Below, one piece after another: positions 1 to 64,000 of a DNA stretch of 64,000 nucleotides. The stretch comes from Psilocybe cubensis. Lineage: Eukaryota. The stretch spans positions 2,852,001 through 2,916,000 of the forward strand of contig CM039001.1 of assembly GCA_017499595.2 (NCBI GenBank), read 5' to 3'. The stretch's first letter is position 1; the number at the start of each line of letters is the position of its first letter. The notes beneath the pieces are model-generated. The model saw only the letters and a program-made list of their open reading frames with translations. It was not told the origin of the DNA and ran no database searches. The translations under genes and the position numbers were made by a program.

Positions 1-1562
1 AATAAAATTGCACCATAATGAAATCAATTTTTAATGAAAGTGCACAGAAATAAATTGAATTAACACTAATGAAAGCATACCACAATGAAATGAATAACTT
101 CTAATAAAAGTATGAGTTAGTAATTTAATAAAATGAAATAAGCTTTACTAGCAATAAAACAAATAAGATTAAAAAAACTGCCAGGTGTGTATAATGAAAT
201 GAAACAGTACTACTGCAAGTATTCTATTGAAACAGTAAGGTAACTTAATAAAATGGTTTCAAAAATGTAAGGTAAGATAACAAATTCCTATATAACTAAT
301 TATCTTAGATTTATAATATGGCTGGAAGCTACAAGTTAGGTATACATCCTTAAGCACCAAAAGGAGGATTTTGGCAGGTTATTCTTTCAGCCAGTTTAGA
401 ACAAGCCTGCAACCATTAAATTGAAGTTTGGTAAAGCAAGAAGAAAAGGCAAAGGTACAGGCAAGAAAAGTAAGTGAAATAACATCATGCCTGATTTTCT
501 GGACTGATAGATGAATAAAAAACAATAAAAATAATAAGGTACTAATTCTTATGAAGTTAGTTCAAAAGTATTTTGCCCAGTTTAAAAAGGCATATTCTGG
601 AGGAAAACATATTAAGATACTCAAAACCTGGTGTTAGGCAAACTTACTGGATTCAAAGTCAAAAATTACTATTGCAAACCATATAACCTTATTTCATAAA
701 TTTGTTGCAAAGTTGGAGGAACAAATAGGTTTTAAAGCTTTTTTATTAGTATTGGATGTTAATCCAAACTTTTTTCTCTTCTAATCTTTTTACTTCACTA
801 TTATTGCAGATCCATTAAGCCTCTCTCTTATATAATATTGAGACGGCTTTTATTACAGCCAGCGGTATAATCCTAGAGGACAATATCATGCATCTAGGAT
901 TTTCTGCAAATGCTAAGGATGTAATAATATTATCTTGTTCATTTTATCTATGGCTAATAAATTGCCTAGTTTTTTACCAACTGATTAAAAGTTTTGATAA
1001 ACAACCTTCTTGCCTATTTCAAAGCCCATATTAAATATGCTTATCTATATTTCACTTTATTAGTCAGTTTGAGCTAACAATTATCTGCACTAGCAACAAC
1101 TTATTGTTAGAACAAATTCCAAACTGTGATCCAGAAGAAGAGTCCAACTCAACAGATTTACTATTAAAAATAGCATTGCCTTCTAAGCCCAGATCCATAG
1201 ACAAAAAGACAACTAGCTAATAAATGGCTTGTTCTACTCATGTGTATGCAATAGTAAAAACTGGGCTTGCGTTGGATGAACCGTCTTTGCAGTTGGGCAT
1301 TGATTATTCTACACTTGACACTCTGAGAAATGAGTTTGCCATCTTGGCGTATAAGCATAGACTGTAGCTTTGATTGAAATCCAAAACCAAAAGTGGAAAA
1401 GAGTTTCTACAATTTGCATAAGGAGCAATATTAAGGCAGCTTCAATAGAAAAGCATCAATATCTATGGCTGGTCTGAAAATGTTTCATTCCCTACTAGCC
1501 ATGGGAAAGGAATTTCAAACCTCAAAGGTAAAGAACAAATTTTTCTTTTAAAGGCTATCCAT

Positions 1563-3116
1563 TAAAGATTGAAGTTTGTGATTTGTTATAAGCTATAAAT
1601 ACACCTAACTTTCTTAAGAAAGGATGTTGTCTAGGATTTAAATAGATAAGAATTGTGTAGATAGTGAAGAGCAATGAAAACGAGATGGTAAGTAGTGAAT
1701 AGCCAGGTCTTTTGGGTACAATGGTGAATAATCCTTCAGAAAATGAAATGAAGCTGTGAAATTGGATGGCGGATATATAGGGAAAGCATAATGAAGATGT
1801 GTAGAATGCGTAGGAAAAATCAATTAAGATAAACCTTAGAGGGGTGGTCTGGAGAGGATTGGGGACATTTTAAGGGGAAATAAGAAGGTAACTGGAAGTA
1901 AGAATGTTGTTGAATGGCTGAATTTTGATAAATAAATAGTGAAGATGATAGATTCCTTAAATTGATAATTTTTCTAAAGCTTAGAATGAATTGGTACATT
2001 GCGGGAGTATCAACTGAATTGAAACTGAATGGATAAGTCTATCTCAAATAAAATCACTCCAGATGAGTTGACAGAAGAAAAAATGTCTTGGAACAACTTC
2101 TAACGGCAATGGTTGAAAGACATAGAAGGGAAAAGTGTGGTAACGGATTGGATAAAGGAGAGGAAATAGGGAGGTTTTGGATGTCTGGATAAAGGTGGGA
2201 TTTTCAATGCTGGGAAGAAGAGACATTGGAAGAGAAGAGGGACTAGTCTTGGATGAAATCCTTTATCAATGGAAAGTGAGATGACTTTAGATAAATGAAT
2301 GTGAACTTGGTTTCATTGGAGGGTGGAACTGATGACTGATTTTGACTTGGGCTTGGGATTGGGCTTGAACTTGACCTTAGAATTGGAATAAATCAATGCA
2401 GATTGACTTAAAATTGACTTGCTTTAAAGAAAGTGGGAACTGGATATAACTTTCCTGTCATTTTGTGTAATTCTACTATAGCTTTTATACTAAAAGCTAT
2501 ATGAATGAAATACTAAGCTACTGAAAACCAAATCATATACTGTATAAAGTATTAAGAATAAGGCTACACAAGTATAACAATAAGCAAGAACAATAAGACA
2601 TATCAATATTGATACAACAATAGATAAGAAACGAATAGGATGAGTAAGAAAGAAGTGTACAACAAAAGTGAATGGTAATACAAATTAAATAAAAGAAGCA
2701 AGGATGAGTCAGAAATATAGAAGATTGATAAGATAAAGACAATAAAGGTGCAACAGACAATAGAAAATATATAATTAAACACAAAAGATGAGTAAGATGA
2801 ACCAAAAATAAGTTGGAATGATTAATCCGCAGTCTAATGCTAAGTAAGACCATTGAGTTGATAAAAATAGAGTTGACAGTCCAGCTATGCAAAACAGTGC
2901 AGAATGCTGTGCAGTTGATTGATGACTGATCTGTCACATAGCCTTGATGATCTGACAGCATAACATGATCCAGAATAACATAGCCCTTATGTGACGAGTG
3001 TTGATAAGATAAGATGAGTGGATGACTTATGAAAAACAAATGATTACTTGGGTTAAAGGAGTCATGTATAAATCCAATTTGAATATCTCATCTCCAATCA
3101 GGATTGGGGTATAATA
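1563..3116. mobile_element. Family D ~1.6-kb insertion, copy 1 (long solo LTR or non-autonomous element)
   Basis: Colinear with 43031..44649 along its length. Flanked by a near-perfect 4-bp duplication, CCAT (1559-1562) / CTAT (3117-3120). No recognisable coding domain. Confidence 0.7.
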
Positions 3117-4392
3117 CTATTTTAATAGCCTAATATTCCATAAGGTTTCTGAAGATACATATTGCAAATTACTGTCATTTGGATATTTTTGTTGTTTACT
3201 TATTATTTTGCATATAGCCTATGCCTAAAAACCAATCCTTCATACATGGCAAATCTCCAATAGCTGGCTTAAGTAATCACTTGGCCAAACAAAGATATAT
3301 AAAGAAAAAACTTTATGATGAGCCTTTGTATAGTGCTGTATTGGATAATAACTTGGTATTACAGGCCACCTTAGTTATGGATATTGATGAGGGACCCAAC
3401 ATATTGAGTGTCAGTAAGAGTGATAACAACAATACTCCTGTTCAAGATCTGGTTGCTTCACATCTTGGTGACAAAAAGTGTAAGTTTCTTGATATTAAAA
3501 TAAATGATTGCATAATAACACCTGAATTGTTGTTAGTACTCCAGGCCAAGTTCCTCATGTCTGCTGGCAATAGAAAAACTAGTCATAGGACTTCAGTGTT
3601 ACTATTTATATTAGCTTAAGATATTTAAAAATCATCTGTTATGCCTATCGGTATACACGCTAGCTCAATGGCAGAATTAGAGGTTCCTACAATAGCCACC
3701 TCCCTTTATCTGCAATTGAAAGTATTTCTGCTGTGGAAAGCACAGTAAATATAGTACCCTTATCTTTGCAGCCTTCTTCAAGGACAAAGCCAAAGGTGCA
3801 TTACCCTTAAATATATCAGTACTATTTTCAGCCCTAGAAAATGAATTTTTTTTGGCACCAGCATACACTATACTAGCTACTCTAGTACAGTCTAACAGGA
3901 ATGTGGAGAATCAGATCTTGCCTCAAATTACAGCACAACCAGTGCAACCCAATGGCGGAGAACATCAACCGCAATCATTGTTAGCCAACATTTTTGCTGA
4001 AAACCTGCATATTGTCCCTTCATACCATTTATCATAGCCAAACTTGATACCATATCATAAGACCTTTACTTCAAGTACAATTTTAAATGTTAGAGCAAAC
4101 ATGGGGCATCTAGACAATGGCATAGGAACCAGTGTTAGATTTACCCCCTTTCTATAATCCCATGGCATTCATACCCATCTCTCTATGCCTAACCACGTGA
4201 TTGGACAAGGAGTCTATCTTACTGGGCAATACTAGTCCCAAATGGCTTCAACACCACACCCTCAAACCACTATTTCAAACACAATGTTGAACAATAGTAT
4301 TAGAATTGATACATTCCCTCATTCCTAGCAGTACCATTCAATGAGCCAGTGTCAGTTCCCAGAGCCACAGGCTAGGACAGCATGTTTATAAT

Positions 4393-4890
4393 GTGTCAGC
4401 ATTTTCAAATTTCAATGGCGGTGCTTGTACCAATGTGCCAGCACTTACTTTTACTATGCCTGTTGGGGGCACTCCTAATAATATGTATTGGCATCCAATA
4501 TTCAATGGAAATGCTTCATCAAACATGCCAGCACAAGCATTCTTGAATTTCAACAGGGATAGCAATGCACAAGCACAACCATTTACTGTACCTATAGGGA
4601 AAGCTTCTAATAATGCACCAGGCCAATCATCTAATATGTCCATTCCAGGCTTCAATAGAGAAGCATCTTCTAATGTGCCTGCCTCAGCTTTCAATATGTC
4701 TGGGAAACTGTTCAACGCATTTGTTTTGGGTAGCAATAGTAGTGCTCCTAACACTGCACCAGGACAGGCAGTGAACACTTTGATTCTAAGTTTTAATTGG
4801 TACACAACATCTTCCAATGCACTAGCACAACCATTCTACATATTTGTTCCTAGTTTTAATGAGGCACCATTTTCTAATGTGCCTGCCTAA
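4393..4890 (+). pseudogene. Remnant of a low-complexity repeat-protein gene of unknown origin
   Basis: ORF with recurring SSN(V/M/A)PAQ(A/P)F-like peptide units. Surrounding frames (3221..5200) are broken by stops. Confidence 0.3.
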
Positions 4891-7651
4891 ATATTTAACG
4901 TGCACTTTTCAGCTCTTTATAGTAGCACACCTGCTTTGAATGGCACCACACATTCAATGTATTATTTGGTATTATAGCAATAACCTTATCTTTAATACGG
5001 ATATCAGATGCTTTAGTGTCAACCACAACAAACAATGTATCAATTGGTAGCATAGTATTTAGCATAACTATGGCACTCACATAACAATGCACAGTATCAA
5101 CCTCAACAGGTAGAACTGACACATCCAAGTCACTAAACACAATTTAACAACTAAAATCAACCACAACAATACTTACAACAATATCAAAGCCAACTAAATT
5201 GAATGGGAGCAGTATGTCCAAACCAACCTGAATTCATGTCTCCCACTTGTCAAATCCCATTTAAGATATTTGGTCATTGTTTATCTGCTTTTTTTATGTA
5301 TCAAGTTTCTCAACTTGTTGGGTAAATGCTCATGATGAATGTCAAGTTATAGGTTTTCTATTTCTAAGAATAGTCAGCCCTTAATGATAACTATAATTCT
5401 AGATAGCCCACTGGAAAACTTACTCTACAATTGTTTAATGTGGGGCATTCCAAGATTCTTTAGCTTTTTACTGCCTCCTGTATTTTTTCTTATAATGCAT
5501 TGGATATTAATGTTACATATTCATGTTGCAATTGACAAAGTAGAATTAATACAAATTCTACTGTTTATTCTAATCAAATTGCGAAGTCATAACCACATGT
5601 TTTTTTAGAGTGCTTCACTCAAAGTCTAAAACAATGAGGTATTGTCCTGGATATTATAATTGCAAACACAAGCAGCATAATAGTTTTATCAAAAATATCA
5701 GAAGGCAAAGAAAACTATGAGCACACTATGTGGCATAAATATACATGAGATTTGGCAAGCTAAGCTTTACATTCCTCTTTGTTGAGTAAGGTATTGTAGA
5801 ATATCAATAACTTTCAAGGCAGGATACTTTGCATAGTTAATCTGCAATAATCCTTCATCTTTATCTTTAACCTTATAGCTTCTCTAGCTTCTGTATCCAA
5901 AAGTAGATTTATATTGACGCTGCACACACATTTGTTAGTTGTAGGACACATGTGTCAAATTTTTTTTCTGACCTCTTTCAGTCTTTTGTATTTTGCTTGA
6001 ATTATTGTATAATGTGAATATCCCAGAAGTTTTAAAACTATTGTCTACTATATAATTTCTACTATTAATTACACTATTACAAATGCATAATGGAAAAGAA
6101 GTAATAAGAGACAATGATACTTTTGACCACTGAACTTTAGGACAGGGCCAACAATTTGATCTAGTGATGGCATTGCTTATATGAAACATTTCTCTGGCCA
6201 GAGATCAAAATTACTCAAATAAATAGGTATAGGTTAGGTTAGGGTTAGATTATCAAGATGACCATACAGCTGTAACAAAAACCAATAGGTATATGGCTGC
6301 TGGCATAGTAGATACCTGGAGATTCCCCTGGACAATATTAGACATTATAGAATCAGCTTATTAGTGATAACTAGATAAATTCGATTGGTATCCTTGTATA
6401 TTCTTTACTAATGCTTATATCTTGTTTACAGATATTTTGGAGGTATTTGGTGCAAGGTGCTTTGATACAAAATATAGATCAGACTTCATTCAAGAAAATC
6501 AGATAAATTTGCTTTGTATATCTTTATAATGCATCATATTTATTGTGGGAATTGAATAGGGGCCATATTATATCACAGGACATTGCTATCAAAGAATCAG
6601 CCTAGCCCTAAAGTAGGATGGTTTAACCAGTTTTCCAAATCTTTGTAACAACTTTTTTGCCTATTCTTGCAATTCATAAAAATAGCTATAGTTTGCCTTT
6701 TTGTGATAAGTAGCAGTAGACAAACTAAAATTATAATATAATGTCTCAAAGCAATACTGAAGATTGTACTGGAGATCCCAGCATAATAGACACAAATAGT
6801 AGGTTATTGAATGTTTGTAAGTATAAGACTATCTTACAATTAGGCATCCCAGGTGAACCATTCCACAGCACATTTATGTAGGTTCAATGCCATAGATTCT
6901 AATCCCAATTGATATTTAACAAATTGACAGCATCTCTGATGAAAGAACATCCACTCTATATAAGTTGATTTTAAAATAGAATAGCAATTTTCCATCTGCT
7001 TACTGTAAAGCAGCATTTTGCTTAACAGATTGAGAATTTTGAGAAAACACTTAGAAGAAGCAATTCAGTTTACTTTCATAATACATGTGCCTTGCTAGGT
7101 TTCCATGATATAGCAGGAGGAATATTTTCTATCCCAGTATAGGCCCTTGTTACAAAATTACTATGAACTTGCTTAGTGCATATTGCCTTCTCAATTGTAT
7201 TGTAACCAATCCATCTATTGCAAGTCTTTCTGGCCTACCAGCTTTCTCTAATATCTTGCAATCTGTAACTTGGACATTAGCAATGTTACAAACTTTCAAG
7301 GTAAGTTTCTATATCATAAACTCAGAAGCCTAAACTCTATTATATCACTACAAGGCTGGGATGCTATCCAAAATTAGCCAAATAGACTACAGCAGGCCTG
7401 TAATATAATTTGCAAGAAATGAATGCCTCTGTTATGCTCACACTTTGCATTCACTATCCTTGGCACATCATACAAAAAAAAATTATACAATCTGTGGAAA
7501 TTTCAAAATCTGTGGCAATTTCAAAGCTGTGGCCTTGTATTTGTCTATTCTGCAAAAAGCAGCTTAGCTATCTTCTTCAGACAACAATATACAAGGTGTT
7601 GACAAGAGACTAGCCGTTTTGACAATGGATTTGAGCACATCCATAGACAAT

Positions 7652-10604
7652 AATTCCACTTCATCTCCATTCTGAGGTCTATCTGCCTTGGACAGAACAG
7701 TGCCCACCAAGTAAATACTGTGTAGGACCCAAATCATTGTCAGGGTTTCTCCAGTTTCCCCTCTTTATCTTCACAGAATTATCTTATCCTTTCATTATCT
7801 TATCAATTATCTGATTAGATAGTTTATTTCTTTCATCACAGCCTTCTTGCTCCACTTCTTTCTAGTAAATTCTATATGATTCCTAGTCTTACTCATTTCT
7901 TTTCTATATGATGTCACTTTTATTCTTTAACCTTTCTTTATGATGTATTGTAGGAAATATTCTAGAATAGCTGTAGAGTATAAATACTGGACTTGTAGGT
8001 AGCTGTAGCTTCAGCTTCAATCTTTTAGGATATCTACTATCATTGGTATGATCTTTTAGAATCATTGAGTCTCTCTCACTCTCTTATTTTCTCTCTGCTT
8101 TCTTACTCTTCCTCTGCTCTCTCTCTCTCTCTCTTGCTTAATCTTTGTTGGTGGCCTTGTCACACTGATTATAGTGTTGCCCTGACAATCATGGAGTTCA
8201 AAGTGCACAGCTAGCTGCTTGATAGCTCTATCTATGGCAGTGTCCGATTTGGAGGCAAAGATAATGTCATCAATGTAAATGGGAACAATAATCTTCACAT
8301 CTCCATCTGAATAGACGTAGACAGAGCGATCTGATTCTATACGCTTGAACCCCATATCTGACAATGCCTCATGCAATGTGAGATTCCATTGACGTGCAGA
8401 CTGCTTAAGACCATAGAGCCATTTTTTGAGCTTCAAAACCATGTTAGGACCACCTTGGTGAAATCCTTCAGGTTGCAGCATGTAAATCACCTTGTCTAGA
8501 TCACCTTTAGTAAAAGCAGCTGTAATATCAACAGACCGCAACTTCAAGTCTCCAATGGCGGCCAGAGCCACAATCAAGCAGAAAGTAGCAGGGTGGAAAG
8601 TAGGAGCAAAGACCTCATGGTAATCAATGCGAGGACGCTGACTGTAGCCCTTGGCAACAATACGAGCCTTGTAGCGCTCTATACTGCCATCTGCATTTCG
8701 CTTGATTTTAAAGACGCAACCATAGCCAATTGCCTTTTGACCCGGAGGGAGCTCAACTCGCTCCCAAGTTTGATTGTGCTGCAACAGATTGAATTCTGTG
8801 TTAGCAGCCTCTTCCCACATGTGCGCATCAGGCGCTTTCATTGCCTGTTTGAATGTGCGCGGATCTGCGCTTGAAACAAGCCCAGCAAACTCCACCTCTT
8901 CAAATCCAGGATCATTGGCTTCAGGTGGTTTAGGATCATGTGAGACCTTCCACCATTCACCAGGCTGCTTAGGAACGCGAATAGTGCGTCTCAACGTTGC
9001 AGGATCAACTGGAGCACACTGGCGGCGTGCAGGCTTAGGAGGAGGTGCAGGAACGGCCTCAGGCTGTGGCGGTTCAGCTGGCTGTTCAGGAGGCGCAATA
9101 GGCACTTCTGGCTCAATGACAGGACTTGGAGTAGAGTCATCCTCATCATCGTCAAAGTTGAAGCCATTAGAGTCCCCCCCTGAATTGAGAGGTGGTGCAC
9201 TTGCAGAAGAAGTGGGAAGAAGGTCAAACTTTGGCATAGGGCCAGTGGACACCCCAGAGAAGCACCTTTCGTCAAAATCAGCTCTCTCAGAGATAATGAA
9301 CCTTTTGGTGACTGTGTTGTAAAACTCCCAGCCCTTGTACCCAGTAGGATACCCAACAAAGATACACTTTTCCATATGAGGCTGCAACGATTTGCGCTTA
9401 TCTCCCTGAACATAAACATATGCAAGGCAACCCCAAACCCTCAAATGACTAACATTAGGTTTGCGCTTGTTCCAGCTTTCATACGGAGTCTTGTCCGGTA
9501 AAGGAGCTGTAGGAACACGATTCCATACATGCATGTATGCTGCAATACAGCGAACCCAAAATGAAGGTGGTACACGAGCCTCATTGAGCATGGAAGTAAC
9601 ATGTTCTGCCATGGTGCAATTTGCACGCTCTGCAACTCCGTTCTGTTGTGGGCAATTTTGCGTTGTATGACGACGCTCAATGCCATACTGGTCAGTAAAT
9701 TTGATAAAAGCATTTGACATGTATTCACTAGCTTTGTTATTCTGCAGTGCTTTGATCTTAAAGCCTAATTTGTTCTAAGCCCAGCTCTACTCCTTGTATG
9801 GTCATCAATAAAGGTTATCCAGTAGCGATAGCCTTCAGGAGTAGGGGGCGAGCTAGGACCTTTCAGATCTGAGAAGATAAGCGCAAGCGGAACATCTGAC
9901 ATGCTTGGTGAAGAAGGAAATGGGTTGGAATGCATCTTGCCTGCAAGGCAAAGTTCACAAATGGGGTCAGGCTGTTGCTATGAATTCAGCTTGAGTCCAG
10001 TAACCATACTCTCTCTAATTATCTTTTGGAGGTCAGTGTAGCTATGATGAGCAAACCGACGATGCCAGAAACTGATATCAAGGGGTAGAGTGGAATTGGA
10101 GGAAATGAAGGCAGACTCTGAAATTGGAACTGTATAACCGTTCAAGTACTGACATCTGCAGAGAAGAGACAAGCTCCTTTGTAATGAAACTCCATCAGAT
10201 TAGCATCAATGGTGATTTTGAAGCCTTTGTGCTTTGTGAGGTATAGAACAGACAGTAGATTGTTTCGGAGATCTGGTACATGTAAAACTCTAGTTAACTC
10301 GACGCCTCTTGACTTTATTCCATTTACAACTGGTTCAAAGAATACAATGCCCACCCCTGCAGAATAAATAACTCGTTCATCTGCTAATCGGATTGGAATG
10401 CGAAGGGGGGTGTAATTTCTAACCCAATTGCGATGGGGCGTCATATGAGAAGTCGCTTCTGTGTCTGCAATCCAATCGTCATTAGTTTGGAGTGAAATGG
10501 AAGAGGGAACATTGGTATTAAGAGCACTTGTATTTCCAGCAAATTCCATGTCCTTGGACTCTTTTTTTTCACTGGATGCCTCTGAGGCCTTGTGTGCTCT
10601 GTTG
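7652..10604 (-). mobile_element. Copia family A, truncated internal fragment (gag end-PR-IN-RT), no LTRs
   Basis: Near-identical to the array units. WIADT protease motif, QQNGVAER integrase motif, RT YIDD. Internal deletions of 16, 58 and 122 bp relative to array unit 1. Interrupted by the solo LTR at 7738..8187. Confidence 0.95.
7738..8187 (+). repeat. Solo LTR of Gypsy family B (450 bp)
   Basis: TGTCAGGG...CCCTGACA termini. Perfect TSD ATCAT (7733-7737, 8188-8192). Matches the LTRs at 50282 and 56165. Confidence 0.96.
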
Positions 10605-10981
10605 TTAGACACTGATAAGTGGCTAAATGAAATCACTATTTACAATCACTTGACTTAAAATGTACTTTTAGATTAGGTAAATAATTTATATTATGACTAA
10701 CCCCAGGGTGCTGCATGTTTGCTGTATGTGTGCTCCATTGCTGCAGTGCTATGGGCTACTGGAATGTTGTGGCCTGTACTATTGGGGTGCTGCAAGTCAC
10801 GTGTGCCATAAGCAGTATGTGGTCTATCAATTCCTATTGCAGTGATATTGCTGTTTGGCCAGTTGCTAAGATTGATATCTCAAAATCCCTATTTGGATTT
10901 TAAGAAGATTTTGGATAGTTGAGTAGATATCCGGAAGAGCAGATATTTGACCGGCTTGGGTCTTTTTAGATAGGTTGTTAC

Positions 10982-11359
10982 TGTTAAAACTGCTCTCTAT
11001 GTCTTCCTCACTTTGCTATCTTATCAGATTAGATTACTTTCTTCTTATCTTTATTTGCTCTCCAGACCATTCTAGACACATGATATTTATCAGTCCATAG
11101 ACTGGTCTGGACCGGACCAGAGTAGACCTAGGTAGACCAGAGTACTTGAGTCTACACAGTATATAGTCACTCTAGTTTACATCCTGAAGTCCCCAGTTAC
11201 TCACTTCGGACTTCAGGTTAGTTTGTTAGCACTTTGCTCAATTCACCCAGTTACACACTTCGGACTTCAGATGCTTTGTGCTCGCTTATCCCTGCGCCCT
11301 ACGTTCTATAACTCGGTCGCCGAGTAGCTCACACTGCCCCGAGCTCGCCTGCTTCAACA
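10982..11359 (+). repeat. Copia A 5' LTR of host copy (378 bp)
   Basis: TGTTAAAAC...TTCAACA, the reverse complement of the five array LTRs. Confidence 0.97.
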
Positions 11360-11371
11360 GGTTATGGGCCC
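11360..11371 (+). promoter_or_regulatory. Primer-binding site, half-tRNA-iMet type
   Basis: GGTTATGGGCCC directly abuts the LTR and is complementary to the anticodon arm of initiator tRNA-Met, as in Drosophila copia and Ty5. Confidence 0.9.
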
Positions 11372-11762
11372 CGCACTCTAAGCGCTCCAATTCCGTGTTT
11401 TGCGAACCAAGTTGCTTTCTGCATAGTTTTCACAAAACGGTCATTTTAGTCTTTTTTGCTTTTTATCCTCTACCAGGCCCGGCCATACATTGCCGCTGCT
11501 AGTAGGGTTGAACGAGCATGCCTTACGCGACTTGTTATCCTCGGTTGAGCGGGCCCCCGTTGCCTAATCCCCGAGTTATTTCTAGTTAAAAGTAACCCTT
11601 TTAAATTAGGCTAGTTTAACTTTGTCTTTTCAACTTGCGTTCGCATCGCACCCCGAGCTCCGGATAACGCCTAGTTTGTTTCCACACATCATTACACATT
11701 TGTACACATTACTACTAACACTCGTATCCATCCGCTTACGTGTTCCTTCGCAATTCGCAATA

Positions 11763-12807
11763 ATGACTTCTGATCCCCAAATCACTTCATTGAACTCAAC
11801 CAACTACAACACCTGGGCAGGCCAGATGACCGCCTATCTCCAGTCTAAAGGGATATGGCGCATTGTCAGCGGTGCTAGAGCACAGCCAACGCTCTCAGAC
11901 AAGCCTACTGCTCAGGAGGAAGCTTTGCTTGAAACCTACTTTGAGCAGAGAGACAAAGCATGTGGTTTGATCTATCTCAGTTTGGAGAATGATCAGAGGG
12001 TTCATGTGAAAGCCATCAAGGATGATCCTATCAAGATGTGGGATGACCTCGCTGCTGTACATCAGCAAAAGCGCCCTGGCAACCGCTTTAATGCATATGA
12101 TGATCTGTTCTCCATCCGAAAGGAGGAAGGTGAAAACCTTCAAACCCTAATCAATAGAGTTGAGCAAGCCATGTTGCTAATTCAGCAGCTTCGCCCTAAG
12201 GGGTTTGATCTGGCTAAGCTTGATGAAGAGCTTGCTTCGCTTGCTCTGGTCAGGGCACTCCCAGAAGAGTACAGTTCATTTGCATCCTCACTTCTCCTTT
12301 TGGACAAGTTGGACAAGGCTACAATTCATCAAGCCTTTGTCACAGAGGACATACAGTGACGTTGCCGTGCTTCGGAGATGCCTGCACTCGCCACCGCGTT
12401 CCAGACCGCTCCAGCCCCTTCTGCATCCAAGCCCAAGTGCGCATTTTGTGATATGACCAATCATGCAATAGACAAGTATCACAAGTTCATTGCTGCGCAA
12501 AAGGATGCGAAGGAGCGTGTCAAAGCGGCTCGCAAAGGCAACAGAGCGCACAAGGCCTCAGAGGCATCCAGTGAGGAAAAAGAGTCCAAGGACATGGAAT
12601 TTGCTGGAAATGCAAGTGCTCTTAATACCGATGTTCCCTCTTCCATTTCACCCCAAACTAATGACGATTGGATTGCAGACACAGGGGCGACTTCTCATAT
12701 GACGCCCCATCGCAATTGGGTTAGAAATTACACCCCCCTTTGCATTCCAATCCGATTAGCAGATGAACGAGTTATTTATTCTGCAGGGGTGGGCACTGTA
12801 TTCTTTG
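11763..12807 (+). pseudogene. gag: Copia gag-protease, disrupted
   Basis: Copia Gag (MTSDPQ...NYNTW), degenerate zinc knuckle, WIADTGATSHM. CGA>TGA stop at 12357. Cut by the array insertion. Confidence 0.92.
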
Positions 12808-13185
12808 TGTTGAAGCAGGCGAGCTCGGGGCAGTGTGAGCTACTCGGCGACCTAGTTATAGAACGTAGGGCGCAGGGATAAGCGAGCACGAAGCGTCTGA
12901 AGTCCGAAGTGAGTAACTGAGTGAATTGAGCAAAGTGCTAACAAACTAACCTGAAGTCCGAAGTGAGTAACTGGGGACTTCAGGATGTAAACTAGAGTGA
13001 CTATATACTGTGTAGACTCAAGTACTCTGGTCTACCTAGGTCTACTCTGGTCCGGTCCAGACCAGTCTATGGACTGATAAATATCATGTATCTAGAATGG
13101 TCTGGAGAGCAAATGAAGATAAGAAGAAAGTAATCTAATCTGATAAGATAGCAAAGTGAGGGAGACATAGAGAGCAGTTTTAACA
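12808..13185 (-). repeat. Copia A LTR (3'-terminal LTR of array)
   Basis: 378 bp, TG...CA, preceded on the minus strand by a PPT. Confidence 0.97.
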
Positions 13186-13194
13186 CTCCCCCCT
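13186..13194 (-). promoter_or_regulatory. Polypurine tract (the only one in the array)
   Basis: Purine run AG6AG on the minus strand immediately before the LTR TG. Confidence 0.9.
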
Positions 13195-13248
13195 ATTCTG
13201 ACAAGTCTCCAGAACAAAGAAAAATAAAGCAAAACAGAGAAAGAAAGA

Positions 13249-16200
13249 TTAAAGTTTGAGACCCATTTTATCTCTACAAAAGTCCACTTTAGGAGGTGAG
13301 AGGGGTTTGGTAAGAATATCAGCAGCTTGCTGATCAGTAGGAATATAAGAAGGAGAAATCTTTCCAACACCAACAGCATCCCTAAGCCAATAATAGCGCA
13401 AATCAAGGTGCTTCATCCGTCCATGGTGCTCTGGATTCTTGGAAACACTGATAGATGACTGGTTGTCCATATGCAGCACAGAGGGCTCAGTGACTGTGTA
13501 GCCAAACTCCTCAAGGATATTGCGCATCCACACAATTTCCTTGGCTGCCTCCACCGCAGCAATGTACTCTGCCTCTGTAGTAGACAGTGTTACAACAGTT
13601 TGGAGTTTGCTTGCCCAGCCAATAGCACCTCCAGCTAGAACGGTCAAATAACCACTCGTAGAGCGTCCAGTATCTACACAATCACCATGTGCAGCATCAG
13701 TGTAGGTGACAAAGTTATCATGGCCCACAGCGCCAGAATAAGTCAACTTGTAATCCAGAGTGCCTCTGAGGTAGCGGAATAAATGTTTAACGGCAGCCCA
13801 ATGCTTAGGCCCAGGATTGGAGTTGAAGCGTGCCAGATAGGACACAGTAAAAGCAATGTCAGGACGGGTCATGGTGGCTAGATACTGCAAGGAGCCAACT
13901 GCATTGAGGTAGGGAACATTTCGCATAAATTCCACCTCATCTCCATTCTGAGGTCCATCTGCCTTGGACAGAACAGTGCCCACAGCCATAGGTGTTTTGA
14001 CCGGATTAGAATCAGTCATGCCATATGTATCAAGCATATCGAGGATATACTGACGCTGATGCAAGGAAATGGTTTTAGCAGCCATATCTCGCTCAATGGC
14101 AACACCAAGTAAATACTGTGTAGGACCCAGATTACGGAGTTCAAAACGCGCAGCTAGCTGCTTAACAGCTCTATCTATGGCGGCGTCCGATTTGGAGGCA
14201 AAAGTAATGCCATGAATATAAATAGGAACAATAATCTTCACATCTCCATCTGAATAGATGTAGACAGAGCGATCTGATTCTATACACTTGAACCCCATAT
14301 CTGACAATGCCTCATGCAACTTGAGGTTCCATTGACGTGCAGACTGCTTAAGACCATAGAGCGACTTTTTGAGCTTCAAAACCATGTTAGAACCACCTTG
14401 GTGAAATCCTTCAGGTTGTAACATGTAAATCTCCTTGTCTAGGTCATCTTTAGTGAAAGCAGCTGTAATATCAACAAAGCACAACTTCAAGTCTCCAATG
14501 GCGGCCAGAGCCACAATCAAGCGGAAAGTAGGAGCAAAGACCTCATGGTAATCAATGCCAGGGCGCTGACTATAGCTCTTGGCAACGATACAAGCCTTGT
14601 AGCGCTCTATACTGCCATCTGCATTTCGCTTGATTTTAAAGACCCAACCACAGCCAATTGCCTTTTGACCCGGAGGGAGCTCAACTTGCTCCCAAGTTTG
14701 ATTGTGCTGCAACAGATTGAATTCTGTGTTAGCAGCCTCTTCCCACATGTGCGCATCAGGCGCTTTCATTGCCTGTTTGAATGTGCGCGGATCTGCGCTT
14801 GAAACAAGCCCAGCAAACTCCACCTCTTCAAATCCAGGATCATTGGCTTCAGGTGGTTCAGGATCATGTGAGACCTTCCACCATTCACCAGGCTGCTTAG
14901 GAACGCGAGTAGTGCGTCTCAACGTTGCAGGATCAACTGGAGCACGCTGGCGGCGTGCAGGCTTAGGAGGAGGTGCAGGAACGGCCTCAGGCTGTGGCGG
15001 TTCAGCTGGCTGTTCAGGAGGCGCAATAGGCACTTCTGGCTCAATGACAGGACTTGGAGTAGAGTCATCCTCATCATCATTAAAATTGAAGCCATTAGAG
15101 TCCCCCCCTGAATTAGGAGGTGGTGCACTTGCAGAAGAAGTGGGAAGAAGGTCAAACTTTGGCATAGGGCCAGTGGACACCCCAGGGAAGCACCTTTCGT
15201 CGAAATCAGCTCTCTCAGAGATAATGAACCTTTTGGTGACTGGGTTGTAAAACTCCCAGCCCTTGTACCCAGTAGGATACCCAACAAAGATACACTTCTC
15301 CATATGAGGCTGCAACGATTTGCGCTTATCTCCCTGAACATAAACATATGCAAGGCAACCCCAAACCCTCAAATGACTAACATCAGGTTTGCGCTTGTTC
15401 CAGCTTTCATACGGAGTCTTGTCCGGTAGAGGAGCTGTAGGAACACGATTCCATACATGCATGTATGCTGCAACACAGCAACCCCAAAACGAAGGTGGTA
15501 CACGAGCCTCATTGAGCATGGAAGTAACATGTTCTGCCATGGTGCGATTTGCACGCTCTGCAACTCCGTTCTGTTGTGGGCGATTTCGCGTTGTATGACG
15601 ACGCTCAATGCCACACTGGTCAGTGAATTTGATGAAAGCATTTGACATGTATTCACCAGCTTTGTCATCCTGCAGCGCTTTGATCTTAAAGCCTAATTTG
15701 TTCTCAGCCCATGCTTTGTACGTTTGAAACGCACTGAATGCATCGCTTTTGCGCTTAAGAAGCACAGCAGCTCTACTCTTTGTATGGTCATCAATAAAGG
15801 TTATCCAGTAGCGATAGCCTTCAGGAGTAGGGGGCGAGATAGGACCTTTCAGATTTGAGAAGATAAGCGCAAGCGGAACATCTGACATGCTTGGTGAAGA
15901 AGGAAATGGGTTGGAATGCATCTTGCCTGCAAGGCAAAGTTCACAAATGGGGTCAGGCTGTTGCTATGAATTCAGCTTGAGTCCAGTAACCATACTCTCT
16001 CTAATTATCTTTTGGAGGTCAGTGTAGCTATGATGAGCAAACCGACGATGCCAGAGACTGATATCAAGGGGTAGAGTGGAATTGGAGGAAATGAAGGCAG
16101 ACTCCGAAATAGGAACTGTATAACCGTTCAATAAAGCGCAGTTTGATGTACTAACATCTGCAGAGAAGAGACAAGCTCCTTTGCGATGAAACTCCATCAG

Positions 16201-17381
16201 ATTAGCATCAATGGTGATTTTGAAGCCTTTGTGCTTTGTGAGGTATAGAACAGACAGTAGATTGTTTCGGAGATCTGGTACATGTAAAACTCTAGTTAAC
16301 TCGACGCCTCTTGACTTTATTCCATTTACAACTGGTTCAAAGAACACAGTGCCCACCCCTGCAGAATAAATAACTCGTTCATCTGCTAATCGGATTGGAA
16401 TGCGAAGGGGGGTGTAATTTCTAACCCAATTGCGATGGGGTGTCATATGAGAAGTCGCCCCTGTGTCTGCAATCCAATCGTCATTAGTTTGGGGTGAAAT
16501 GGAAGAGGGAACATTGGTATTAAGAGCACTTGCATTTCCAGCAAATTCCATGTCCTTGGACTCTTTTTCCTCACTGGATGCCTCTGAGGCCTTGTGCGCT
16601 CTATTGCCTTTGCGAACCGCTTTGACACGCTCCTTCGCATCCTTTTGCGCAGCAATGAACTTGTGACACTTGTCCATTGCATGATTGGTCATATCACAAA
16701 ATGCGCACTTGGGCTTGGATGCAGAAGGGGCTGGAGCGGTCTGGAATGCGGTGGCGAGTGCAGGCAACTCCGAAGCGCGGTGACGTCGCTGTATGTCCTC
16801 TGTGACAAAGGCTTGATGAATTGTAGCCTTGTCCAACTTGTCCAAAAGGAGAAGTGAGGATGCAAATGAACTGTACTTTCTGGGAGTGCCCTGACCAGAG
16901 CAAGCAAAGCAAGCTCTTCATCAAGCTTAGCCAGATCAAACCCCTTAGGGCGAAGCTGCTGAATTAGCAACATGGCTTGCTCAACTCTATTGATCAGGGT
17001 TTGAAGGTTTTCACCTTCCTCCTTTCGGATAGAGAACAGATCATCATATGCATTAAAGCGGTTGCCAGGGCGCTTTTGCTGATGTACAGCGGCCAGGGCA
17101 TCCCACATCTTGATAGGATCATCCTTGATGGCTTCCACATGAACCCTCTGATCATTCTCCAAACTGAGATAGATCAAACCACATGCTTTGTCTCTCTGCT
17201 CCAAGTAGGTTTCAAGCAAAGCTTCCTCCTGAGCAGTAGGCTTGTCTGAGAGCGTTGGCTGTGCTCTAGCACCGCTGACAATGCGCCATATCCCTTTAGA
17301 CTGGAGATAGGCGGTCATCTGGCCTGCCCAGGTGTTGTAGTTGGTTGAGTTCAATGGAGTGATTTGGGGATCAGAAGTCAT
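13249..17381 (-). pseudogene. pol: Copia gag-pol polyprotein, unit 1 (all domains present, disrupted)
   Basis: Gag-PR-IN-RT-RNase H, ending ADILTKPL. Gag frameshift near 16878, TAG at 15964-15966, RT motif YIHG, 15-bp deletion near 14530. Confidence 0.95.
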
Positions 17382-17772
17382 TATTGCGAATTGCGAAGGA
17401 ACGCGTAAGCGGATGGATACGAGTATTGGTAGTAATGTGTGGGGATGTGTAATGATGTGTGGAAACGAACTAGGCGTTACCCGGAGCTCGGGGTGTGATG
17501 CGAACGCAAGTGGAAAAGACGAAGTTAAACTAGCCTAATTTAAAAGGGTTACTTTTAACTAGAAATAACTCGGGGATTAGGCGACGGGGGCCCGCTCAAC
17601 CGAGGTTAACAAGTCGCGTAAGGCGTGCTCGTTCAACCCTACTAGCAGCGGCAATGTATGGCCGGGCCTGGTAGAGGATAAAAACCAAAAAAGACTAAAA
17701 TGACCGTTTTGTGAAAACTATGCAGAAAGCAACTTGGTTCGCAAAACACGGAATTGGAGCGCTTAGAGCGCG

Positions 17773-17784
17773 GGGCCCATAACC
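17773..17784 (-). promoter_or_regulatory. PBS (half-tRNA-iMet); repeated at 22257..22268, 26741..26752 and 31225..31236
   Basis: GGTTATGGGCCC on the minus strand adjoining each upstream LTR. Confidence 0.9.
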
Positions 17785-18162
17785 TGTTGAAGCAGGCGAG
17801 CTCGGGGCAGTGTGAGCTACTCGGCGACCTAGTTATAGAACGTAGGGCGCAGGGATAAGCGAGCACGAAGCGTCTGAAGTCCGAAGTGAGTAACTGGGTG
17901 AATTGAGCAAAGTGCTAACAAACTAACCTGAAGTCCGAAGTGAGTAACTGGGGACTTCAGGATGTAAACTAGAGTGACTATATACTGTGTAGACTCAAGT
18001 ACTCTGGTCTACCTAGGTCTACTCTGGTCCGGTCCAGACCAGTCTATGGACTGATAAATATCATGTATCTAGAATGGTCTGGAGAGCAAATGAAGATAAG
18101 AAGAAAGTAATCTAATCTGATAAGATAGCAAAGTGAGGGAGACATAGAGAGCAGTTTTAACA
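17785..18162 (-). repeat. Copia A shared internal LTR
   Basis: 378 bp. Its 5' TG is fused directly to pol sequence with no PPT. Confidence 0.97.
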
Positions 18163-21100
18163 GCATCAGTGTAGGTGACAAAGTTATCATGGCCCACAGC
18201 GCCAGAATAAGTCAACTTGTAATCCAGAGTGCCTCTGAGGTAGCGGAATAAATGTTTAACCGCAGCCCAATGCTTAGGTCCAGGATTGGAGTTGAAGCGT
18301 GCCAGATAGGACACAGTAAAAGCAATGTCAGGACGGGTCATGGTGGCTAGATACTGCAAGGAGCCAACTGCATTGAGGTAGGGAACATTTCGCATAAATT
18401 CCACCTCATCTCCATTCTGAGGTCCATCTGCCTTGGACAGAACAGTGCCCACAGCCATAGGTGTTTTGACCGGATTAGAATCAGTCATGCCATATGTATC
18501 AAGCATATCGAGGATATACTGACGCTGATGCAAGGAAATGGTTTTAGCAGCCATATCTCGCTCAATGGCAACACCAAGTAAATACTGTGTAGGACCCAGA
18601 TTACGGAGTTCAAAACGCGCAGCTAGCTGCTTAACAGCTCTATCTATGGCGGCGTCCGATTTGGAGGCAAAGGTAATGCCATGAATATAAATAGGAACAA
18701 TAATCTTCACATCTCCATCTGAATAGATGTAGACAGAGCGATCTGATTCTATACACTTGAACCCCATATCTAACAATGCCTCATGCAATTTGAGGTTCCA
18801 TTGATGTGCAGACTGCTTAAGACCATAGAGCGACTTTTTGAGCTTCAAAACCATGTTAGGACCACCTTGGTGAAATCCTTCGGGTTGTAGCATGTAAATC
18901 TCCTCGTCTAGGTCACCTTTAGTGAAAGCAGCTGTAATATCAACAGAGCGCAACTTCAAGTCTCCAATAGCGGCCAGAGCCACAATCAAGCGGAAAGTAG
19001 CAGGGCGGAAAGTAGGAGCAAAGACCTCATGGTAATCAATGCCAGGGCGCTGACTGTAGCCCTTGGCAACAATACGAGCCTTGTAGCACTCTATACTGCC
19101 ATCTGCATTTCGCTTGATTTTAAAGACCCAACCACAGCCAATTGCCTTTTGACCCGGAGGGAGCTCAACTCGCTCCCAAGTTTGATTGTGCTGCAACAGA
19201 TTGAATTCTGTGTTAGCAGCCTCTTCCCACATGTGCGCATCAGGCGCTTTCATTGCCTGTTTGAATGTGCGCGGATCTGCGCTTGAAACAAGCCCAGCAA
19301 ACTCCACCTCTTCAAATCCAGGATCATTGGCTTCAGGTGGTTCAGGATCATGTGAGACCTTCCACCATTCACCAGGCTGCTTAGGAACGCGAGTAGTGCG
19401 TCTCAACGTTGCAGGATCAACTGGAGCACGCTGGCGGCGTGCAGGCTTAGAAGGAGGTGCAGGAACGGCCTCAGGCTGTGGCGGTTCAGCTGGCTGTTCA
19501 GGAGGCGCAATAGGCACTTCTGGCTCAATGACAGGACTTGGAGTAGAGTCATCCTCATCATCATTAAAATTGAAGCCATTAGAGTCCCCCCCTGAATTAG
19601 GAGGTGGTGCACTTGCAGAAGAAGTGGGAAGAAGGTCAAACTTTGGCATAGGGCCAGTGGACACCCCAGGGAAGCACCTTTCGTCGAAATCAGCTCTCTC
19701 AGAGATAATGAACCTTTTGGTGACTGGGTTGTAAAACTCCCAGCCCTTGTACCCAGTAGGATACCCAACAAAGATACACTTCTCCATATGAGGCTGCAAC
19801 GATTTGCGCTTATCTCCCTGAACATAAACATATGCAAGGCAACCCCAAACCCTCAAATGACTAACATCAGGTTTGCGCTTGTTCCAGCTTTCATACGGAG
19901 TCTTGTCCGGTAGAGGAGCTGTAGGAACACGATTCCATACATGCATGTATGCTGCAACACAGCAACCCCAAAACGAAGGTGGTACACGAGCCTCATTGAG
20001 CATGGAAGTAACATGTTCTGCCATGGTGCGATTTGCACGCTCTGCAACTCCGTTCTGTTGTGGGCGATTTCGCGTTGTATGACGACGCTCAATGCCACAC
20101 TGGTCAGTGAATTTGATGAAAGCATTTGACATGTATTCACCAGCTTTGTCATCCTGCAGCGCTTTGATCTTAAAGCCTAATTTGTTCTCAGCCCATGCTT
20201 TGTACGTTTGAAACGCACTGAATGCATCGCTTTTGCGCTTAAGAAGCACAGCAGCTCTACTCTTTGTATGGTCATCAATAAAGGTTATCCAGTAGCGATA
20301 GCCTTCAGGAGTAGGGGGCGAGATAGGACCTTTCAGATTTGAGAAGATAAGCGCAAGCGGAACATCTGACATGCTTGGTGAAGAAGGAAATGGGTTGGAA
20401 TGCATCTTGCCTGCAAGGCAAAGTTCACAAATGGGGTCAGGCTGTTGCTATGAATTCAGCTTGAGTCCAGTAACCATACTCTCTCTAATTATCTTTTGGA
20501 GGTCAGTGTAGCTATGATGAGCAAACCGACGATGCCAGAGACTGATATCAAGGGGTAGAGTGGAATTGGAGGAAATGAAGGCAGACTCCGAAATAGGAAC
20601 TGTATAACCGTTCAATAAAGCGCAGTTTGATGTACTAACATCTGCAGAGAAGAGACAAGCTCCTTTGCGATGAAACTCCATCAGATTAGCATCAATGGTG
20701 ATTTTGAAGCCTTTGTGCTTTGTGAGGTATAGAACAGACAGTAGATTGTTTCGGAGATCTGGTACATGTAAAACTCTAGTTAACTCGACGCCTCTTGACT
20801 TTATTCCATTTACAACTGGTTCAAAGAACACAGTGCCCACCCCTGCAGAATAAATAACTCGTTCATCTGCTAATCGGATTGGAATGCGAAGGGGGGTGTA
20901 ATTTCTAACCCAATTGCGATGGGGTGTCATATGAGAAGTCGCCCCTGTGTCTGCAATCCAATCGTCATTAGTTTGGGGTGAAATGGAAGAGGGAACATTG
21001 GTATTAAGAGCACTTGCATTTCCAGCAAATTCCATGTCCTTGGACTCTTTTTCCTCACTGGATGCCTCTGAGGCCTTGTGCGCTCTATTGCCTTTGCGAA

Positions 21101-21865
21101 CCGCTTTGACACGCTCCTTCGCATCCTTTTGCGCAGCAATGAACTTGTGACACTTGTCCATTGCATGATTGGTCATATCACAAAATGCGCACTTGGGCTT
21201 GGATGCAGAAGGGGCTGGAGCGGTCTGGAATGCGGTGGCGAGTGCAGGCAACTCCGAAGCGCGGTGACGTCGCTGTATGTCCTCTGTGACAAAGGCTTGA
21301 TGAATTGTAGCCTTGTCCAACTTGTCCAAAAGGAGAAGTGAGGATGCAAATGAACTGTACTTTCTGGGAGTGCCCTGACCAGAGCAAGCAAAGCAAGCTC
21401 TTCATCAAGCTTAGCCAGATCAAACCCCTTAGGGCGAAGCTGCTGAATTAGCAACATGGCTTGCTCAACTCTATTGATCAGGGTTTGAAGGTTTTCACCT
21501 TCCTCCTTTCGGATAGAGAACAGATCATCATATGCATTAAAGCGGTTGCCAGGGCGCTTTTGCTGATGTACAGCGGCCAGGGCATCCCACATCTTGATAG
21601 GATCATCCTTGATGGCTTCCACATGAACCCTCTGATCATTCTCCAAACTGAGATAGATCAAACCACATGCTTTGTCTCTCTGCTCCAAGTAGGTTTCAAG
21701 CAAAGCTTCCTCCTGAGCAGTAGGCTTGTCTGAGAGCGTTGGCTGTGCTCTAGCACCGCTGACAATGCGCCATATCCCTTTAGACTGGAGATAGGCGGTC
21801 ATCTGGCCTGCCCAGGTGTTGTAGTTGGTTGAGTTCAATGGAGTGATTTGGGGATCAGAAGTCAT
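18163..21865 (-). pseudogene. pol: Copia gag-pol, unit 2 (RNase H deleted)
   Basis: Same frameshift, stop and YIHG as unit 1. The frame runs from YTDA into LTR sequence. Confidence 0.95.
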
Positions 21866-22268
21866 TATTGCGAATTGCGAAGGAACGCGTAAGCGGATGG
21901 ATACGAGTATTGGTAGTAATGTGTGGGGATGTGTAATGATGTGTGGAAACGAACTAGGCGTTACCCGGAGCTCGGGGTGTTATGCGAACGCAAGTGGAAA
22001 AGACGAAGTTAAACTAGCCTAATTTAAAAGGGTTACTTTTAACTAGAAATAACTCGGGGATTAGGCGACGGGGGCCCGCTCAACCGAGGTTAACAAGTCG
22101 CGTAAGGCGTGCTCGTTCAACCCTACTAGCAGCGGCAATGTATGGCCGGGCCTGGTAGAGGATAAAAACCAAAAAAGACTAAAATGACCGTTTTGTGAAA
22201 ACTATGCAGAAAGCAACTTGGTTCGCAAAACACGGAATTGGAGCGCTTAGAGCGCGGGGCCCATAACC

Positions 22269-22646
22269 TGTTGAAGCAGGCGAGCTCGGGGCAGTGTGAG
22301 CTACTCGGCGACCTAGTTATAGAACGTAGGGCGCAGGGATAAGCGAGCACGAAGCGTCTGAAGTCCGAAGTGAGTAACTGGGTGAATTGAGCAAAGTGCT
22401 AACAAACTAACCTGAAGTCCGAAGTGAGTAACTGGGGACTTCAGGATGTAAACTAGAGTGACTATATACTGTGTAGACTCAAGTACTCTGGTCTACCTAG
22501 GTCTACTCTGGTCCGGTCCAGACCAGTCTATGGACTGATAAATATCATGTATCTAGAATGGTCTGGAGAGCAAATGAAGATAAGAAGAAAGTAATCTAAT
22601 CTGATAAGATAGCAAAGTGAGGGAGACATAGAGAGCAGTTTTAACA
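22269..22646 (-). repeat. Copia A shared internal LTR
   Basis: 378 bp, same junction as at 18162. Confidence 0.97.
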
Positions 22647-25600
22647 GCATCAGTGTAGGTGACAAAGTTATCATGGCCCACAGCGCCAGAATAAGTCAAC
22701 TTGTAATCCAGAGTGCCTCTGAGGTAGCGGAATAAATGTTTAACCGCAGCCCAATGCTTAGGTCCAGGATTGGAGTTGAAGCGTGCCAGATAGGACACAG
22801 TAAAAGCAATGTCAGGACGGGTCATGGTGGCTAGATACTGCAAGGAGCCAACTGCATTGAGGTAGGGAACATTTCGCATAAATTCCACCTCATCTCCATT
22901 CTGAGGTCCATCTGCCTTGGACAGAACAGTGCCCACAGCCATAGGTGTTTTGACCGGATTAGAATCAGTCATGCCATATGTATCAAGCATATCGAGGATA
23001 TACTGACGCTGATGCAAGGAAATGGTTTTAGCAGCCATATCTCGCTCAATGGCAACACCAAGTAAATACTGTGTAGGACCCAGATTACGGAGTTCAAAAC
23101 GCGCAGCTAGCTGCTTAACAGCTCTATCTATGGCGGCGTCCGATTTGGAGGCAAAGGTAATGCCATGAATATAAATAGGAACAATAATCTTCACATCTCC
23201 ATCTGAATAGATGTAGACAGAGCGATCTGATTCTATACACTTGAACCCCATATCTAACAATGCCTCATGCAATTTGAGGTTCCATTGATGTGCAGACTGC
23301 TTAAGACCATAGAGCGACTTTTTGAGCTTCAAAACCATGTTAGGACCACCTTGGTGAAATCCTTCGGGTTGTAGCATGTAAATCTCCTCGTCTAGGTCAC
23401 CTTTAGTGAAAGCAGCTGTAATATCAACAGAGCGCAACTTCAAGTCTCCAATAGCGGCCAGAGCCACAATCAAGCGGAAAGTAGCAGGGCGGAAAGTAGG
23501 AGCAAAGACCTCATGGTAATCAATGCCAGGGCGCTGACTGTAGCCCTTGGCAACAATACGAGCCTTGTAGCACTCTATACTGCCATCTGCATTTCGCTTG
23601 ATTTTAAAGACCCAACCACAGCCAATTGCCTTTTGACCCGGAGGGAGCTCAACTCGCTCCCAAGTTTGATTGTGCTGCAACAGATTGAATTCTGTGTTAG
23701 CAGCCTCTTCCCACATGTGCGCATCAGGCGCTTTCATTGCCTGTTTGAATGTGCGCGGATCTGCGCTTGAAACAAGCCCAGCAAACTCCACCTCTTCAAA
23801 TCCAGGATCATTGGCTTCAGGTGGTTCAGGATCATGTGAGACCTTCCACCATTCACCAGGCTGCTTAGGAACGCGAGTAGTGCGTCTCAACGTTGCAGGA
23901 TCAACTGGAGCACGCTGGCGGCGTGCAGGCTTAGAAGGAGGTGCAGGAACGGCCTCAGGCTGTGGCGGTTCAGCTGGCTGTTCAGGAGGCGCAATAGGCA
24001 CTTCTGGCTCAATGACAGGACTTGGAGTAGAGTCATCCTCATCATCATTAAAATTGAAGCCATTAGAGTCCCCCCCTGAATTAGGAGGTGGTGCACTTGC
24101 AGAAGAAGTGGGAAGAAGGTCAAACTTTGGCATAGGGCCAGTGGACACCCCAGGGAAGCACCTTTCGTCGAAATCAGCTCTCTCAGAGATAATGAACCTT
24201 TTGGTGACTGGGTTGTAAAACTCCCAGCCCTTGTACCCAGTAGGATACCCAACAAAGATACACTTCTCCATATGAGGCTGCAACGATTTGCGCTTATCTC
24301 CCTGAACATAAACATATGCAAGGCAACCCCAAACCCTCAAATGACTAACATCAGGTTTGCGCTTGTTCCAGCTTTCATACGGAGTCTTGTCCGGTAGAGG
24401 AGCTGTAGGAACACGATTCCATACATGCATGTATGCTGCAACACAGCAACCCCAAAACGAAGGTGGTACACGAGCCTCATTGAGCATGGAAGTAACATGT
24501 TCTGCCATGGTGCGATTTGCACGCTCTGCAACTCCGTTCTGTTGTGGGCGATTTCGCGTTGTATGACGACGCTCAATGCCACACTGGTCAGTGAATTTGA
24601 TGAAAGCATTTGACATGTATTCACCAGCTTTGTCATCCTGCAGCGCTTTGATCTTAAAGCCTAATTTGTTCTCAGCCCATGCTTTGTACGTTTGAAACGC
24701 ACTGAATGCATCGCTTTTGCGCTTAAGAAGCACAGCAGCTCTACTCTTTGTATGGTCATCAATAAAGGTTATCCAGTAGCGATAGCCTTCAGGAGTAGGG
24801 GGCGAGATAGGACCTTTCAGATTTGAGAAGATAAGCGCAAGCGGAACATCTGACATGCTTGGTGAAGAAGGAAATGGGTTGGAATGCATCTTGCCTGCAA
24901 GGCAAAGTTCACAAATGGGGTCAGGCTGTTGCTATGAATTCAGCTTGAGTCCAGTAACCATACTCTCTCTAATTATCTTTTGGAGGTCAGTGTAGCTATG
25001 ATGAGCAAACCGACGATGCCAGAGACTGATATCAAGGGGTAGAGTGGAATTGGAGGAAATGAAGGCAGACTCCGAAATAGGAACTGTATAACCGTTCAAT
25101 AAAGCGCAGTTTGATGTACTAACATCTGCAGAGAAGAGACAAGCTCCTTTGCGATGAAACTCCATCAGATTAGCATCAATGGTGATTTTGAAGCCTTTGT
25201 GCTTTGTGAGGTATAGAACAGACAGTAGATTGTTTCGGAGATCTGGTACATGTAAAACTCTAGTTAACTCGACGCCTCTTGACTTTATTCCATTTACAAC
25301 TGGTTCAAAGAACACAGTGCCCACCCCTGCAGAATAAATAACTCGTTCATCTGCTAATCGGATTGGAATGCGAAGGGGGGTGTAATTTCTAACCCAATTG
25401 CGATGGGGTGTCATATGAGAAGTCGCCCCTGTGTCTGCAATCCAATCGTCATTAGTTTGGGGTGAAATGGAAGAGGGAACATTGGTATTAAGAGCACTTG
25501 CATTTCCAGCAAATTCCATGTCCTTGGACTCTTTTTCCTCACTGGATGCCTCTGAGGCCTTGTGCGCTCTATTGCCTTTGCGAACCGCTTTGACACGCTC

Positions 25601-26349
25601 CTTCGCATCCTTTTGCGCAGCAATGAACTTGTGACACTTGTCCATTGCATGATTGGTCATATCACAAAATGCGCACTTGGGCTTGGATGCAGAAGGGGCT
25701 GGAGCGGTCTGGAATGCGGTGGCGAGTGCAGGCAACTCCGAAGCGCGGTGACGTCGCTGTATGTCCTCTGTGACAAAGGCTTGATGAATTGTAGCCTTGT
25801 CCAACTTGTCCAAAAGGAGAAGTGAGGATGCAAATGAACTGTACTTTCTGGGAGTGCCCTGACCAGAGCAAGCAAAGCAAGCTCTTCATCAAGCTTAGCC
25901 AGATCAAACCCCTTAGGGCGAAGCTGCTGAATTAGCAACATGGCTTGCTCAACTCTATTGATCAGGGTTTGAAGGTTTTCACCTTCCTCCTTTCGGATAG
26001 AGAACAGATCATCATATGCATTAAAGCGGTTGCCAGGGCGCTTTTGCTGATGTACAGCGGCCAGGGCATCCCACATCTTGATAGGATCATCCTTGATGGC
26101 TTCCACATGAACCCTCTGATCATTCTCCAAACTGAGATAGATCAAACCACATGCTTTGTCTCTCTGCTCCAAGTAGGTTTCAAGCAAAGCTTCCTCCTGA
26201 GCAGTAGGCTTGTCTGAGAGCGTTGGCTGTGCTCTAGCACCGCTGACAATGCGCCATATCCCTTTAGACTGGAGATAGGCGGTCATCTGGCCTGCCCAGG
26301 TGTTGTAGTTGGTTGAGTTCAATGGAGTGATTTGGGGATCAGAAGTCAT
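22647..26349 (-). pseudogene. pol: Copia gag-pol, unit 3 (RNase H deleted)
   Basis: ORF set identical to unit 2, offset by 4484. Confidence 0.95.
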
Positions 26350-26752
26350 TATTGCGAATTGCGAAGGAACGCGTAAGCGGATGGATACGAGTATTGGTAG
26401 TAATGTGTGGGGATGTGTAATGATGTGTGGAAACGAACTAGGCGTTACCCGGAGCTCGGGGTGTTATGCGAACGCAAGTGGAAAAGACGAAGTTAAACTA
26501 GCCTAATTTAAAAGGGTTACTTTTAACTAGAAATAACTCGGGGATTAGGCGACGGGGGCCCGCTCAACCGAGGTTAACAAGTCGCGTAAGGCGTGCTCGT
26601 TCAACCCTACTAGCAGCGGCAATGTATGGCCGGGCCTGGTAGAGGATAAAAACCAAAAAAGACTAAAATGACCGTTTTGTGAAAACTATGCAGAAAGCAA
26701 CTTGGTTCGCAAAACACGGAATTGGAGCGCTTAGAGCGCGGGGCCCATAACC

Positions 26753-27130
26753 TGTTGAAGCAGGCGAGCTCGGGGCAGTGTGAGCTACTCGGCGACCTAG
26801 TTATAGAACGTAGGGCGCAGGGATAAGCGAGCACGAAGCGTCTGAAGTCCGAAGTGAGTAACTGGGTGAATTGAGCAAAGTGCTAACAAACTAACCTGAA
26901 GTCCGAAGTGAGTAACTGGGGACTTCAGGATGTAAACTAGAGTGACTATATACTGTGTAGACTCAAGTACTCTGGTCTACCTAGGTCTACTCTGGTCCGG
27001 TCCAGACCAGTCTATGGACTGATAAATATCATGTATCTAGAATGGTCTGGAGAGCAAATGAAGATAAGAAGAAAGTAATCTAATCTGATAAGATAGCAAA
27101 GTGAGGGAGACATAGAGAGCAGTTTTAACA
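26753..27130 (-). repeat. Copia A shared internal LTR
   Basis: 378 bp, same junction as at 18162. Confidence 0.97.
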
Positions 27131-30100
27131 GCATCAGTGTAGGTGACAAAGTTATCATGGCCCACAGCGCCAGAATAAGTCAACTTGTAATCCAGAGTGC
27201 CTCTGAGGTAGCGGAATAAATGTTTAACCGCAGCCCAATGCTTAGGTCCAGGATTGGAGTTGAAGCGTGCCAGATAGGACACAGTAAAAGCAATGTCAGG
27301 ACGGGTCATGGTGGCTAGATACTGCAAGGAGCCAACTGCATTGAGGTAGGGAACATTTCGCATAAATTCCACCTCATCTCCATTCTGAGGTCCATCTGCC
27401 TTGGACAGAACAGTGCCCACAGCCATAGGTGTTTTGACCGGATTAGAATCAGTCATGCCATATGTATCAAGCATATCGAGGATATACTGACGCTGATGCA
27501 AGGAAATGGTTTTAGCAGCCATATCTCGCTCAATGGCAACACCAAGTAAATACTGTGTAGGACCCAGATTACGGAGTTCAAAACGCGCAGCTAGCTGCTT
27601 AACAGCTCTATCTATGGCGGCGTCCGATTTGGAGGCAAAGGTAATGCCATGAATATAAATAGGAACAATAATCTTCACATCTCCATCTGAATAGATGTAG
27701 ACAGAGCGATCTGATTCTATACACTTGAACCCCATATCTAACAATGCCTCATGCAATTTGAGGTTCCATTGATGTGCAGACTGCTTAAGACCATAGAGCG
27801 ACTTTTTGAGCTTCAAAACCATGTTAGGACCACCTTGGTGAAATCCTTCGGGTTGTAGCATGTAAATCTCCTCGTCTAGGTCACCTTTAGTGAAAGCAGC
27901 TGTAATATCAACAGAGCGCAACTTCAAGTCTCCAATAGCGGCCAGAGCCACAATCAAGCGGAAAGTAGCAGGGCGGAAAGTAGGAGCAAAGACCTCATGG
28001 TAATCAATGCCAGGGCGCTGACTGTAGCCCTTGGCAACAATACGAGCCTTGTAGCACTCTATACTGCCATCTGCATTTCGCTTGATTTTAAAGACCCAAC
28101 CACAGCCAATTGCCTTTTGACCCGGAGGGAGCTCAACTCGCTCCCAAGTTTGATTGTGCTGCAACAGATTGAATTCTGTGTTAGCAGCCTCTTCCCACAT
28201 GTGCGCATCAGGCGCTTTCATTGCCTGTTTGAATGTGCGCGGATCTGCGCTTGAAACAAGCCCAGCAAACTCCACCTCTTCAAATCCAGGATCATTGGCT
28301 TCAGGTGGTTCAGGATCATGTGAGACCTTCCACCATTCACCAGGCTGCTTAGGAACGCGAGTAGTGCGTCTCAACGTTGCAGGATCAACTGGAGCACGCT
28401 GGCGGCGTGCAGGCTTAGAAGGAGGTGCAGGAACGGCCTCAGGCTGTGGCGGTTCAGCTGGCTGTTCAGGAGGCGCAATAGGCACTTCTGGCTCAATGAC
28501 AGGACTTGGAGTAGAGTCATCCTCATCATCATTAAAATTGAAGCCATTAGAGTCCCCCCCTGAATTAGGAGGTGGTGCACTTGCAGAAGAAGTGGGAAGA
28601 AGGTCAAACTTTGGCATAGGGCCAGTGGACACCCCAGGGAAGCACCTTTCGTCGAAATCAGCTCTCTCAGAGATAATGAACCTTTTGGTGACTGGGTTGT
28701 AAAACTCCCAGCCCTTGTACCCAGTAGGATACCCAACAAAGATACACTTCTCCATATGAGGCTGCAACGATTTGCGCTTATCTCCCTGAACATAAACATA
28801 TGCAAGGCAACCCCAAACCCTCAAATGACTAACATCAGGTTTGCGCTTGTTCCAGCTTTCATACGGAGTCTTGTCCGGTAGAGGAGCTGTAGGAACACGA
28901 TTCCATACATGCATGTATGCTGCAACACAGCAACCCCAAAACGAAGGTGGTACACGAGCCTCATTGAGCATGGAAGTAACATGTTCTGCCATGGTGCGAT
29001 TTGCACGCTCTGCAACTCCGTTCTGTTGTGGGCGATTTCGCGTTGTATGACGACGCTCAATGCCACACTGGTCAGTGAATTTGATGAAAGCATTTGACAT
29101 GTATTCACCAGCTTTGTCATCCTGCAGCGCTTTGATCTTAAAGCCTAATTTGTTCTCAGCCCATGCTTTGTACGTTTGAAACGCACTGAATGCATCGCTT
29201 TTGCGCTTAAGAAGCACAGCAGCTCTACTCTTTGTATGGTCATCAATAAAGGTTATCCAGTAGCGATAGCCTTCAGGAGTAGGGGGCGAGATAGGACCTT
29301 TCAGATTTGAGAAGATAAGCGCAAGCGGAACATCTGACATGCTTGGTGAAGAAGGAAATGGGTTGGAATGCATCTTGCCTGCAAGGCAAAGTTCACAAAT
29401 GGGGTCAGGCTGTTGCTATGAATTCAGCTTGAGTCCAGTAACCATACTCTCTCTAATTATCTTTTGGAGGTCAGTGTAGCTATGATGAGCAAACCGACGA
29501 TGCCAGAGACTGATATCAAGGGGTAGAGTGGAATTGGAGGAAATGAAGGCAGACTCCGAAATAGGAACTGTATAACCGTTCAATAAAGCGCAGTTTGATG
29601 TACTAACATCTGCAGAGAAGAGACAAGCTCCTTTGCGATGAAACTCCATCAGATTAGCATCAATGGTGATTTTGAAGCCTTTGTGCTTTGTGAGGTATAG
29701 AACAGACAGTAGATTGTTTCGGAGATCTGGTACATGTAAAACTCTAGTTAACTCGACGCCTCTTGACTTTATTCCATTTACAACTGGTTCAAAGAACACA
29801 GTGCCCACCCCTGCAGAATAAATAACTCGTTCATCTGCTAATCGGATTGGAATGCGAAGGGGGGTGTAATTTCTAACCCAATTGCGATGGGGTGTCATAT
29901 GAGAAGTCGCCCCTGTGTCTGCAATCCAATCGTCATTAGTTTGGGGTGAAATGGAAGAGGGAACATTGGTATTAAGAGCACTTGCATTTCCAGCAAATTC
30001 CATGTCCTTGGACTCTTTTTCCTCACTGGATGCCTCTGAGGCCTTGTGCGCTCTATTGCCTTTGCGAACCGCTTTGACACGCTCCTTCGCATCCTTTTGC

Positions 30101-30833
30101 GCAGCAATGAACTTGTGACACTTGTCCATTGCATGATTGGTCATATCACAAAATGCGCACTTGGGCTTGGATGCAGAAGGGGCTGGAGCGGTCTGGAATG
30201 CGGTGGCGAGTGCAGGCAACTCCGAAGCGCGGTGACGTCGCTGTATGTCCTCTGTGACAAAGGCTTGATGAATTGTAGCCTTGTCCAACTTGTCCAAAAG
30301 GAGAAGTGAGGATGCAAATGAACTGTACTTTCTGGGAGTGCCCTGACCAGAGCAAGCAAAGCAAGCTCTTCATCAAGCTTAGCCAGATCAAACCCCTTAG
30401 GGCGAAGCTGCTGAATTAGCAACATGGCTTGCTCAACTCTATTGATCAGGGTTTGAAGGTTTTCACCTTCCTCCTTTCGGATAGAGAACAGATCATCATA
30501 TGCATTAAAGCGGTTGCCAGGGCGCTTTTGCTGATGTACAGCGGCCAGGGCATCCCACATCTTGATAGGATCATCCTTGATGGCTTCCACATGAACCCTC
30601 TGATCATTCTCCAAACTGAGATAGATCAAACCACATGCTTTGTCTCTCTGCTCCAAGTAGGTTTCAAGCAAAGCTTCCTCCTGAGCAGTAGGCTTGTCTG
30701 AGAGCGTTGGCTGTGCTCTAGCACCGCTGACAATGCGCCATATCCCTTTAGACTGGAGATAGGCGGTCATCTGGCCTGCCCAGGTGTTGTAGTTGGTTGA
30801 GTTCAATGGAGTGATTTGGGGATCAGAAGTCAT
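27131..30833 (-). pseudogene. pol: Copia gag-pol, unit 4 (RNase H deleted)
   Basis: ORF set identical to unit 2, offset by 8968. Confidence 0.95.
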
Positions 30834-31236
30834 TATTGCGAATTGCGAAGGAACGCGTAAGCGGATGGATACGAGTATTGGTAGTAATGTGTGGGGATGT
30901 GTAATGATGTGTGGAAACGAACTAGGCGTTACCCGGAGCTCGGGGTGTTATGCGAACGCAAGTGGAAAAGACGAAGTTAAACTAGCCTAATTTAAAAGGG
31001 TTACTTTTAACTAGAAATAACTCGGGGATTAGGCGACGGGGGCCCGCTCAACCGAGGTTAACAAGTCGCGTAAGGCGTGCTCGTTCAACCCTACTAGCAG
31101 CGGCAATGTATGGCCGGGCCTGGTAGAGGATAAAAACCAAAAAAGACTAAAATGACCGTTTTGTGAAAACTATGCAGAAAGCAACTTGGTTCGCAAAACA
31201 CGGAATTGGAGCGCTTAGAGCGCGGGGCCCATAACC

Positions 31237-31614
31237 TGTTGAAGCAGGCGAGCTCGGGGCAGTGTGAGCTACTCGGCGACCTAGTTATAGAACGTAGGGC
31301 GCAGGGATAAGCGAGCACGAAGCGTCTGAAGTCCGAAGTGAGTAACTGGGTGAATTGAGCAAAGTGCTAACAAACTAACCTGAAGTCCGAAGTGAGTAAC
31401 TGGGGACTTCAGGATGTAAACTAGAGTGACTATATACTGTGTAGACTCAAGTACTCTGGTCTACCTAGGTCTACTCTGGTCCGGTCCAGACCAGTCTATG
31501 GACTGATAAATATCATGTATCTAGAATGGTCTGGAGAGCAAATGAAGATAAGAAGAAAGTAATCTAATCTGATAAGATAGCAAAGTGAGGGAGACATAGA
31601 GAGCAGTTTTAACA
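31237..31614 (-). repeat. Copia A LTR (5'-terminal LTR of array)
   Basis: 378 bp, followed on the plus strand by the TSD CTTTG. Confidence 0.97.
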
Positions 31615-31619
31615 CTTTG

Positions 31620-33792
31620 AACCAGTTGTAAATGGAATAAAGTCAAGAGGCGTCGAGTTAACTAGAGTTTTACATGTACCAGATCTCCAAAACAATCTAC
31701 TGTCTGTTCTATACCTCACAAAGCACAAAGGCTTCAAAATCACCATTGATGCTAATCTGATGGAGTTTCATTACAAAGGAGCTTGTCTCTTCTCTGCAGA
31801 TGTCAGTACTTGAACGGTTATACAGTTCCAATTTCAGAGTCTGCCTTAATTTCCTCCAATTCTACTCTACACCTTGATATCAGTCTCTGGCATCGTCGCT
31901 TTGCTCATCATAGCTACACTGACCTCCAAAAGATGATTAGAGAGAGTATGGTTACTGGACTCAAGCTGAATTCACAGCAACAGCCTGACCCCATTTGTGA
32001 ACCTTGCCTTGCAGGCAAGATGCATTCCAACCCATTTCCTTCTTCACCCAGCATGTCAGATGTTCCGCTTGCGCTTATCTTCTCAGATCTGAAAGGTCCT
32101 ATCTCGCCCCCTACTCCTGAAGGCTATCGCTACTGGATGACCTTTATTGATAACCATACAAAGAGTAGAGCTGCTGTGCTTCTTAAGCGCAAAAGCGATG
32201 CATTCAGTGCGTTTCAAACGTACAAAGCATGGGCTGAGAACAAATTAGGCTTTAAGATCAAAGCGCTGCAGGATGACAAAGCTGGTGAATACATGTCAAA
32301 TGCTTTCATCAAATTCACTGACCAGTGTGGCATTGAGCGTCGTCATACAACGCGAAATCGCCCACAACAGAACGGAGTTGCAGAGCGTGCAAATCGCACC
32401 ATGGCAGAACATGTTACTTCCATGCTCAATAAGGCTCATGTTCCACCTTCGTTTTGGGGTCGCTGTGTTGCAGCATACATGCATGTATGGAATCGTGTTC
32501 CTACAGCTCCTCTACCGGACAAGACTCCGTATGAAAGCTGGAACAAGCGCAAACCTGATGTTAGTCATTTGAGGGTTTGGGATTGCCTTGCATATGTTTA
32601 TGTTCAGGGAGATAAGCGCAAATCGTTGCAGCCTCATATGGAAAAGTGTATCTTTGTTGGGTATCCTACTGGGTACAAGGGCTGGGAGTTTTACAACACA
32701 GTTACCAAAAGGTTCATTATCTCTGAGAGAGCTGATTTTGACGAAAGGTGCTTCCCTGGGGTGTCCACTGGCCCTATGCCAAAGTTTGACCTTCTTCCCA
32801 CTTCTTCTGCAAGTGCACCACCTCTCAACTCAGGGGGGGACTCTAATGGCTTCAACTTTGATGATGATGAGGATGACTCTACTCCAAGTCCTGTCATTGA
32901 GCCAGAAGTGCCTATTGCGCCTCTTGAACAGCCAGCTGAACCGCCACAGCCTGAGGCCGTTCCTGCACCTCCTCCTAAGCCTGCACGCCGCCAGTGTGCT
33001 CCAGTTGATCCTGCAACGTTGAGACGCACTATTCGCGTTCCTAAGCAGCCTGGTGAATGGTGGAAGGTCTCACATGATCCTAAACCACCTGAAGCCAATG
33101 ATCCTGGATTTGAAGAGGTGGAGTTTGCTGGGCTTGTTTCAAGCGCAGATCCGCGCACATTCAAACAGGCAATGAAAGCGCCTGATGCGCACATGTGGGA
33201 AGAGGCTGCTAACACAGAATTCAATCTGTTGCAGCACAATCAAACTTGGGAGCGAGTTGAGCTCCCTCCGGGTCAAAAGGCAATTGGCTATGGTTGCGTC
33301 TTTAAAATCAAGCGAAATGCAGATGGCAGTATAGAGCGCTACAAGGCTCGTATTGTTGCCAAGGGCTACAGTCAGCGTCCTCGCATTGATTACCATGAGG
33401 TCTTTGCTCCTACTTTCCACCCTGCTACTTTCTGCTTGATTGTGGCTCTGGCCGCCATTGGAGACTTGAAGTTGCGGTCTGTTGATATTACAGCTGCTTT
33501 TACTAAAGGTGATCTAGACAAGGTGATTTACATGCTGCAACCTGAAGGATTTCACCAAGATGGTCCTAACATGGTTTTAAATCTTAAAATGTTGCTCTAT
33601 AATCTTAAGCAGTCTGCACGTCAATGGAACCTCAGGTTGCATGAGGCATTGTCAGATATGGAGCTTAAGTGTATAGAATCAGATGGCTCTGATCTGGGTT
33701 CTACACAGTATTTACTTGGTATTGCCATTGAGCAAGATATGGCTGCCAAATCCATTTCCTTGCATCAGCATTAGCATATTCTTGATATGCTT
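31620..33792 (+). pseudogene. pol: Copia pol of host copy (PR end, integrase, partial RT)
   Basis: ORF 31783..33774: LWHRRFAH...CEPC zinc finger, QQNGVAER, RYKARIVAKG. A 16-bp deletion frameshifts near 31810, and YxDD is deleted. Confidence 0.94.
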
Positions 33793-33849
33793 AAATAGAG
33801 TTCTAAAATATTTGTTTAATTGGAACTTGGTACTAGTTGAATGACTATT

Positions 33850-36250
33850 ATATGTAGTAAGGCTTTGCCTTGCCTTCTTGCTCATCTGAGGGACTAGATT
33901 AACCAGGGCGCATATTTGATTCAATAGTCAAATTCCACCCATAATGGTGTTATCTATATATTGACTTTGTTTTAATTTATACATGCCTGTTATTGGCTCT
34001 GGGTAAGGTCCACAAATTGCAGAATCTAGAGACTGTGGCTGATTTAAAACCTCAAAATGTTGGATATATGCAAGAAATCCGACAATGCAAAAATGATATG
34101 AATGTCAACAACAGAATGGCTTAACAATATTGGCTGGTCAACAAGGTTTAGAAAAAAATCATAAAGAGGTACTATCTTCCAGCCTGCTGCAAGGCAACTC
34201 CTCAGATTCATCTATGTTTATAATTGCTAAATCAAAGTATCCAAAAGAATGTTTGTTAGAGGATATTAGTATGCAGTCAACTATATACAGACCTTATGCC
34301 ATACCCTCAAGTTTTGAATATGGCAATAGGCAACCAGAAAAAGAAACACACCTGCCAGTTATCCCCTTGATGTGATAATCTCAAGAATTGGTTTGTCTCA
34401 GATTAGATTCTTTATTGATGAGTGACACATAGTTAGCAATTGCTGGTTATAGGTTGGAAAAATGCTTGCAACCTTATTGATATGCAATCTTTTAGAACTA
34501 GCATCCCTAGATAGATAGACAACAATGTTTTAGTTGCAAGAAAATATTCTGTAGGGAACTGGGCCTTCCAATACACCATGCTCATAGAGACTAGCTTTGT
34601 AAAAGTAATCCACAATGTGATTGGACTTTGCTGATTAAAAGGTTGTCATTGGCATGATTGTTGAAAAAAGCTCTGATGTTGTGTCTATTACAACCTTGCC
34701 ATTCTCCTCCCCTCATCCCCCTCCTCCTGCTCCTCCTCATCTGTAATTGTTGCAGAGTGTATAGCCTGAAAATTGATCCTCATTTCTTGTATAGCTGTAA
34801 ACAAATCAAAATTATGCAATTTGTCGCAATAATCAAGGTATTGACAAACTTAAGGCTTGTATTTTTAATTATTGCAGGAGCTTTGACTACCTCAATATTT
34901 GCATGCTCTGTTGTGTCTGCAGACTATTGGATTGTGCATCCATTTAGTCTAATTGCAAGTAATCTGCAGTTTGGGACAGGTGGCAAAAGAAATCTCCAAA
35001 TGTCTTGTATTGTGCCAACGTCACAGAAAATATAGATCCTTCAATGCAAGCCGCTTGAGCAGATTCTGGAGTATCAATAATAAGGATAACAAATGGCATA
35101 AAGCAAAAACAATTATTTCCTAATGCATCTGCCATGGTGGTTCCCACCTTTGCAATTTGTTTGACCAATTCTAGAGCAATGTCTATGCACTGGTAATATA
35201 GCTATGCTGCCATCATTCCATTTATAGCTTTAGAACAATGAAGAAACTTTGGTATGACAAAAATCAAAAGAAGGAATAAATGATTTAACAATTTGTTTCT
35301 AACATTTATCATTATGTTGGCAATGCTGATAAGGCCAGAGTAGGCAATTTGGCCTCCAGTCATGTTGGAAATGTTGGTTTTATCTGTGGAAACAATAGGA
35401 GGTACAAGTATTGCTCCTTTTGGGAGCAGGTCCTTGGAAAGCTTGTCATACTATTGTCAAACTTAGACAAAGGCATTACTACTAATTTGCATAAAATGTG
35501 TAATGTCATCACTAAACCACTTAGTGTATACCTGCATCATCTTGTTACACTTGTTGAAGAGCTTGAATGGGCTAAAGTGCATACTTTTTTGGAGCAAAAG
35601 ACTAATGAAAAGCACCTTGATGTATTCCAATCCATTGCAATTAAAAAGTGTTGGCTAATTTTTGCTTGGTAATTCTAGTATAATTGTTTGACTGTTCCAC
35701 TGTAGACCAAAGAGAAGGATTTCTACCCGGTTATGTAGATCTTTTGCCAACTTGTAGGACAAGTTAAGTTTTTTTATCTATATGGGATTGACTTAGCTGA
35801 AATATAATGATGGAGAATGTACATTCAATTACCAGTTTAAGTTTCAAAAAATCATTCAGTATTTCTACACTCATGTCAGAGTGAAGTAGGAAGAGGAAAA
35901 GCTCCCATTCATCTTTCAAGGCAAAAGGATAATACAAATTTTCTACCCGCTGGGGTTCAAATTGATCTTGTTTGAGCTAATTGGATAATTGTTAATATAG
36001 TCCACTTCCATAAAATTACCAATTTTGGAAGATGGGTCTTAAGATACAGAGATTGCTAATCTAGATATAAAGCTTGAACAATTAGACTGAAAATACATAA
36101 CATTCTCATATTAAAAATTGCATGCTAACTTTGGTTGATTGATGTGATTTTGGACATTTGCATCTTAGCAAATGGCTTGTGGCATAAAAAACAATGCATA
36201 TAGACTTCCTGAGTTTTCTTGTCCTTGCCCTTTTCCATATTGAAACAATG
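33850..36250 (-). pseudogene. Plavaka-family transposase relic
   Basis: Minus-strand peptides YPFALKDEWELF (near 35900), PKGATLVPPIVSTDKTNISNMTGG (near 35380) and MADALGNNCFCFMPFVILIIDTPESAQAAC (ORF 34944..35168) occur in order and match my recollection of fungal Plavaka transposase motifs. Many stops; boundaries approximate. Confidence 0.8.
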
Positions 36251-39130
36251 ACTTATACAAGAGTAAAGATACAAAAAAAAAACTGATAATGTAATGTTCA
36301 GTAATATGCAATGGGCCTATAAATGTTATCTGATTATGTCTCTATTAATATAAATAAATTTTACATGGGTTATTATTCAACCAATCAATCTGTAGTACAA
36401 TTCAAGGAGGGTTTTGAAAGAGCTTTAATATATATATCCACCAGAACAAAGACACCAACACATTTTTTAAAGTGGATGGAAGAAGCATCAACAAACATAA
36501 ATTAGTTAATTTCATTGATCTTGATAATAAATTCAAATGTGCCAGCAGTCACAGTAAAGCCAGAAGCTTTTATCCTAGCAAGAATTTGTGTATTAGTCTA
36601 GCAATATAAGCAGTATATAACTATAGATTATAAAACAGTTGACATTATTTTATAAGACATACACATTTTTAAGTACTAAAATAAAACATGGCATGTATGT
36701 AAATCAAAATGTGTGTCAATGTGTATGTATAATATTAAAATTGCTATTGTTTAAAAGGCGGAACAGACTTGGATTCTGATGAAGATAAGCATTTACAACG
36801 TAAAGGCATAATTGAACACATATACTCAGATTTATACTCTCTAACTTGACTTTCATGCTATCCAGATACAATCTATCCCTCATACTTGTACCAAGTTCTA
36901 GAATCTTCTTGGGAGTTCCTAGTTTGTGATGTAATTAGTGAATATCCAAAGGCAGATACTGGTCTACCTACTCAAATATGTTGAAAAATCTGCAAATGCA
37001 TCACAGTCAACAAGTGTGATTATGAGTAGCTTGAATATTGTTGGAATTGAAGAACAAGAAAGGCTAAAACTGCTACATATAGCCTTGTTAAGTTCTTAAC
37101 TGCAAACACCCTAGAGCTAGACAAAAAGCAAACTAGTGTTGGTATAGTAAGAAATACCACTAATGTTGTTTTTTTTGACTTCTGCATTGTAAGCTAGAAT
37201 TATATGGGCATAACGGCAAAGTATTATTTCATGGAACTTTTCTAGCACCATGATATTTTGTGCATCTTTATTTTTGTCTGTTTCAATCATGTAATGGATG
37301 GACTTTGTGTGATGACATAGCCACTTTAGAATAGCCAAGGCTTTGCCATAGACAAACATGCACACTTTGTGCTTTTTATTGCTCAAGCCATTGGTATCCC
37401 ACTATATCCATATGTCAAGCTATGCCAAAATCTTAAGGGAAAATATCTGGTCAGAATTTTGATAGGTCTTGTAGTCAAGCATATTTGCCAATATCATGCA
37501 CATGCAGAGAGCTATCAAGCTCAAGTATCCAGACTGCATACTGTAGACTGGGACATAGTACATTTTATAAAAATCTGAGAAAAAATTTGTAGGAAACAGT
37601 AAAAAGCCTTATACCTTCTGAGTCACTATCACCTTCCACCAAAACCTTATAGAATCAATGTATGGTTTGCTGGAGGAATAATTGGGATGTTAAATGATTA
37701 GTATTTGTTGCTTTGTATCTAGCGGTAAAATAGTAAATAATTCCTGTAAGGGTTTCTTTGAAGGAAATGGAGAAGTAAAAATATCTGTCATGGCAAACCA
37801 TTAAGAAGATAGAATATGCCGTATGTAGAATATTTGGTCTCATGAAGCTGTTTTTAAAGTAGCATCAATATAATCAAATGGGTAGGACATTCAAAATCAC
37901 TTACAGTTCTGACTGGTTATCAAGAACAATCACTTTGTAAATCTAGTTTTTGTGATGGGCTCCGGTGACTCAACATCCTATACTATGTCATCAACCAACC
38001 TGAAGTTTGTTAACATTCCAAAACTTCTCAAAGACAGATCCAACTGGATCACTTACAAAGCCCAGATGGTTAATCATTTTGCCGCCAAGAGACTCACACG
38101 TCACCTTAATGGCAGCACAAGAAAACCCAAAATACCATGGCCTGAAAAAGACAGCCAATACTTCATTAGGAAGTCAACCATAGCCACAACTGAGGAGCAA
38201 CTAGAAAAATACAAAGTTGAGCTTGACCTTTACAAGCAGAAGCAGGCACAAGCCCGAGAGGCAATCTACAAGACTGTTAGCTGCTTTGTTTTTCTTGAAA
38301 TAAAAGGCAAAGCTATGACGGCACTTGTTTGGCAAAAACTCACTACAATGCATGAGAAAAAAGGTATCATGATGTACACCAATACTCTTGCAAAGCTTGT
38401 GGCTAGTCAATATGTTAAAGACTCAAATATGCATATACACATCACTGGTATGCTTGAATTGTGCAAAAAACTTGCAGATATAAAAAATCCAATCAATGAC
38501 AACTTATTTTCAGCACACATTAAGCTTGCCTGCCGACTATTGACCTCTTTTCACATCACTTAATGCATCTGCCAGATCAACTAGAAAAACCTTATCAAGC
38601 AGCAATCTTATCTTATTTATCTACAAAGAAGCTTACAACAAGGAATCCAAGTAAAATCTAAACAAAGCAAGAAAGAATGCTACACTAGCCGCTTTGTTCC
38701 ATGACTCTAAAGAGAAAGGCAATTAGCGTGGGAAGGCAAAGTCAAAGAAAAAGTGCTCCAACTATTCAAAAACCAGTCACAAAAAATCCAATTGCTATGC
38801 TGAAGGTGGCGGAAAATCAGACCAGGCATCTGAGTAATGGAAAAAACAAGTTGCGGATAAAGGCAAATCAAAGGCAGCATATACAGCTGCTAAGAAAGAC
38901 AACTGCAAGGATGTTACATTTCTTGTAGACTTTGATGACGCAGCCTTTTTGGCCATACTCAAAGATGATTACTTTGCCATTAACCCTGATTTTGATACAT
39001 CATTTCTAGATGACTTCAATCCATGTGACAATGAAGAATCTGCACTTGTTGTAACATCAGATTTTAACAACATGGATGAAGCACACAATGCTTCCACTGT
39101 GGAAAAGCACGGAATCATTATTGATTGCAG

Positions 39131-41086
39131 CATCATAAAAAGTGCAGGTAGATTACAAAGCATTATAAACCTAATAAAATATTTTTTTCTTCGAAATTCT
39201 TGCACTGTGTTACAATGCTCTTGAAATGTTGTAAGAAAACAGAAATATTGCAGCATGAATAAATTTTTTCAAGGTTTACAATCTTATCCAATGTTTTTAT
39301 AATTGCAAGAATTATGGCATTGTAATGGAGTACACAAAAATCATAATAAAAATAGTTTATATATTCATAAAACATACTATAAGTATATAAGACTAATTAA
39401 ACAGAACCTAAATCTAATACCAAACCTGCTGTACCCAATGATATAGACAAGTGTCTCTAAACATGTCCTTTCCCACTGTATCTCCTACTCCTCATTCTAC
39501 GACACTACCCACCAGATACACCCGATGCATGCCAGAAGCCGCACATAGATGGGGATAGAGGTAATGTGTCATATGACAACTATGTCTGTAGTAGAGAAAG
39601 AAAGTGTGAACAGTGAAGACACGGAAGCAGAGACAGACACAGGTTAAAACATTTAGAACAACTAAAAGGAGTATAGGTAAGTGGAGGACCAGAATATATG
39701 CGTTAAAAAAGGGGAAAATACCAATAAAAAAGTGCATATACTTATAAGTACATGCCTTTAGAGTCTGCATTCAAGTGTTTGGGTGTCTGGGACCTTTTAT
39801 GAGTGAAGTTAGTAATGCCAAGTATATTAAATATGTACTCAACTTATTCCATCTTCTTTCAATTAGTGTTTAAAACAGTTAATTCTAGGATGTGGGTCAG
39901 TAGTGACAAGCACCGAGTCATCTATTACTCACTTATCACCAGAGAAATAGCATCTACCAGTTTGGGTTAAAGGAAAGCATGTAAGGTGCTACATTGAAGA
40001 TAAAGCATTAGTATATGCAGACGGGTACACGGAACCTGCCCCCAGATATATCTGTGGGCAGAGGGATGGTGACGATTTGAAGAAAGTAAATTGATTTGCT
40101 TGTGACAAGACTTCAAGTGGGTTCAGGCGCCGCTTGATTTTATTTTCAAGCTCCGATATCTGTCTAAATCTGTTTTTGAACGTCTCCAAGTCCAAACCGG
40201 TATAATGTAAGTTTGTATTTGCCACTATACTGAAGGGGGTCTCTAGTATCCAGGCGCAGAGAGTCAGTGCAACGCTTGCGAGAAACGCGACTTGGACTGC
40301 TGCGTGAGCAGCTTGTTAGTCCATGACTCTTATTGTTATTTTTTTGGTTTTTTGCGTTTGTTTTTGTTTCTCCTCTGTCTCTTGTTTGTGTCTGTTTTTT
40401 TCAATGCCTCTGTCCACTGCCCCTGTTTTCGCCGCCCTATTAAGAAGGACGCACTATAACACTTAGCTGTAAACAACAATATTGTATCCTTCATGCCGTT
40501 CCGCTGAACTATGACTATGCCAGTGCGGACGATTGAGGTAACGTAAATGCCGTCCAAACTCCTGACGCTCAACTCCGGTGAAAAATCCCAATTTATAGGT
40601 TTTGCTGAAGTTTCCAACATGATACGTCTGTCATTCCGTGAGGTACATCTTGACATTCCTTCTTTGCCTTGGTCCTGACAGATTCTCAAAAACCATATAG
40701 CACGATTCATCCAAACATGATGTCTGCAATGTGCACAATATGACTGGATGAGTGTGTTATTCTAAAGCATTCCTTGTCATTACAGAGAGAACAAAGAAGA
40801 AAAGGAGCATTTACCATTGGTAACCGAAATGATCTCCCTATCAATGCTACCGTCTCCAATATTGTGACCTAGTGGCTTTTCACAAACATATGACGACTAC
40901 AGCAATGCACAATATGACTAAACAAGATGTATGCGGGATGTAAAACATGGTTTTAAAGCAGCCTGTGTCGCTATATCCAAATGCAGAGTTAAAGGATGAA
41001 GCTCTAAAATTATTTGGGTTTTGAATGCTAAAAAATTATTGAATTGATTTGCATCGCTTTGTAATTTACTATACATTTAGTTAATC
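39131..41086. mobile_element. Non-autonomous TIR element G (CACTA/CMC-like) with gene-like cargo
   Basis: Imperfect ~55-bp TIRs (CATCA-N12-GTAGATTACAAAGC at left, GCTTTGTAATTTAC-N12-TAATC at right) and a 2-bp TSD AG. Removing it restores the in-frame Copia protease motif IDCSSSRHF. Confidence 0.75.
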
Positions 41087-43030
41087 AGTTCAAGCAGACA
41101 TTTTACCCCCAATCGTGATCAGCTCATTGACTACACGGACATTGAACCATCCCCAATCCGAGTGGCTGACAGACGCACTGTTAATGCATTTAGAAGAGGA
41201 AACATGAAGATTGTTTTCCCAATAGGCGCTGGCAAAAAACCAACACTGGTTACCCTTCTTAACATCTATTATTTGCCTGTAATGGCATTTACCCTCATCT
41301 CTATCTCTACTATAACTTGCAATGGATATACTGTGTTTATGAATAGTCTAAAATGCATAATCTGCAAGCCTAGATCTACTGGAGGTCAAATTGTCAGAAT
41401 TATACTGGTAATACAAGGCTTTTATTGCGTTTCCGAGCACACAACTTCTCTAAAACCAGCACTTTATGCGAATGTTGCCAATACAATCATTTCCATTAGT
41501 CAACTCCATTGTCTAATGGGTCACGTTAACCATAATGATCTTTGAGACATGGTGAAAAATGGACACATTACCGGCATTAATCTTGATCTCAACTCAAAGC
41601 CGGAATACTGCAATGTGTATATACAAGCCAAAGCAATCCAAAAATCCTTTCTAAAGGAGAGTTTGGATAACACAAAAGAATACGGAGACAAAGTCACAAG
41701 TGACCTATGAGGTCCAGCACGAGTCAAATCACTAGACGGCGCCTCATATTACACTATATTCAAGGATAAAGCAACCAAAAAGATGCAAATCTACTTCCAG
41801 AAGGAGAAAAGCGAGATGCTTAACTCTTATTTGAAATACAAAGCATGGGCAAAGATTCATAGAGGTGTTAAAACCATCAAAATCTTTGGTTCAGATTGAG
41901 GGGGAGAATATACATCTATAGAGTTCAATGAACATCTTGCCAAACAAGGCACCAAACAATACCTAACAGTTTATGACTCACCTCAGAGCAATGGAGCATC
42001 AGAATAGAGCAATAATAATTGCATCCAGACTCAAGGTAGACTTCTGGGCAGAGGCAGTCAAACACGCAGTTTGGGTGGACAACCGCACACCAACGCAATC
42101 AATTCCTGATGGTGTAACACCACATGAGAAGGCTACAGGCAAAATACTTGATCTTTCCAATCTAATTGAGTAGGGAAAAGCTGTTTAAGTTAAAGTCAAG
42201 AACCTAAAAGATAGAAAACTTGGACCTTGTGCAATCAAAGCGCATTTTGTCGGATACGACAACAAATTAAAAGGCTATCAAATCTACTAGAGCAAGGCTA
42301 GGAAGATAACGGTTGAATGCAACATTTATTTTAACAAAAACAATACATTTTTGCCAGAGACAGCTTGCTCTGAGGGGGAGAATGTCAGTCTGGAAATTAA
42401 ACCTGATCATACCAAGGCTATTTCTACTATTTCTACACCAAATCCTACGTCAAAGATAGCATTGGAAAGATCTGAGAAGCAGCTTTTAAACGCACTCTTA
42501 AACATATTGAACAAGTCAGAAATAACCAAGAACAATTTGAAGCAAAACAAACCTTCTATAGCACCCTTCAAAATACAATCTCTACCAAATACCCAATATT
42601 CACACCAAAGATCTACCAAATCCAACAATACAAAATGCAACACACAGCCTTTTGAAAGGCCTAAACAATTGCAACATAATTCTGGGTTTTATTCCAATAA
42701 GAATATCACAAAATGTGGCGAAGGTGCAGGCATGATTGCCACCATGGAGAAGAATGAAGAAGACATTGCAATTAGTGATTTTTTCACCGCTCAAGCGCTC
42801 AAAACAGTTGTTGAGAAAGCTTTAGCTGCAGGAAGAGAAGACACACCATCTGTTAGCAAGGCTTTACGTGGAAACAAATGGACAGAGTGGAAAAAGAACT
42901 CAACCAAATCAACAAATTCCAAACATTTGATTTCATCAAAGACCCTAGCAATGTCAACATCATAGATGGCATATGGACACTTTGAAAAAAGCAAAAAGCA
43001 AGTGGCAAGATCCTTTGCTACAAAGCCTGG

Positions 43031-44649
43031 TGTAGATCAAAGTTTGTGATTAGTTATAAACTATAAGTAATCTAACAAACACAAACCCCAGGGAAAGAAT
43101 GGTCCAGACTAGACAGGACAAAACTTTTACCTAAGTTTCTTAAGGAAGGGTGTTGCCTAGGATTTAAGTAGATTAGGATTGTATAGATAGTGAAGGGTAA
43201 TGAAAGTGAAATAGTAAGAAGTGGATACCTGGGTCTTCTGGGTACAATGGTAAATAAATCTTCAGAAAATAGAATAGAGCTGTGAAATTGGATGACAGGT
43301 GTATATGGAAAGCGTGATGAAGGTGAGTAGGTTGCGTAGAGAAAATTAATAAAGGTGAACCTTAAAGAAGTAGTCTGAAGAGAATTGGGGACGTTTGGGA
43401 GAAAATAAAAAGGTGATCGGGAGTAGGAACATCATTGAATAGCTGAATCTTGGTAAACAGATAGTGAAGATGAAAGATTCCTTAAATTGACAATCTTTCT
43501 GAAGCTTGGAATGAATCGGTATATTGCAGGAGTATTGACTGGATTGAGGGTGAAAGACTAAGTCTGTCTTGAATAAAATCACTCCAGATGAGTTGATGGA
43601 GGGAAGAATGTCTTGAAATAACTCCTAATGGCAATGGTTGGAAGGCATAGAAAGGGAAGATTTGGTAACAGATTGGATGGAGAAGAGGAAGTAAGAAGGT
43701 TCTGGATGTTTGGATAGAAGTGGGATCTTCAACGCTGGGAAGAAGAAGCATTGGAAGAGAAGGAAGACTAGTCTCAGATAAAATCCTCTGTCAATGAAAA
43801 GCAAAATGATTTTGGATGAATGGATGTGAACTTGGTTACGTCAGAGTATGGAACTGATAACTGATTTTGACTTGGGCTTGGGCTTGGGCTTAAACTTGAG
43901 CTTAGAATTGGAATGAATCAATGTGGATTGACTTAAATTGACTTGCTTTGAAGAAAGTGGGGACTGGATGTAACTTTCCTGTCATTTCATGTAATTTTAT
44001 TATAGCTTTTATACTAAAAGCTACGTGAATAAAATACCAATCTAAGCTACTGAAAACCAAATCATATACCATACAAAGTATTAAGAATAAGGCTATACAA
44101 GCATAATAATAAGCAAGAACAATAAAACATGTCAATATTAACACAACAATAGATAAGAAATGAATAGGATGAGTAAGAAAGAAGTGTACAACAAAGGTGA
44201 ATGGTAATACAGATTAGATAAAAGAAGCAAGGATGAGTCAGAAAACATAGAAGATTGGTAAGACAAAGACAATAAAAGTGCCACAGACAATAGAAAAGAT
44301 ATAAATAAACACAAAAGATGAGTAAAACAAACCAAAAATAAATTAATATGAGTAATCTGCAGTCTAATGCTGAGTAAGACCATTGAGTTGATAAAAATAG
44401 AGTTGACAGTCTGGCAGTGCAAGGCAGTGCAGAGTGCTATGAAGTTTGATTGATGACTAATCTGTTGCATAGCCTTGATGATCCAATAGAATGACATGAT
44501 CCGGAATAATGTGGCTCCCATATGACAAGTGTTGATAAAATAAGATGTGTGGATGACTTTGGAAACAGATAACTGCATGGGTTGAGGATGTTATGTATAC
44601 ATAAATCCAATTTGAATATCTCATCACCAATCAAAATTGTGGTATGATA
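43031..44649. mobile_element. Family D ~1.6-kb insertion, copy 2
   Basis: Colinear with 1563..3116. Interrupts the Copia E RT at the YKA(R) motif. Flanked by the 4-bp duplication CTGG/CCGG. Confidence 0.75.
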
Positions 44650-45608
44650 CCGGTTCTGTTTACAAGATTATAAGTAGGAATATGGAAAGGATTATGAAGA
44701 AACCTTTGCTCTTACCATCAAACCTTTAACTTTACATTCCATACTCTCTGTAGCAGCTCACAAAGATGCCATAATTGTCTAGGCAGATGTCAAAAATGCC
44801 TATCTACATGGTACAAACAATCCAAATGAGATTATTTACATAAAGCTACCACAATACTACCTCAACTTCTACAAAGTTCTAGCAAACCTAGCTTATCTAG
44901 ACCTATCTCAAATTGTTTGTAGACTATGGCAGCCACTCTATGGCAGCAAACAAGGTGCATTTTGCTTTTATTAGTTTATCAGCAAGACATTTGCAACCCT
45001 AGAACTCACGGTTAGCCATTCCAACAAAGCACTGTTCTACAAATTCAACAAGGATGGCAGCTATATCATTGTTGGAGCCGCTACAGACAACTTCACTATC
45101 ATTGGAGATTGTGATAAGACCACCAACCAATTCCTCAATACTTTGGAGAAATACATGGAACTAATGCAATTGGGTCCAATTAACTGGCTTCTAGGTACCT
45201 CCGTTGAATGGAATCTTGAAGCACACACAATCAAACTTAGACAAAAAGCATTCATTAACCAAATTGTCACCAAGTTTGGTCAATAAAATGCATACCCCGT
45301 CACCACTCTACTTCTTCCAAACATTGACTTATCTCATGGTCTTTTACACATATCTCCACAACTTGCAACACCAGCAGAGAAATCGAAGTATTGACACTAG
45401 TACCTACCACTGATTATAAAAAACAATAACAAGTGTAAGCACATTCTTCTGAATACTGTTGAAGGGTTTATAAGAAAGAAAATATATATAACATAGATAA
45501 TGAGAATGTTAGTGTATTTTTTATAAGTTTTGTTACACTTTGCTAAAGTTTTTTTATTAGTTATAGAGCACTTTTTTGAGGTTTTTTCATTGATCTTAGT
45601 ATGCTTTT

Positions 45609-45760
45609 TGTCAGACACCTGTCCTTGTACATACTTGTCACATGTCTATGCATAGAGTAGTACGCACCCGGCACCTCTTGTTCTTCAGTCTCTACCTGGT
45701 CAATCACTCACATCCGTTGTTTTGCCCGCTGTTCCCTTGTCACTGAGTCCTCTTCTGACA
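45609..45760 (+). repeat. Gypsy C 5' LTR (152 bp)
   Basis: TGTCAGA...TCTGACA, matches 58723..58874. Confidence 0.93.
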
Positions 45761-46219
45761 TTAGGTAGAGACTTAAACAAAAAAATACATCTCCTTACTC
45801 TTTAATCATCTTTATCACCTCCCTCCTAAAACCATTCTCAATCTCTAGAGCGTTTTAAAATACTCTTCCTACATCCAAACTGTCTGACTCTACTCTTCCG
45901 TAGCCTTTTGTGTTATCCACCCTCAACCGTCTCAACAAATTATTCCTAGAAGCTGACTAGCTTTTTCTAGCAATAGAAAGTGAAACTACCTGCTTTGCTG
46001 CTATTCACGAGAATTACAGATTTGTACTGTCAACACTAAATCACCTACTCAGATTCTCGCTTGCTGTTGATTTTCACAATGCTTGTTCTTGCCTTGATTC
46101 TTTGTTTGCCCAGTTTTTGGCTTTACAATCATCTATTGCAGAACTGAGACAGTCTGCAGCTAATCCTGAAAGTATTCACTCCTCTTGTTTCTCAACTCCT
46201 GACAGTCTCCCAGGATGGA

Positions 46220-49200
46220 TACCTACCATTTTTATGATAAAATATAAGCATATGCCAGCACCCTCATATCTTTCTAGCCAAGGGTTAATTAATATGAAAT
46301 CCCAATGACAAGTTATGATATGAATTAAATTTTTCTTTTTATTCTTGTCAGACAGATTTATCATATTTTGCCATAAATCTATTATAACTTGCCATAAATT
46401 TATCATATGTAGATAGATATTAGATATGGAAATTAATGATATATATCATTAAACACATGGCAACATTATGATATAGAATAATATGAAAATTATGATATAG
46501 GGTCTATTAGACAGATTTATCATTATTTGCCATAGATCTATCATTTTTTGCCATAAAATATATCATTAGCAAATGATATAGCCAATATTAGCTAGATTAT
46601 ACTTATCTTATTGTAGATTATCTGTCAGATAATTAGTATCTAACAGACTATCTTATTAGATAGTACCTAGTTATTTTTATAAAGATCTGATCTAGGCATC
46701 TATATCAATGACATCACTGCTTAGCCTTCCCCTTTGCCTCGGCTCCTGGCTCTATAAATAGAGCTCATCCTATGCTACTTTTGGGCATTGCTAGCAATGG
46801 ATTGGGCGCTTTTGGGGGCATTTCTGGACCGTTTCCCTTGGTTTTTTTTGGTAGACCTATAGTTTTAAAGTGTTCCAATTTGAATCTGAAGTCAGAATTG
46901 CAATATCTTTACCCATTCTTCTACAATTAAGCATACAATGTTTTGGCCAAAAAGCGCACCTTGAATAGCACCCTCTAGGGGTTGGTATGCACCTTTTTGA
47001 CTATGCCTTTATTTTTTATTTATGTTAAACGGAGTACATGCCAAGTTTCAGCTCAATTGGAGCAGTAGAACCTATTGAACTAGAATATGCACCCTACCCC
47101 TCCCCCTGCCCCTTGTATGAATGCCTTCCTGATTAGATAAATTCAGGCCCAACTAGGGCTGGGTAGGCGCCTATTATACCAATTTTTAAAGCCCAAAATT
47201 TTGGTGCAATTCTAAGATTTAAGGGTACTACCCCCCACTCCCTCCAGAACTTGTATATTTTATTATGGGATAGAATGACTATTACTAGCACATATAGATA
47301 TGTAATGCTGCTCTAAACAGTAGCATATTTGCATTAAATATCTCTGAAATAATCTACATGAAAAAGAACACCTTGGTTATGAAGCTAATAAGAAGGTATT
47401 GGATGTGCAACATAATATAACCATATCACTGCTTATACTTCACTAAAATGTACATACCTTACATTCCCAAATAGCTACTAAGGTCCTCTACATATTATAT
47501 TAATGGTGCCAAATGGCCAGAATGCTTAACAAGATGGTACAAGAAGAATAAGCATTATTGTTTAAAAATGGAGGAAAAGCAAAATATGATGTGGAAGATA
47601 ACACTTATAAAATACATAAACTATACGGCTGTATAGCTATAAATGACACCTATCTGTGGTATATTGACTCATGGAAATCCAATGAGTATGAGCTGAGATA
47701 TGTCAAAATGTATCTTGGAGGAAAGCCAAAGAGGTGACCACAAACAAAGCATAAATAAAGGCCAATATCCATCCGGGTCTTTGATAGGTTCTTCAACACC
47801 TTTCTTTCCATATCTCAACCACCACTGGTCCGATGCACAACATCCTTGATGTTCTAGAAAGCTAAAGTTTGGGTCTATACTATCCTGCTTTTATATTCTC
47901 TGATTATAATCTTTTATATATGGTAAACGCAAAAATACTATGCATTCTGATGAAGAATGGTATTTTCTCTGCAGCATCTCATCTAATGGATGGATCTCTT
48001 TAGGTGCTAAAATGATATTTAGAAGGCATCAATAGGTATCTGTGGACATCAAGAGTATGAATTATAACGAAGTATTTGTAAAGATATGACCTGATTAATA
48101 ATCTACCATACCTCTTCTCATGCCCCTAGTTAAATCAGTATGTTTCCTTGTTGCAGTGGGCTTTTAAGAGTATTTTTTGGACTCTATGTACTGTTAGTAG
48201 TACATCTACATGTTTTTTAATGGTCTGAAAGCCCATCCTATGGTATAATAAAATACACAAGTTCTGGAGGGAGTGGGGGGTAGTACCCTTAAATCTTAGA
48301 ATTGCACCAAAATTTTGGGCTTTAAAAATTGGTATAATAGGCGCCTACCCAGCCCTAGTTGGGCCTGAATTTATCTAATCAGGAAGGCATTCATACAAGG
48401 GGCAGGGGGAGGGGTAGGGTGCATATTCTAGTTCAATAGGTTCTACTGCTCCAATTGAGCTGAAACTTGGCATGTACTCCGTTTAACATAAATAAAAAAT
48501 AAAGGCATAGTCAAAAAGGTGCATACCAACCCCTAGAGGGTGCTATTCAAGGTGCGCTTTTTGGCCAAAACATTGTATGCTTAATTGTAGAAGAATGGGT
48601 AAAGATATTGCAATTCTGACTTCAGATTCAAATTGGAACACTTTAAAACTATAGGTCTACCAAAAAAAACCAAGGGAAACGGTCCAGAAATGCCCCCAAA
48701 AGCGCCCAATCCATTGCTAGCAATGCCCAAAAGTAGCATAGGATGAGCTCTATTTATAGAGCCAGGAGCCGAGGCAAAGGGGAAGGCTAAGCAGTGATGT
48801 CATTGATATAGATGCCTAGATCAGATCTTTATAAAAATAACTAGGTACTATCTAATAAGATAGTCTGTTAGATAATAATTATCTGACAGATAATCTACAA
48901 TAAGATAAGTATAATCTAGCTAATATTGGCTATATCATTTGCTAATGATATATTTTATGGCAAAAAATGATAGATCTATGGCAAATAATGATAAATCTGT
49001 CTAATAGACCCTATATCATAATTTTCATATCATTCTATATCATAATGTTGCCATGTGTTTAATAATATATATCATTAATTTCCATATCTAATATCTATCT
49101 ACATATGATAAATTTATGGCAAGTTATAATAGATTTATGGCAAAATATGATAAATCTGTCTGACAAGAATAAAAAGAAAAATTTAATTCATATCATAACT

Positions 49201-49291
49201 TGTCATTGGGATTTCATATTAATTAAACCTTGGCTAGAAAGATATGAGGATGCTATCATCTGCTTATATTTTATCATAAAAATGGTAGGTA
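46220..49291. mobile_element. Foldback-like element F: ~1.05-kb inverted arms around a 978-bp spacer
   Basis: 46214..47266 is the reverse complement of 48245..49297, with few mismatches and no net indel. Termini TACCTACCA...TGGTAGGTA. TTGCCATA(A/G)AT subrepeats in the arms. Confidence 0.88.
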
Positions 49292-51176
49292 CCCATCTGA
49301 CTTTGCACACGTTTTCTCCAAGGATAGCTTTGATAAGCTTCCCCCATAACTCCCCTGGACTATGCAATTAATCTCAAACCCAATGCAAAAATAATCAAAG
49401 CTAAGATTTTCCCTTTTTTACCATATAAGCAAAAGAAACTCAAGGAATGGATAGCGGAATAGAAATCGACTGGTCAGATCCGTGATTCAATCTTACCCTT
49501 TGCTTCCACCTATCCAGGACTACCGGAAGCTCAACAATATGACAATTAAAAATTGCTATCTCTTGCCTCTCATTAGCAACCTCATGGACAAGCTCAAGGG
49601 TGCAAAGATTTTTATGAAGCTTGACGTTTGCTGGGGCTTCAATAATGTCTGGATTTGTGAAAGTGACGAGCACAAGGCTGCGTTCATAACGGAATTTGGC
49701 CTGTTTGAACCTTTGGTGATGTTTTTTTTGGCTTGATTAACTCTTCTGTGACATTGCAAAATATGATGAATAATCTTTTCAGGGAGCTCATTGCTAAAGG
49801 ACATGTCATTATTTACATAAATGACATCCTCATCTTCACAGACAATCTCGGCTCACACCGCGTGCTAGTTCAGCGTGTCCTCAATATCCTGGAGACCAAC
49901 AAGCTCTATCTCAAGCCAGAGAAATGTGTCTTCAAACCCACCGAGGTCAACTACCTAGGCGTTATCATTGGCAACAGGTGCCTCAAGATGGACCCAAAGA
50001 AGATCAAAGCTATTATGAACTGGCCTGTCCTATACTGCAAGAAGGATGTACAGCAATTCCTTGGTTTCATCAACTTCTACCAGCGATTCATCAAGGACTT
50101 TTTGAAGATGTCTTCTTGCTTGAACTGTCTTGGCGGTAATGTACCATGGAAGTAGGATCAAGATGAGTCCCTCGCTTTTACATCTTTGAAAGAAGCTTGC
50201 TGTAATGGTATTGTCCTGTCGCTGCCCATTGATAATGCACCCTTCCGCATTAAGGCTGATAGCTTGGGTTATGCCACTGGATGTCAGGGTTTCTCCAGTT
50301 TCTCCTCTTTATCTTCATAGAATTATCTTATTCTTTCATTATCTTATCAATTATCTGATTAGATAGTTTATTTCTTTCATCACAGCCTTCTTGCTCCACT
50401 TTTTTCTAGTAAATTCTATATAATTCCTAGTCTTACTCATCCTTTTTCTATATGATGTCACTTTTATTCTAAAATAGCTGTAGAGTATAATACTGGACTT
50501 GTAGGTAGCTGTAGCTTCAGCTTCAATCTCTTAGGATATCCACTATTATTGGTGTGATCTCTTAGAATCATTGAGTCTCTCTCACACTCTTATTTTCTCT
50601 CTGCTCTCTTACTCTTTCTCTGCTCTCTCTCTCTCTTGCTTGATCTTTGTTGGTGGCCTTGTCACACTAATTATAGTGTTGCCCTGACAGAAGATTGAAG
50701 CTCTCTCAAGACAATTCCACCATCTCTCTTTCAACACCAAACTCTTCACCTCTTCAACCTCTTCAACATCATCACCTCAACCTTTTTCCTCCACTTCCAA
50801 TCTACCAACCCCTTTACCAACCTCTTCACCAATCTCTTTACCAATCTCTACTTCTCCACCAACCTTCAACATCTTCCTTAAGACCTTTCCTCAAGACCTT
50901 TGGCTCATCATCTTTCCTACTCTCTGTTGTGTGCTGTGTGTGAACTTAGTAGATAGGGATACCAACTGTTGGGGTAGACACAGTCCTACTAGTGTTCTGT
51001 TTTTGGTGGTCTAGGAAATATCCAGTAACCCTGTGATCCTAGGTTTAGAGCCCTGAGTGGTGTGACAACTGGGTATCCAGTAGATAGATATTTTTTTAGA
51101 GTATTTAGTATAGTTTCAAGGGCACTTTCAGTAGATAGCTTCTCCCACACACACATCAGAGAGCCTACCCCTACCC

Positions 51177-52286
51177 ATGGACATGGACCCCTCCCAATTG
51201 CCTCCCACCACTCCTTCTATGGAAGAGCTCATGCATCAGGTCCAGCTCCTTACCCAAGAGTTGAATTTTCTTAGACAGCAGCAGCAGTCATCATCCACTC
51301 CACCACACCCTCAGCAACCAGTCAGTCAGTCACCATCATCACCACCACCACCACCACCTGCTGCTCTAGATATTCACTCTTTCCCTACCCCTCATGTTGC
51401 CCCTTCCTGTTCACACTCTGTCATTAAAGTCTCACCTCCAGATCCATTTGATGGTTCTATGGAGAAGGCAAAAAACTTCCTCAGTCAGCTCAAATTATAT
51501 TTCTATGGGAAAGGGATTACAGATAACTTTCAGAAAGTTATTTGTGCTCTATCTCATATAAAAGCAGGTACTGCTGGGAAGTGGGCATATGAGAAGACTA
51601 AAGTAATAGACAATGCTCAGTCCCAAGAAAGTCTTAGGGCTGACTTTGTTTATGAATTTAGGGAAGTGTTTGCAGATTCAGACCCCTCCAACACAGCTAA
51701 GCATAAAATGCACATGCTCAAGCAAGGCAGGCAGACTGCTGATGAGTATGTTGCTAGCTTTAGGGCTCTGATCTCAGATACTGGGTATAATGATGCTGCT
51801 TTGGTAAACCAATTCAAGGCTGGGCTTAATAAAAATCTCAGGAATGCAGTCTACTATGTTCCTGACATGCCCAAAACCTTGGATGGATAGATTAAATGGA
51901 GTATTAGGCTAAATAGGCAGTGGAGACAGAGTAAGGCCTTTACCAAGTCTCTTTCCTTCTCTTCCTCTTCTCCCTTCTTTAAAGCCCCAACTCCCAAGGC
52001 TGTTCCTAAGCCTACTCCAAATCCTCTAGTCTTTTCTAACAGCAGCTTAAGGACCTTTAGTGCTTAGGCAAAGCAACCAGATGTAGTTCCCATGGAGGTT
52101 GACTCTGGATGGAAGTCAGTTAGGCCAATTGTTTGCTTCAAGTACAGAAAGCCTGGTCATAAGGCTGTAAACTGCAGGTCATCAGTTAACATCAATGCCA
52201 TGACCCATGAAGAACTGGCTGACTACTTTGGGAAATTAATCTTGGAAGGCAAGGAGCAGAAAGATAAGGAAAAGAAAAATTTTTAG
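51177..52286 (+). pseudogene. gag: Gypsy B gag
   Basis: PDPFDG, LKQGRQTADEY...F, PMEVD and the degenerate knuckle CFKYRKPGHKAVNC. In-frame stops, e.g. TAG at 51888. Confidence 0.9.
52277..52283 (+). promoter_or_regulatory. Putative -1 ribosomal frameshift heptamer A AAT TTT
   Basis: X XXY YYZ motif immediately before the gag stop. Pol lies in the -1 frame. Confidence 0.65.
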
Positions 52287-52390
52287 AAGCACTATTGGTA
52301 AAAGATATGTCCCAATGGAATAGATTTAATGTACTAGAAAATGAAAATGACAGACTTGATCCTTAGTCTTCAGATTCTGGTGTAGAAATC

Positions 52391-55300
52391 ATGTCTTCTT
52401 CTTCCTCTCTTTCTACCTTCCCTGAAAAGATCTACATCCTCAACCATAATCCTAAAACCTCTACCCATTTGTCTGTCATCTTAAAGACAATGGACACAGA
52501 AAAAAGGTTATCTGTTGATGCTTTGCTTGATTCTGGAGCTACTGGCCTCTTTCTGCATTCTGGTTTTGTGAAGTATCATAATCTCAACACAAGAAAACTT
52601 CCTAGAGCCATTCCAGTCTATAATGTTGATGGTATTCTCAATAAGAGTGGCTCTATCCATGAGGAAGTAGACTTAATTATGGTACACAAGAACCATACAG
52701 AAAGGGCCACCTTTGCTATTTGTGACTTGGGAGACAAATCTGCTATCATTGGACATACTTGGCTTTGGCACCATAATCCAGATGTTGATTGGAAGACAGG
52801 TGATGTTCAGTTCATTAGATGTGCCTCTGACTGCCAAATGGAAGCCAAAAGAGCCAGAAGAAAGAGGCAGAGAATAGCTGCAGTCAAAAGGAGGAAACTC
52901 CCTCAATTTGATGAAGAAGGAGATGATTCTATTGAAGATTCTTCTGATTTTGAGATTGAGCTTGAGGACAGAATTTTTATCTCATATCTTCATCCTCAGA
53001 AGCAGTCTATTAATGCTACTTCTACTATGTCTCAAAGATTAGCAGAAGAGTCTCATTAGCAAGCTGATTCTCCTAAGAAAACCTTTGAAGAAACTGTTCC
53101 TAAGCACTATCATCAGTTTAAAGGTGTTTTTTCAAAGGAATCTTTTGATAGGCTACCAGACAGAAAGCCTTGGGATCATGCTATTGAGCTGAAACCTGGT
53201 TCTAAACCTTACAGATCCAAGATTTATTCTCTTTCTCCCAATGAACAAAAGGAACTTAATGCCTTTTTAAAGAAAAATCTGAAATCTGGCAGGATTAGAC
53301 TCTCCAAGTCACCTATGGCCTTTCCTGTATTCTTTGTCAAGAAGAAAGATGGATCTCTTAGGCTTGTCCAGGACTATAGGAAACTGAATGAAATGACCAT
53401 CAAGAACTCCTACCCCCTTCCATTGATTTCTGACATTATCACCAAACTCAGCAAAGCCAAATACTTCACCAAACTTGATGTTAGGTGGGGATTTAACAAT
53501 GTCAGAATCAAAAAGGGAGATGAATGGAAAGCAGCCTTTAGAACCAATAGAGGGCTGTTTGAACCATTGGTCATGTTCTTTGGTTTAACCAATAGTCCTG
53601 CTACCTTCCAAACTATGATGAATGATATCTTTATTGAGCTCATTGATGGAAATGTTGTCATTGTCTACATGGATGATATTTTAATTTTTACTGAGACTCT
53701 TGATTATCATAGAGAGGTAGTCAAGCAAGTTCTGCAAATCCTAGAACAGAACAAACTCTACCTTAAAGCAGAGAAATGTGAATTTGAAAAGGAAAAGATT
53801 GAATATCTTGGACTAATCATTTCACAAGGCAGGATTGAGATGGATCCTGTCAAGGTAGAGGGAGTTTCTAAATGGCCTGAACCTGAAAATGTCAAGGATG
53901 TCCAATCATTCTTGGGATTTGTTAATTTTTATAGAAGGTTCATAGAGGATTTTGCAGACATTGCTAAGCCCCTTCATGAATTGACAAAGAAAGGAACAGT
54001 CTGGAGATGGAGTCTTAGACAGCAGGAAGCCTTTGACCAATTAAAGAAGAAAGTCACTTCTTCACCTGTCTTGATTTTCCCTGATGATAACAAGCCATAT
54101 AAAATTGAAGCAGACAGTTCAGATTATGCTACTGGGGCTGTTTTATCTCAGGAAGGATCAGATGGGAAATGACATCCTGTAGCCTTTATGTCTAAGAGTC
54201 TATCTGAAGTAGAAAGGAATTATGAGATCCATGACAAAGAGATGCTGGCTATTATCAGAGCACTAGATGAATGGAGACATTATCTTGAAGGAACCCAACA
54301 TTTCTTTGAGATTTGGACAGACCACAAAAACTTAGAATACTTTATGGTTGCCCAAAAGCTTAGCAGAAGGCAAGCCAGATGGTCACTCTTCCTGTCCAGA
54401 TTTGATTTTACTCTTCATCATAGGCCTGGTAAAAGATCTCTTAAGCCAGATGCTTTGTCTAGGAGACCAGATCATAAAAAGGGGGAGAATGATAACCAAA
54501 ATGTAGTTCTCCTCAAACCTTCCTACTTTAAAATCCAGGCTCTCAAGCAGGGTCATGCTACCATTACTGGTGCAGAAAATGATCTTCTTAAAAAGATTAG
54601 AGAAGCTAAGGAGATGGATGAAAAGGTGGTCAAAGCAGTTCAGGAGCTTAAGAAATCTTCTACCAAGAAGATTGAAGGACAGGAATGGTCAGAAAAACAA
54701 GGCCTTATTCTCTACAGGGGGAAGGTGTATGTTCCCAAGGACAAAGATCTTAGAAGAAAGATTGTAGAACTGCACCATGATGCCTTCATTGCTGGACATT
54801 CAGGGAAATGGAAGACAATTGAGGTAGTCTCTAGGAATTATTGGTGGCCAGGAATGTCACATTTTATTGCAGCCTATACCAGAGGTTGTAATAGATGCAA
54901 CAGAACCAAAACCTTTCCAGCCAAACCTCTTGGCCTTTTAATTCCTACTGAGATTCTCTCTGATGTCTGGCAATGCATCTCTGTGGACTTTATTATGGAG
55001 TTACCAGAATGTCAAGGGTATAATGCCATTATGGTGGTTGTGGATAGACTTAGTAAAATGATCCACATTATCCCTACTACAGATGAAATCACTTCTGAAG
55101 GGACAGCCAGACTATACAGAGATTATGTCTGGAAACACCATGGCTTACCTATTAAAATTCTGTGTGATAGAGGTACACAGTTTGTCTCAAGGTTTATGAA
55201 AGAACTCAACTCAATACTTGGTATCTAGACAGCCTCATTTACAGCCTACCATCCCCAAACTGATGGTCAGACTGAAAGAGTTAACCAAGAAATTGAGCAG

Positions 55301-56164
55301 TATCTTAGACTCTTTATAAACCATAGACAAGATGATTGGGTTGAATGGTTAGCTCTAGCTGAATTCTCTTATAACAATAGAGTTCAGGCTTCAACCAGAC
55401 AGACACCATTTATGCTCAATAATGGCAGACATCCCAGAATGGGCACTGAACTCCTTAAAGATAGTAAAATGGACACTGAGGATACCTTTGTGAAAAATAT
55501 GGAAAAAGCTAGAAAAGAAGCAAAGTCTGCACTTAGAAAAGCTACTAATGATATGGCTAAATTCTATAATAGACACAGAGGTACTCCAACTCAGTACAAA
55601 GTTGGGGATTTGGTATGGTTGGATGGCAAGGACCTCAAAACTAATAAGCCCTCCAAGAAATTGGATGATAAAAGATATGGGCCTTACAAAATTACCAAAG
55701 TTATTAGCCCTAATGCCTATGAGCTTAAGCTGCCATCTACCATGAAAATCCATCCAGTGTTTAATGTGGTTAAACTTTTACCTTATCACCCAGATATTGT
55801 AGGAAGAAAGCCTCCTTCTAGACCACCTCCTGTCATTCAAGGAGAAAATCCTGAGTGGGAAGTTGAATTTATCAAGGACAGCAGACTTTTTAGAAACAAA
55901 CTTCAATATTTGGTCAAGTGGAAGAACTATCCTAATGAAGAATGCACTTGGGAGCCTGCAGAGCATTTGAAAAATGCTTCTAAGGCTATCAAAAACTTCC
56001 ATGCCAAACACCCTTCAGCACCTAGAAGGATTTCTGCTGTGACCTTTGATAGACTTTCTTTCACTCCTATTATTAACTTTACTGAACCTCCTCCTCTTCT
56101 TAAACCCTCTAAACTAACCCATCCATGTGCACATTGTGGAAAATGTGCCTTAGAGAGGGTGTGA
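52391..56164 (+). pseudogene. pol: Gypsy B pol (PR-RT-RNase H-integrase-chromodomain)
   Basis: LLDSGA, YMDD, TDHKNL, VVVDRLSK, YGPY and WEVEFIKDSR..LQYLVKWKNY..CTWEP. One reading frame with stops at 53057, 54170 and 55226. Confidence 0.95.
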
Positions 56165-56875
56165 TGTCAGGGTTTTTCCAGTTTCCCCTCTTTATTTTCA
56201 CAGAATTATCTTATCCTTTCATTATCTTATCAATTATCTAATTAGATAGTTTATTTCTTTCATCACAGCCTTCTTGCTCTACTTTTTTCTAGTAAATTCT
56301 ATATAATTCCTAGTCTTACTCATCCTTTTTCTATATGATGTTATTTTTATTCTTTAACCTTCCTTTATGATGTAATGTAGAGAATATTCTAGAATAGCTG
56401 TAGAGTATAAATACTGGACTTGTAGGTAGCTGTAGCTTCAGCTTCAATCTCTTAGGATATCCACTATCATTGGTGTGATCTCTTAGAATCATTGAGTCGA
56501 CACTGAGTGGAACTATGAAATCCATGACTGCGAGCTACTTTCAATTATGCGCTCACTCTCAGATTGGCAGCAATACCTCCATGGCTGCGACACACCCGTG
56601 GAGATTCATAGTGACCATAAAAATCTTCAGTACTTCATGACCGCGCAAAAGCTAAACTGTCGACAAGCCCGTTGGTCCCTTGAATTAGCTGAGTTCAACT
56701 TTGTTTTAATCCACAAACCAGGCTCATTAATGGTTTGTGCAGATGCCCTGTCCCAAAAGCCAGATTACAATAAAGATAGAAAGAACAATGTCAACATTAC
56801 ACTCATCAAGCCAGAACACATCTGGCGCACATCAGGCCTTGATCTTGCTAACAACAAACTGCTGACTGAGATCAC

Positions 56876-57276
56876 TGTCAGGGCAACACTATAATTAGTG
56901 TGACAAGGCCATCAACAAAGATCAAACAAGAGAGAGAGAGAGCAGAGGAAGAGTAAGAGAGCAGAGAGAAAATAAGAGAGTGAGAGAGACTCAATGATTC
57001 CAAGAGATCACATCAATGATAGTGGATATCCTAAGAGATTGAAGCTGAAGCTACAGCTACCTACAAGTCCAGTATTTATACTCTACAGCTATTTTAGAAT
57101 AAAAGTGACATCATAGGATAAGTAAGACTAGGAATCATATAGAATTTACTAGAAAAAAGTGGAGCAAGAAGACTGTGATGAAAGAAATAAACTATCTAAT
57201 CAGATAATTGATAAGATAATGAAAGGATAAGATAATTCTGTGAAGATAAAGAGGAGAAACTAGAAAAACCCTGACA
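56876..57276 (-). repeat. Solo LTR of Gypsy family B
   Basis: Reverse complement of the B LTR with intact TGTCAGGG/CCCTGACA ends. Flanks ATCAC / ATTGC. Confidence 0.94.
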
Positions 57277-58722
57277 ATTGCAAGCTGCAAAAAGCCCTTA
57301 GAGCTTGCCTGGACAAAATACCGTAACCTGCACAGCTGGACTTTTGATAATGGTATTCTGTGCTATTTCAATAGGGTCTTTGTGCTCAATTGTGGCAATT
57401 TCCGTGAGCATATTCTCCATTCCAACCATGGTTCCCCTACTGCTGGTCACCCAGGTTGCTCAAAAACTATTGAGCTTGTACAGCAAGACTTTTGGTGGCC
57501 TTTCTTTTCCAAAGATGCCAAGGCCTATGTTGATAGCTGCCTAACTTGTCAGCAATGCAAGCCTATCCGTCAACAACCCTATGGTCTGCTGACTCCAAAT
57601 AAAATCCCAACTGTACTCTGGAAAATCATTTCTGTTGACATGATTGTAGACCTGCCGCAGTCAAAAGGCTTTGATTCAATCCTCGTTGTTGTTGACCGGC
57701 TCTCCAAGATGGTGAAAATCATGCCCTGCCGGAAGACTCTTACCTCTAACAGTCTGGCACAACTGTTCCGGGACAACATCTGGAAGAATTTTGGCTTGCC
57801 TGCCACATCATCTCCAATAGAGGCTCAGTATTTATTTCTAATTTCATGCATGCACTAAACTCCCTCCTTGGTGTATTAGAAAACTTTTTAACCACCTTCC
57901 AACCACAGATTAACAGCCAAACAGAGTGCATGAACTATAAAATCAAGGAATACCTCAGGATCCCCGGCACAAGATGCAACCATGTTGTGAGTCTGATTCT
58001 AGGGTGCTCCATGCTAATGAATTTGCTTCCAGGTTGGCGGATCTGTGCAAGGATGCTGTGACTGCCCTTGCACTCGCCGCCAACGCCATGAAGCATGGCT
58101 ATGACTACAACCACAAAGAGGCTCCATGGTTTAACCCCGGCAACAACGTACTGCTTGATGCCGCGGATATTAAGACAACACGTCCCATCAAGAAATTCAA
58201 TTCTTGCCATTACGGGCCTTTCAAGATTGTTGAGAGTGTTGGTTTACAGTCTTACAAGCTCAAACTTCCACCTTCCTGGCGCATCCACAACGTCTTCCAT
58301 GTTTCAAAGCTTTCTTTCTTTTGCCCACCTGCCTTCCCCTCTCAGATAAACAACAACCCTGCTACTTCCACTCCACTGGCGCCTACCAAACCTGCCTTCG
58401 CTCAAGTGCTTGACCATTGCTCTTTGCGCAATAATACTCAATTCTTGGTACTCTTCGAGGATTCCCACCCGGACAATTCTATTTGGGACACTCCGCCTAA
58501 TATTCACAACCCCAACAATATCATTTCTACCTACTTGACTGCCAACAATGTTTCCCTGTAACGACACACATATCTTTGTAACTAGTCCTTGTTTTGTATT
58601 TTCTCCTTTGCCTGCGGTAGTTTTTTTCCCCACTGGGGTTTTGATGCACCCGTGTACAGATTTTCTAGCTGTATTTTCCCCTTTGCACCTCCTGAGGGAG
58701 GTGTTTTTTAAGGAGGGGGTGA

Positions 58723-58874
58723 TGTCAGACACCTGACCTTGTACACACTTGTCACGTATCTATGTGTAGAGTAGTACGTGCCCGGCGCCTTTTATTTCTC
58801 AGTCTCTACCTGGTCAATCACTCACATCCGTTGTTTTGCCTGCTGTTCCTTCATCACTGAGTCCTCTCCTGACA
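58723..58874 (+). repeat. Gypsy C 3' LTR (152 bp)
   Basis: Matches 45609..45760, preceded by a PPT and followed by the TSD. Confidence 0.93.
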
Positions 58875-59459
58875 CTTTTTCATTATCTTTTGATTAGATA
58901 TAAGCCTGATTGTTAGATAAGATATTTGCATATCTATATATATTATCTATGTAGTCATTCCTAATATTATGCCATCACATCATGCTATCACATCATGCTA
59001 TCAGATCAGTAACACCATGGCTAATTTATATGCTTTGCTAGCACTGGTTAAGGCACTTTTTGGGGCATTATTGGGCTGTTTTTCTTGGTTTTTTTTTGTA
59101 GTCCTATAGTTTTAAAGTGTTTGAATTTGAATCTGCAATCAGAATTTGAATAACTTTACTTGTTATTGCACAATTAACTGTATAATGTTTTAGCAAAAAA
59201 GTGCACCTTGAATAGCATACTCCAGGGGTTAGTCTGGCCACTTTTAATCATGCCATTATTTTTTATTTATAATAGACGGAGTGCATGCCAAGTTTTAGCT
59301 CAATTGGAGCAGTGGAACCTATTGAACTAGCATATGCATCCTACTTCTCCTCCTACCCCTTGTATGAATATATTACTGATCATATAAATTTAGGCCCAAC
59401 TAGAAAGATCTTGGAGAAATTCCAAGATTAAAGGGTTCTACTCTTCCTCCTCTTCAAAT

Positions 59460-60259
59460 GTTATGGTTGGAGTGGCCGCAGGTGTAAGGTTGACGCACAC
59501 TGTCCCTGGTTCTTCAAAGCTGAGCGCAATAGCAAGCGTGTTGTTATTGTGGACATTAAAAGTGACTTTGGTGTCTCTGTGGTTTCTATCAGCCGCGATA
59601 TTGAGTGTGAGGCCCTTGCAATTGATTGCAAGGGTGAGTTGAAGAGTTTTGGTGTCTACAAAAAATTAAGAAAAATATATACTGTAATCTTTGAAACTGA
59701 CCTGGCTGTTCCATCTTATCCTCAGATATTCATTTTATATATGTTGCTACAGGACAAGCTGACAAGCTTGCGCATTGTCATGGGTTTGGTGGTAGTAGTA
59801 ATGGTTGAAAAAAAGCACGCACCACCATTGTTGACAACTGCAGCGCGCTTTTCCACGTCTTTTTTGGTCATTATTATCAACGATGAGCTTGATATTAACA
59901 AATTTTGAACAGATTAATGTATTTATTACATGTATATATAAAGAAATATAATGCTTACCGTGATTGGAACTTTATTTGGGCGATCATATGTTATATTTAA
60001 CACACACGCCGGGCCAAGACATACGGCCTCCATGTCAACCAGTTATATAATGGCCAGTCAACCGGACTTGTTGTAAACATACAAAAATTTTTACTTGAAT
60101 TTGCAGGGTAGAACAAATAATTGTTTGGATATTTTAAAGCTAATAAAAATATTGCTTGACATTGTAAAGCAGGCCCTGAAAATTGGGTGGATTTGTAAGA
60201 CTAAAAATTTATTGTATTGGATTACATTGCATTGTAATCTACTATCTGTTTAGTTGATG
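59460..60259. mobile_element. Right end of a second G-family TIR element
   Basis: 60170..60259 aligns with 40997..41086 and ends TGATG. No left end found; the left boundary is approximate. Confidence 0.6.
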
Positions 60260-62138
60260 TGAAAATTCAAACATTGTTGGTTTGAAATGGTTTTCCACAT
60301 GAAAAAAGACATCACAGGCAACATTGTACAATACAAAGCATGTTTTGTCACACAAGGCTTTTTGCAGGTGCTGGGTATTGACTACTATGACATGTTTGCA
60401 TCCATGTCGTGTCTTGCTTCAATCCAGGCAGTACTTGCTATTACTGCCGTCAGCAACTACAAAATCCAACAGATCAACATAAAAGATGCTTATCTAAATG
60501 GTGTCCTCAAACCCAACAAGGTCATTTACATATGACAAGCACCTGGTTACACTGCATAACCTCATCATCCTCTATCCCAGTCTACCATCTTTAAAAAGTG
60601 TTATGCAGCCTCAAACAGGTGGGTTGGCATTGGTACAAATGACTTGTCAAGATAATAGTCAAGCACCTTGGCTTCTCAAGGTGCGCAGTTGATCAGGCAG
60701 TGTTTGTAAGGAAGGAAGGGTGGGGTGCCTAGTCATTGTGTTGGTGCATATTAATGATTGCACAATTGTGGCAATGCAGGCTGAGCTCATAGCTAAGTTC
60801 AAAGTTTTAATTAGTAAGTACATTGATATTATGGATATAGGTAAGTAATATTCACTGGCTCTTGGGCATTGAAATCATCTGCAATCATGCTGCATATCAC
60901 ATCTTTCTCTCCCAGTGCTCCTACATTGACTTAATTATCCATTGTTATGATCTTTAAGACTTCAAACACATTTTGCTGCCTATAAATCCAAATGCACAGC
61001 TTATATTAGCTTAATCTCTCACCATCACTACTCAGTTTGCAAAAATGTGCAATATCCCATATCACAAAGCTGTTGGATTGTTAATGTATGCATTGCTTGG
61101 TACACGTCTCAACATCATGTATGCTGTCCAGACCATTTTGCATTTCTTAACAAATGCTGGCCAGGCTTATTGGAAAGCCATTAAGCAAATTTTTTTCTAC
61201 TTAAACGGTATAAAGGATTTCTGGCTATCATACAACAAACAGCAGAGGAAATTTAGCAGGGTATGTGGATGCGGATAGGAGCATGGCTAAGGATTGGCAT
61301 GCTATTGGTGAGTACACTTTTATTTTTTCATGGTGGCACAATCTCCTGGTTGGTAAAGCAAAAGGAGATTATATCTCTTTTGACAACTGAATTTGAGTAC
61401 ATTGCAATTACTCATATAGCAAAGAAAGGCTTTTGGCTGTAATTACTTTTCAAGGACCTCTTCCCATCAGATCTCAACACTACAGTTCTATTTTCTGACA
61501 ACCAATCTGCTATTACACTTATAAAAGATTACCAGTACCACACTTGCACAAAACACATTAATATTTGGTTTCATTTTATTTGCTAGATTGTTGAAAATGG
61601 CTTAATTTGACTTATTTATTGTCCGATCAATGACATGATTGCCAACACACTCACAAAAGCACTTCTTTTCCCAAAAAACAAGCATTTTGTGGCTGAGCTT
61701 GGGCTTGTATCCATTTGAGGGGGAGTGTAAGATATTCAATAAGCAAATGCATCAAGTGCACTTGGCGCACAATAACCCTGCCTAGGGCATTTACAAAGTG
61801 TCACAAGTATGCACATTTGTTATCTGTAATATAGTTTTTTATTCTGCTCATTTTTTGGCACTTTTATCACTATCCCTTTTTTATTCCTTTGCAATTCTAC
61901 TGCATTTACTCCGTATTATATACTTGCTATTATCTATGTATAGTAGTTAATGCATGCATATAAAATGTATGCCTTTATCTCCTTCAAAACCTCAGTTGTT
62001 CTACATGAATAATGACTGAGGTAAGATTTTTTTTACTTATTGTTCACTTTTTTACTTACATATTTGTATCAGCTTGTTACTAGTTTTTTTACATCATTGG
62101 CTATGGTTACTGTTTAACCTTGCATTCCTATATCAACA
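60260..62138 (+). mobile_element. Copia family H, decayed 3' part (RT-RNase H-PPT-3' LTR)
   Basis: QYKACFVTQGF, IKDAYLNG, PYHKAVGLLMY and the RNase H end TLTKAL. PPT GAGGGGGAG, then LTR start TGTAAG at 61726. LTR end (TCAACA, 62138) is tentative. Confidence 0.85.
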
Positions 62139-62919
62139 ATTTGCCTTTCAAATATTTGAGGATTTTTGAAGAATCCTTGGAGGGCATATGTAGCAATTTG
62201 AACAGATTGTGACTATTTTATTTTATTGTTTCTTTAGTTTTTAACTCATTCTAGACATGACACTTTGATTACTTTATCTTTGTCATTATCATTTTCCTCT
62301 TACACTTTTCCACCTTAATATGTATCTACATCACTATGACCTTAAATTCCAAGTATTACTCCAGTACTCCAAAGTGTTTAGTATATATAAGTAGCTGTAA
62401 AAGTGTACCTAGGAGAGACAACTTGAAATACAAACCCAAACATTTACGCTGTCTGGTTATCCACTTCCCTCTTACCTCTTATAATCATATCTTATCCCAT
62501 GTGGCTGTACTTAGATTAATAAGCGTATCTGTATAAATTAGTCTGATTACTGTCATACTTCAACAACACATCAGTAGAGACATCTGAGAGCAGTGTAACA
62601 AAAAAATGACAAGTCTGCATCTTTACTAATGCAAATGCATCAGTTCTTCAAGAATAGATCCTTGTAGTGGTTTTTTGAGACCAAATGGATTACTGTGTCT
62701 GCATGTTTGCTGGACATCTGCTGGACAAACTCACATGACTACCTTGTCACATTGCATTTCAATATACATTGTGCGTGCTCTTGCGTGCTTTGTATATATA
62801 CTCAATAATCCTAAAAACAACCCAATTCTAAACTACCTAATCCCAACCCTAGACTACCTAATCTAACTAACTAATTAATCCAACCCTAAAAAATAAAACA
62901 AACTGCTAAAATATGGAAA

Positions 62920-63376
62920 GCACTGGAGTGGTAAGATTGAAACTAATAATAATTCCATTACTGCAGTGGTATAAGTTATGTAGACAATTTTACCACTTCA
63001 GTAGTACAAATCATATATACTGTTCTAGCACTTGAGTAATATAAGATACATTCAAAATGTTACTACTCCAGTGGTGTAGAAATTATAAAAGTAGTAACAA
63101 TTACTATTCTTAGCATTGTATTTCTTCTATCTGACATACTACTATAATCACTGCAGTAGTAGAATACAATAAGTCAATTTTAGCACTAAAGTGGTAAACT
63201 CCAATATATTAATTTTACCACTTTAGTACTGAGATTAACTTGCTATATTCTACCACTGAAGTGATCATATTTACATGCTATACTTGATTACTGGAGTGAT
63301 CAAATTTACATATCGGATTTGACCACTTCAGTGGTGAACCGGTAAAATCTAACATGTCAATTTTACTACCACGGTG
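62920..63376. repeat. Cluster of short palindromic repeats, consensus (TA)CCACT-NN-AGTGG(TA)
   Basis: About a dozen degenerate copies, e.g. TTACTGCAGTGGTA, TACCACTTCAGTAGTA, CACTAAAGTGGTA, ACCACTTCAGTGGT. Confidence 0.65.
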
Positions 63377-64000
63377 GTCACATGGGTCACGTGCTGTCCG
63401 CCAGACACTCCATCCGGCAGATATTATGATTATCTAGTAAACTCGCTAGCCAGTCACGTCTAAGCCACTCACGTCTAAGCCACTCTTCCTGATTTCAAAT
63501 TGTTTGCCTCTTGTTGTGGCATTGTTTTGACTGCAAACATCAGGTGGACGTTGAATTTGAGAGTGGCTCAGACTGACTGGGCTAAACAAAGACCATTTGA
63601 CAGAACCCCCCCAGCGTGATGCTGACTTAGAAATATTTTGCATTGCGTCCTCAATGGACACTTCACCACCACAAAAAAAAAGTTCCCTCAGAGCACTATT
63701 CTAATAGCTTAGTTTGTCTCAAAAATGCAATTAGGATAGGTCATGAAAAAAAAAATTTTTTAGAAAAAATAGAAAATCATGTACTATAGGCTATCTACTT
63801 GACTCAGAAGACAAGTTTGAAGGATTTTGTTGGATAGGTAGCTGTGAAAATGACAGTGATTGTGTAAAATTGTTGGGTAGGTGTGGTGTAAGACTGGAAG
63901 TTGATTGAAAAGCATTGGGTCCCGGGCCTGATAGTGGAGAAATAAAAGATTGGAGATTGTAGATGCCAGCTCCATAATTTATTGGAAACAAATGATGGCT

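Follow-up and report, generated by a model that had tools for sequence, protein, structure and literature searches.

Tandem LTR retrotransposons (LTR-RTs) that share LTRs inside one target-site duplication (TSD) have been reported as common and polymorphic, and the start of such arrays and of retrotransposon satellites is described as open (Morales-Diaz et al. 2025, PMC11899658; here and below, statements on published systems refer to the available portions of the cited works). In these plant arrays, LTRs alternate with internal regions, inner LTRs are shared and the number of units varies. A single flanking 5-bp TSD was present in 10 of 28 clear rice cases, and the choice between an origin by unequal LTR recombination and one during retrotransposition was left open (PMC11899658). 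In maize, each monomer of CRM1TR and CRM4TR consists of an LTR and a 5' internal part joined to the next LTR; a start from such an LTR-internal~LTR joint, possibly in nested elements, was proposed, followed by growth through repair from a non-allelic LTR and accompanied by gene-conversion patches (Sharma et al. 2013, PMC3648361). These gypsy-derived repeats are old, and their monomers are shorter than the one described here (about 1.4 kb in CRM4TR, with 39 full-length monomers). In S. pombe, integrase-independent tandem formation by Tf1/Tf2 cDNA adds the new unit on the upstream side of a resident element, the two having one LTR in common, and a Tf1 fragment was part of one clone (Li et al. 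2022, PMC11042837). A shared LTR, one TSD and near-identical outer LTRs also characterize three-LTR insertions (Sabot and Schulman 2007, PMC1950507; Zeng and Sun, 10.1101/452573) and Cassandra TRIM arrays (PMC7215508), which contain complete cores or miniature elements. Finally, autointegration deletion circles of Ty1/copia elements (SISYPHUS, PMC7197481; scenario IV, PMC4751563) carry one LTR contiguous with an element truncated at the integration site, and are extrachromosomal dead ends.

Here we describe an array in a 64,000-nucleotide stretch of Psilocybe cubensis contig CM039001.1 (the window). The array, in the genome of a mushroom-type fungus, is real and belongs to a known kind of tandem retrotransposon structure; it shares with the plant arrays the alternating layout, the shared inner LTRs and the single 5-bp TSD. 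In contrast to them, it is a fungal copia array in which an exact LTR-end joint truncates three of the four units, and its amplification can be dated to after the split of the unit types. Compared with the maize repeats, the monomer is large (4.5 kb) and present in three copies, with the complete parent and the TSD still attached. The joint of an LTR end to RNase H distinguishes the locus from the Tf1/Tf2 tandems, as does an amplified unit that appears dead and has a chromosomal history. Unlike the deletion circles, the unit is chromosomal in the assembly, and unlike the three-LTR insertions and Cassandra, it is a coding monomer in truncated form that occurs three times over. In the literature searched, which comprised few subscription papers and no supplements, no fungal example with precisely this layout was found.

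Structure and coding state of the array

The array and the neighbouring copies of its family have the following features.

7652..10604, minus strand: copy C, a third copy of the family, in decayed fragments (7652-7734 and 8193-10604)
10982..12807, plus strand: host copy B, left half (5' LTR at 10982-11359, gag, start of the protease region)
12803..12807, plus strand: TSD CTTTG, left copy
12808..13185, minus strand: LTR1, 3' LTR of the whole structure, 378 bp, TG...CA, private difference at 12920
13186..17784, minus strand: unit 1 internal region, complete, 4599 bp (PBS, gag, protease, integrase, RT, RNase H, PPT)
13186..13693, minus strand: 508-bp 3' segment present only in unit 1 (most of RNase H; polypurine tract, PPT, at about 13186-13199)
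14303..14687, minus strand: 385-bp RT patch that differs between unit 1 and units 2-4
17785..18162, minus strand: LTR2 (shared), 5' LTR of unit 1, U3 end joined to unit 2 RNase H
18163..22268, minus strand: unit 2 internal region, 3'-truncated, 4106 bp
22269..22646, minus strand: LTR3 (shared), joint 22646/22647
22647..26752, minus strand: unit 3 internal region, identical to unit 2
26753..27130, minus strand: LTR4 (shared), joint 27130/27131
27131..31236, minus strand: unit 4 internal region, identical to unit 2
31237..31614, minus strand: LTR5, 5' LTR of the whole structure
31615..31619, plus strand: TSD CTTTG, right copy
31615..33792, plus strand: host copy B, right half (integrase, part of RT; internal deletions; no 3' end)

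The five LTRs of the minus-strand array (378 bp each) start at 12808, 17785, 22269, 26753 and 31237, at spacings of 4977, 4484, 4484 and 4484. LTR2 to LTR5 are identical, and LTR1 deviates only at 12920, by a C-to-T change on the element strand relative to LTR2-5 and to host copy B. All three pairwise comparisons among the 4106-bp internal regions of units 2, 3 and 4 gave 0 differences. Unit 1 is 493 bp longer: it has 508 extra 3' bases, comprising most of RNase H and the polypurine tract, and further differs by a 15-bp deletion and 22 substitutions. With T for truncated and F for complete, the order on the element strand is LTR-T-LTR-T-LTR-T-LTR-F-LTR. At the joint of LTR2 and unit 2 (18162/18163), the LTR end runs exactly into RNase H, with a 2-bp match and no PPT, and the pol frame of unit 2 leaves RNase H after FVTYTDA and continues into the LTR. 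Splicing was rejected as an explanation for the missing 508 bp, since in no register compatible with the joint does the lost segment start with GT or GC.

The CTTTG TSD flanks the whole array (12803-12807 and 31615-31619). It is not a chance match, because the flanks are the two halves of host copy B and the uninterrupted family sequence at the insertion place contains CTTTG once. Copy B is an older, oppositely oriented member of the same family, about 97% identical; copy C, about 95% identical, served as outgroup, and the family comprises ~30 near-identical copies. No matching 5-mers were found on the two sides of any inner LTR (0/3). Coordinates, flank comparison and alignments thus bear out what the first-pass annotation had read from the letters: five LTRs within one perfect CTTTG TSD, units 2-4 repeating identically with an exact 4484-bp period, and a single LTR difference at 12920. 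Its four-unit concatemer stands as to the number of units in the assembly and fails as to their equality, unit 1 being complete and units 2-4 being 3'-truncated.

Alternation of LTRs and internal regions, LTRs at both ends and a single outer TSD with none inside place the locus among tandem LTR-RT arrays (PMC11899658). A satellite or macrosatellite is a long array of many head-to-tail monomers kept in a population, and the assembly contains three monomers. "Macrosatellite" is therefore too strong a word for three copies, and the earlier statement that the element is turning into one is a forecast.

Direct LTRs with TG...CA ends and a 5-bp TSD point to the Ty1/copia group, as do the domain order of gag, protease, integrase, RT and RNase H and the copia-type RT (RNase H was recognized by motif pattern match only). 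Pfam matches on the minus strand follow the order PF14223, PF22936, PF13976, PF00665 (below cut-off), PF25597 and PF07727. A PPT precedes the 3' LTR in unit 1 and is absent in all three truncated units. A 12-mer PBS candidate, presumably of the half-tRNA iMet type, directly follows the LTR at four positions (17773..17784, minus strand; 22257-22268; 26741-26752; 31225-31236), and the 12-mer also turned up in five papers of the searched literature. No tRNA gene was detected within the 64-kb window, and an exact-pattern scan of metagenome and viral contigs for the PBS-LTR border gave no match. A broader protein search returned mostly distant plant and other elements, and a separate protein search recovered close relatives.

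In unit 1, gag is frameshifted near 16877, a stop lies at 15964-15966, integrase has lost its first Asp (15855) and RT YIDD is changed to YIHG (14210-14214). The same four lesions occur in unit 2, and units 3 and 4 are identical to unit 2. By the same pattern, YIDD was found in five of seven relatives, with no pattern match in the other two. An open gag-pol frame with intact catalytic residues, as in an autonomous Ty1/copia element, is thus lacking, and every unit of the array is predicted from its sequence to be enzymatically dead. Such units would be unable to transpose by themselves, so that the array would now grow or shrink only by recombination.

The exact array sequence occurred in none of the sequencing runs compared (best share of words 0.63). 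No RNA run was among those listed, which has no bearing on expression. The array joint and the two TSD junctions were not among the 15 of 155 joints listed from four other runs, and an exact-pattern scan of metagenome contigs for the joint gave 0 matches. These observations would fit an assembly artefact in whole or in part, in which two haplotypes were joined across a 2.5-kb identical stretch plus LTR, or the unit number is wrong and the true T count is 1, 2 or more than 3. Units 2-4 contain no distinguishing base, and a 14.1-kb read (17497 to the right TSD) would be needed to fix their number. However, ordinary long reads can extend from the joint to the right TSD (4.5 kb) and to the left end of copy B (7.2 kb), so that one T unit at least is unlikely to be spurious. 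T also carries its own consistent alleles, and assemblers collapse identical repeats more often than they expand them, which counts against an artefact. Overall, we consider this explanation quite unlikely.

Divergence of the unit types and order of events

The differences between the unit types are unevenly distributed. The 385-bp RT patch holds 17 of the 22 substitutions as well as the 15-bp indel (near 14520), compared to 6 differing sites in 4084 bp outside it. The log-likelihood of this distribution was -107.7 for a short patch, -114.8 for one breakpoint and -137.0 for a uniform distribution, with boundaries picked after viewing the data. Unit 1 as a single-crossover chimera was accordingly rejected in favour of the short patch, which is likely a conversion or template-switch tract. 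Copies B and C were rejected as its donors; both unit types differ from them at 9 patch sites.

At 23 of the 40 sites listed, T and F have a minority allele in common; the RT, integrase and stop lesions are among these. In view of these alleles and the few differences outside the patch, the two are sister copies. Lesion alleles of their lineage were found in about 4-7% of reads; T and F belong to a rare dead lineage.

At six sites, T has private C-to-T-type transitions common to all three T copies, where unit 1 and both outgroups agree; absence from a read-variant list against unit 1 was also required, and this list missed 2 of 10 comparable sites. For the same shortfall of the list, an inference of the family majority allele at 12920 from absence in it was set aside. 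T thus acquired its own mutations before being triplicated. If the triplication were as old as the split, the probability that all 6 scattered differences fall on the F and T branches would be low (binomial P = 0.003). The triplication is therefore shown statistically to be later than the split of the two unit types, which is also evident from the identity of units 2-4 as opposed to the differences between them and unit 1. The earlier reading of a very recent amplification is supported by the 0 differences among units 2-4.

Its further claim of DNA-level amplification rather than four transpositions also holds, since units 2-4 lack the PPT and most of RNase H, share a joint and are identical. 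In contrast, one integration event plus amplification of one element finds no support in this form: the repeated monomer is a truncated sister, its joint looks like the work of integrase, and it carries its own mutations from before the triplication, which argues against a single rolling-circle burst from fresh cDNA identical to unit 1.

Origin of the joint between LTR end and RNase H

We favour, with moderate confidence, an origin of the joint by nested self-insertion, with unequal LTR recombination building and amplifying the array. A defective family member, presumably mobilized in trans, would first have integrated into the older copy B, leaving the CTTTG duplication. The RNase H region of this resident would then have received a second family member, oriented like itself, and this insertion would create the exact joint of RNase H and LTR end. 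Unequal LTR recombination, between sister chromatids or between nested and un-nested alleles, may subsequently have deleted the far side of the nest. This step would leave LTR-T-LTR-F-LTR within the original TSD and would thus make T and F sister copies that differ by a few separate mutations and a converted patch. The three LTR-T units would result from later unequal exchange or break repair between identical LTRs or units.

In support of the nest, the joint lies exactly at the LTR terminus and lacks a PPT, and the array is itself inserted in another member of its family. The maize repeats (PMC3648361) and the shared-LTR tandems (PMC11899658) are published parallels. Of 155 joints in four other runs, 15 are listed, and four of these, all distinct from the array joint, connect an LTR end to the family's own internal region. 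One of these is a true same-orientation nest with both sides of its 5-bp TSD (13881-13885), found in both raw-read runs (2/2); it lies 187 bp from the array's joint and has 1-2 matching bases at its ends. The array joint appears to be integrase-made, probably in a second integration-type event. Against the nest, at least four steps are required. At a nested same-family insertion, the TSD lies on both sides of the inner element, while here one side survives at the joint; the other half, a TSD copy adjoining the LTR 3' end, is absent from the 64-kb window, so the model must assume extra recombination. Nor do the array joint and its TSD junctions occur among those 15 of 155 joints, so that no intermediate allele was observed.

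The same joint geometry, one LTR whose exact end meets an internal same-strand site, also defines an autointegration deletion circle (PMC7197481). Sister-copy cDNA attacking its own RNase H would give a 4484-bp one-LTR circle, containing the 5' LTR and the internal region up to the attack site, which would have entered via its LTR upstream of the resident complete element, either as one copy amplified later or as a rolling-circle trimer. This alternative is the main rival of the nest, and we regard it as rather unlikely. In its favour, the monomer consists of precisely one LTR and the 5' portion that ends at the joint, which matches the description of such circles (PMC7197481; PMC4751563), and a reciprocal junction is unnecessary. 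At site 17497, unit 1 has retained its own allele, while the allele of T is found in unit 4; this locates the exchange in or next to the LTR, as in the Tf1 cDNA that inserts upstream of a resident Tf2 and shares one LTR with it (PMC11042837). However, ~30 copies offer LTR homology, yet the partner is a sister from a rare dead lineage. Moreover, such circles are described as non-productive (PMC7197481), and yeast eccDNA sequencing, in the available text, gave no clear sign of them (PMC4751563). Rolling-circle copying of a fresh unit 1, three times over, is at odds with the private mutations of T, since these predate the triplication.

Formation before integration, with an LTR-T-LTR-F-LTR dimer integrating once and T being amplified afterwards, would account jointly for the one TSD, the near-identical LTRs and the missing reciprocal junction. 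The dimer could stem from an abnormal template jump in reverse transcription, from cDNA-cDNA recombination or one-ended integration, or from a retrotransposed read-through transcript of a nested donor. Three-LTR insertions with a TSD have been proposed (PMC1950507; 10.1101/452573), although those cases have complete internal regions. The 2-bp match at the joint is compatible with a template jump, but such matches arise readily by chance (8% of positions have CA) and one also occurs at the true nested insertion. The route further calls for a pair of sister RNAs from a rare lineage, or else for a donor locus, and we find it highly doubtful.

Tandem duplication of the complete element by LTR exchange, followed by a 508-bp microhomology deletion in the upstream copy and amplification, would dispense with a second integrase event and directly explain the sister relationship and the single TSD. 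The family does have several internal deletions with 0-3 matching bases in other runs. Yet one deletion end must hit the LTR terminus exactly, which we estimate at roughly 3 in 5000 positions if random; LTR-end joints, by contrast, are frequent in this copia family. This course of events is very improbable.

Implications for tandem retrotransposon arrays

The locus reveals no new system and implies no function. Tandems are also reported for Ty1 and Ty5, which stand beside Tf1/Tf2 among the closest known systems. It is conceivable, though rather unlikely, that the monomer is a retrotransposon "suicide" product, an autointegration deletion circle rescued by recombination into a resident element and then amplified. 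The searched literature contained no precedent for a chromosomally rescued, amplified circle of this kind; if true, the array would be a natural chromosomal fossil, and autointegration circles could seed tandem repeats.

In either case, the locus provides a compact snapshot, in which the complete parent, its TSD, the founding joint and three fresh copies stand side by side. Private alleles order the events, from the joint through divergence to triplication. Since this order is readable at the locus, a nest with unequal exchange and a circle can be tested against each other through the alleles of other strains.

Anatomy of the array and its surroundings

The minus-strand Ty1/copia array at 12808..31614 exists in the assembly, with a more intricate structure than the first-pass annotation had given. 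It comprises one complete unit (unit 1, internal 13186..17784, termed F) and three 3'-truncated units (units 2-4, termed T).

Features of the array and of its neighbouring family copies
Starts 12808, 17785, 22269, 26753 and 31237, 378 bp each: LTR1 to LTR5 (window self-comparison and direct slicing)
Minus strand: gag (PF14223, Pfam)
Minus strand, after gag: protease barrel (PF22936, Pfam)
Minus strand, after the protease barrel: GAG-pre-integrase (Pfam)
Minus strand, after GAG-pre-integrase: integrase (PF00665, score below cut-off)
Minus strand, after integrase: SH3 (Pfam)
Minus strand, after SH3: copia-type RT (PF07727, Pfam)
Minus strand, after RT: RNase H (sequence motifs)
Directly past every 5' LTR: PBS candidate
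Adjoining LTR1, internal side: purine tract
10982-12807 and 31615-33792, strand opposite to the array: copy B, older, of the array's own family, forming the array flanks
7652-10604: copy C, third, decayed copy of the array's family

Direct slicing of the window gave LTR-to-LTR spacings of 4977, 4484, 4484 and 4484. The proposed layout of five LTRs within one outer target-site duplication (TSD) was confirmed: CTTTG lies on both outer sides of the array, while inspection of the flanks revealed no TSD of their own at the inner LTRs (0/3). Since copy B supplies both flanks, one half on each side, and CTTTG occurs once at the insertion site in uninterrupted family sequence, the TSD is real. Formation of the array before integration is decidedly improbable. 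The claimed identity of units 2-4 at a 4484-bp period also held, as their internal regions were identical in all three pairwise comparisons, and so did the claim of a sole LTR difference at 12920, which distinguishes LTR1 from the identical LTR2-5 on direct slicing and comparison. Every LTR (e.g. 17785-18162) carries at element positions 211-289 two direct copies of a 25-bp repeat, 29 bp apart, which follow a TATA-like box. An intron-like 54-nt GT...AG stretch extends from the end of the first repeat copy to that of the second, and the 12920 difference falls inside the second copy in LTR1.

In protein searches, the closest named relatives were from Agaricomycetes, namely Taiwanofungus (57%) and Sparassis (58%) over the full query, with Psilocybe cyanescens (70%) and Agrocybe (71%) each matching about one third of it. 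Pfam matches were found for 16 of 28 scanned window ORFs, all 16 exclusively to retrotransposon families, and the array flanks are CpG-depleted; this suggests a transposon-dense, probably heterochromatic region. A gypsy chromovirus-type element at 50282-57276 (capsid, RT, RNase H, integrase, chromodomain) has a CpG observed/expected ratio of 0.0 across 50282-56498, and a related LTR at 7736-8187 breaks copy C. More distant copia remnants (tblastn matches) lie at 37913-45415, with gag at 37913-38563 and protease at 41081, and at 60092-61772. Additionally, the window contains an inverted repeat (46214-47277 / 48234-49297; 1064 bp, 98.7% identical, ~1-kb core), which is probably a foldback or TIR element and has a 372-bp relative at 59032-59403, and a dispersed direct repeat (1603-3117 / 43129-44650; 1.5 kb, 84% identical), in which two tested ORFs gave no Pfam match.

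Two unit types and the order of events

Unit 1 is complete, and units 2-4 lack its final 508 bp (13186-13693). In the T units, RNase H ends after FVTYTDA and is followed immediately by the next LTR, starting with its first base; at this joint (13185 to 13694 in unit 1 coordinates) there is a 2-bp match and the purine tract, a cis element required for normal plus-strand priming, is absent. We infer that the joint is an integrase product, because it lies exactly at the LTR terminus, where a random deletion would rarely end. The same consideration makes a plain microhomology deletion very improbable.

Units 1 and 2 differ by 22 substitutions and one 15-bp indel. A 385-bp RT patch contains 17 of these substitutions and the indel, a clustering equalled in 0 of 200000 random placements; outside it, 5 scattered differences in 3706 bp, together with the LTR site, correspond to 0.15%. 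Where both outgroups, B and C, provide sequence, unit 1 has 10 private sites. At 7 sites unit 2 departs from unit 1, B and C, and at one of these, 14436, the unit 2 letter is that of the family majority. Both unit types share a gag frameshift, a pre-integrase stop, an integrase without its first aspartate and the RT change YIDD to YIHG. T and F are thus sister copies of a single dead lineage. Neither can transpose alone, and the array is not an autonomous element.

With no differences among the three T copies, their divergence is at most 0.022% per site (95% upper bound). Were the triplication as old as the F/T split, ~10 differences would be expected (conditional binomial P = 0.003). As all three copies also carry the T-private changes, the joint and the split came first and amplification followed. 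Of the earlier proposal of one integration plus recent DNA-level amplification, the recent amplification is supported; a single event yielding four equal units is not, given that the split precedes the triplication.

Among the 40 sites listed against the family majority, none falls in 16782-17784 or the LTRs, where extrapolation from the remainder of the unit predicts ~8.5. This hints, indirectly, that a young 5' end may have been combined with an older, decayed body. Four mutations within 15 bp (14210-14224) affect both RT catalytic aspartates, and eight within 80 bp surround the stop (15938-16017). Copy C has all 8 of the latter alleles and copy B 5, which suggests exchange between neighbouring copies. 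C and B (8193-9783 / 32230-33691) are nearly identical in part of RT/integrase (0/500, then 3/250 differences) and differ by up to 17/179 beside it, a pattern of patchwork conversion or template switching.

The family in other samples

The best share of sampled words from 9800-18400 in 23 runs was 0.63, so none of these looks like the array's source. Four were compared on unit 1, two Illumina runs (~1/4 of each) and two contig sets. The family has ~30 or more copies in the compared runs (main-contig over single-junction depth, 29-35). The stop, integrase and RT lesions are absent from 93-97% of reads and the gag frameshift from 72-74%, which makes helper elements plausible.

Among the 15 joints listed of 155, five rows join an LTR end to four other internal family sites (13881-13885, 15384, 15578 and 16159 in unit 1 coordinates; runs X21, X22, X1, X2). 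Two of these rows represent a nest in the same orientation, found in both raw-read runs, whose 5-bp TSD lies at 13881-13885. Several independent self-insertions, together with the array inside B, suggest a habit of self-nesting. This perhaps reflects targeting of a centromere-like region, comparable to the centromeric copia elements described in a mushroom (PMC10817607).

Deletion joints characteristic of B and of C were seen in all four runs; the array joint and the TSD junctions were not among the 15 of 155 joints listed. With 13-45 reads per single-copy joint and run, and ~64 in total for the weakest listed rows, a joint present three times would probably have appeared in either raw-read run, an expectation that holds for neither the contig runs nor single-copy junctions. 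The simplest reading is a strain-restricted array; an assembly artefact is quite improbable.

Origin of the array and published tandems

We infer, at about even chances, that nested insertion followed by unequal LTR recombination formed the array. A relative would have inserted into RNase H of a resident element. Unequal exchange between LTRs, involving either sisters or a nested and an un-nested allele, would then have dropped the far side of the nest, leaving LTR-T-LTR-F-LTR within the original TSD. This route would explain the sister relationship of T and F with no appeal to coincidence and is favoured by its use of an event observed in the family. Deletion circles from autointegration, the second integrase route to a joint of this shape, are described elsewhere (PMC7197481, PMC4751563), and such a circle might have recombined via the LTR upstream of a resident copy. 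This would dispense with a reciprocal junction and fit the mapped exchange position, as unit 1 retains its own allele at 17497, but the circle would have to be a sister of a rare lineage picked out of ~30 copies, and we consider this route unlikely. That the T monomer is itself an autointegration circle, rescued and amplified, is likewise unlikely.

Nested insertion and LTR recombination have counterparts in published systems. The proposal for maize CRM-derived repeats is that they began at an LTR-internal~LTR joint, perhaps through nested elements, and grew by non-allelic LTR repair (PMC3648361). Tf1 cDNA joins resident Tf2 on its upstream side through Rad52-dependent annealing to give tandems, and Tf1/Tf2-type tandems are reported in wild S. 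pombe isolates (PMC11042837). Three-LTR insertions with a TSD (PMC1950507, 10.1101/452573), routes to TE tandems (10.1101/158386) and Cassandra arrays (PMC7215508) are also described. In plants, shared-LTR tandems inside one TSD are reported as common and polymorphic, with 266 candidates in a rice pangenome, and our array has the structure by which tandem LTR-RT arrays are defined there (PMC11899658). It works like these published tandems. The suggestion that the element is turning into a macrosatellite goes too far for an array that, at three copies, is no satellite. Tandem LTR-RT arrays are already a published kind, to which this array adds another instance.

Follow-up and report, generated by a model that had tools for sequence, protein, structure and literature searches.

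How an LTR retrotransposon that occupies a single insertion site can come to stand there four times in tandem, with three of its units cut short at the same base, is the question raised by this 64,000-nucleotide stretch of the Psilocybe cubensis genome (the window; GenBank assembly GCA_017499595.2, contig CM039001.1, positions 2,852,001 to 2,916,000). On the minus strand, 12808-31614 form a single Ty1/copia insertion with the target-site duplication (TSD) CAAAG on both sides. Within it, four units, each consisting of an LTR and of gag-pol running into RNase H, stand head-to-tail and are followed by one 508-bp 3′ part and one 3′ LTR. Units a, b, and c (4484 bp each) end within RNase H and are joined directly to base 1 of the next LTR. 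Unit d measures 4469 bp because of a 15-bp deletion, so that the arithmetic of the first-pass annotation of this locus (4484+508-15=4977) holds as 4469+508=4977. In the direction of the element, the features are:

31615..31619, minus strand: upstream copy of the TSD, CAAAG on the minus strand and CTTTG on the plus strand
27131..31614, minus strand: unit a, 4484 bp; 5′ LTR 31237-31614, then gag-pol to the YTDA of RNase H; 0 differences from b and c
22647..27130, minus strand: unit b, 4484 bp; LTR 26753-27130; junction 27130/27131
18163..22646, minus strand: unit c, 4484 bp; LTR 22269-22646; junction 22646/22647
18162..18163, minus strand: c/d junction; LTR base 1 at 18162, last pol base of unit c at 18163; 2-bp TG ambiguity
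13694..18162, minus strand: unit d, 4469 bp, mosaic; LTR 17785-18162
16691..16917, minus strand: overlap of the gag and pol open frames
15964..15966, minus strand: in-frame TAG separating the protease/pre-integrase and integrase parts; at the equivalent place in all four units
13186..13693, minus strand: single 3′ part, 508 bp; RNase H remainder, stop, 3′ UTR, and polypurine tract; not in units a-c
12808..13185, minus strand: 3′ LTR, 378 bp, TG..CA; 1 difference (position 266) from the four unit LTRs
12803..12807, minus strand: downstream copy of the TSD

One CAAAG duplication surrounds the whole array, and the paralogous site at 10336-10340 is empty and has CTTTG only once; the array therefore goes back to a single normal insertion that was later rearranged where it stood.

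The 378-bp direct LTRs (TGTT...AACA) with a 5-bp TSD and the domain order gag - protease - integrase - reverse transcriptase - RNase H are those of Ty1/copia (Pseudoviridae-type) elements, and Pfam matches follow in the order Retrotran_gag_2, Pol_BBD, gag_pre-integrs, rve, SH3_retrovirus, and RVT_2. The C-terminal piece of 183 residues gave no match by Pfam (E<=10) or by PDB sequence search (E<=1). Fold comparison of its predicted model, a low-confidence one (pLDDT only 56), suggests that it is RNase H, as all 12 PDB matches at E<=0.001 are RNase HI. All 15 sequences of an alignment share the aspartate of YTDA (D35 of this piece), which the model places in its first strand; from this position in the fold and from the motif, we take it to be the first catalytic Asp of RNase H. 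The 508-bp part closes with a polypurine tract (PPT), GGGGGGAG, next to the 3′ LTR, the PPT AGGGGGGAG directly adjoining the LTR, while the sequence after the 5′ LTR reads GGTTATGGGCC... A one-base length difference from most family reads at 16877 puts gag and pol out of frame in all four units.

All three junctions are identical, with pol ...ACTGATGC joined to LTR base 1 (TGTTAAAAC). On the minus strand, where the element lies, ...TACACTGATGC is followed by TGTTAAAAC in three of three cases; on the plus strand of the window, 18154-18170 read GTTTTAACA and then GCATCAGT. The uninterrupted copy at 13694/13693 runs from ...TACACTGATGC into TGCACATGG. A 28-mer across the junction occurs three times (at 18151, 22635, and 27119, spaced by 4484 bp; 0 expected from 100 shuffles). 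TG opens both the LTR and the normal continuation of pol, which leaves the position of the junction ambiguous by 2 bp. Directly after YTDA, the equivalent of 13186..13693 (508 bp) is absent. The first-pass annotation had described precisely this: LTR base 1 joined to pol just after YTDA in the repeated units, with the rest of RNase H, the 3′ UTR, and the PPT removed at an overlap of 2 bp (TG).

A plain deletion derivative, in which a random loss of 508 bp was followed by unequal exchange between LTRs, is extremely unlikely to be the source of these joints. LTR-LTR exchange is described as a common origin of LTR-internal-LTR-internal-LTR structures with one TSD (Morales-Diaz et al., 2025; PMC11899658), and the structures in that account resemble the array in their alternating LTRs and internal regions, their very high unit identity, the one 5-bp TSD around the whole, and their nesting in another transposon. 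They differ in having complete internal regions throughout, with the usual PPT and PBS on either side of the shared LTR. One TSD also surrounds the present tandem, but in three of its four internal regions the final 508 bp, PPT included, are missing, so that the junction cannot be the product of simple LTR-LTR exchange. A random deletion would end on LTR base 1 at only about 3 in about 5355 positions (3 allowing for the TG ambiguity), odds at which the coincidence with the LTR terminus is not chance. Moreover, the 508 bp are kept in the last unit, which is not expected in a locus descended from a deleted element. Having lost the PPT, a deletion derivative could not spread by transposition; no dispersed subfamily with the same 508-bp deletion was found in the window or in the read, protein, and metagenome searches. 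Random deletion was rejected on the LTR-terminus endpoint and the intact last unit. A single multi-unit cDNA, made by template switching or from read-through RNA, was likewise rejected by reasoning, 18.8 kb being far above the size of the element and the internal LTRs having no PPT before them. The exact LTR terminus, used three times, shows that a free cDNA end was joined here. The junction is real, and it looks integrase-made.

What the cDNA end was joined to is less easily read from the junction. The first-pass annotation favoured autointegration: both ends of a cDNA would be joined to its own RNase H site, giving a 4484-bp one-LTR deletion circle, and the circle or a multimer of it would recombine homologously with a resident full-length copy to produce two units and the 3′ part, and eventually four units. 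The geometry is right (exact LTR base 1, same orientation), the predicted circle has the length of the unit, and the single 3′ part calls for no extra deletion step. Deletion circles of this type have been documented for copia and gypsy elements in plants and a fungus (Lee et al., 2020, PMC7197481; Joubert and Krasileva, 2022, PMC9694575). As described there, such circles, copia-type and fungal ones included, carry one LTR plus the internal region as far as the point of attack, to which the LTR terminus is joined in the same orientation; they differ from the array in being extrachromosomal dead-end products detected as split reads. The present junction, known here from assembled sequence, lies in a chromosome, recurs in tandem, and has a normal 3′ end after it.

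The match with a 5′ deletion circle thus stands, but it is not diagnostic, and nothing requires a circle. Nor did a reciprocal junction or a dispersed subfamily with this deletion turn up to speak against one. The left junction of a same-orientation self-insertion has the same sequence, so the geometry cannot single out the circle. Self-nested insertion predicts every sequence feature equally well, and both routes lead to the same final array, mosaic last unit included. In Ty1, as Garfinkel et al. are said to have reported in 2006, autointegration concentrates at the internal PPT. In the present element the only internal PPT-like tract (15101-15109) lies about 1.4 kb from the junction, with no sign of a flap-directed hot spot, and it was rejected as one. 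A search of titles and abstracts returned no chromosomal capture of an autointegration circle, which leaves this step without a documented rate. Captured autointegration is, on this evidence, an unlikely origin of the array.

Insertion of the family into itself can be observed directly. The array is nested, in opposite orientation, in a host copy of its own family, and a third copy lies nearby, interrupted by a gypsy solo LTR at 7738-8187:

10982..12807, plus strand: host copy, left part; LTR 10982-11359 and internal region to the insertion site; about 97% identical to the array element
31615..33792, plus strand: host copy, right part; without element positions 3899-4030, ending at position 4131
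7652..10604, minus strand: third copy, fragmentary; element positions 4235-1557, spanning the empty site 10336-10340

In raw reads of a related organism (X22 and X23), six of the 15 joints listed (of 117) run from LTR base 1 (13184/13185) into the family itself, at 12868, 13645, 13767, 13880, 15384, and 16159. Read support for each LTR-start joint is alike in the two samples (23-71 reads in X22, 16-61 in X23). At least five of these joints stand at about single-copy depth, and the depths fit chromosomal single copies. The joint at 13880 lies only about 190 bp from the site of the array junction and has the same orientation; it is accompanied by a reciprocal joint from 13885 to 12808 (41 and 45 reads), and together the two imply a 5-bp duplication. 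Insertion of this family into its own copies is thus demonstrably common; self-nesting is seen repeatedly in the family reads, unlike circle capture.

Ordinary insertion of copy into copy accounts for the junction at least as well as a captured circle, and a self-nested insertion followed by loss of the duplicated 3′ part and by unequal exchange is the reading we somewhat favour. It would start with a copia-type element that integrates normally, duplicating 5 bp, into an older member of its family. Within the RNase H coding region of this element, another cDNA from the same defective subfamily would then insert in the same orientation, yielding the junction of pol...GATGC with TGTT...LTR. The nested state would comprise two tandem duplications, one of the LTR-gag-pol segment up to the site (4.5 kb) and one of the rest of RNase H with PPT and LTR (0.9 kb). 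One 3′ copy, and the reciprocal junction with it, would next be lost when the neighbouring 3′ parts, or the LTRs belonging to them, recombined. The same recombination process makes solo LTRs. Finally, very recent unequal sister-chromatid exchange may have taken the 4.5-kb unit from two copies to four.

What the data show is the anatomy, the joint at the exact LTR terminus, the one flanking TSD, three identical units with a mosaic fourth, and frequent self-nesting in the family; the nested intermediate, the later loss of its second 3′ part, and how many exchanges took place in which order are inferred. The intermediate is unseen, and the loss of the 3′ duplicate costs one step more than the circle route. 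The first-pass annotation had named same-orientation nested insertion as its alternative; self-nesting in the family raises its prior, but the reciprocal junction (LTR end, then RNase H remainder) does not occur in the window. Insertion of one transposable element into or beside another, followed by growth of tandem arrays through unequal exchange, has been published (McGurk and Barbash, 2018; PMC5932611). As in the present array, transposition rather than slippage makes the tandem junction in that account and the dimer feeds unequal exchange; tail-to-internal and internal junctions can, according to the same source, reflect nested insertions. Most of the cases described there are whole elements that entered one target site twice, and their junction contains the target duplicate. 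Here the second insertion would lie within the first element, leaving a truncated repeat unit and a single 3′ part.

Comparison of the units constrains both routes. Units a, b, and c show 0 differences over 4484 columns. Unit d departs from them by 22 substitutions and the 15-bp deletion; one substitution lies at unit position 666, and the other 21 and the deletion lie at unit positions 3196-4386, that is, within the last 1.3 kb. With the two older copies as outgroups, eight derived alleles fall to a-c and 11 plus the deletion to d, while one site is ambiguous and two are without an outgroup. As both sides carry derived alleles, type 1 (a-c) and type 2 (d) represent two lineages rather than one decayed copy. 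The identity of a-c and the difference of d fit two source copies plus recent exchange. Three pure type-1 units need the first exchange to have fallen within the first 665 bp of the 4484-bp unit, which has a chance of about 15% if exchanges are evenly spread; the nested and circle models are equally constrained. If a circle entered by a single crossover, the first unit should carry resident alleles up to that crossover, but a equals b and c throughout, so that this crossover, too, would have to fall in the first 665 bp. The absence of differences among three units would also fit one multimer entering at once. That the 4484-bp unit is the genomic fossil of an autointegration 'suicide' circle, possibly a rolling-circle trimer, that re-entered by homologous recombination is nonetheless doubtful.

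The cDNA end could also have been joined without integrase. The left end of a linear cDNA would then have been ligated by non-homologous or microhomology joining at the shared TG, either to a chromosomal break in the RNase H region of a resident copy or to the broken right end of a truncated cDNA, the latter giving a circle; growth of the array would have followed as under the other routes. The 2 bp common to the LTR start and the continuing pol are as expected from such joining, and retrotransposon circles made by alternative end joining are described in a preprint (10.1101/2022.09.25.509424). A 2-bp match, however, arises by chance in 1/16 junctions, the neighbouring same-orientation joint in X22 and X23 has a 5-bp duplication that points to integrase, and the ends of the array themselves carry a 5-bp TSD. 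End joining is, for these reasons, quite unlikely.

Finally, the junction might exist in some chromosomal or circular molecules while the number or placement of identical units was made by the assembler. Identity of a-c at all 4484 columns is also expected from repeated traversal of one graph cycle. The array junction is missing from the 15 joints listed (of 117) for four public whole-genome runs, which possibly derive from other strains or species, and exact matches to the junction-spanning proteins of 778 and 890 aa are absent from the protein collection. The junction 28-mer had 0 exact matches in metagenome contigs. A query made of the last 120 aa of the 778-aa frame, the final 30 of which are LTR-encoded, gave 90 matches among proteins of 66-210 aa; none extends into the LTR-encoded tail (top coverage 79%). 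Among longer proteins, the 120 matches listed (of 310) cover at most 76% of the query, except P0167 (93%), whose alignment past YTDA continues without gaps into ordinary RNase H sequence. These protein searches are weak, as transposon frames of this organism seem scarcely represented and the best relative is 91% identical. In these searches the junction was seen nowhere outside the window. It speaks against an artefact of assembly that the junction borders units of type 1 (a/b and b/c) as well as the distinct type-2 unit d (c/d), and that the C at position 666 is kept by d and not by a, a pattern that a single pool of circle reads would hardly give. Assemblers collapse tandem repeats more often than they expand them. 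An artefactual array is highly unlikely.

The array represents a clean and very young case of a transposon turning into a tandem repeat, with a period that was fixed when an integrase-type joint linked two copies of one element. It remains as a whole in its original insertion site, where the target duplication is intact, and stages as early as this are seldom encountered before mutation has obscured them. Should the nested route be true, the locus would show a known process with textbook clarity in a mushroom-forming fungus and would otherwise be ordinary. Should the circle route be true, autointegration products, held to be dead ends, could seed tandem repeats and so contribute to the evolution of genomes. 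Each route predicts its own pre-array allele, and population long-read data from this locus could therefore settle the question.

Nested insertion has also been proposed as a source of retrotransposon-derived tandem repeats in centromeres. In the CRM1/CRM4 repeats (Sharma et al., 2013; PMC3648361), as in the array, the unit comes from a portion of an LTR element; the authors suggest that related elements nesting in one another were the start, with growth by conversion or unequal exchange and rolling circle as an alternative. The units described are, in contrast, short LTR-UTR segments with junctions ascribed to illegitimate recombination at 3-bp homologies rather than to an exact LTR terminus, and the CRM arrays are old and long, unlike the array found here.

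The window carries on its minus strand (12808-31614) what is, judged from sequence, a young tandem of truncated Ty1/copia units, flanked by a target-site duplication and with its period set by an integrase-type joint between LTR and pol. Such an array of truncated copia units represents a new variation on known transposon-derived tandem structures. Self-comparison of the window gives a 4484-bp period over 13692-31614, with further stretches of this sequence around it on both strands. Every unit starts with an LTR.

Parts of the array, in the order of the minus strand
31619-31615, minus: upstream target duplicate CAAAG
31614-27131, minus: unit a, 4484 bp
27130-22647, minus: unit b, 4484 bp
22646-18163, minus: unit c, 4484 bp
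18162-13694, minus: unit d, 4469 bp
13693-13186, minus: single 3' part, 508 bp
13185-12808, minus: 3' LTR, 378 bp, TG...CA
12807-12803, minus: downstream target duplicate CAAAG

Pfam domains of the element follow the order copia-type gag, Pol_BBD, gag_pre-integrs, integrase core, retroviral SH3-like domain and RVT_2. The C-terminal 183 residues have no match in Pfam or in a PDB sequence search. Their model, built on a 15-sequence alignment and of low confidence (pLDDT 56), displays a beta-beta-beta-alpha-beta-alpha order, and RNase HI accounts for 12 of its 12 PDB matches with E<=0.001. Among the matches listed, Psilocybe cyanescens supplies the nearest public protein (91% over the aligned part) and the remaining named ones are from Agaricales, so the host is an agaric fungus. 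A purine run, AGGGGGGGA, at 15101-15109 on the minus strand resembles the 3' polypurine tract (PPT); it lies about midway along the element, at position 3054 of 5355, and is a central PPT candidate.

At all three unit-to-unit borders TACACTGATGC is followed directly by TGTTAAAAC, the start of the LTR, and in the uninterrupted unit d by TGCACATGG. A 28-mer spanning the junction has exactly three occurrences, with zero expected. The break falls directly 3' of the YTDA codons, whose Asp is invariant in the 15-sequence alignment and forms part of the first strand in the low-confidence model (pLDDT 56). The 508 bp absent from units a-c comprise the remaining RNase H, the stop codon, the 3' UTR and the polypurine tract abutting the 3' LTR. 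The observation is real and precise: reading the three junctions on the minus strand confirmed the coordinates in the first-pass annotation, comparison with unit d its 2-bp TG overlap, and the unit lengths, with the 15-bp deletion in unit d, its arithmetic (4484+508-15=4977). A plain deletion would have to meet the first LTR base by chance, as only about 3 of 5355 positions would allow, and is scarcely credible. Because a chance endpoint there is so rare, the junction was made from a free cDNA end; that it was end-joined, and not integrase-made, is unlikely. Protein-level searches for a junction-spanning peptide, which are weak tests, were negative, as was a metagenome scan for the junction.

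Units a, b and c show 0 differences over 4484 columns. Unit d departs from them by a 15-bp deletion and 22 substitutions, of which 20 are transitions. Apart from a single substitution at unit position 666, all of these changes (21 substitutions and the deletion) fall within 3196-4386. The four unit LTRs match one another throughout; the 3' LTR has one differing position. An assembly artefact in the number or placement of units is considered quite unlikely. Polarisation with the two older copies assigns the derived allele to units a-c at 8 sites and to unit d at 11, the deletion in unit d also being derived; one site is ambiguous and two lack an outgroup. Since derived alleles occur on both sides, two lineages are involved, unit d being a mosaic of both. 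Common to the four units are an in-frame TAG (15964-15966) and an offset between the gag and pol frames near 16877; at both places the majority of family reads in X22 and X23, raw Illumina runs of one related organism, differ from the window. The units belong to a defective subfamily, whose mobilisation must have occurred in trans.

A run search found part of the element in 19 of 24 listed run rows, 10 of them with half of the words or more. X22, X23 and two contig sets (X1 and X7) were mapped on window 12807-17783, which holds the 3' LTR, the 3' part and the internal region without a second LTR. In X22/X23 the depth, with the two orientation columns added together, is about 1000 over the internal region and roughly double over the LTR, from which some 25-30 family copies are estimated (1632 million letters read; contig sets of 41-47 million letters). 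Among the 15 joints listed of 117, six lead from the first LTR base into sequence of the same family.

Joints of the LTR start with family sequence (reads in X22 and X23)
to 13645, same orientation: 27 and 34
to 13880, same orientation: 34 and 31
to 15384, same orientation: 71 and 61
to 12868, in the LTR, same orientation: 23 and 23
to 13767, opposite orientation: 26 and 26
to 16159, opposite orientation: 32 and 16

Similar counts in the two samples and single-copy depth argue that these joints are chromosomal, not a spray of circles. The reciprocal of the 13880 joint is also present (13885 to 12808; 41 and 45 reads), and the two together amount to a self-nested insertion in the same orientation, with a duplication of 5 bp, some 190 bp from the site of the array's junction. 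Reciprocal partners of the other five joints are outside the 15 listed of 117. The array's own joint (13185 to 13694, skipping 508) is likewise missing from these 15 in each of the four runs; a joint present in three copies would be expected among the best supported, so either the array is absent from the X22/X23 samples or these belong to another strain than that of the window.

The 15384 joint is supported by roughly double the reads of the other LTR-start joints and may itself be repeated. Three of the six listed (13645, 13767 and 13880/13885), together with the window junction at 13694, cluster in a 240-bp stretch of the RNase H coding region. This could be a self-insertion hot spot, but the events are too few and come from the 15 joints listed of 117. 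C>T and G>A make up 601 of 853 variant places of X22 on 12807-17783, and both types dominate the variant places among family reads of X22/X23; the excess resembles the outcome of methylcytosine deamination or of a RIP-like process that affects the copia family.

We lean towards self-nested insertion followed by recombination as the origin of the array. With U as the 4.5-kb part and V as the 0.9-kb part (508 bp plus LTR), copy B would insert into copy A at the site in the same orientation, giving U_A U_B V_B V_A; the adjacent V parts, or their LTRs, would recombine to U U V, and unequal exchange would expand this to U4 V. The route involves only processes seen or documented, because integration into own copies is observed here and excerpts of published work describe recombination between LTRs or repeats (PMC11899658), unequal exchange of transposon dimers (PMC5932611) and nested insertion as a proposed source of retrotransposon tandem repeats (PMC3648361).

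The first-pass annotation had favoured a captured integrase autointegration circle, with same-orientation nesting as the alternative. A deletion circle U would recombine with a resident copy to U U V in a single step, and exchange or the entry of a multimer would then produce U4 V. Autointegration circles are a well-documented kind of extrachromosomal product, in a fungus as well (PMC7197481; PMC9694575), but the titles and abstracts searched contain no report of one re-entering a chromosome to found an array, and the only internal PPT-like tract is not near the junction; capture is a minor possibility. Both routes lead to final sequences that are letter-for-letter the same, the 5 bp before the LTR included, so the geometry of the junction does not decide between them. 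The LTR-to-pol geometry on which the circle was proposed is real and permits that reading, yet a circle is neither needed nor favoured. Three units with pure type-1 alleles (those of units a-c at unit positions 3196-4386) followed by a mosaic require, on either route, a first crossover before unit position 666. The routes differ in the earlier content of the locus, a type-1 element under nesting and a type-2 element (unit d alleles) under circle capture.

The array is inserted into another, plus-strand copy of the same family, next to a third copy.

Family copies around the array
10982-11359, plus: LTR of the host copy
until 12807 and again 31615-33792, plus: internal region of the host copy
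7652-10604, minus: third, fragmentary copy

In the fragmentary copy the target is unbroken and has CTTTG only once (GTATTCTTTGAACC), which places the whole array in one normal integration site. Rearrangement in place is preferred, entry as one piece being less plausible. The host and fragmentary copies lie head to head with 377 bp of unrelated sequence between them (10605-10981), are 96-98% identical in two stretches (689/705 and 1261/1300 aligned bases) and lack the 3' end, both stopping near element positions 4131-4235; the pair may be an old inverted duplication.

Within the fragmentary copia copy sits a solo gypsy LTR (7738-8187, 450 bp, TGTCAGGG...CCCTGACA) with a 5-bp duplication, ATCAT. 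It belongs to the same family as a Ty3/gypsy chromovirus-type element on the plus strand at 50280-56498, in whose pol in-frame stops separate four successive frames (52367-53059, 53060-54172, 54173-55228 and 55229-56164).

Gypsy features
about 50282 and 56165, plus: LTR starts, TGTCAGGG
50280-56498, plus: Pfam domains Ty3 capsid/gag, RVT_1, RT_RNaseH, Integrase_H2C2, rve, SH3_Tf2-1 and chromodomain

The stretch 56875-58561 is a second, fragmentary gypsy copy, containing an inverted LTR copy (56875-57276) and adjoining plus-strand frames with Integrase_H2C2 (57250-57858) and SH3_Tf2-1 (57941-58561). Cellular genes were not seen in frames of at least 180 aa at 34-64 kb (Pfam) or of at least 150 aa at 1-8.2 kb (listed only), and the window looks like a transposon nest. 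It also contains a copia-type gag frame (37913-38563), an AT-rich direct repeat of about 1.5 kb with 84% identity (1603-3117 and 43129-44650), and inverted repeats of 1053 bp each (46214-47266 and 48245-49297), 99% identical and about 980 bp apart, with 21-bp tandem repeats near both outer ends.

Follow-up and report, generated by a model that had tools for sequence, protein, structure and literature searches.

At this locus lies a Ty3/Gypsy chromovirus of an Agaricales fungus, here called B, inserted in a host Gypsy element, C, part of which precedes it and part of which follows it (Table 1). The window, meaning the whole 64-kb stretch of DNA analysed, also holds two solo LTRs of the B family and an array of Copia elements. 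The domain order in B is gag and then a pol of protease, reverse transcriptase (RT), RNase H and integrase, and no extra gene beyond the element's own set was found in it. The protease is recognized by its motif, no Pfam protease match in B having reached E 0.001, and an Rfam scan of the window gave 0 matches. Loose read ends at 50689/50690 and 56164/56165 mark the LTR borders in sequencing reads, and alignment of four LTR copies gives a full LTR length of 408 nt (50282–50689).

Table 1. Features of B, of its solo LTRs and of host element C (positions in the window)
Feature	Position	Strand	Remarks
B-family solo LTR 1	7738–8187	+	5-bp target-site duplication; 0 CG
Host Gypsy element C, RT/RNase H part	49302–50281	+	upstream of B; CpG o/e 0.34 over 48000–50281
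B 5′ LTR	50282–50689	+	408 nt, TG...CA, 8-nt inverted ends, 0 CG
TATA-like box in LTR	50486–50490	+	~30 nt upstream of putative transcript start
LTR 11-nt exact complement of primer-binding site	50519–50529	+	putative transcript 5′ end and self-primer
Primer-binding site, self-priming type	50692–50702	+	2 nt past LTR
gag	51135–51890	+	Ty3_capsid, Retrotrans_gag; Arg codons AGR 6/6
pol frame	52367–56164	+	internal stops 53057, 54170, 55226; Arg codons AGR 75/75
Protease motif (DSG)	52523–52546	+	motif in pol
RT (RVT_1)	53336–53821	+	Pfam
RNase H (RT_RNaseH)	54008–54403	+	Pfam
Integrase zinc domain (Integrase_H2C2)	54740–54913	+	Pfam
Integrase core (rve)	54971–55222	+	Pfam match end; runs up to stop 55226
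SH3 (SH3_Tf2-1)	55604–55789	+	Pfam
Chromodomain (PF00385 Chromo)	55856–56005	+	E = 3.9e-16; integrase C-terminus
Polypurine-tract-like purine run	56152–56159	+	just 5′ of 3′ LTR
B 3′ LTR, truncated	56165–56498	+	without last ~112 nt; 37-nt segment absent from 5′ LTR; 0 CG
Host element C continuation (RNase H)	56499–56875	+	CpG present from 56498/56499 on
B-family solo LTR 2, within host element C	56875/56876–57276	-	flanking 5-mers agree 3/5; 0 CG

In self-priming of the Tf1/sushi type the primer-binding site pairs with the element's own first ~11 transcript nucleotides and not with a tRNA 3′ end. B has the sequences for this, its transcript start being putative: the primer-binding site shows no tRNA-type TGG start, and its 11-nt match within the LTR has, by rough arithmetic, a chance of ~0.002. 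The same arrangement is present in two of the metagenomic relatives considered below, in L001 and, with two compensatory double changes, in L002.

The window copy is a decayed member of an abundant chromovirus family, and it is dead: three stops interrupt the pol frame, the number given by an earlier, sequence-only reading of the window; gag lacks 4 nt after 51163 that are present in 1071 of 1439 family reads; and the 3′ LTR is truncated. The end of that LTR has been deleted with adjoining host DNA, ~24 codons of C being missing where C meets it. The two LTRs of B differ by 11 transitions, and its divergence from the family majority is ~2.4%. Family LTRs come in a short form (B 5′ LTR and solo LTR 2) and a long form with the 37-nt segment (B 3′ LTR and solo LTR 1); because its 5′ and 3′ LTRs match different forms, B may be a recombinant. 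Dating of the insertion by LTR divergence was dropped since the two LTRs differ by this segment. From a depth of ~1450 over 1632 million letters read in run X17, the family would number, roughly, some 40 copies if the genome is ~45 Mb (contigs of sister runs amount to 41–47 million letters).

Absence of CpG from the element and from its clade

There is no CG dinucleotide in B. The count is 0 in its 6217 nt (50282–56498; GC 39.5%) against 241.3 expected, which bears out what the sequence-only reading had seen by eye, including a first CG past B at the junction 56498/56499. Upstream the nearest CG is at 50246, so that 50247–56497 is entirely free of it, and the longest CG-free run of the window, of 6252 nt, is the one that spans B, the runner-up being 1233 nt. 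The two solo LTRs (450 and 402 nt) also have 0 CG each, again as had been read. Retention of CpG by C and by the Copia elements, the other half of that observation, was reproduced: CpG observed/expected (o/e) is 0.12–0.58 in the window's neighbouring transposons, with 27 CG (o/e 0.34) and 59 CG (o/e 0.40) in the flanks of C, and 812 CG (o/e 0.58) in the Copia array at 8200–34000.

These neighbouring repeats have low CpG, raised TG/CA and an excess of CpG transitions; in B the o/e of TG is 1.17 and of CA 1.12, lower than in most of the window. As estimated from a single Copia array in a single window, CpG transitions in the Copia copies reach 1.9–4.6 times the per-site frequency of other C/G transitions. 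CpG hypermutability in the repeats around B is, then, modest, and at that ratio decay alone is far too weak to give zero CpG.

Is CpG-freeness a peculiarity of the window copy? The family majority was taken from sequencing runs X1, X7, X10 and X17, and 40 of the 265 places at which it differs from the window copy were listed. None of these 40 gives the majority a CG in the four runs, the comparison being with a majority beside which minority CpG-bearing copies could still exist, and read flanks beyond the LTR ends do contain CG in all four. The listed differences include 20 T>C sites, of which none is at TG, and 11 A>G sites, of which none is at CA (chance ~4e-4). In X1 there are 118 places at which a T/A of the window copy stands opposite a family C/G, and 30 of the reverse kind. 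The window copy has therefore undergone many non-CpG C-to-T/G-to-A changes, and being CpG-free is no shield against decay. A RIP-like context for this decay was considered and rejected, the CpA excess being weak and not significant (16 of the 31 listed C-to-T/G-to-A changes versus 10.7 expected).

A scan of metagenomes with the B RT as query left 80 loci. All six with RT identity of at least 76% (76–91%) are CpG-free, with 0, 0, 0, 3, 2 and 0 CG versus 96–302 expected, and all 74 that are more distant keep CpG (whole-locus o/e 0.10–1.20; Fisher p = 3e-9). Over the 29,932 nt of the whole clade there are 5 CG where 1331 would be expected, and all five lie inside conserved Arg codons, where transitions are non-synonymous. 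Open pol frames of 1293, 1185, 1356 and 801 aa are present among these relatives. On an RT tree of 82 rows the seven that are CpG-free group on a single branch (SH-aLRT 97) and the CpG-free state requires one change, a number as low as which was reached in 0 of 500 shuffles. A larger FastTree supports the clade at 76–78 and places within it a minimum of 53 other proteins from databases, with one of Agrocybe pediades and one of Psilocybe cf. subviscida in their number; CpG status covers seven members of the clade, and the hosts of the six metagenomic relatives could overlap. A scan of IMG/VR returned just two distant loci, of 42–53% identity.

Members of the clade are far apart. Their pol nucleotide identity is 66–75%, dS is 1.5–3.6 in 11 of 15 pairs with the other four too saturated to compute, and dN/dS is 0.05–0.13: synonymous sites are saturated across the clade. 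The motif is thus absent from intact, diverged members under purifying selection, yet present in sister lineages. No CpG-rich intact young B copy, the counter-test set by the sequence-only reading, was present in any sequence examined. Its proposal that the active lineage had become fixed for CpG loss, as opposed to a copy decaying after insertion, is strongly supported by the reads, the six of six relatives, their grouping in one clade, the saturated dS and the recoding of arginine.

Recoding without CpG

Every Arg codon in the gag and pol of B is AGA or AGG (81/81), as the reading by eye had it from those it checked, and AGR accounts for 75/75 in L001, 81/81 in L002, 77/80 in L003, 36/38 in L004 and 43/43 in L043; in 11 control frames Arg is mostly CGN. 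At columns where Arg is shared with each of five controls, B has AGR opposite a control CGN at 34/41, 42/47, 20/28, 21/26 and 18/19, and where at least four of the five controls have Arg, B has kept it at 17 of 21 columns. A conserved Arg recoded from CGN to AGR is not a product of deamination, which cannot yield that change. TCG, CCG, ACG and GCG codons are likewise not in use.

Avoidance extends across codon boundaries. C|G junctions number 0 in B pol versus 61.9 expected, and 0 versus 27–92 expected in the long pol frames of the clade. Third-position C is found in 222 of the 912 B pol codons that precede a non-G codon and in none of the 353 that precede a G codon. Dinucleotide excess is at AG and CT, not TG and CA. 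Within genes the purge uses synonymous choices only, and the proteins are therefore unaffected.

What may maintain the CpG-free state

We consider it probable that this clade has rid its LTRs, untranslated regions and coding sequence of every CpG, that selection keeps its lineages purged, and that the likely benefit is to present no substrate to CpG-directed defence. Cytosine methylation in Agaricales is reportedly almost CpG-only, transposon-directed and tied to repression; in Pleurotus ostreatus, methylation is 4.0% at CpG versus 0.5–0.6% at CHG/CHH and concentrated in repeats, with LTR/Gypsy families 26–59% methylated and repressed (PMC6191308). To such a host genome defence a CpG-free element would offer nothing to act on: heritable CpG methylation would be impossible on it even when its chromodomain integrase places it in methylated repeats, and there would be no 5-methylcytosine deamination hotspots to wreck Arg codons. 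Methylation or mutagenesis would be the selective agent, and CpG-free elements would be expected to escape silencing. Evolved escape of this kind, from methylation at CpG and from the mutagenesis that goes with it, was proposed in the sequence-only reading and is compatible with the data. Such escape may well be the main driver, with avoidance of mutational load a possible, less likely candidate for that role; the two are not exclusive and can act together. Whether an Agaricales chromovirus clade that spans species came to be wholly without CpG as a form of stealth, unseen by heritable DNA methylation, is for us an evenly balanced judgement.

Could mutation pressure alone have sufficed, through heavy CpG methylation or a CpG-specific RIP-like or deaminase process, with selection acting on protein only and no expression benefit? 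In Tricholoma matsutake, also of the Agaricales, repeats are reported to undergo C-to-T hypermutation with a bias to CpG (PMC6980582); third-position T is commoner in B pol ahead of G codons (170/353) than ahead of others (317/912); and five residual CGs in conserved Arg codons are the remnant expected of a protein-filtered purge. Against this, a 95–100% switch to AGR requires fixed C-to-A transversions, which are beyond deamination, and the dinucleotide excess lies in the wrong place, at AG/CT. A rough equilibrium, with TG+CA = 4455, CG = 5 and a per-site AT-to-GC : GC-to-AT ratio of ~1:6 as inputs, needs CpG to be lost tens to hundreds of times faster than non-CpG, well above the ratio measured in the Copia copies. 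Further, if AGR variants prosper through a lower mutational load, that is itself selection against CpG, and mutation pressure then partly merges with the preferred explanation of a selectively maintained purge. As a separate account we regard it as unlikely.

Somewhat less likely again is selection at the level of RNA, in which CpG in the genomic RNA would be penalised, whether by a restriction factor that senses it or through the stability or translation of the RNA; the CpG suppression of vertebrate retroviruses offers an analogy. All CpG-free parts (LTR U3/R/U5, untranslated regions, gag and pol) also occur in the full-length RNA, and RNA-level and DNA-level selection are consequently inseparable in these data. 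We know of no CpG-RNA sensor in fungi, which counts against such selection, as do the ordinary CpG content of the 74 related chromoviruses outside the clade and the marks of CpG methylation and decay that neighbouring repeats bear in their DNA. CpG avoidance is familiar in viruses: in vertebrate retroviruses, RNA viruses and small DNA viruses, a host CpG-reading system is reported to impose dinucleotide avoidance across the genome (PMC2396429, PMC7755226). Unlike in the B clade, CpG there is suppressed and not absent, the agents are vertebrate-specific, and no chromosomal retrotransposon of a fungus is involved.

That B arrived with normal CpG and became a methylation-decayed relic after insertion can be dismissed with near certainty, even though its LTR transitions, stops and distance from the family majority show it to be old, given the lack of any CpG among the listed family-majority differences, Arg kept as AGR, no excess of TG or CA, CpG-free close relatives with intact frames, and negative RIP indices. 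A relic of that kind would show TpG/CpA in place of CpG, Arg codons changed to Cys, His, Gln, Trp or stop, and intact relatives that bear CpG. Repeats mutated by RIP have TpA/ApT above ~0.89 and (CpA+TpG)/(ApC+GpT) below ~1.03; the values for B, 0.83 and 1.52, led us to reject also the idea that it is a Neurospora-type RIP-mutated repeat.

With other basidiomycete chromoviruses (Tf1/Tf2-like) B shares its LTR-gag-PR-RT-RH-INT-chromodomain layout, SH3_Tf2-1 and the self-priming 11-nt complement, and its family shares the 5-bp target duplication and insertion into other repeats. The difference is in composition, the 74 relatives sampled outside the clade having CpG and mostly CGN Arg, and the clade being essentially without CpG. 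ONSEN/ATCOPIA78 of Arabidopsis, reportedly poor in CG and CHG sites, resembles the clade in a composition that cuts the substrate of maintenance methylation. In ONSEN, however, depletion is partial and the host also methylates CHH, whereas in the B clade the loss is total along the entire element, clade-wide and at saturated synonymous divergence, in hosts whose methylation is reportedly almost CpG-only. A study of Microbotryum transposons describes TpCpG as scarce wherever a C-to-T change is non-synonymous, so that here too the sequence of a basidiomycete transposon is adapted to the motif that a C-to-T defence of its host targets, and says that RIP-like hypermutation was not found in the three Agaricomycotina species it examined (PMC3318451). 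That case is a partial trinucleotide bias in Pucciniomycotina; in the clade, of Agaricales, all CpG has gone, synonymous, junction and non-coding alike. Another transposon strategy against fungal 5-methylcytosine is that of DNA transposons encoding TET/JBP dioxygenases, which are reported to remove the mark enzymatically (PMC12730594), while the B clade has removed the substrate from its sequence.

A search of full-text literature (main texts only, with most subscription journals outside it) gave no description of a CpG-free retrotransposon lineage. If the stealth reading holds, this would be, as far as that search shows, the first transposon lineage known to have its methylation substrate wholly removed, and a natural experiment on the contribution of CpG methylation to fungal transposon control. 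The usual evidence for an arms race between a transposon and DNA methylation is a partial bias; over the ~30 kb of diverged clade sequence, beside sister lineages of normal CpG, the signal is all-or-none. A stealth role, if true, would account for the clade's abundance and many intact copies. A single genome that has Gypsy elements both with and without CpG allows the two kinds to be set side by side in their methylation, H3K9 marks, small RNAs, expression and insertion dynamics. Does the host have a back-up against an element that it cannot methylate? A possible sign of one is the strong C-to-T decay of B copies outside CpG. For practical purposes, such elements will be missed by screens for CpG o/e and by methylation calls that rest on CpG, and the clade sequences show that a complete retroelement can do without CpG and leave its proteins unaffected.

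CpG counts in the element and its relatives

The 6217 nt of B, the Ty3/Gypsy element at 50282-56498 (GC 39.5%), contain by direct count no CG against 241 expected and, since the GC dinucleotide has an observed/expected ratio (o/e) of 0.85, B is not generally short of C or G. The CG-free run, from 50246 to 56498, is of 6252 nt with the runner-up in the window being 1233 nt, and the remainder of the window has an overall CpG o/e of 0.41. BLAST of B against the window detected two solo LTRs. What the sequence-only reading had gathered by eye stands up to counting: CG is absent from B and both solo LTRs (0 in all three), a CG first appears at 56498/56499, the junction, gag and pol together use only AGA or AGG (AGR) for their 81 arginines, three stops interrupt the pol frame, and Copia and C, the Gypsy element hosting B, keep CpG (see table).

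Features of the window and metagenome loci related to B
Feature	Position	CpG	Remarks
B gag	51135-51890		Ty3_capsid by Pfam
B pol frame	52367-56164		Pfam: RVT_1, RNase H, integrase zinc and core domains, SH3_Tf2-1, chromodomain
B 5' LTR, complete	50282-50689		408 nt; TG...CA ends; 8-nt inverted termini
Solo LTR 1	7738-8187 (+)	0 CG	BLAST against B
Solo LTR 2	56875-57276 (-)	0 CG	BLAST against B
Host element C, two flanks		o/e 0.34 and 0.40	
Copia region	8.2-34 kb	o/e 0.58	
Older AT-rich remnants in window		o/e 0.12-0.28	
L017		0 CG, 96 expected	RT identity 91%
L001		0 CG, 236 expected	RT identity 84%
L002		0 CG, 302 expected	RT identity 80%
L003		3 CG, 235 expected	RT identity 80%
L004		2 CG, 105 expected	RT identity 77%
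L043		0 CG, 116 expected	RT identity 76%
L003, residual CGs	3726, 3774, 4479		In CGN Arg codons
L004, residual CGs	1034, 1181		In CGN Arg codons

A metagenome scan queried with a 370-aa reverse transcriptase (RT) segment of B confirmed 544 relatives, of which the best 80 were kept; as the search patterns were degenerate back-translations of peptides, the search was not biased to CpG-free DNA. All six kept loci with RT identity of at least 76% have very few CG across 2.5-5.6 kb each, whereas the other 74 (identity at most 71%) have CpG o/e of 0.10-1.20 (Fisher p = 3e-9). Over the clade's 29,932 nt the CGs total 5, where 1331 would be expected, at GC contents from 39% to 47%. Since L001 and L002 each span pol, LTR and gag, their non-coding parts are also CpG-free.

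A tree of 82 RT rows (B, C and the 80 loci), built by a quick IQ-TREE search, puts the seven CpG-free rows, the only clade members with known DNA, on a single branch (SH-aLRT 97), and CpG state needs one change, as good a fit being found in none of 500 label shuffles. With 82 of the 240 listed database proteins included (P0002-P0006 and P0122-P0199, P0171 excepted), the smallest clade with all seven in a 163-row FastTree has 60 rows, at a support of only 76-78, and none of the 74 CpG-bearing controls, the relatives outside the clade, falls inside it. Nucleotide identity of pol within the clade is 66-75%, with synonymous differences at 43-52% of identical-residue codons; of 15 pairs, 11 have an NG86 dS of 1.5-3.6 and 4 are too saturated for one to be computed, dN/dS is 0.05-0.13, and the CpG-free relatives have open pol frames of 1293, 1185, 1356 and 801 aa. 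Given this saturation, low dN/dS and open frames, CpGs have been held out over a span in which each synonymous site changed, on average, more than once, with purifying selection on the proteins continuing.

Arginine codons and codon junctions

The fraction of arginine codons that are AGR is 75/75 in L001, 81/81 in L002, 77/80 in L003, 36/38 in L004 and 43/43 in L043; in 11 control frames arginine is mostly CGN. The clade has no NCG codon, and C|G codon junctions in its long pol frames number 0 against 27-92 expected, third-base C in B pol being present in 222 of 912 codons before non-G and in 0 of 353 before G codons. At shared arginine columns B has AGR against control CGN in 34/41, 42/47, 20/28, 21/26 and 18/19, and of 21 columns with arginine in four or more of five controls, B keeps it at 17. 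All five residual CGs are at columns with arginine in every aligned clade member, sites where loss by transition would alter the protein. The dinucleotide excess of the clade is on AG and CT, not on TG and CA, and CGN to AGR is beyond the reach of deamination. The pattern looks like that of a selected composition at long-standing equilibrium, not like that of recent decay.

Mutation pressure, decay and host defence

The explanation we prefer is that the B clade has stripped out the substrate of a CpG-directed host defence: its members could not carry CpG methylation, though their chromodomain would direct them into repeats (B and solo LTR 2 lie inside C, and solo LTR 1 adjoins the Copia array), and they would also lack deamination hotspots. 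We infer that clade elements escape silencing. PMC6191308 gives for Pleurotus ostreatus (Agaricales) a repeat-concentrated methylation of 4.0% at CpG against 0.5-0.6% at CHG/CHH, with LTR/Gypsy families 26-59% methylated and repressed; PMC6980582 reports a C-to-T change biased to CpG in Tricholoma matsutake repeats, and PMC3318451 (Horns et al.) CpG transitions in excess in Agaricomycotina.

Mutation pressure alone is the first rival, and such pressure there is. In diverged Copia copies of the window, used to gauge host CpG mutability, the per-site frequency of CpG transitions exceeds that of other C/G transitions by a factor of 1.9-4.6 (0.226 vs 0.049, 0.124 vs 0.027, 0.099 vs 0.048 and 0.086 vs 0.045), which confirms for this genome the signature that CpG methylation and subsequent decay should leave. 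An excess of that size predicts an o/e of a few tenths, as in the neighbours, not zero. On a rough equilibrium estimate for the clade (TG+CA = 4455, CG = 5, AT-to-GC vs GC-to-AT per site about 1:6) CpG would have to be lost at tens to hundreds of times the rate of the remaining C-to-T changes. B copies decay nearly always by non-CpG transitions: B against its family in sequencing run X1 has 148 transitions to 12 transversions, mainly non-CpG C/G to T/A and with CpA context weakly enriched, against 163:36 in Copia copies (Fisher p = 0.005), or 111:36 (about 3:1) once CpG sites are left out (p = 6e-5), and pairwise LTR comparisons of the B family give 11:0, 13:1, 18:1 and 18:1. Some other C-to-T process thus acts on B copies. 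Selection on RNA is a second and unlikely rival.

Decay of the window copy alone, dead though that copy is, is effectively refuted. Of B's 31-mers, 42-49% are present in eleven runs that come from four studies and carry five organism labels. B was compared with contigs from three sets and with raw reads from one (run X17, 1632 million letters, depth over B about 1450). Where the copy in the window departs from the family majority it does so nearly always by transitions, mostly having T/A where the family has C/G (X1, window to family: T>C 68, A>G 50 vs C>T 23, G>A 7). At none of the 40 differences listed, of 265 places, does the family gain a CG: 20 are T>C, none at TG, and 11 A>G, none at CA, an outcome with a chance of about 4e-4 given how often TG and CA occur in B. 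Past the LTR ends the flanking sequence in those genomes has CG. Three independent lines point to a property of the lineage; the proposal that CpG loss was fixed there rather than arising by copy decay is strongly supported, with runs, relatives, phylogeny and divergence in agreement.

If the B clade has indeed removed the target of a host defence, a complete, clade-wide and selection-maintained absence of CpG would be a new form of transposon counter-defence. The full-text literature searched reports no CpG-free transposon lineage. Among the nearest ideas are viral CpG suppression (PMC2396429, PMC7755226) and ONSEN of Arabidopsis, which is reported to be CG/CHG-poor. Fungal transposons carrying TET/JBP (PMC12730594) are another; the TpCpG paucity of Microbotryum elements, as described in PMC3318451, is partial, whereas the absence in the B clade is complete.

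The element and its surroundings

As an element B is ordinary, by its domains a Ty3/Gypsy chromovirus, with top named protein matches in Agrocybe pediades (94% identity) and then Psilocybe cf. subviscida (92%), which place its host in the Agaricales. Read-end pile-ups coincide exactly with its LTR boundaries. It struck C, another Gypsy element, in the RNase H region. The 3' LTR stops at 56498 without its final ~112 nt and, since ~24 codons of C are also absent at 56498/56499, a deletion took out the 3' junction, leaving the target-site duplication unreadable; solo LTR 1 is cleanly flanked by one of 5 bp. A 37-nt segment is in the 3' LTR and solo LTR 1 but absent from the 5' LTR and solo LTR 2, so B is not dated by LTR divergence; the two being different variants points to recombination or gene conversion among copies, and B may be a recombinant. 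Two bases past the LTR, 11 nt (50692-50702) are the exact complement of LTR stretch 50519-50529, ~30 nt below a TATA-like box, a pairing also in L001 (4117 / 4247) and, with two compensatory double changes, in L002 (3802 / 3920). Self-priming Tf1/sushi-type elements are arranged in this way, and the pairing is consistent with self-primed reverse transcription.

The Ty1/Copia tandem array (8193-33695, minus strand, CpG o/e 0.58) has four 4484-bp units 99.2-99.7% identical (13692-31614), with more diverged (95-97%) partial copies, direct and inverted, at 8193-13187 and 31615-33695. An old repeat pair, 1603-3117 and 43129-44650, is 84% identical with 204 transitions and 32 transversions, and the remnants around it have GC of 29-35% and CpG o/e of 0.03-0.28, which suggests that repeats in this genome have long been subject to strong GC-to-AT decay. 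Directly upstream of the B-holding part of C is an inverted duplication of 1053 bp (46214-47266 vs 48245-49297, 99% identity).
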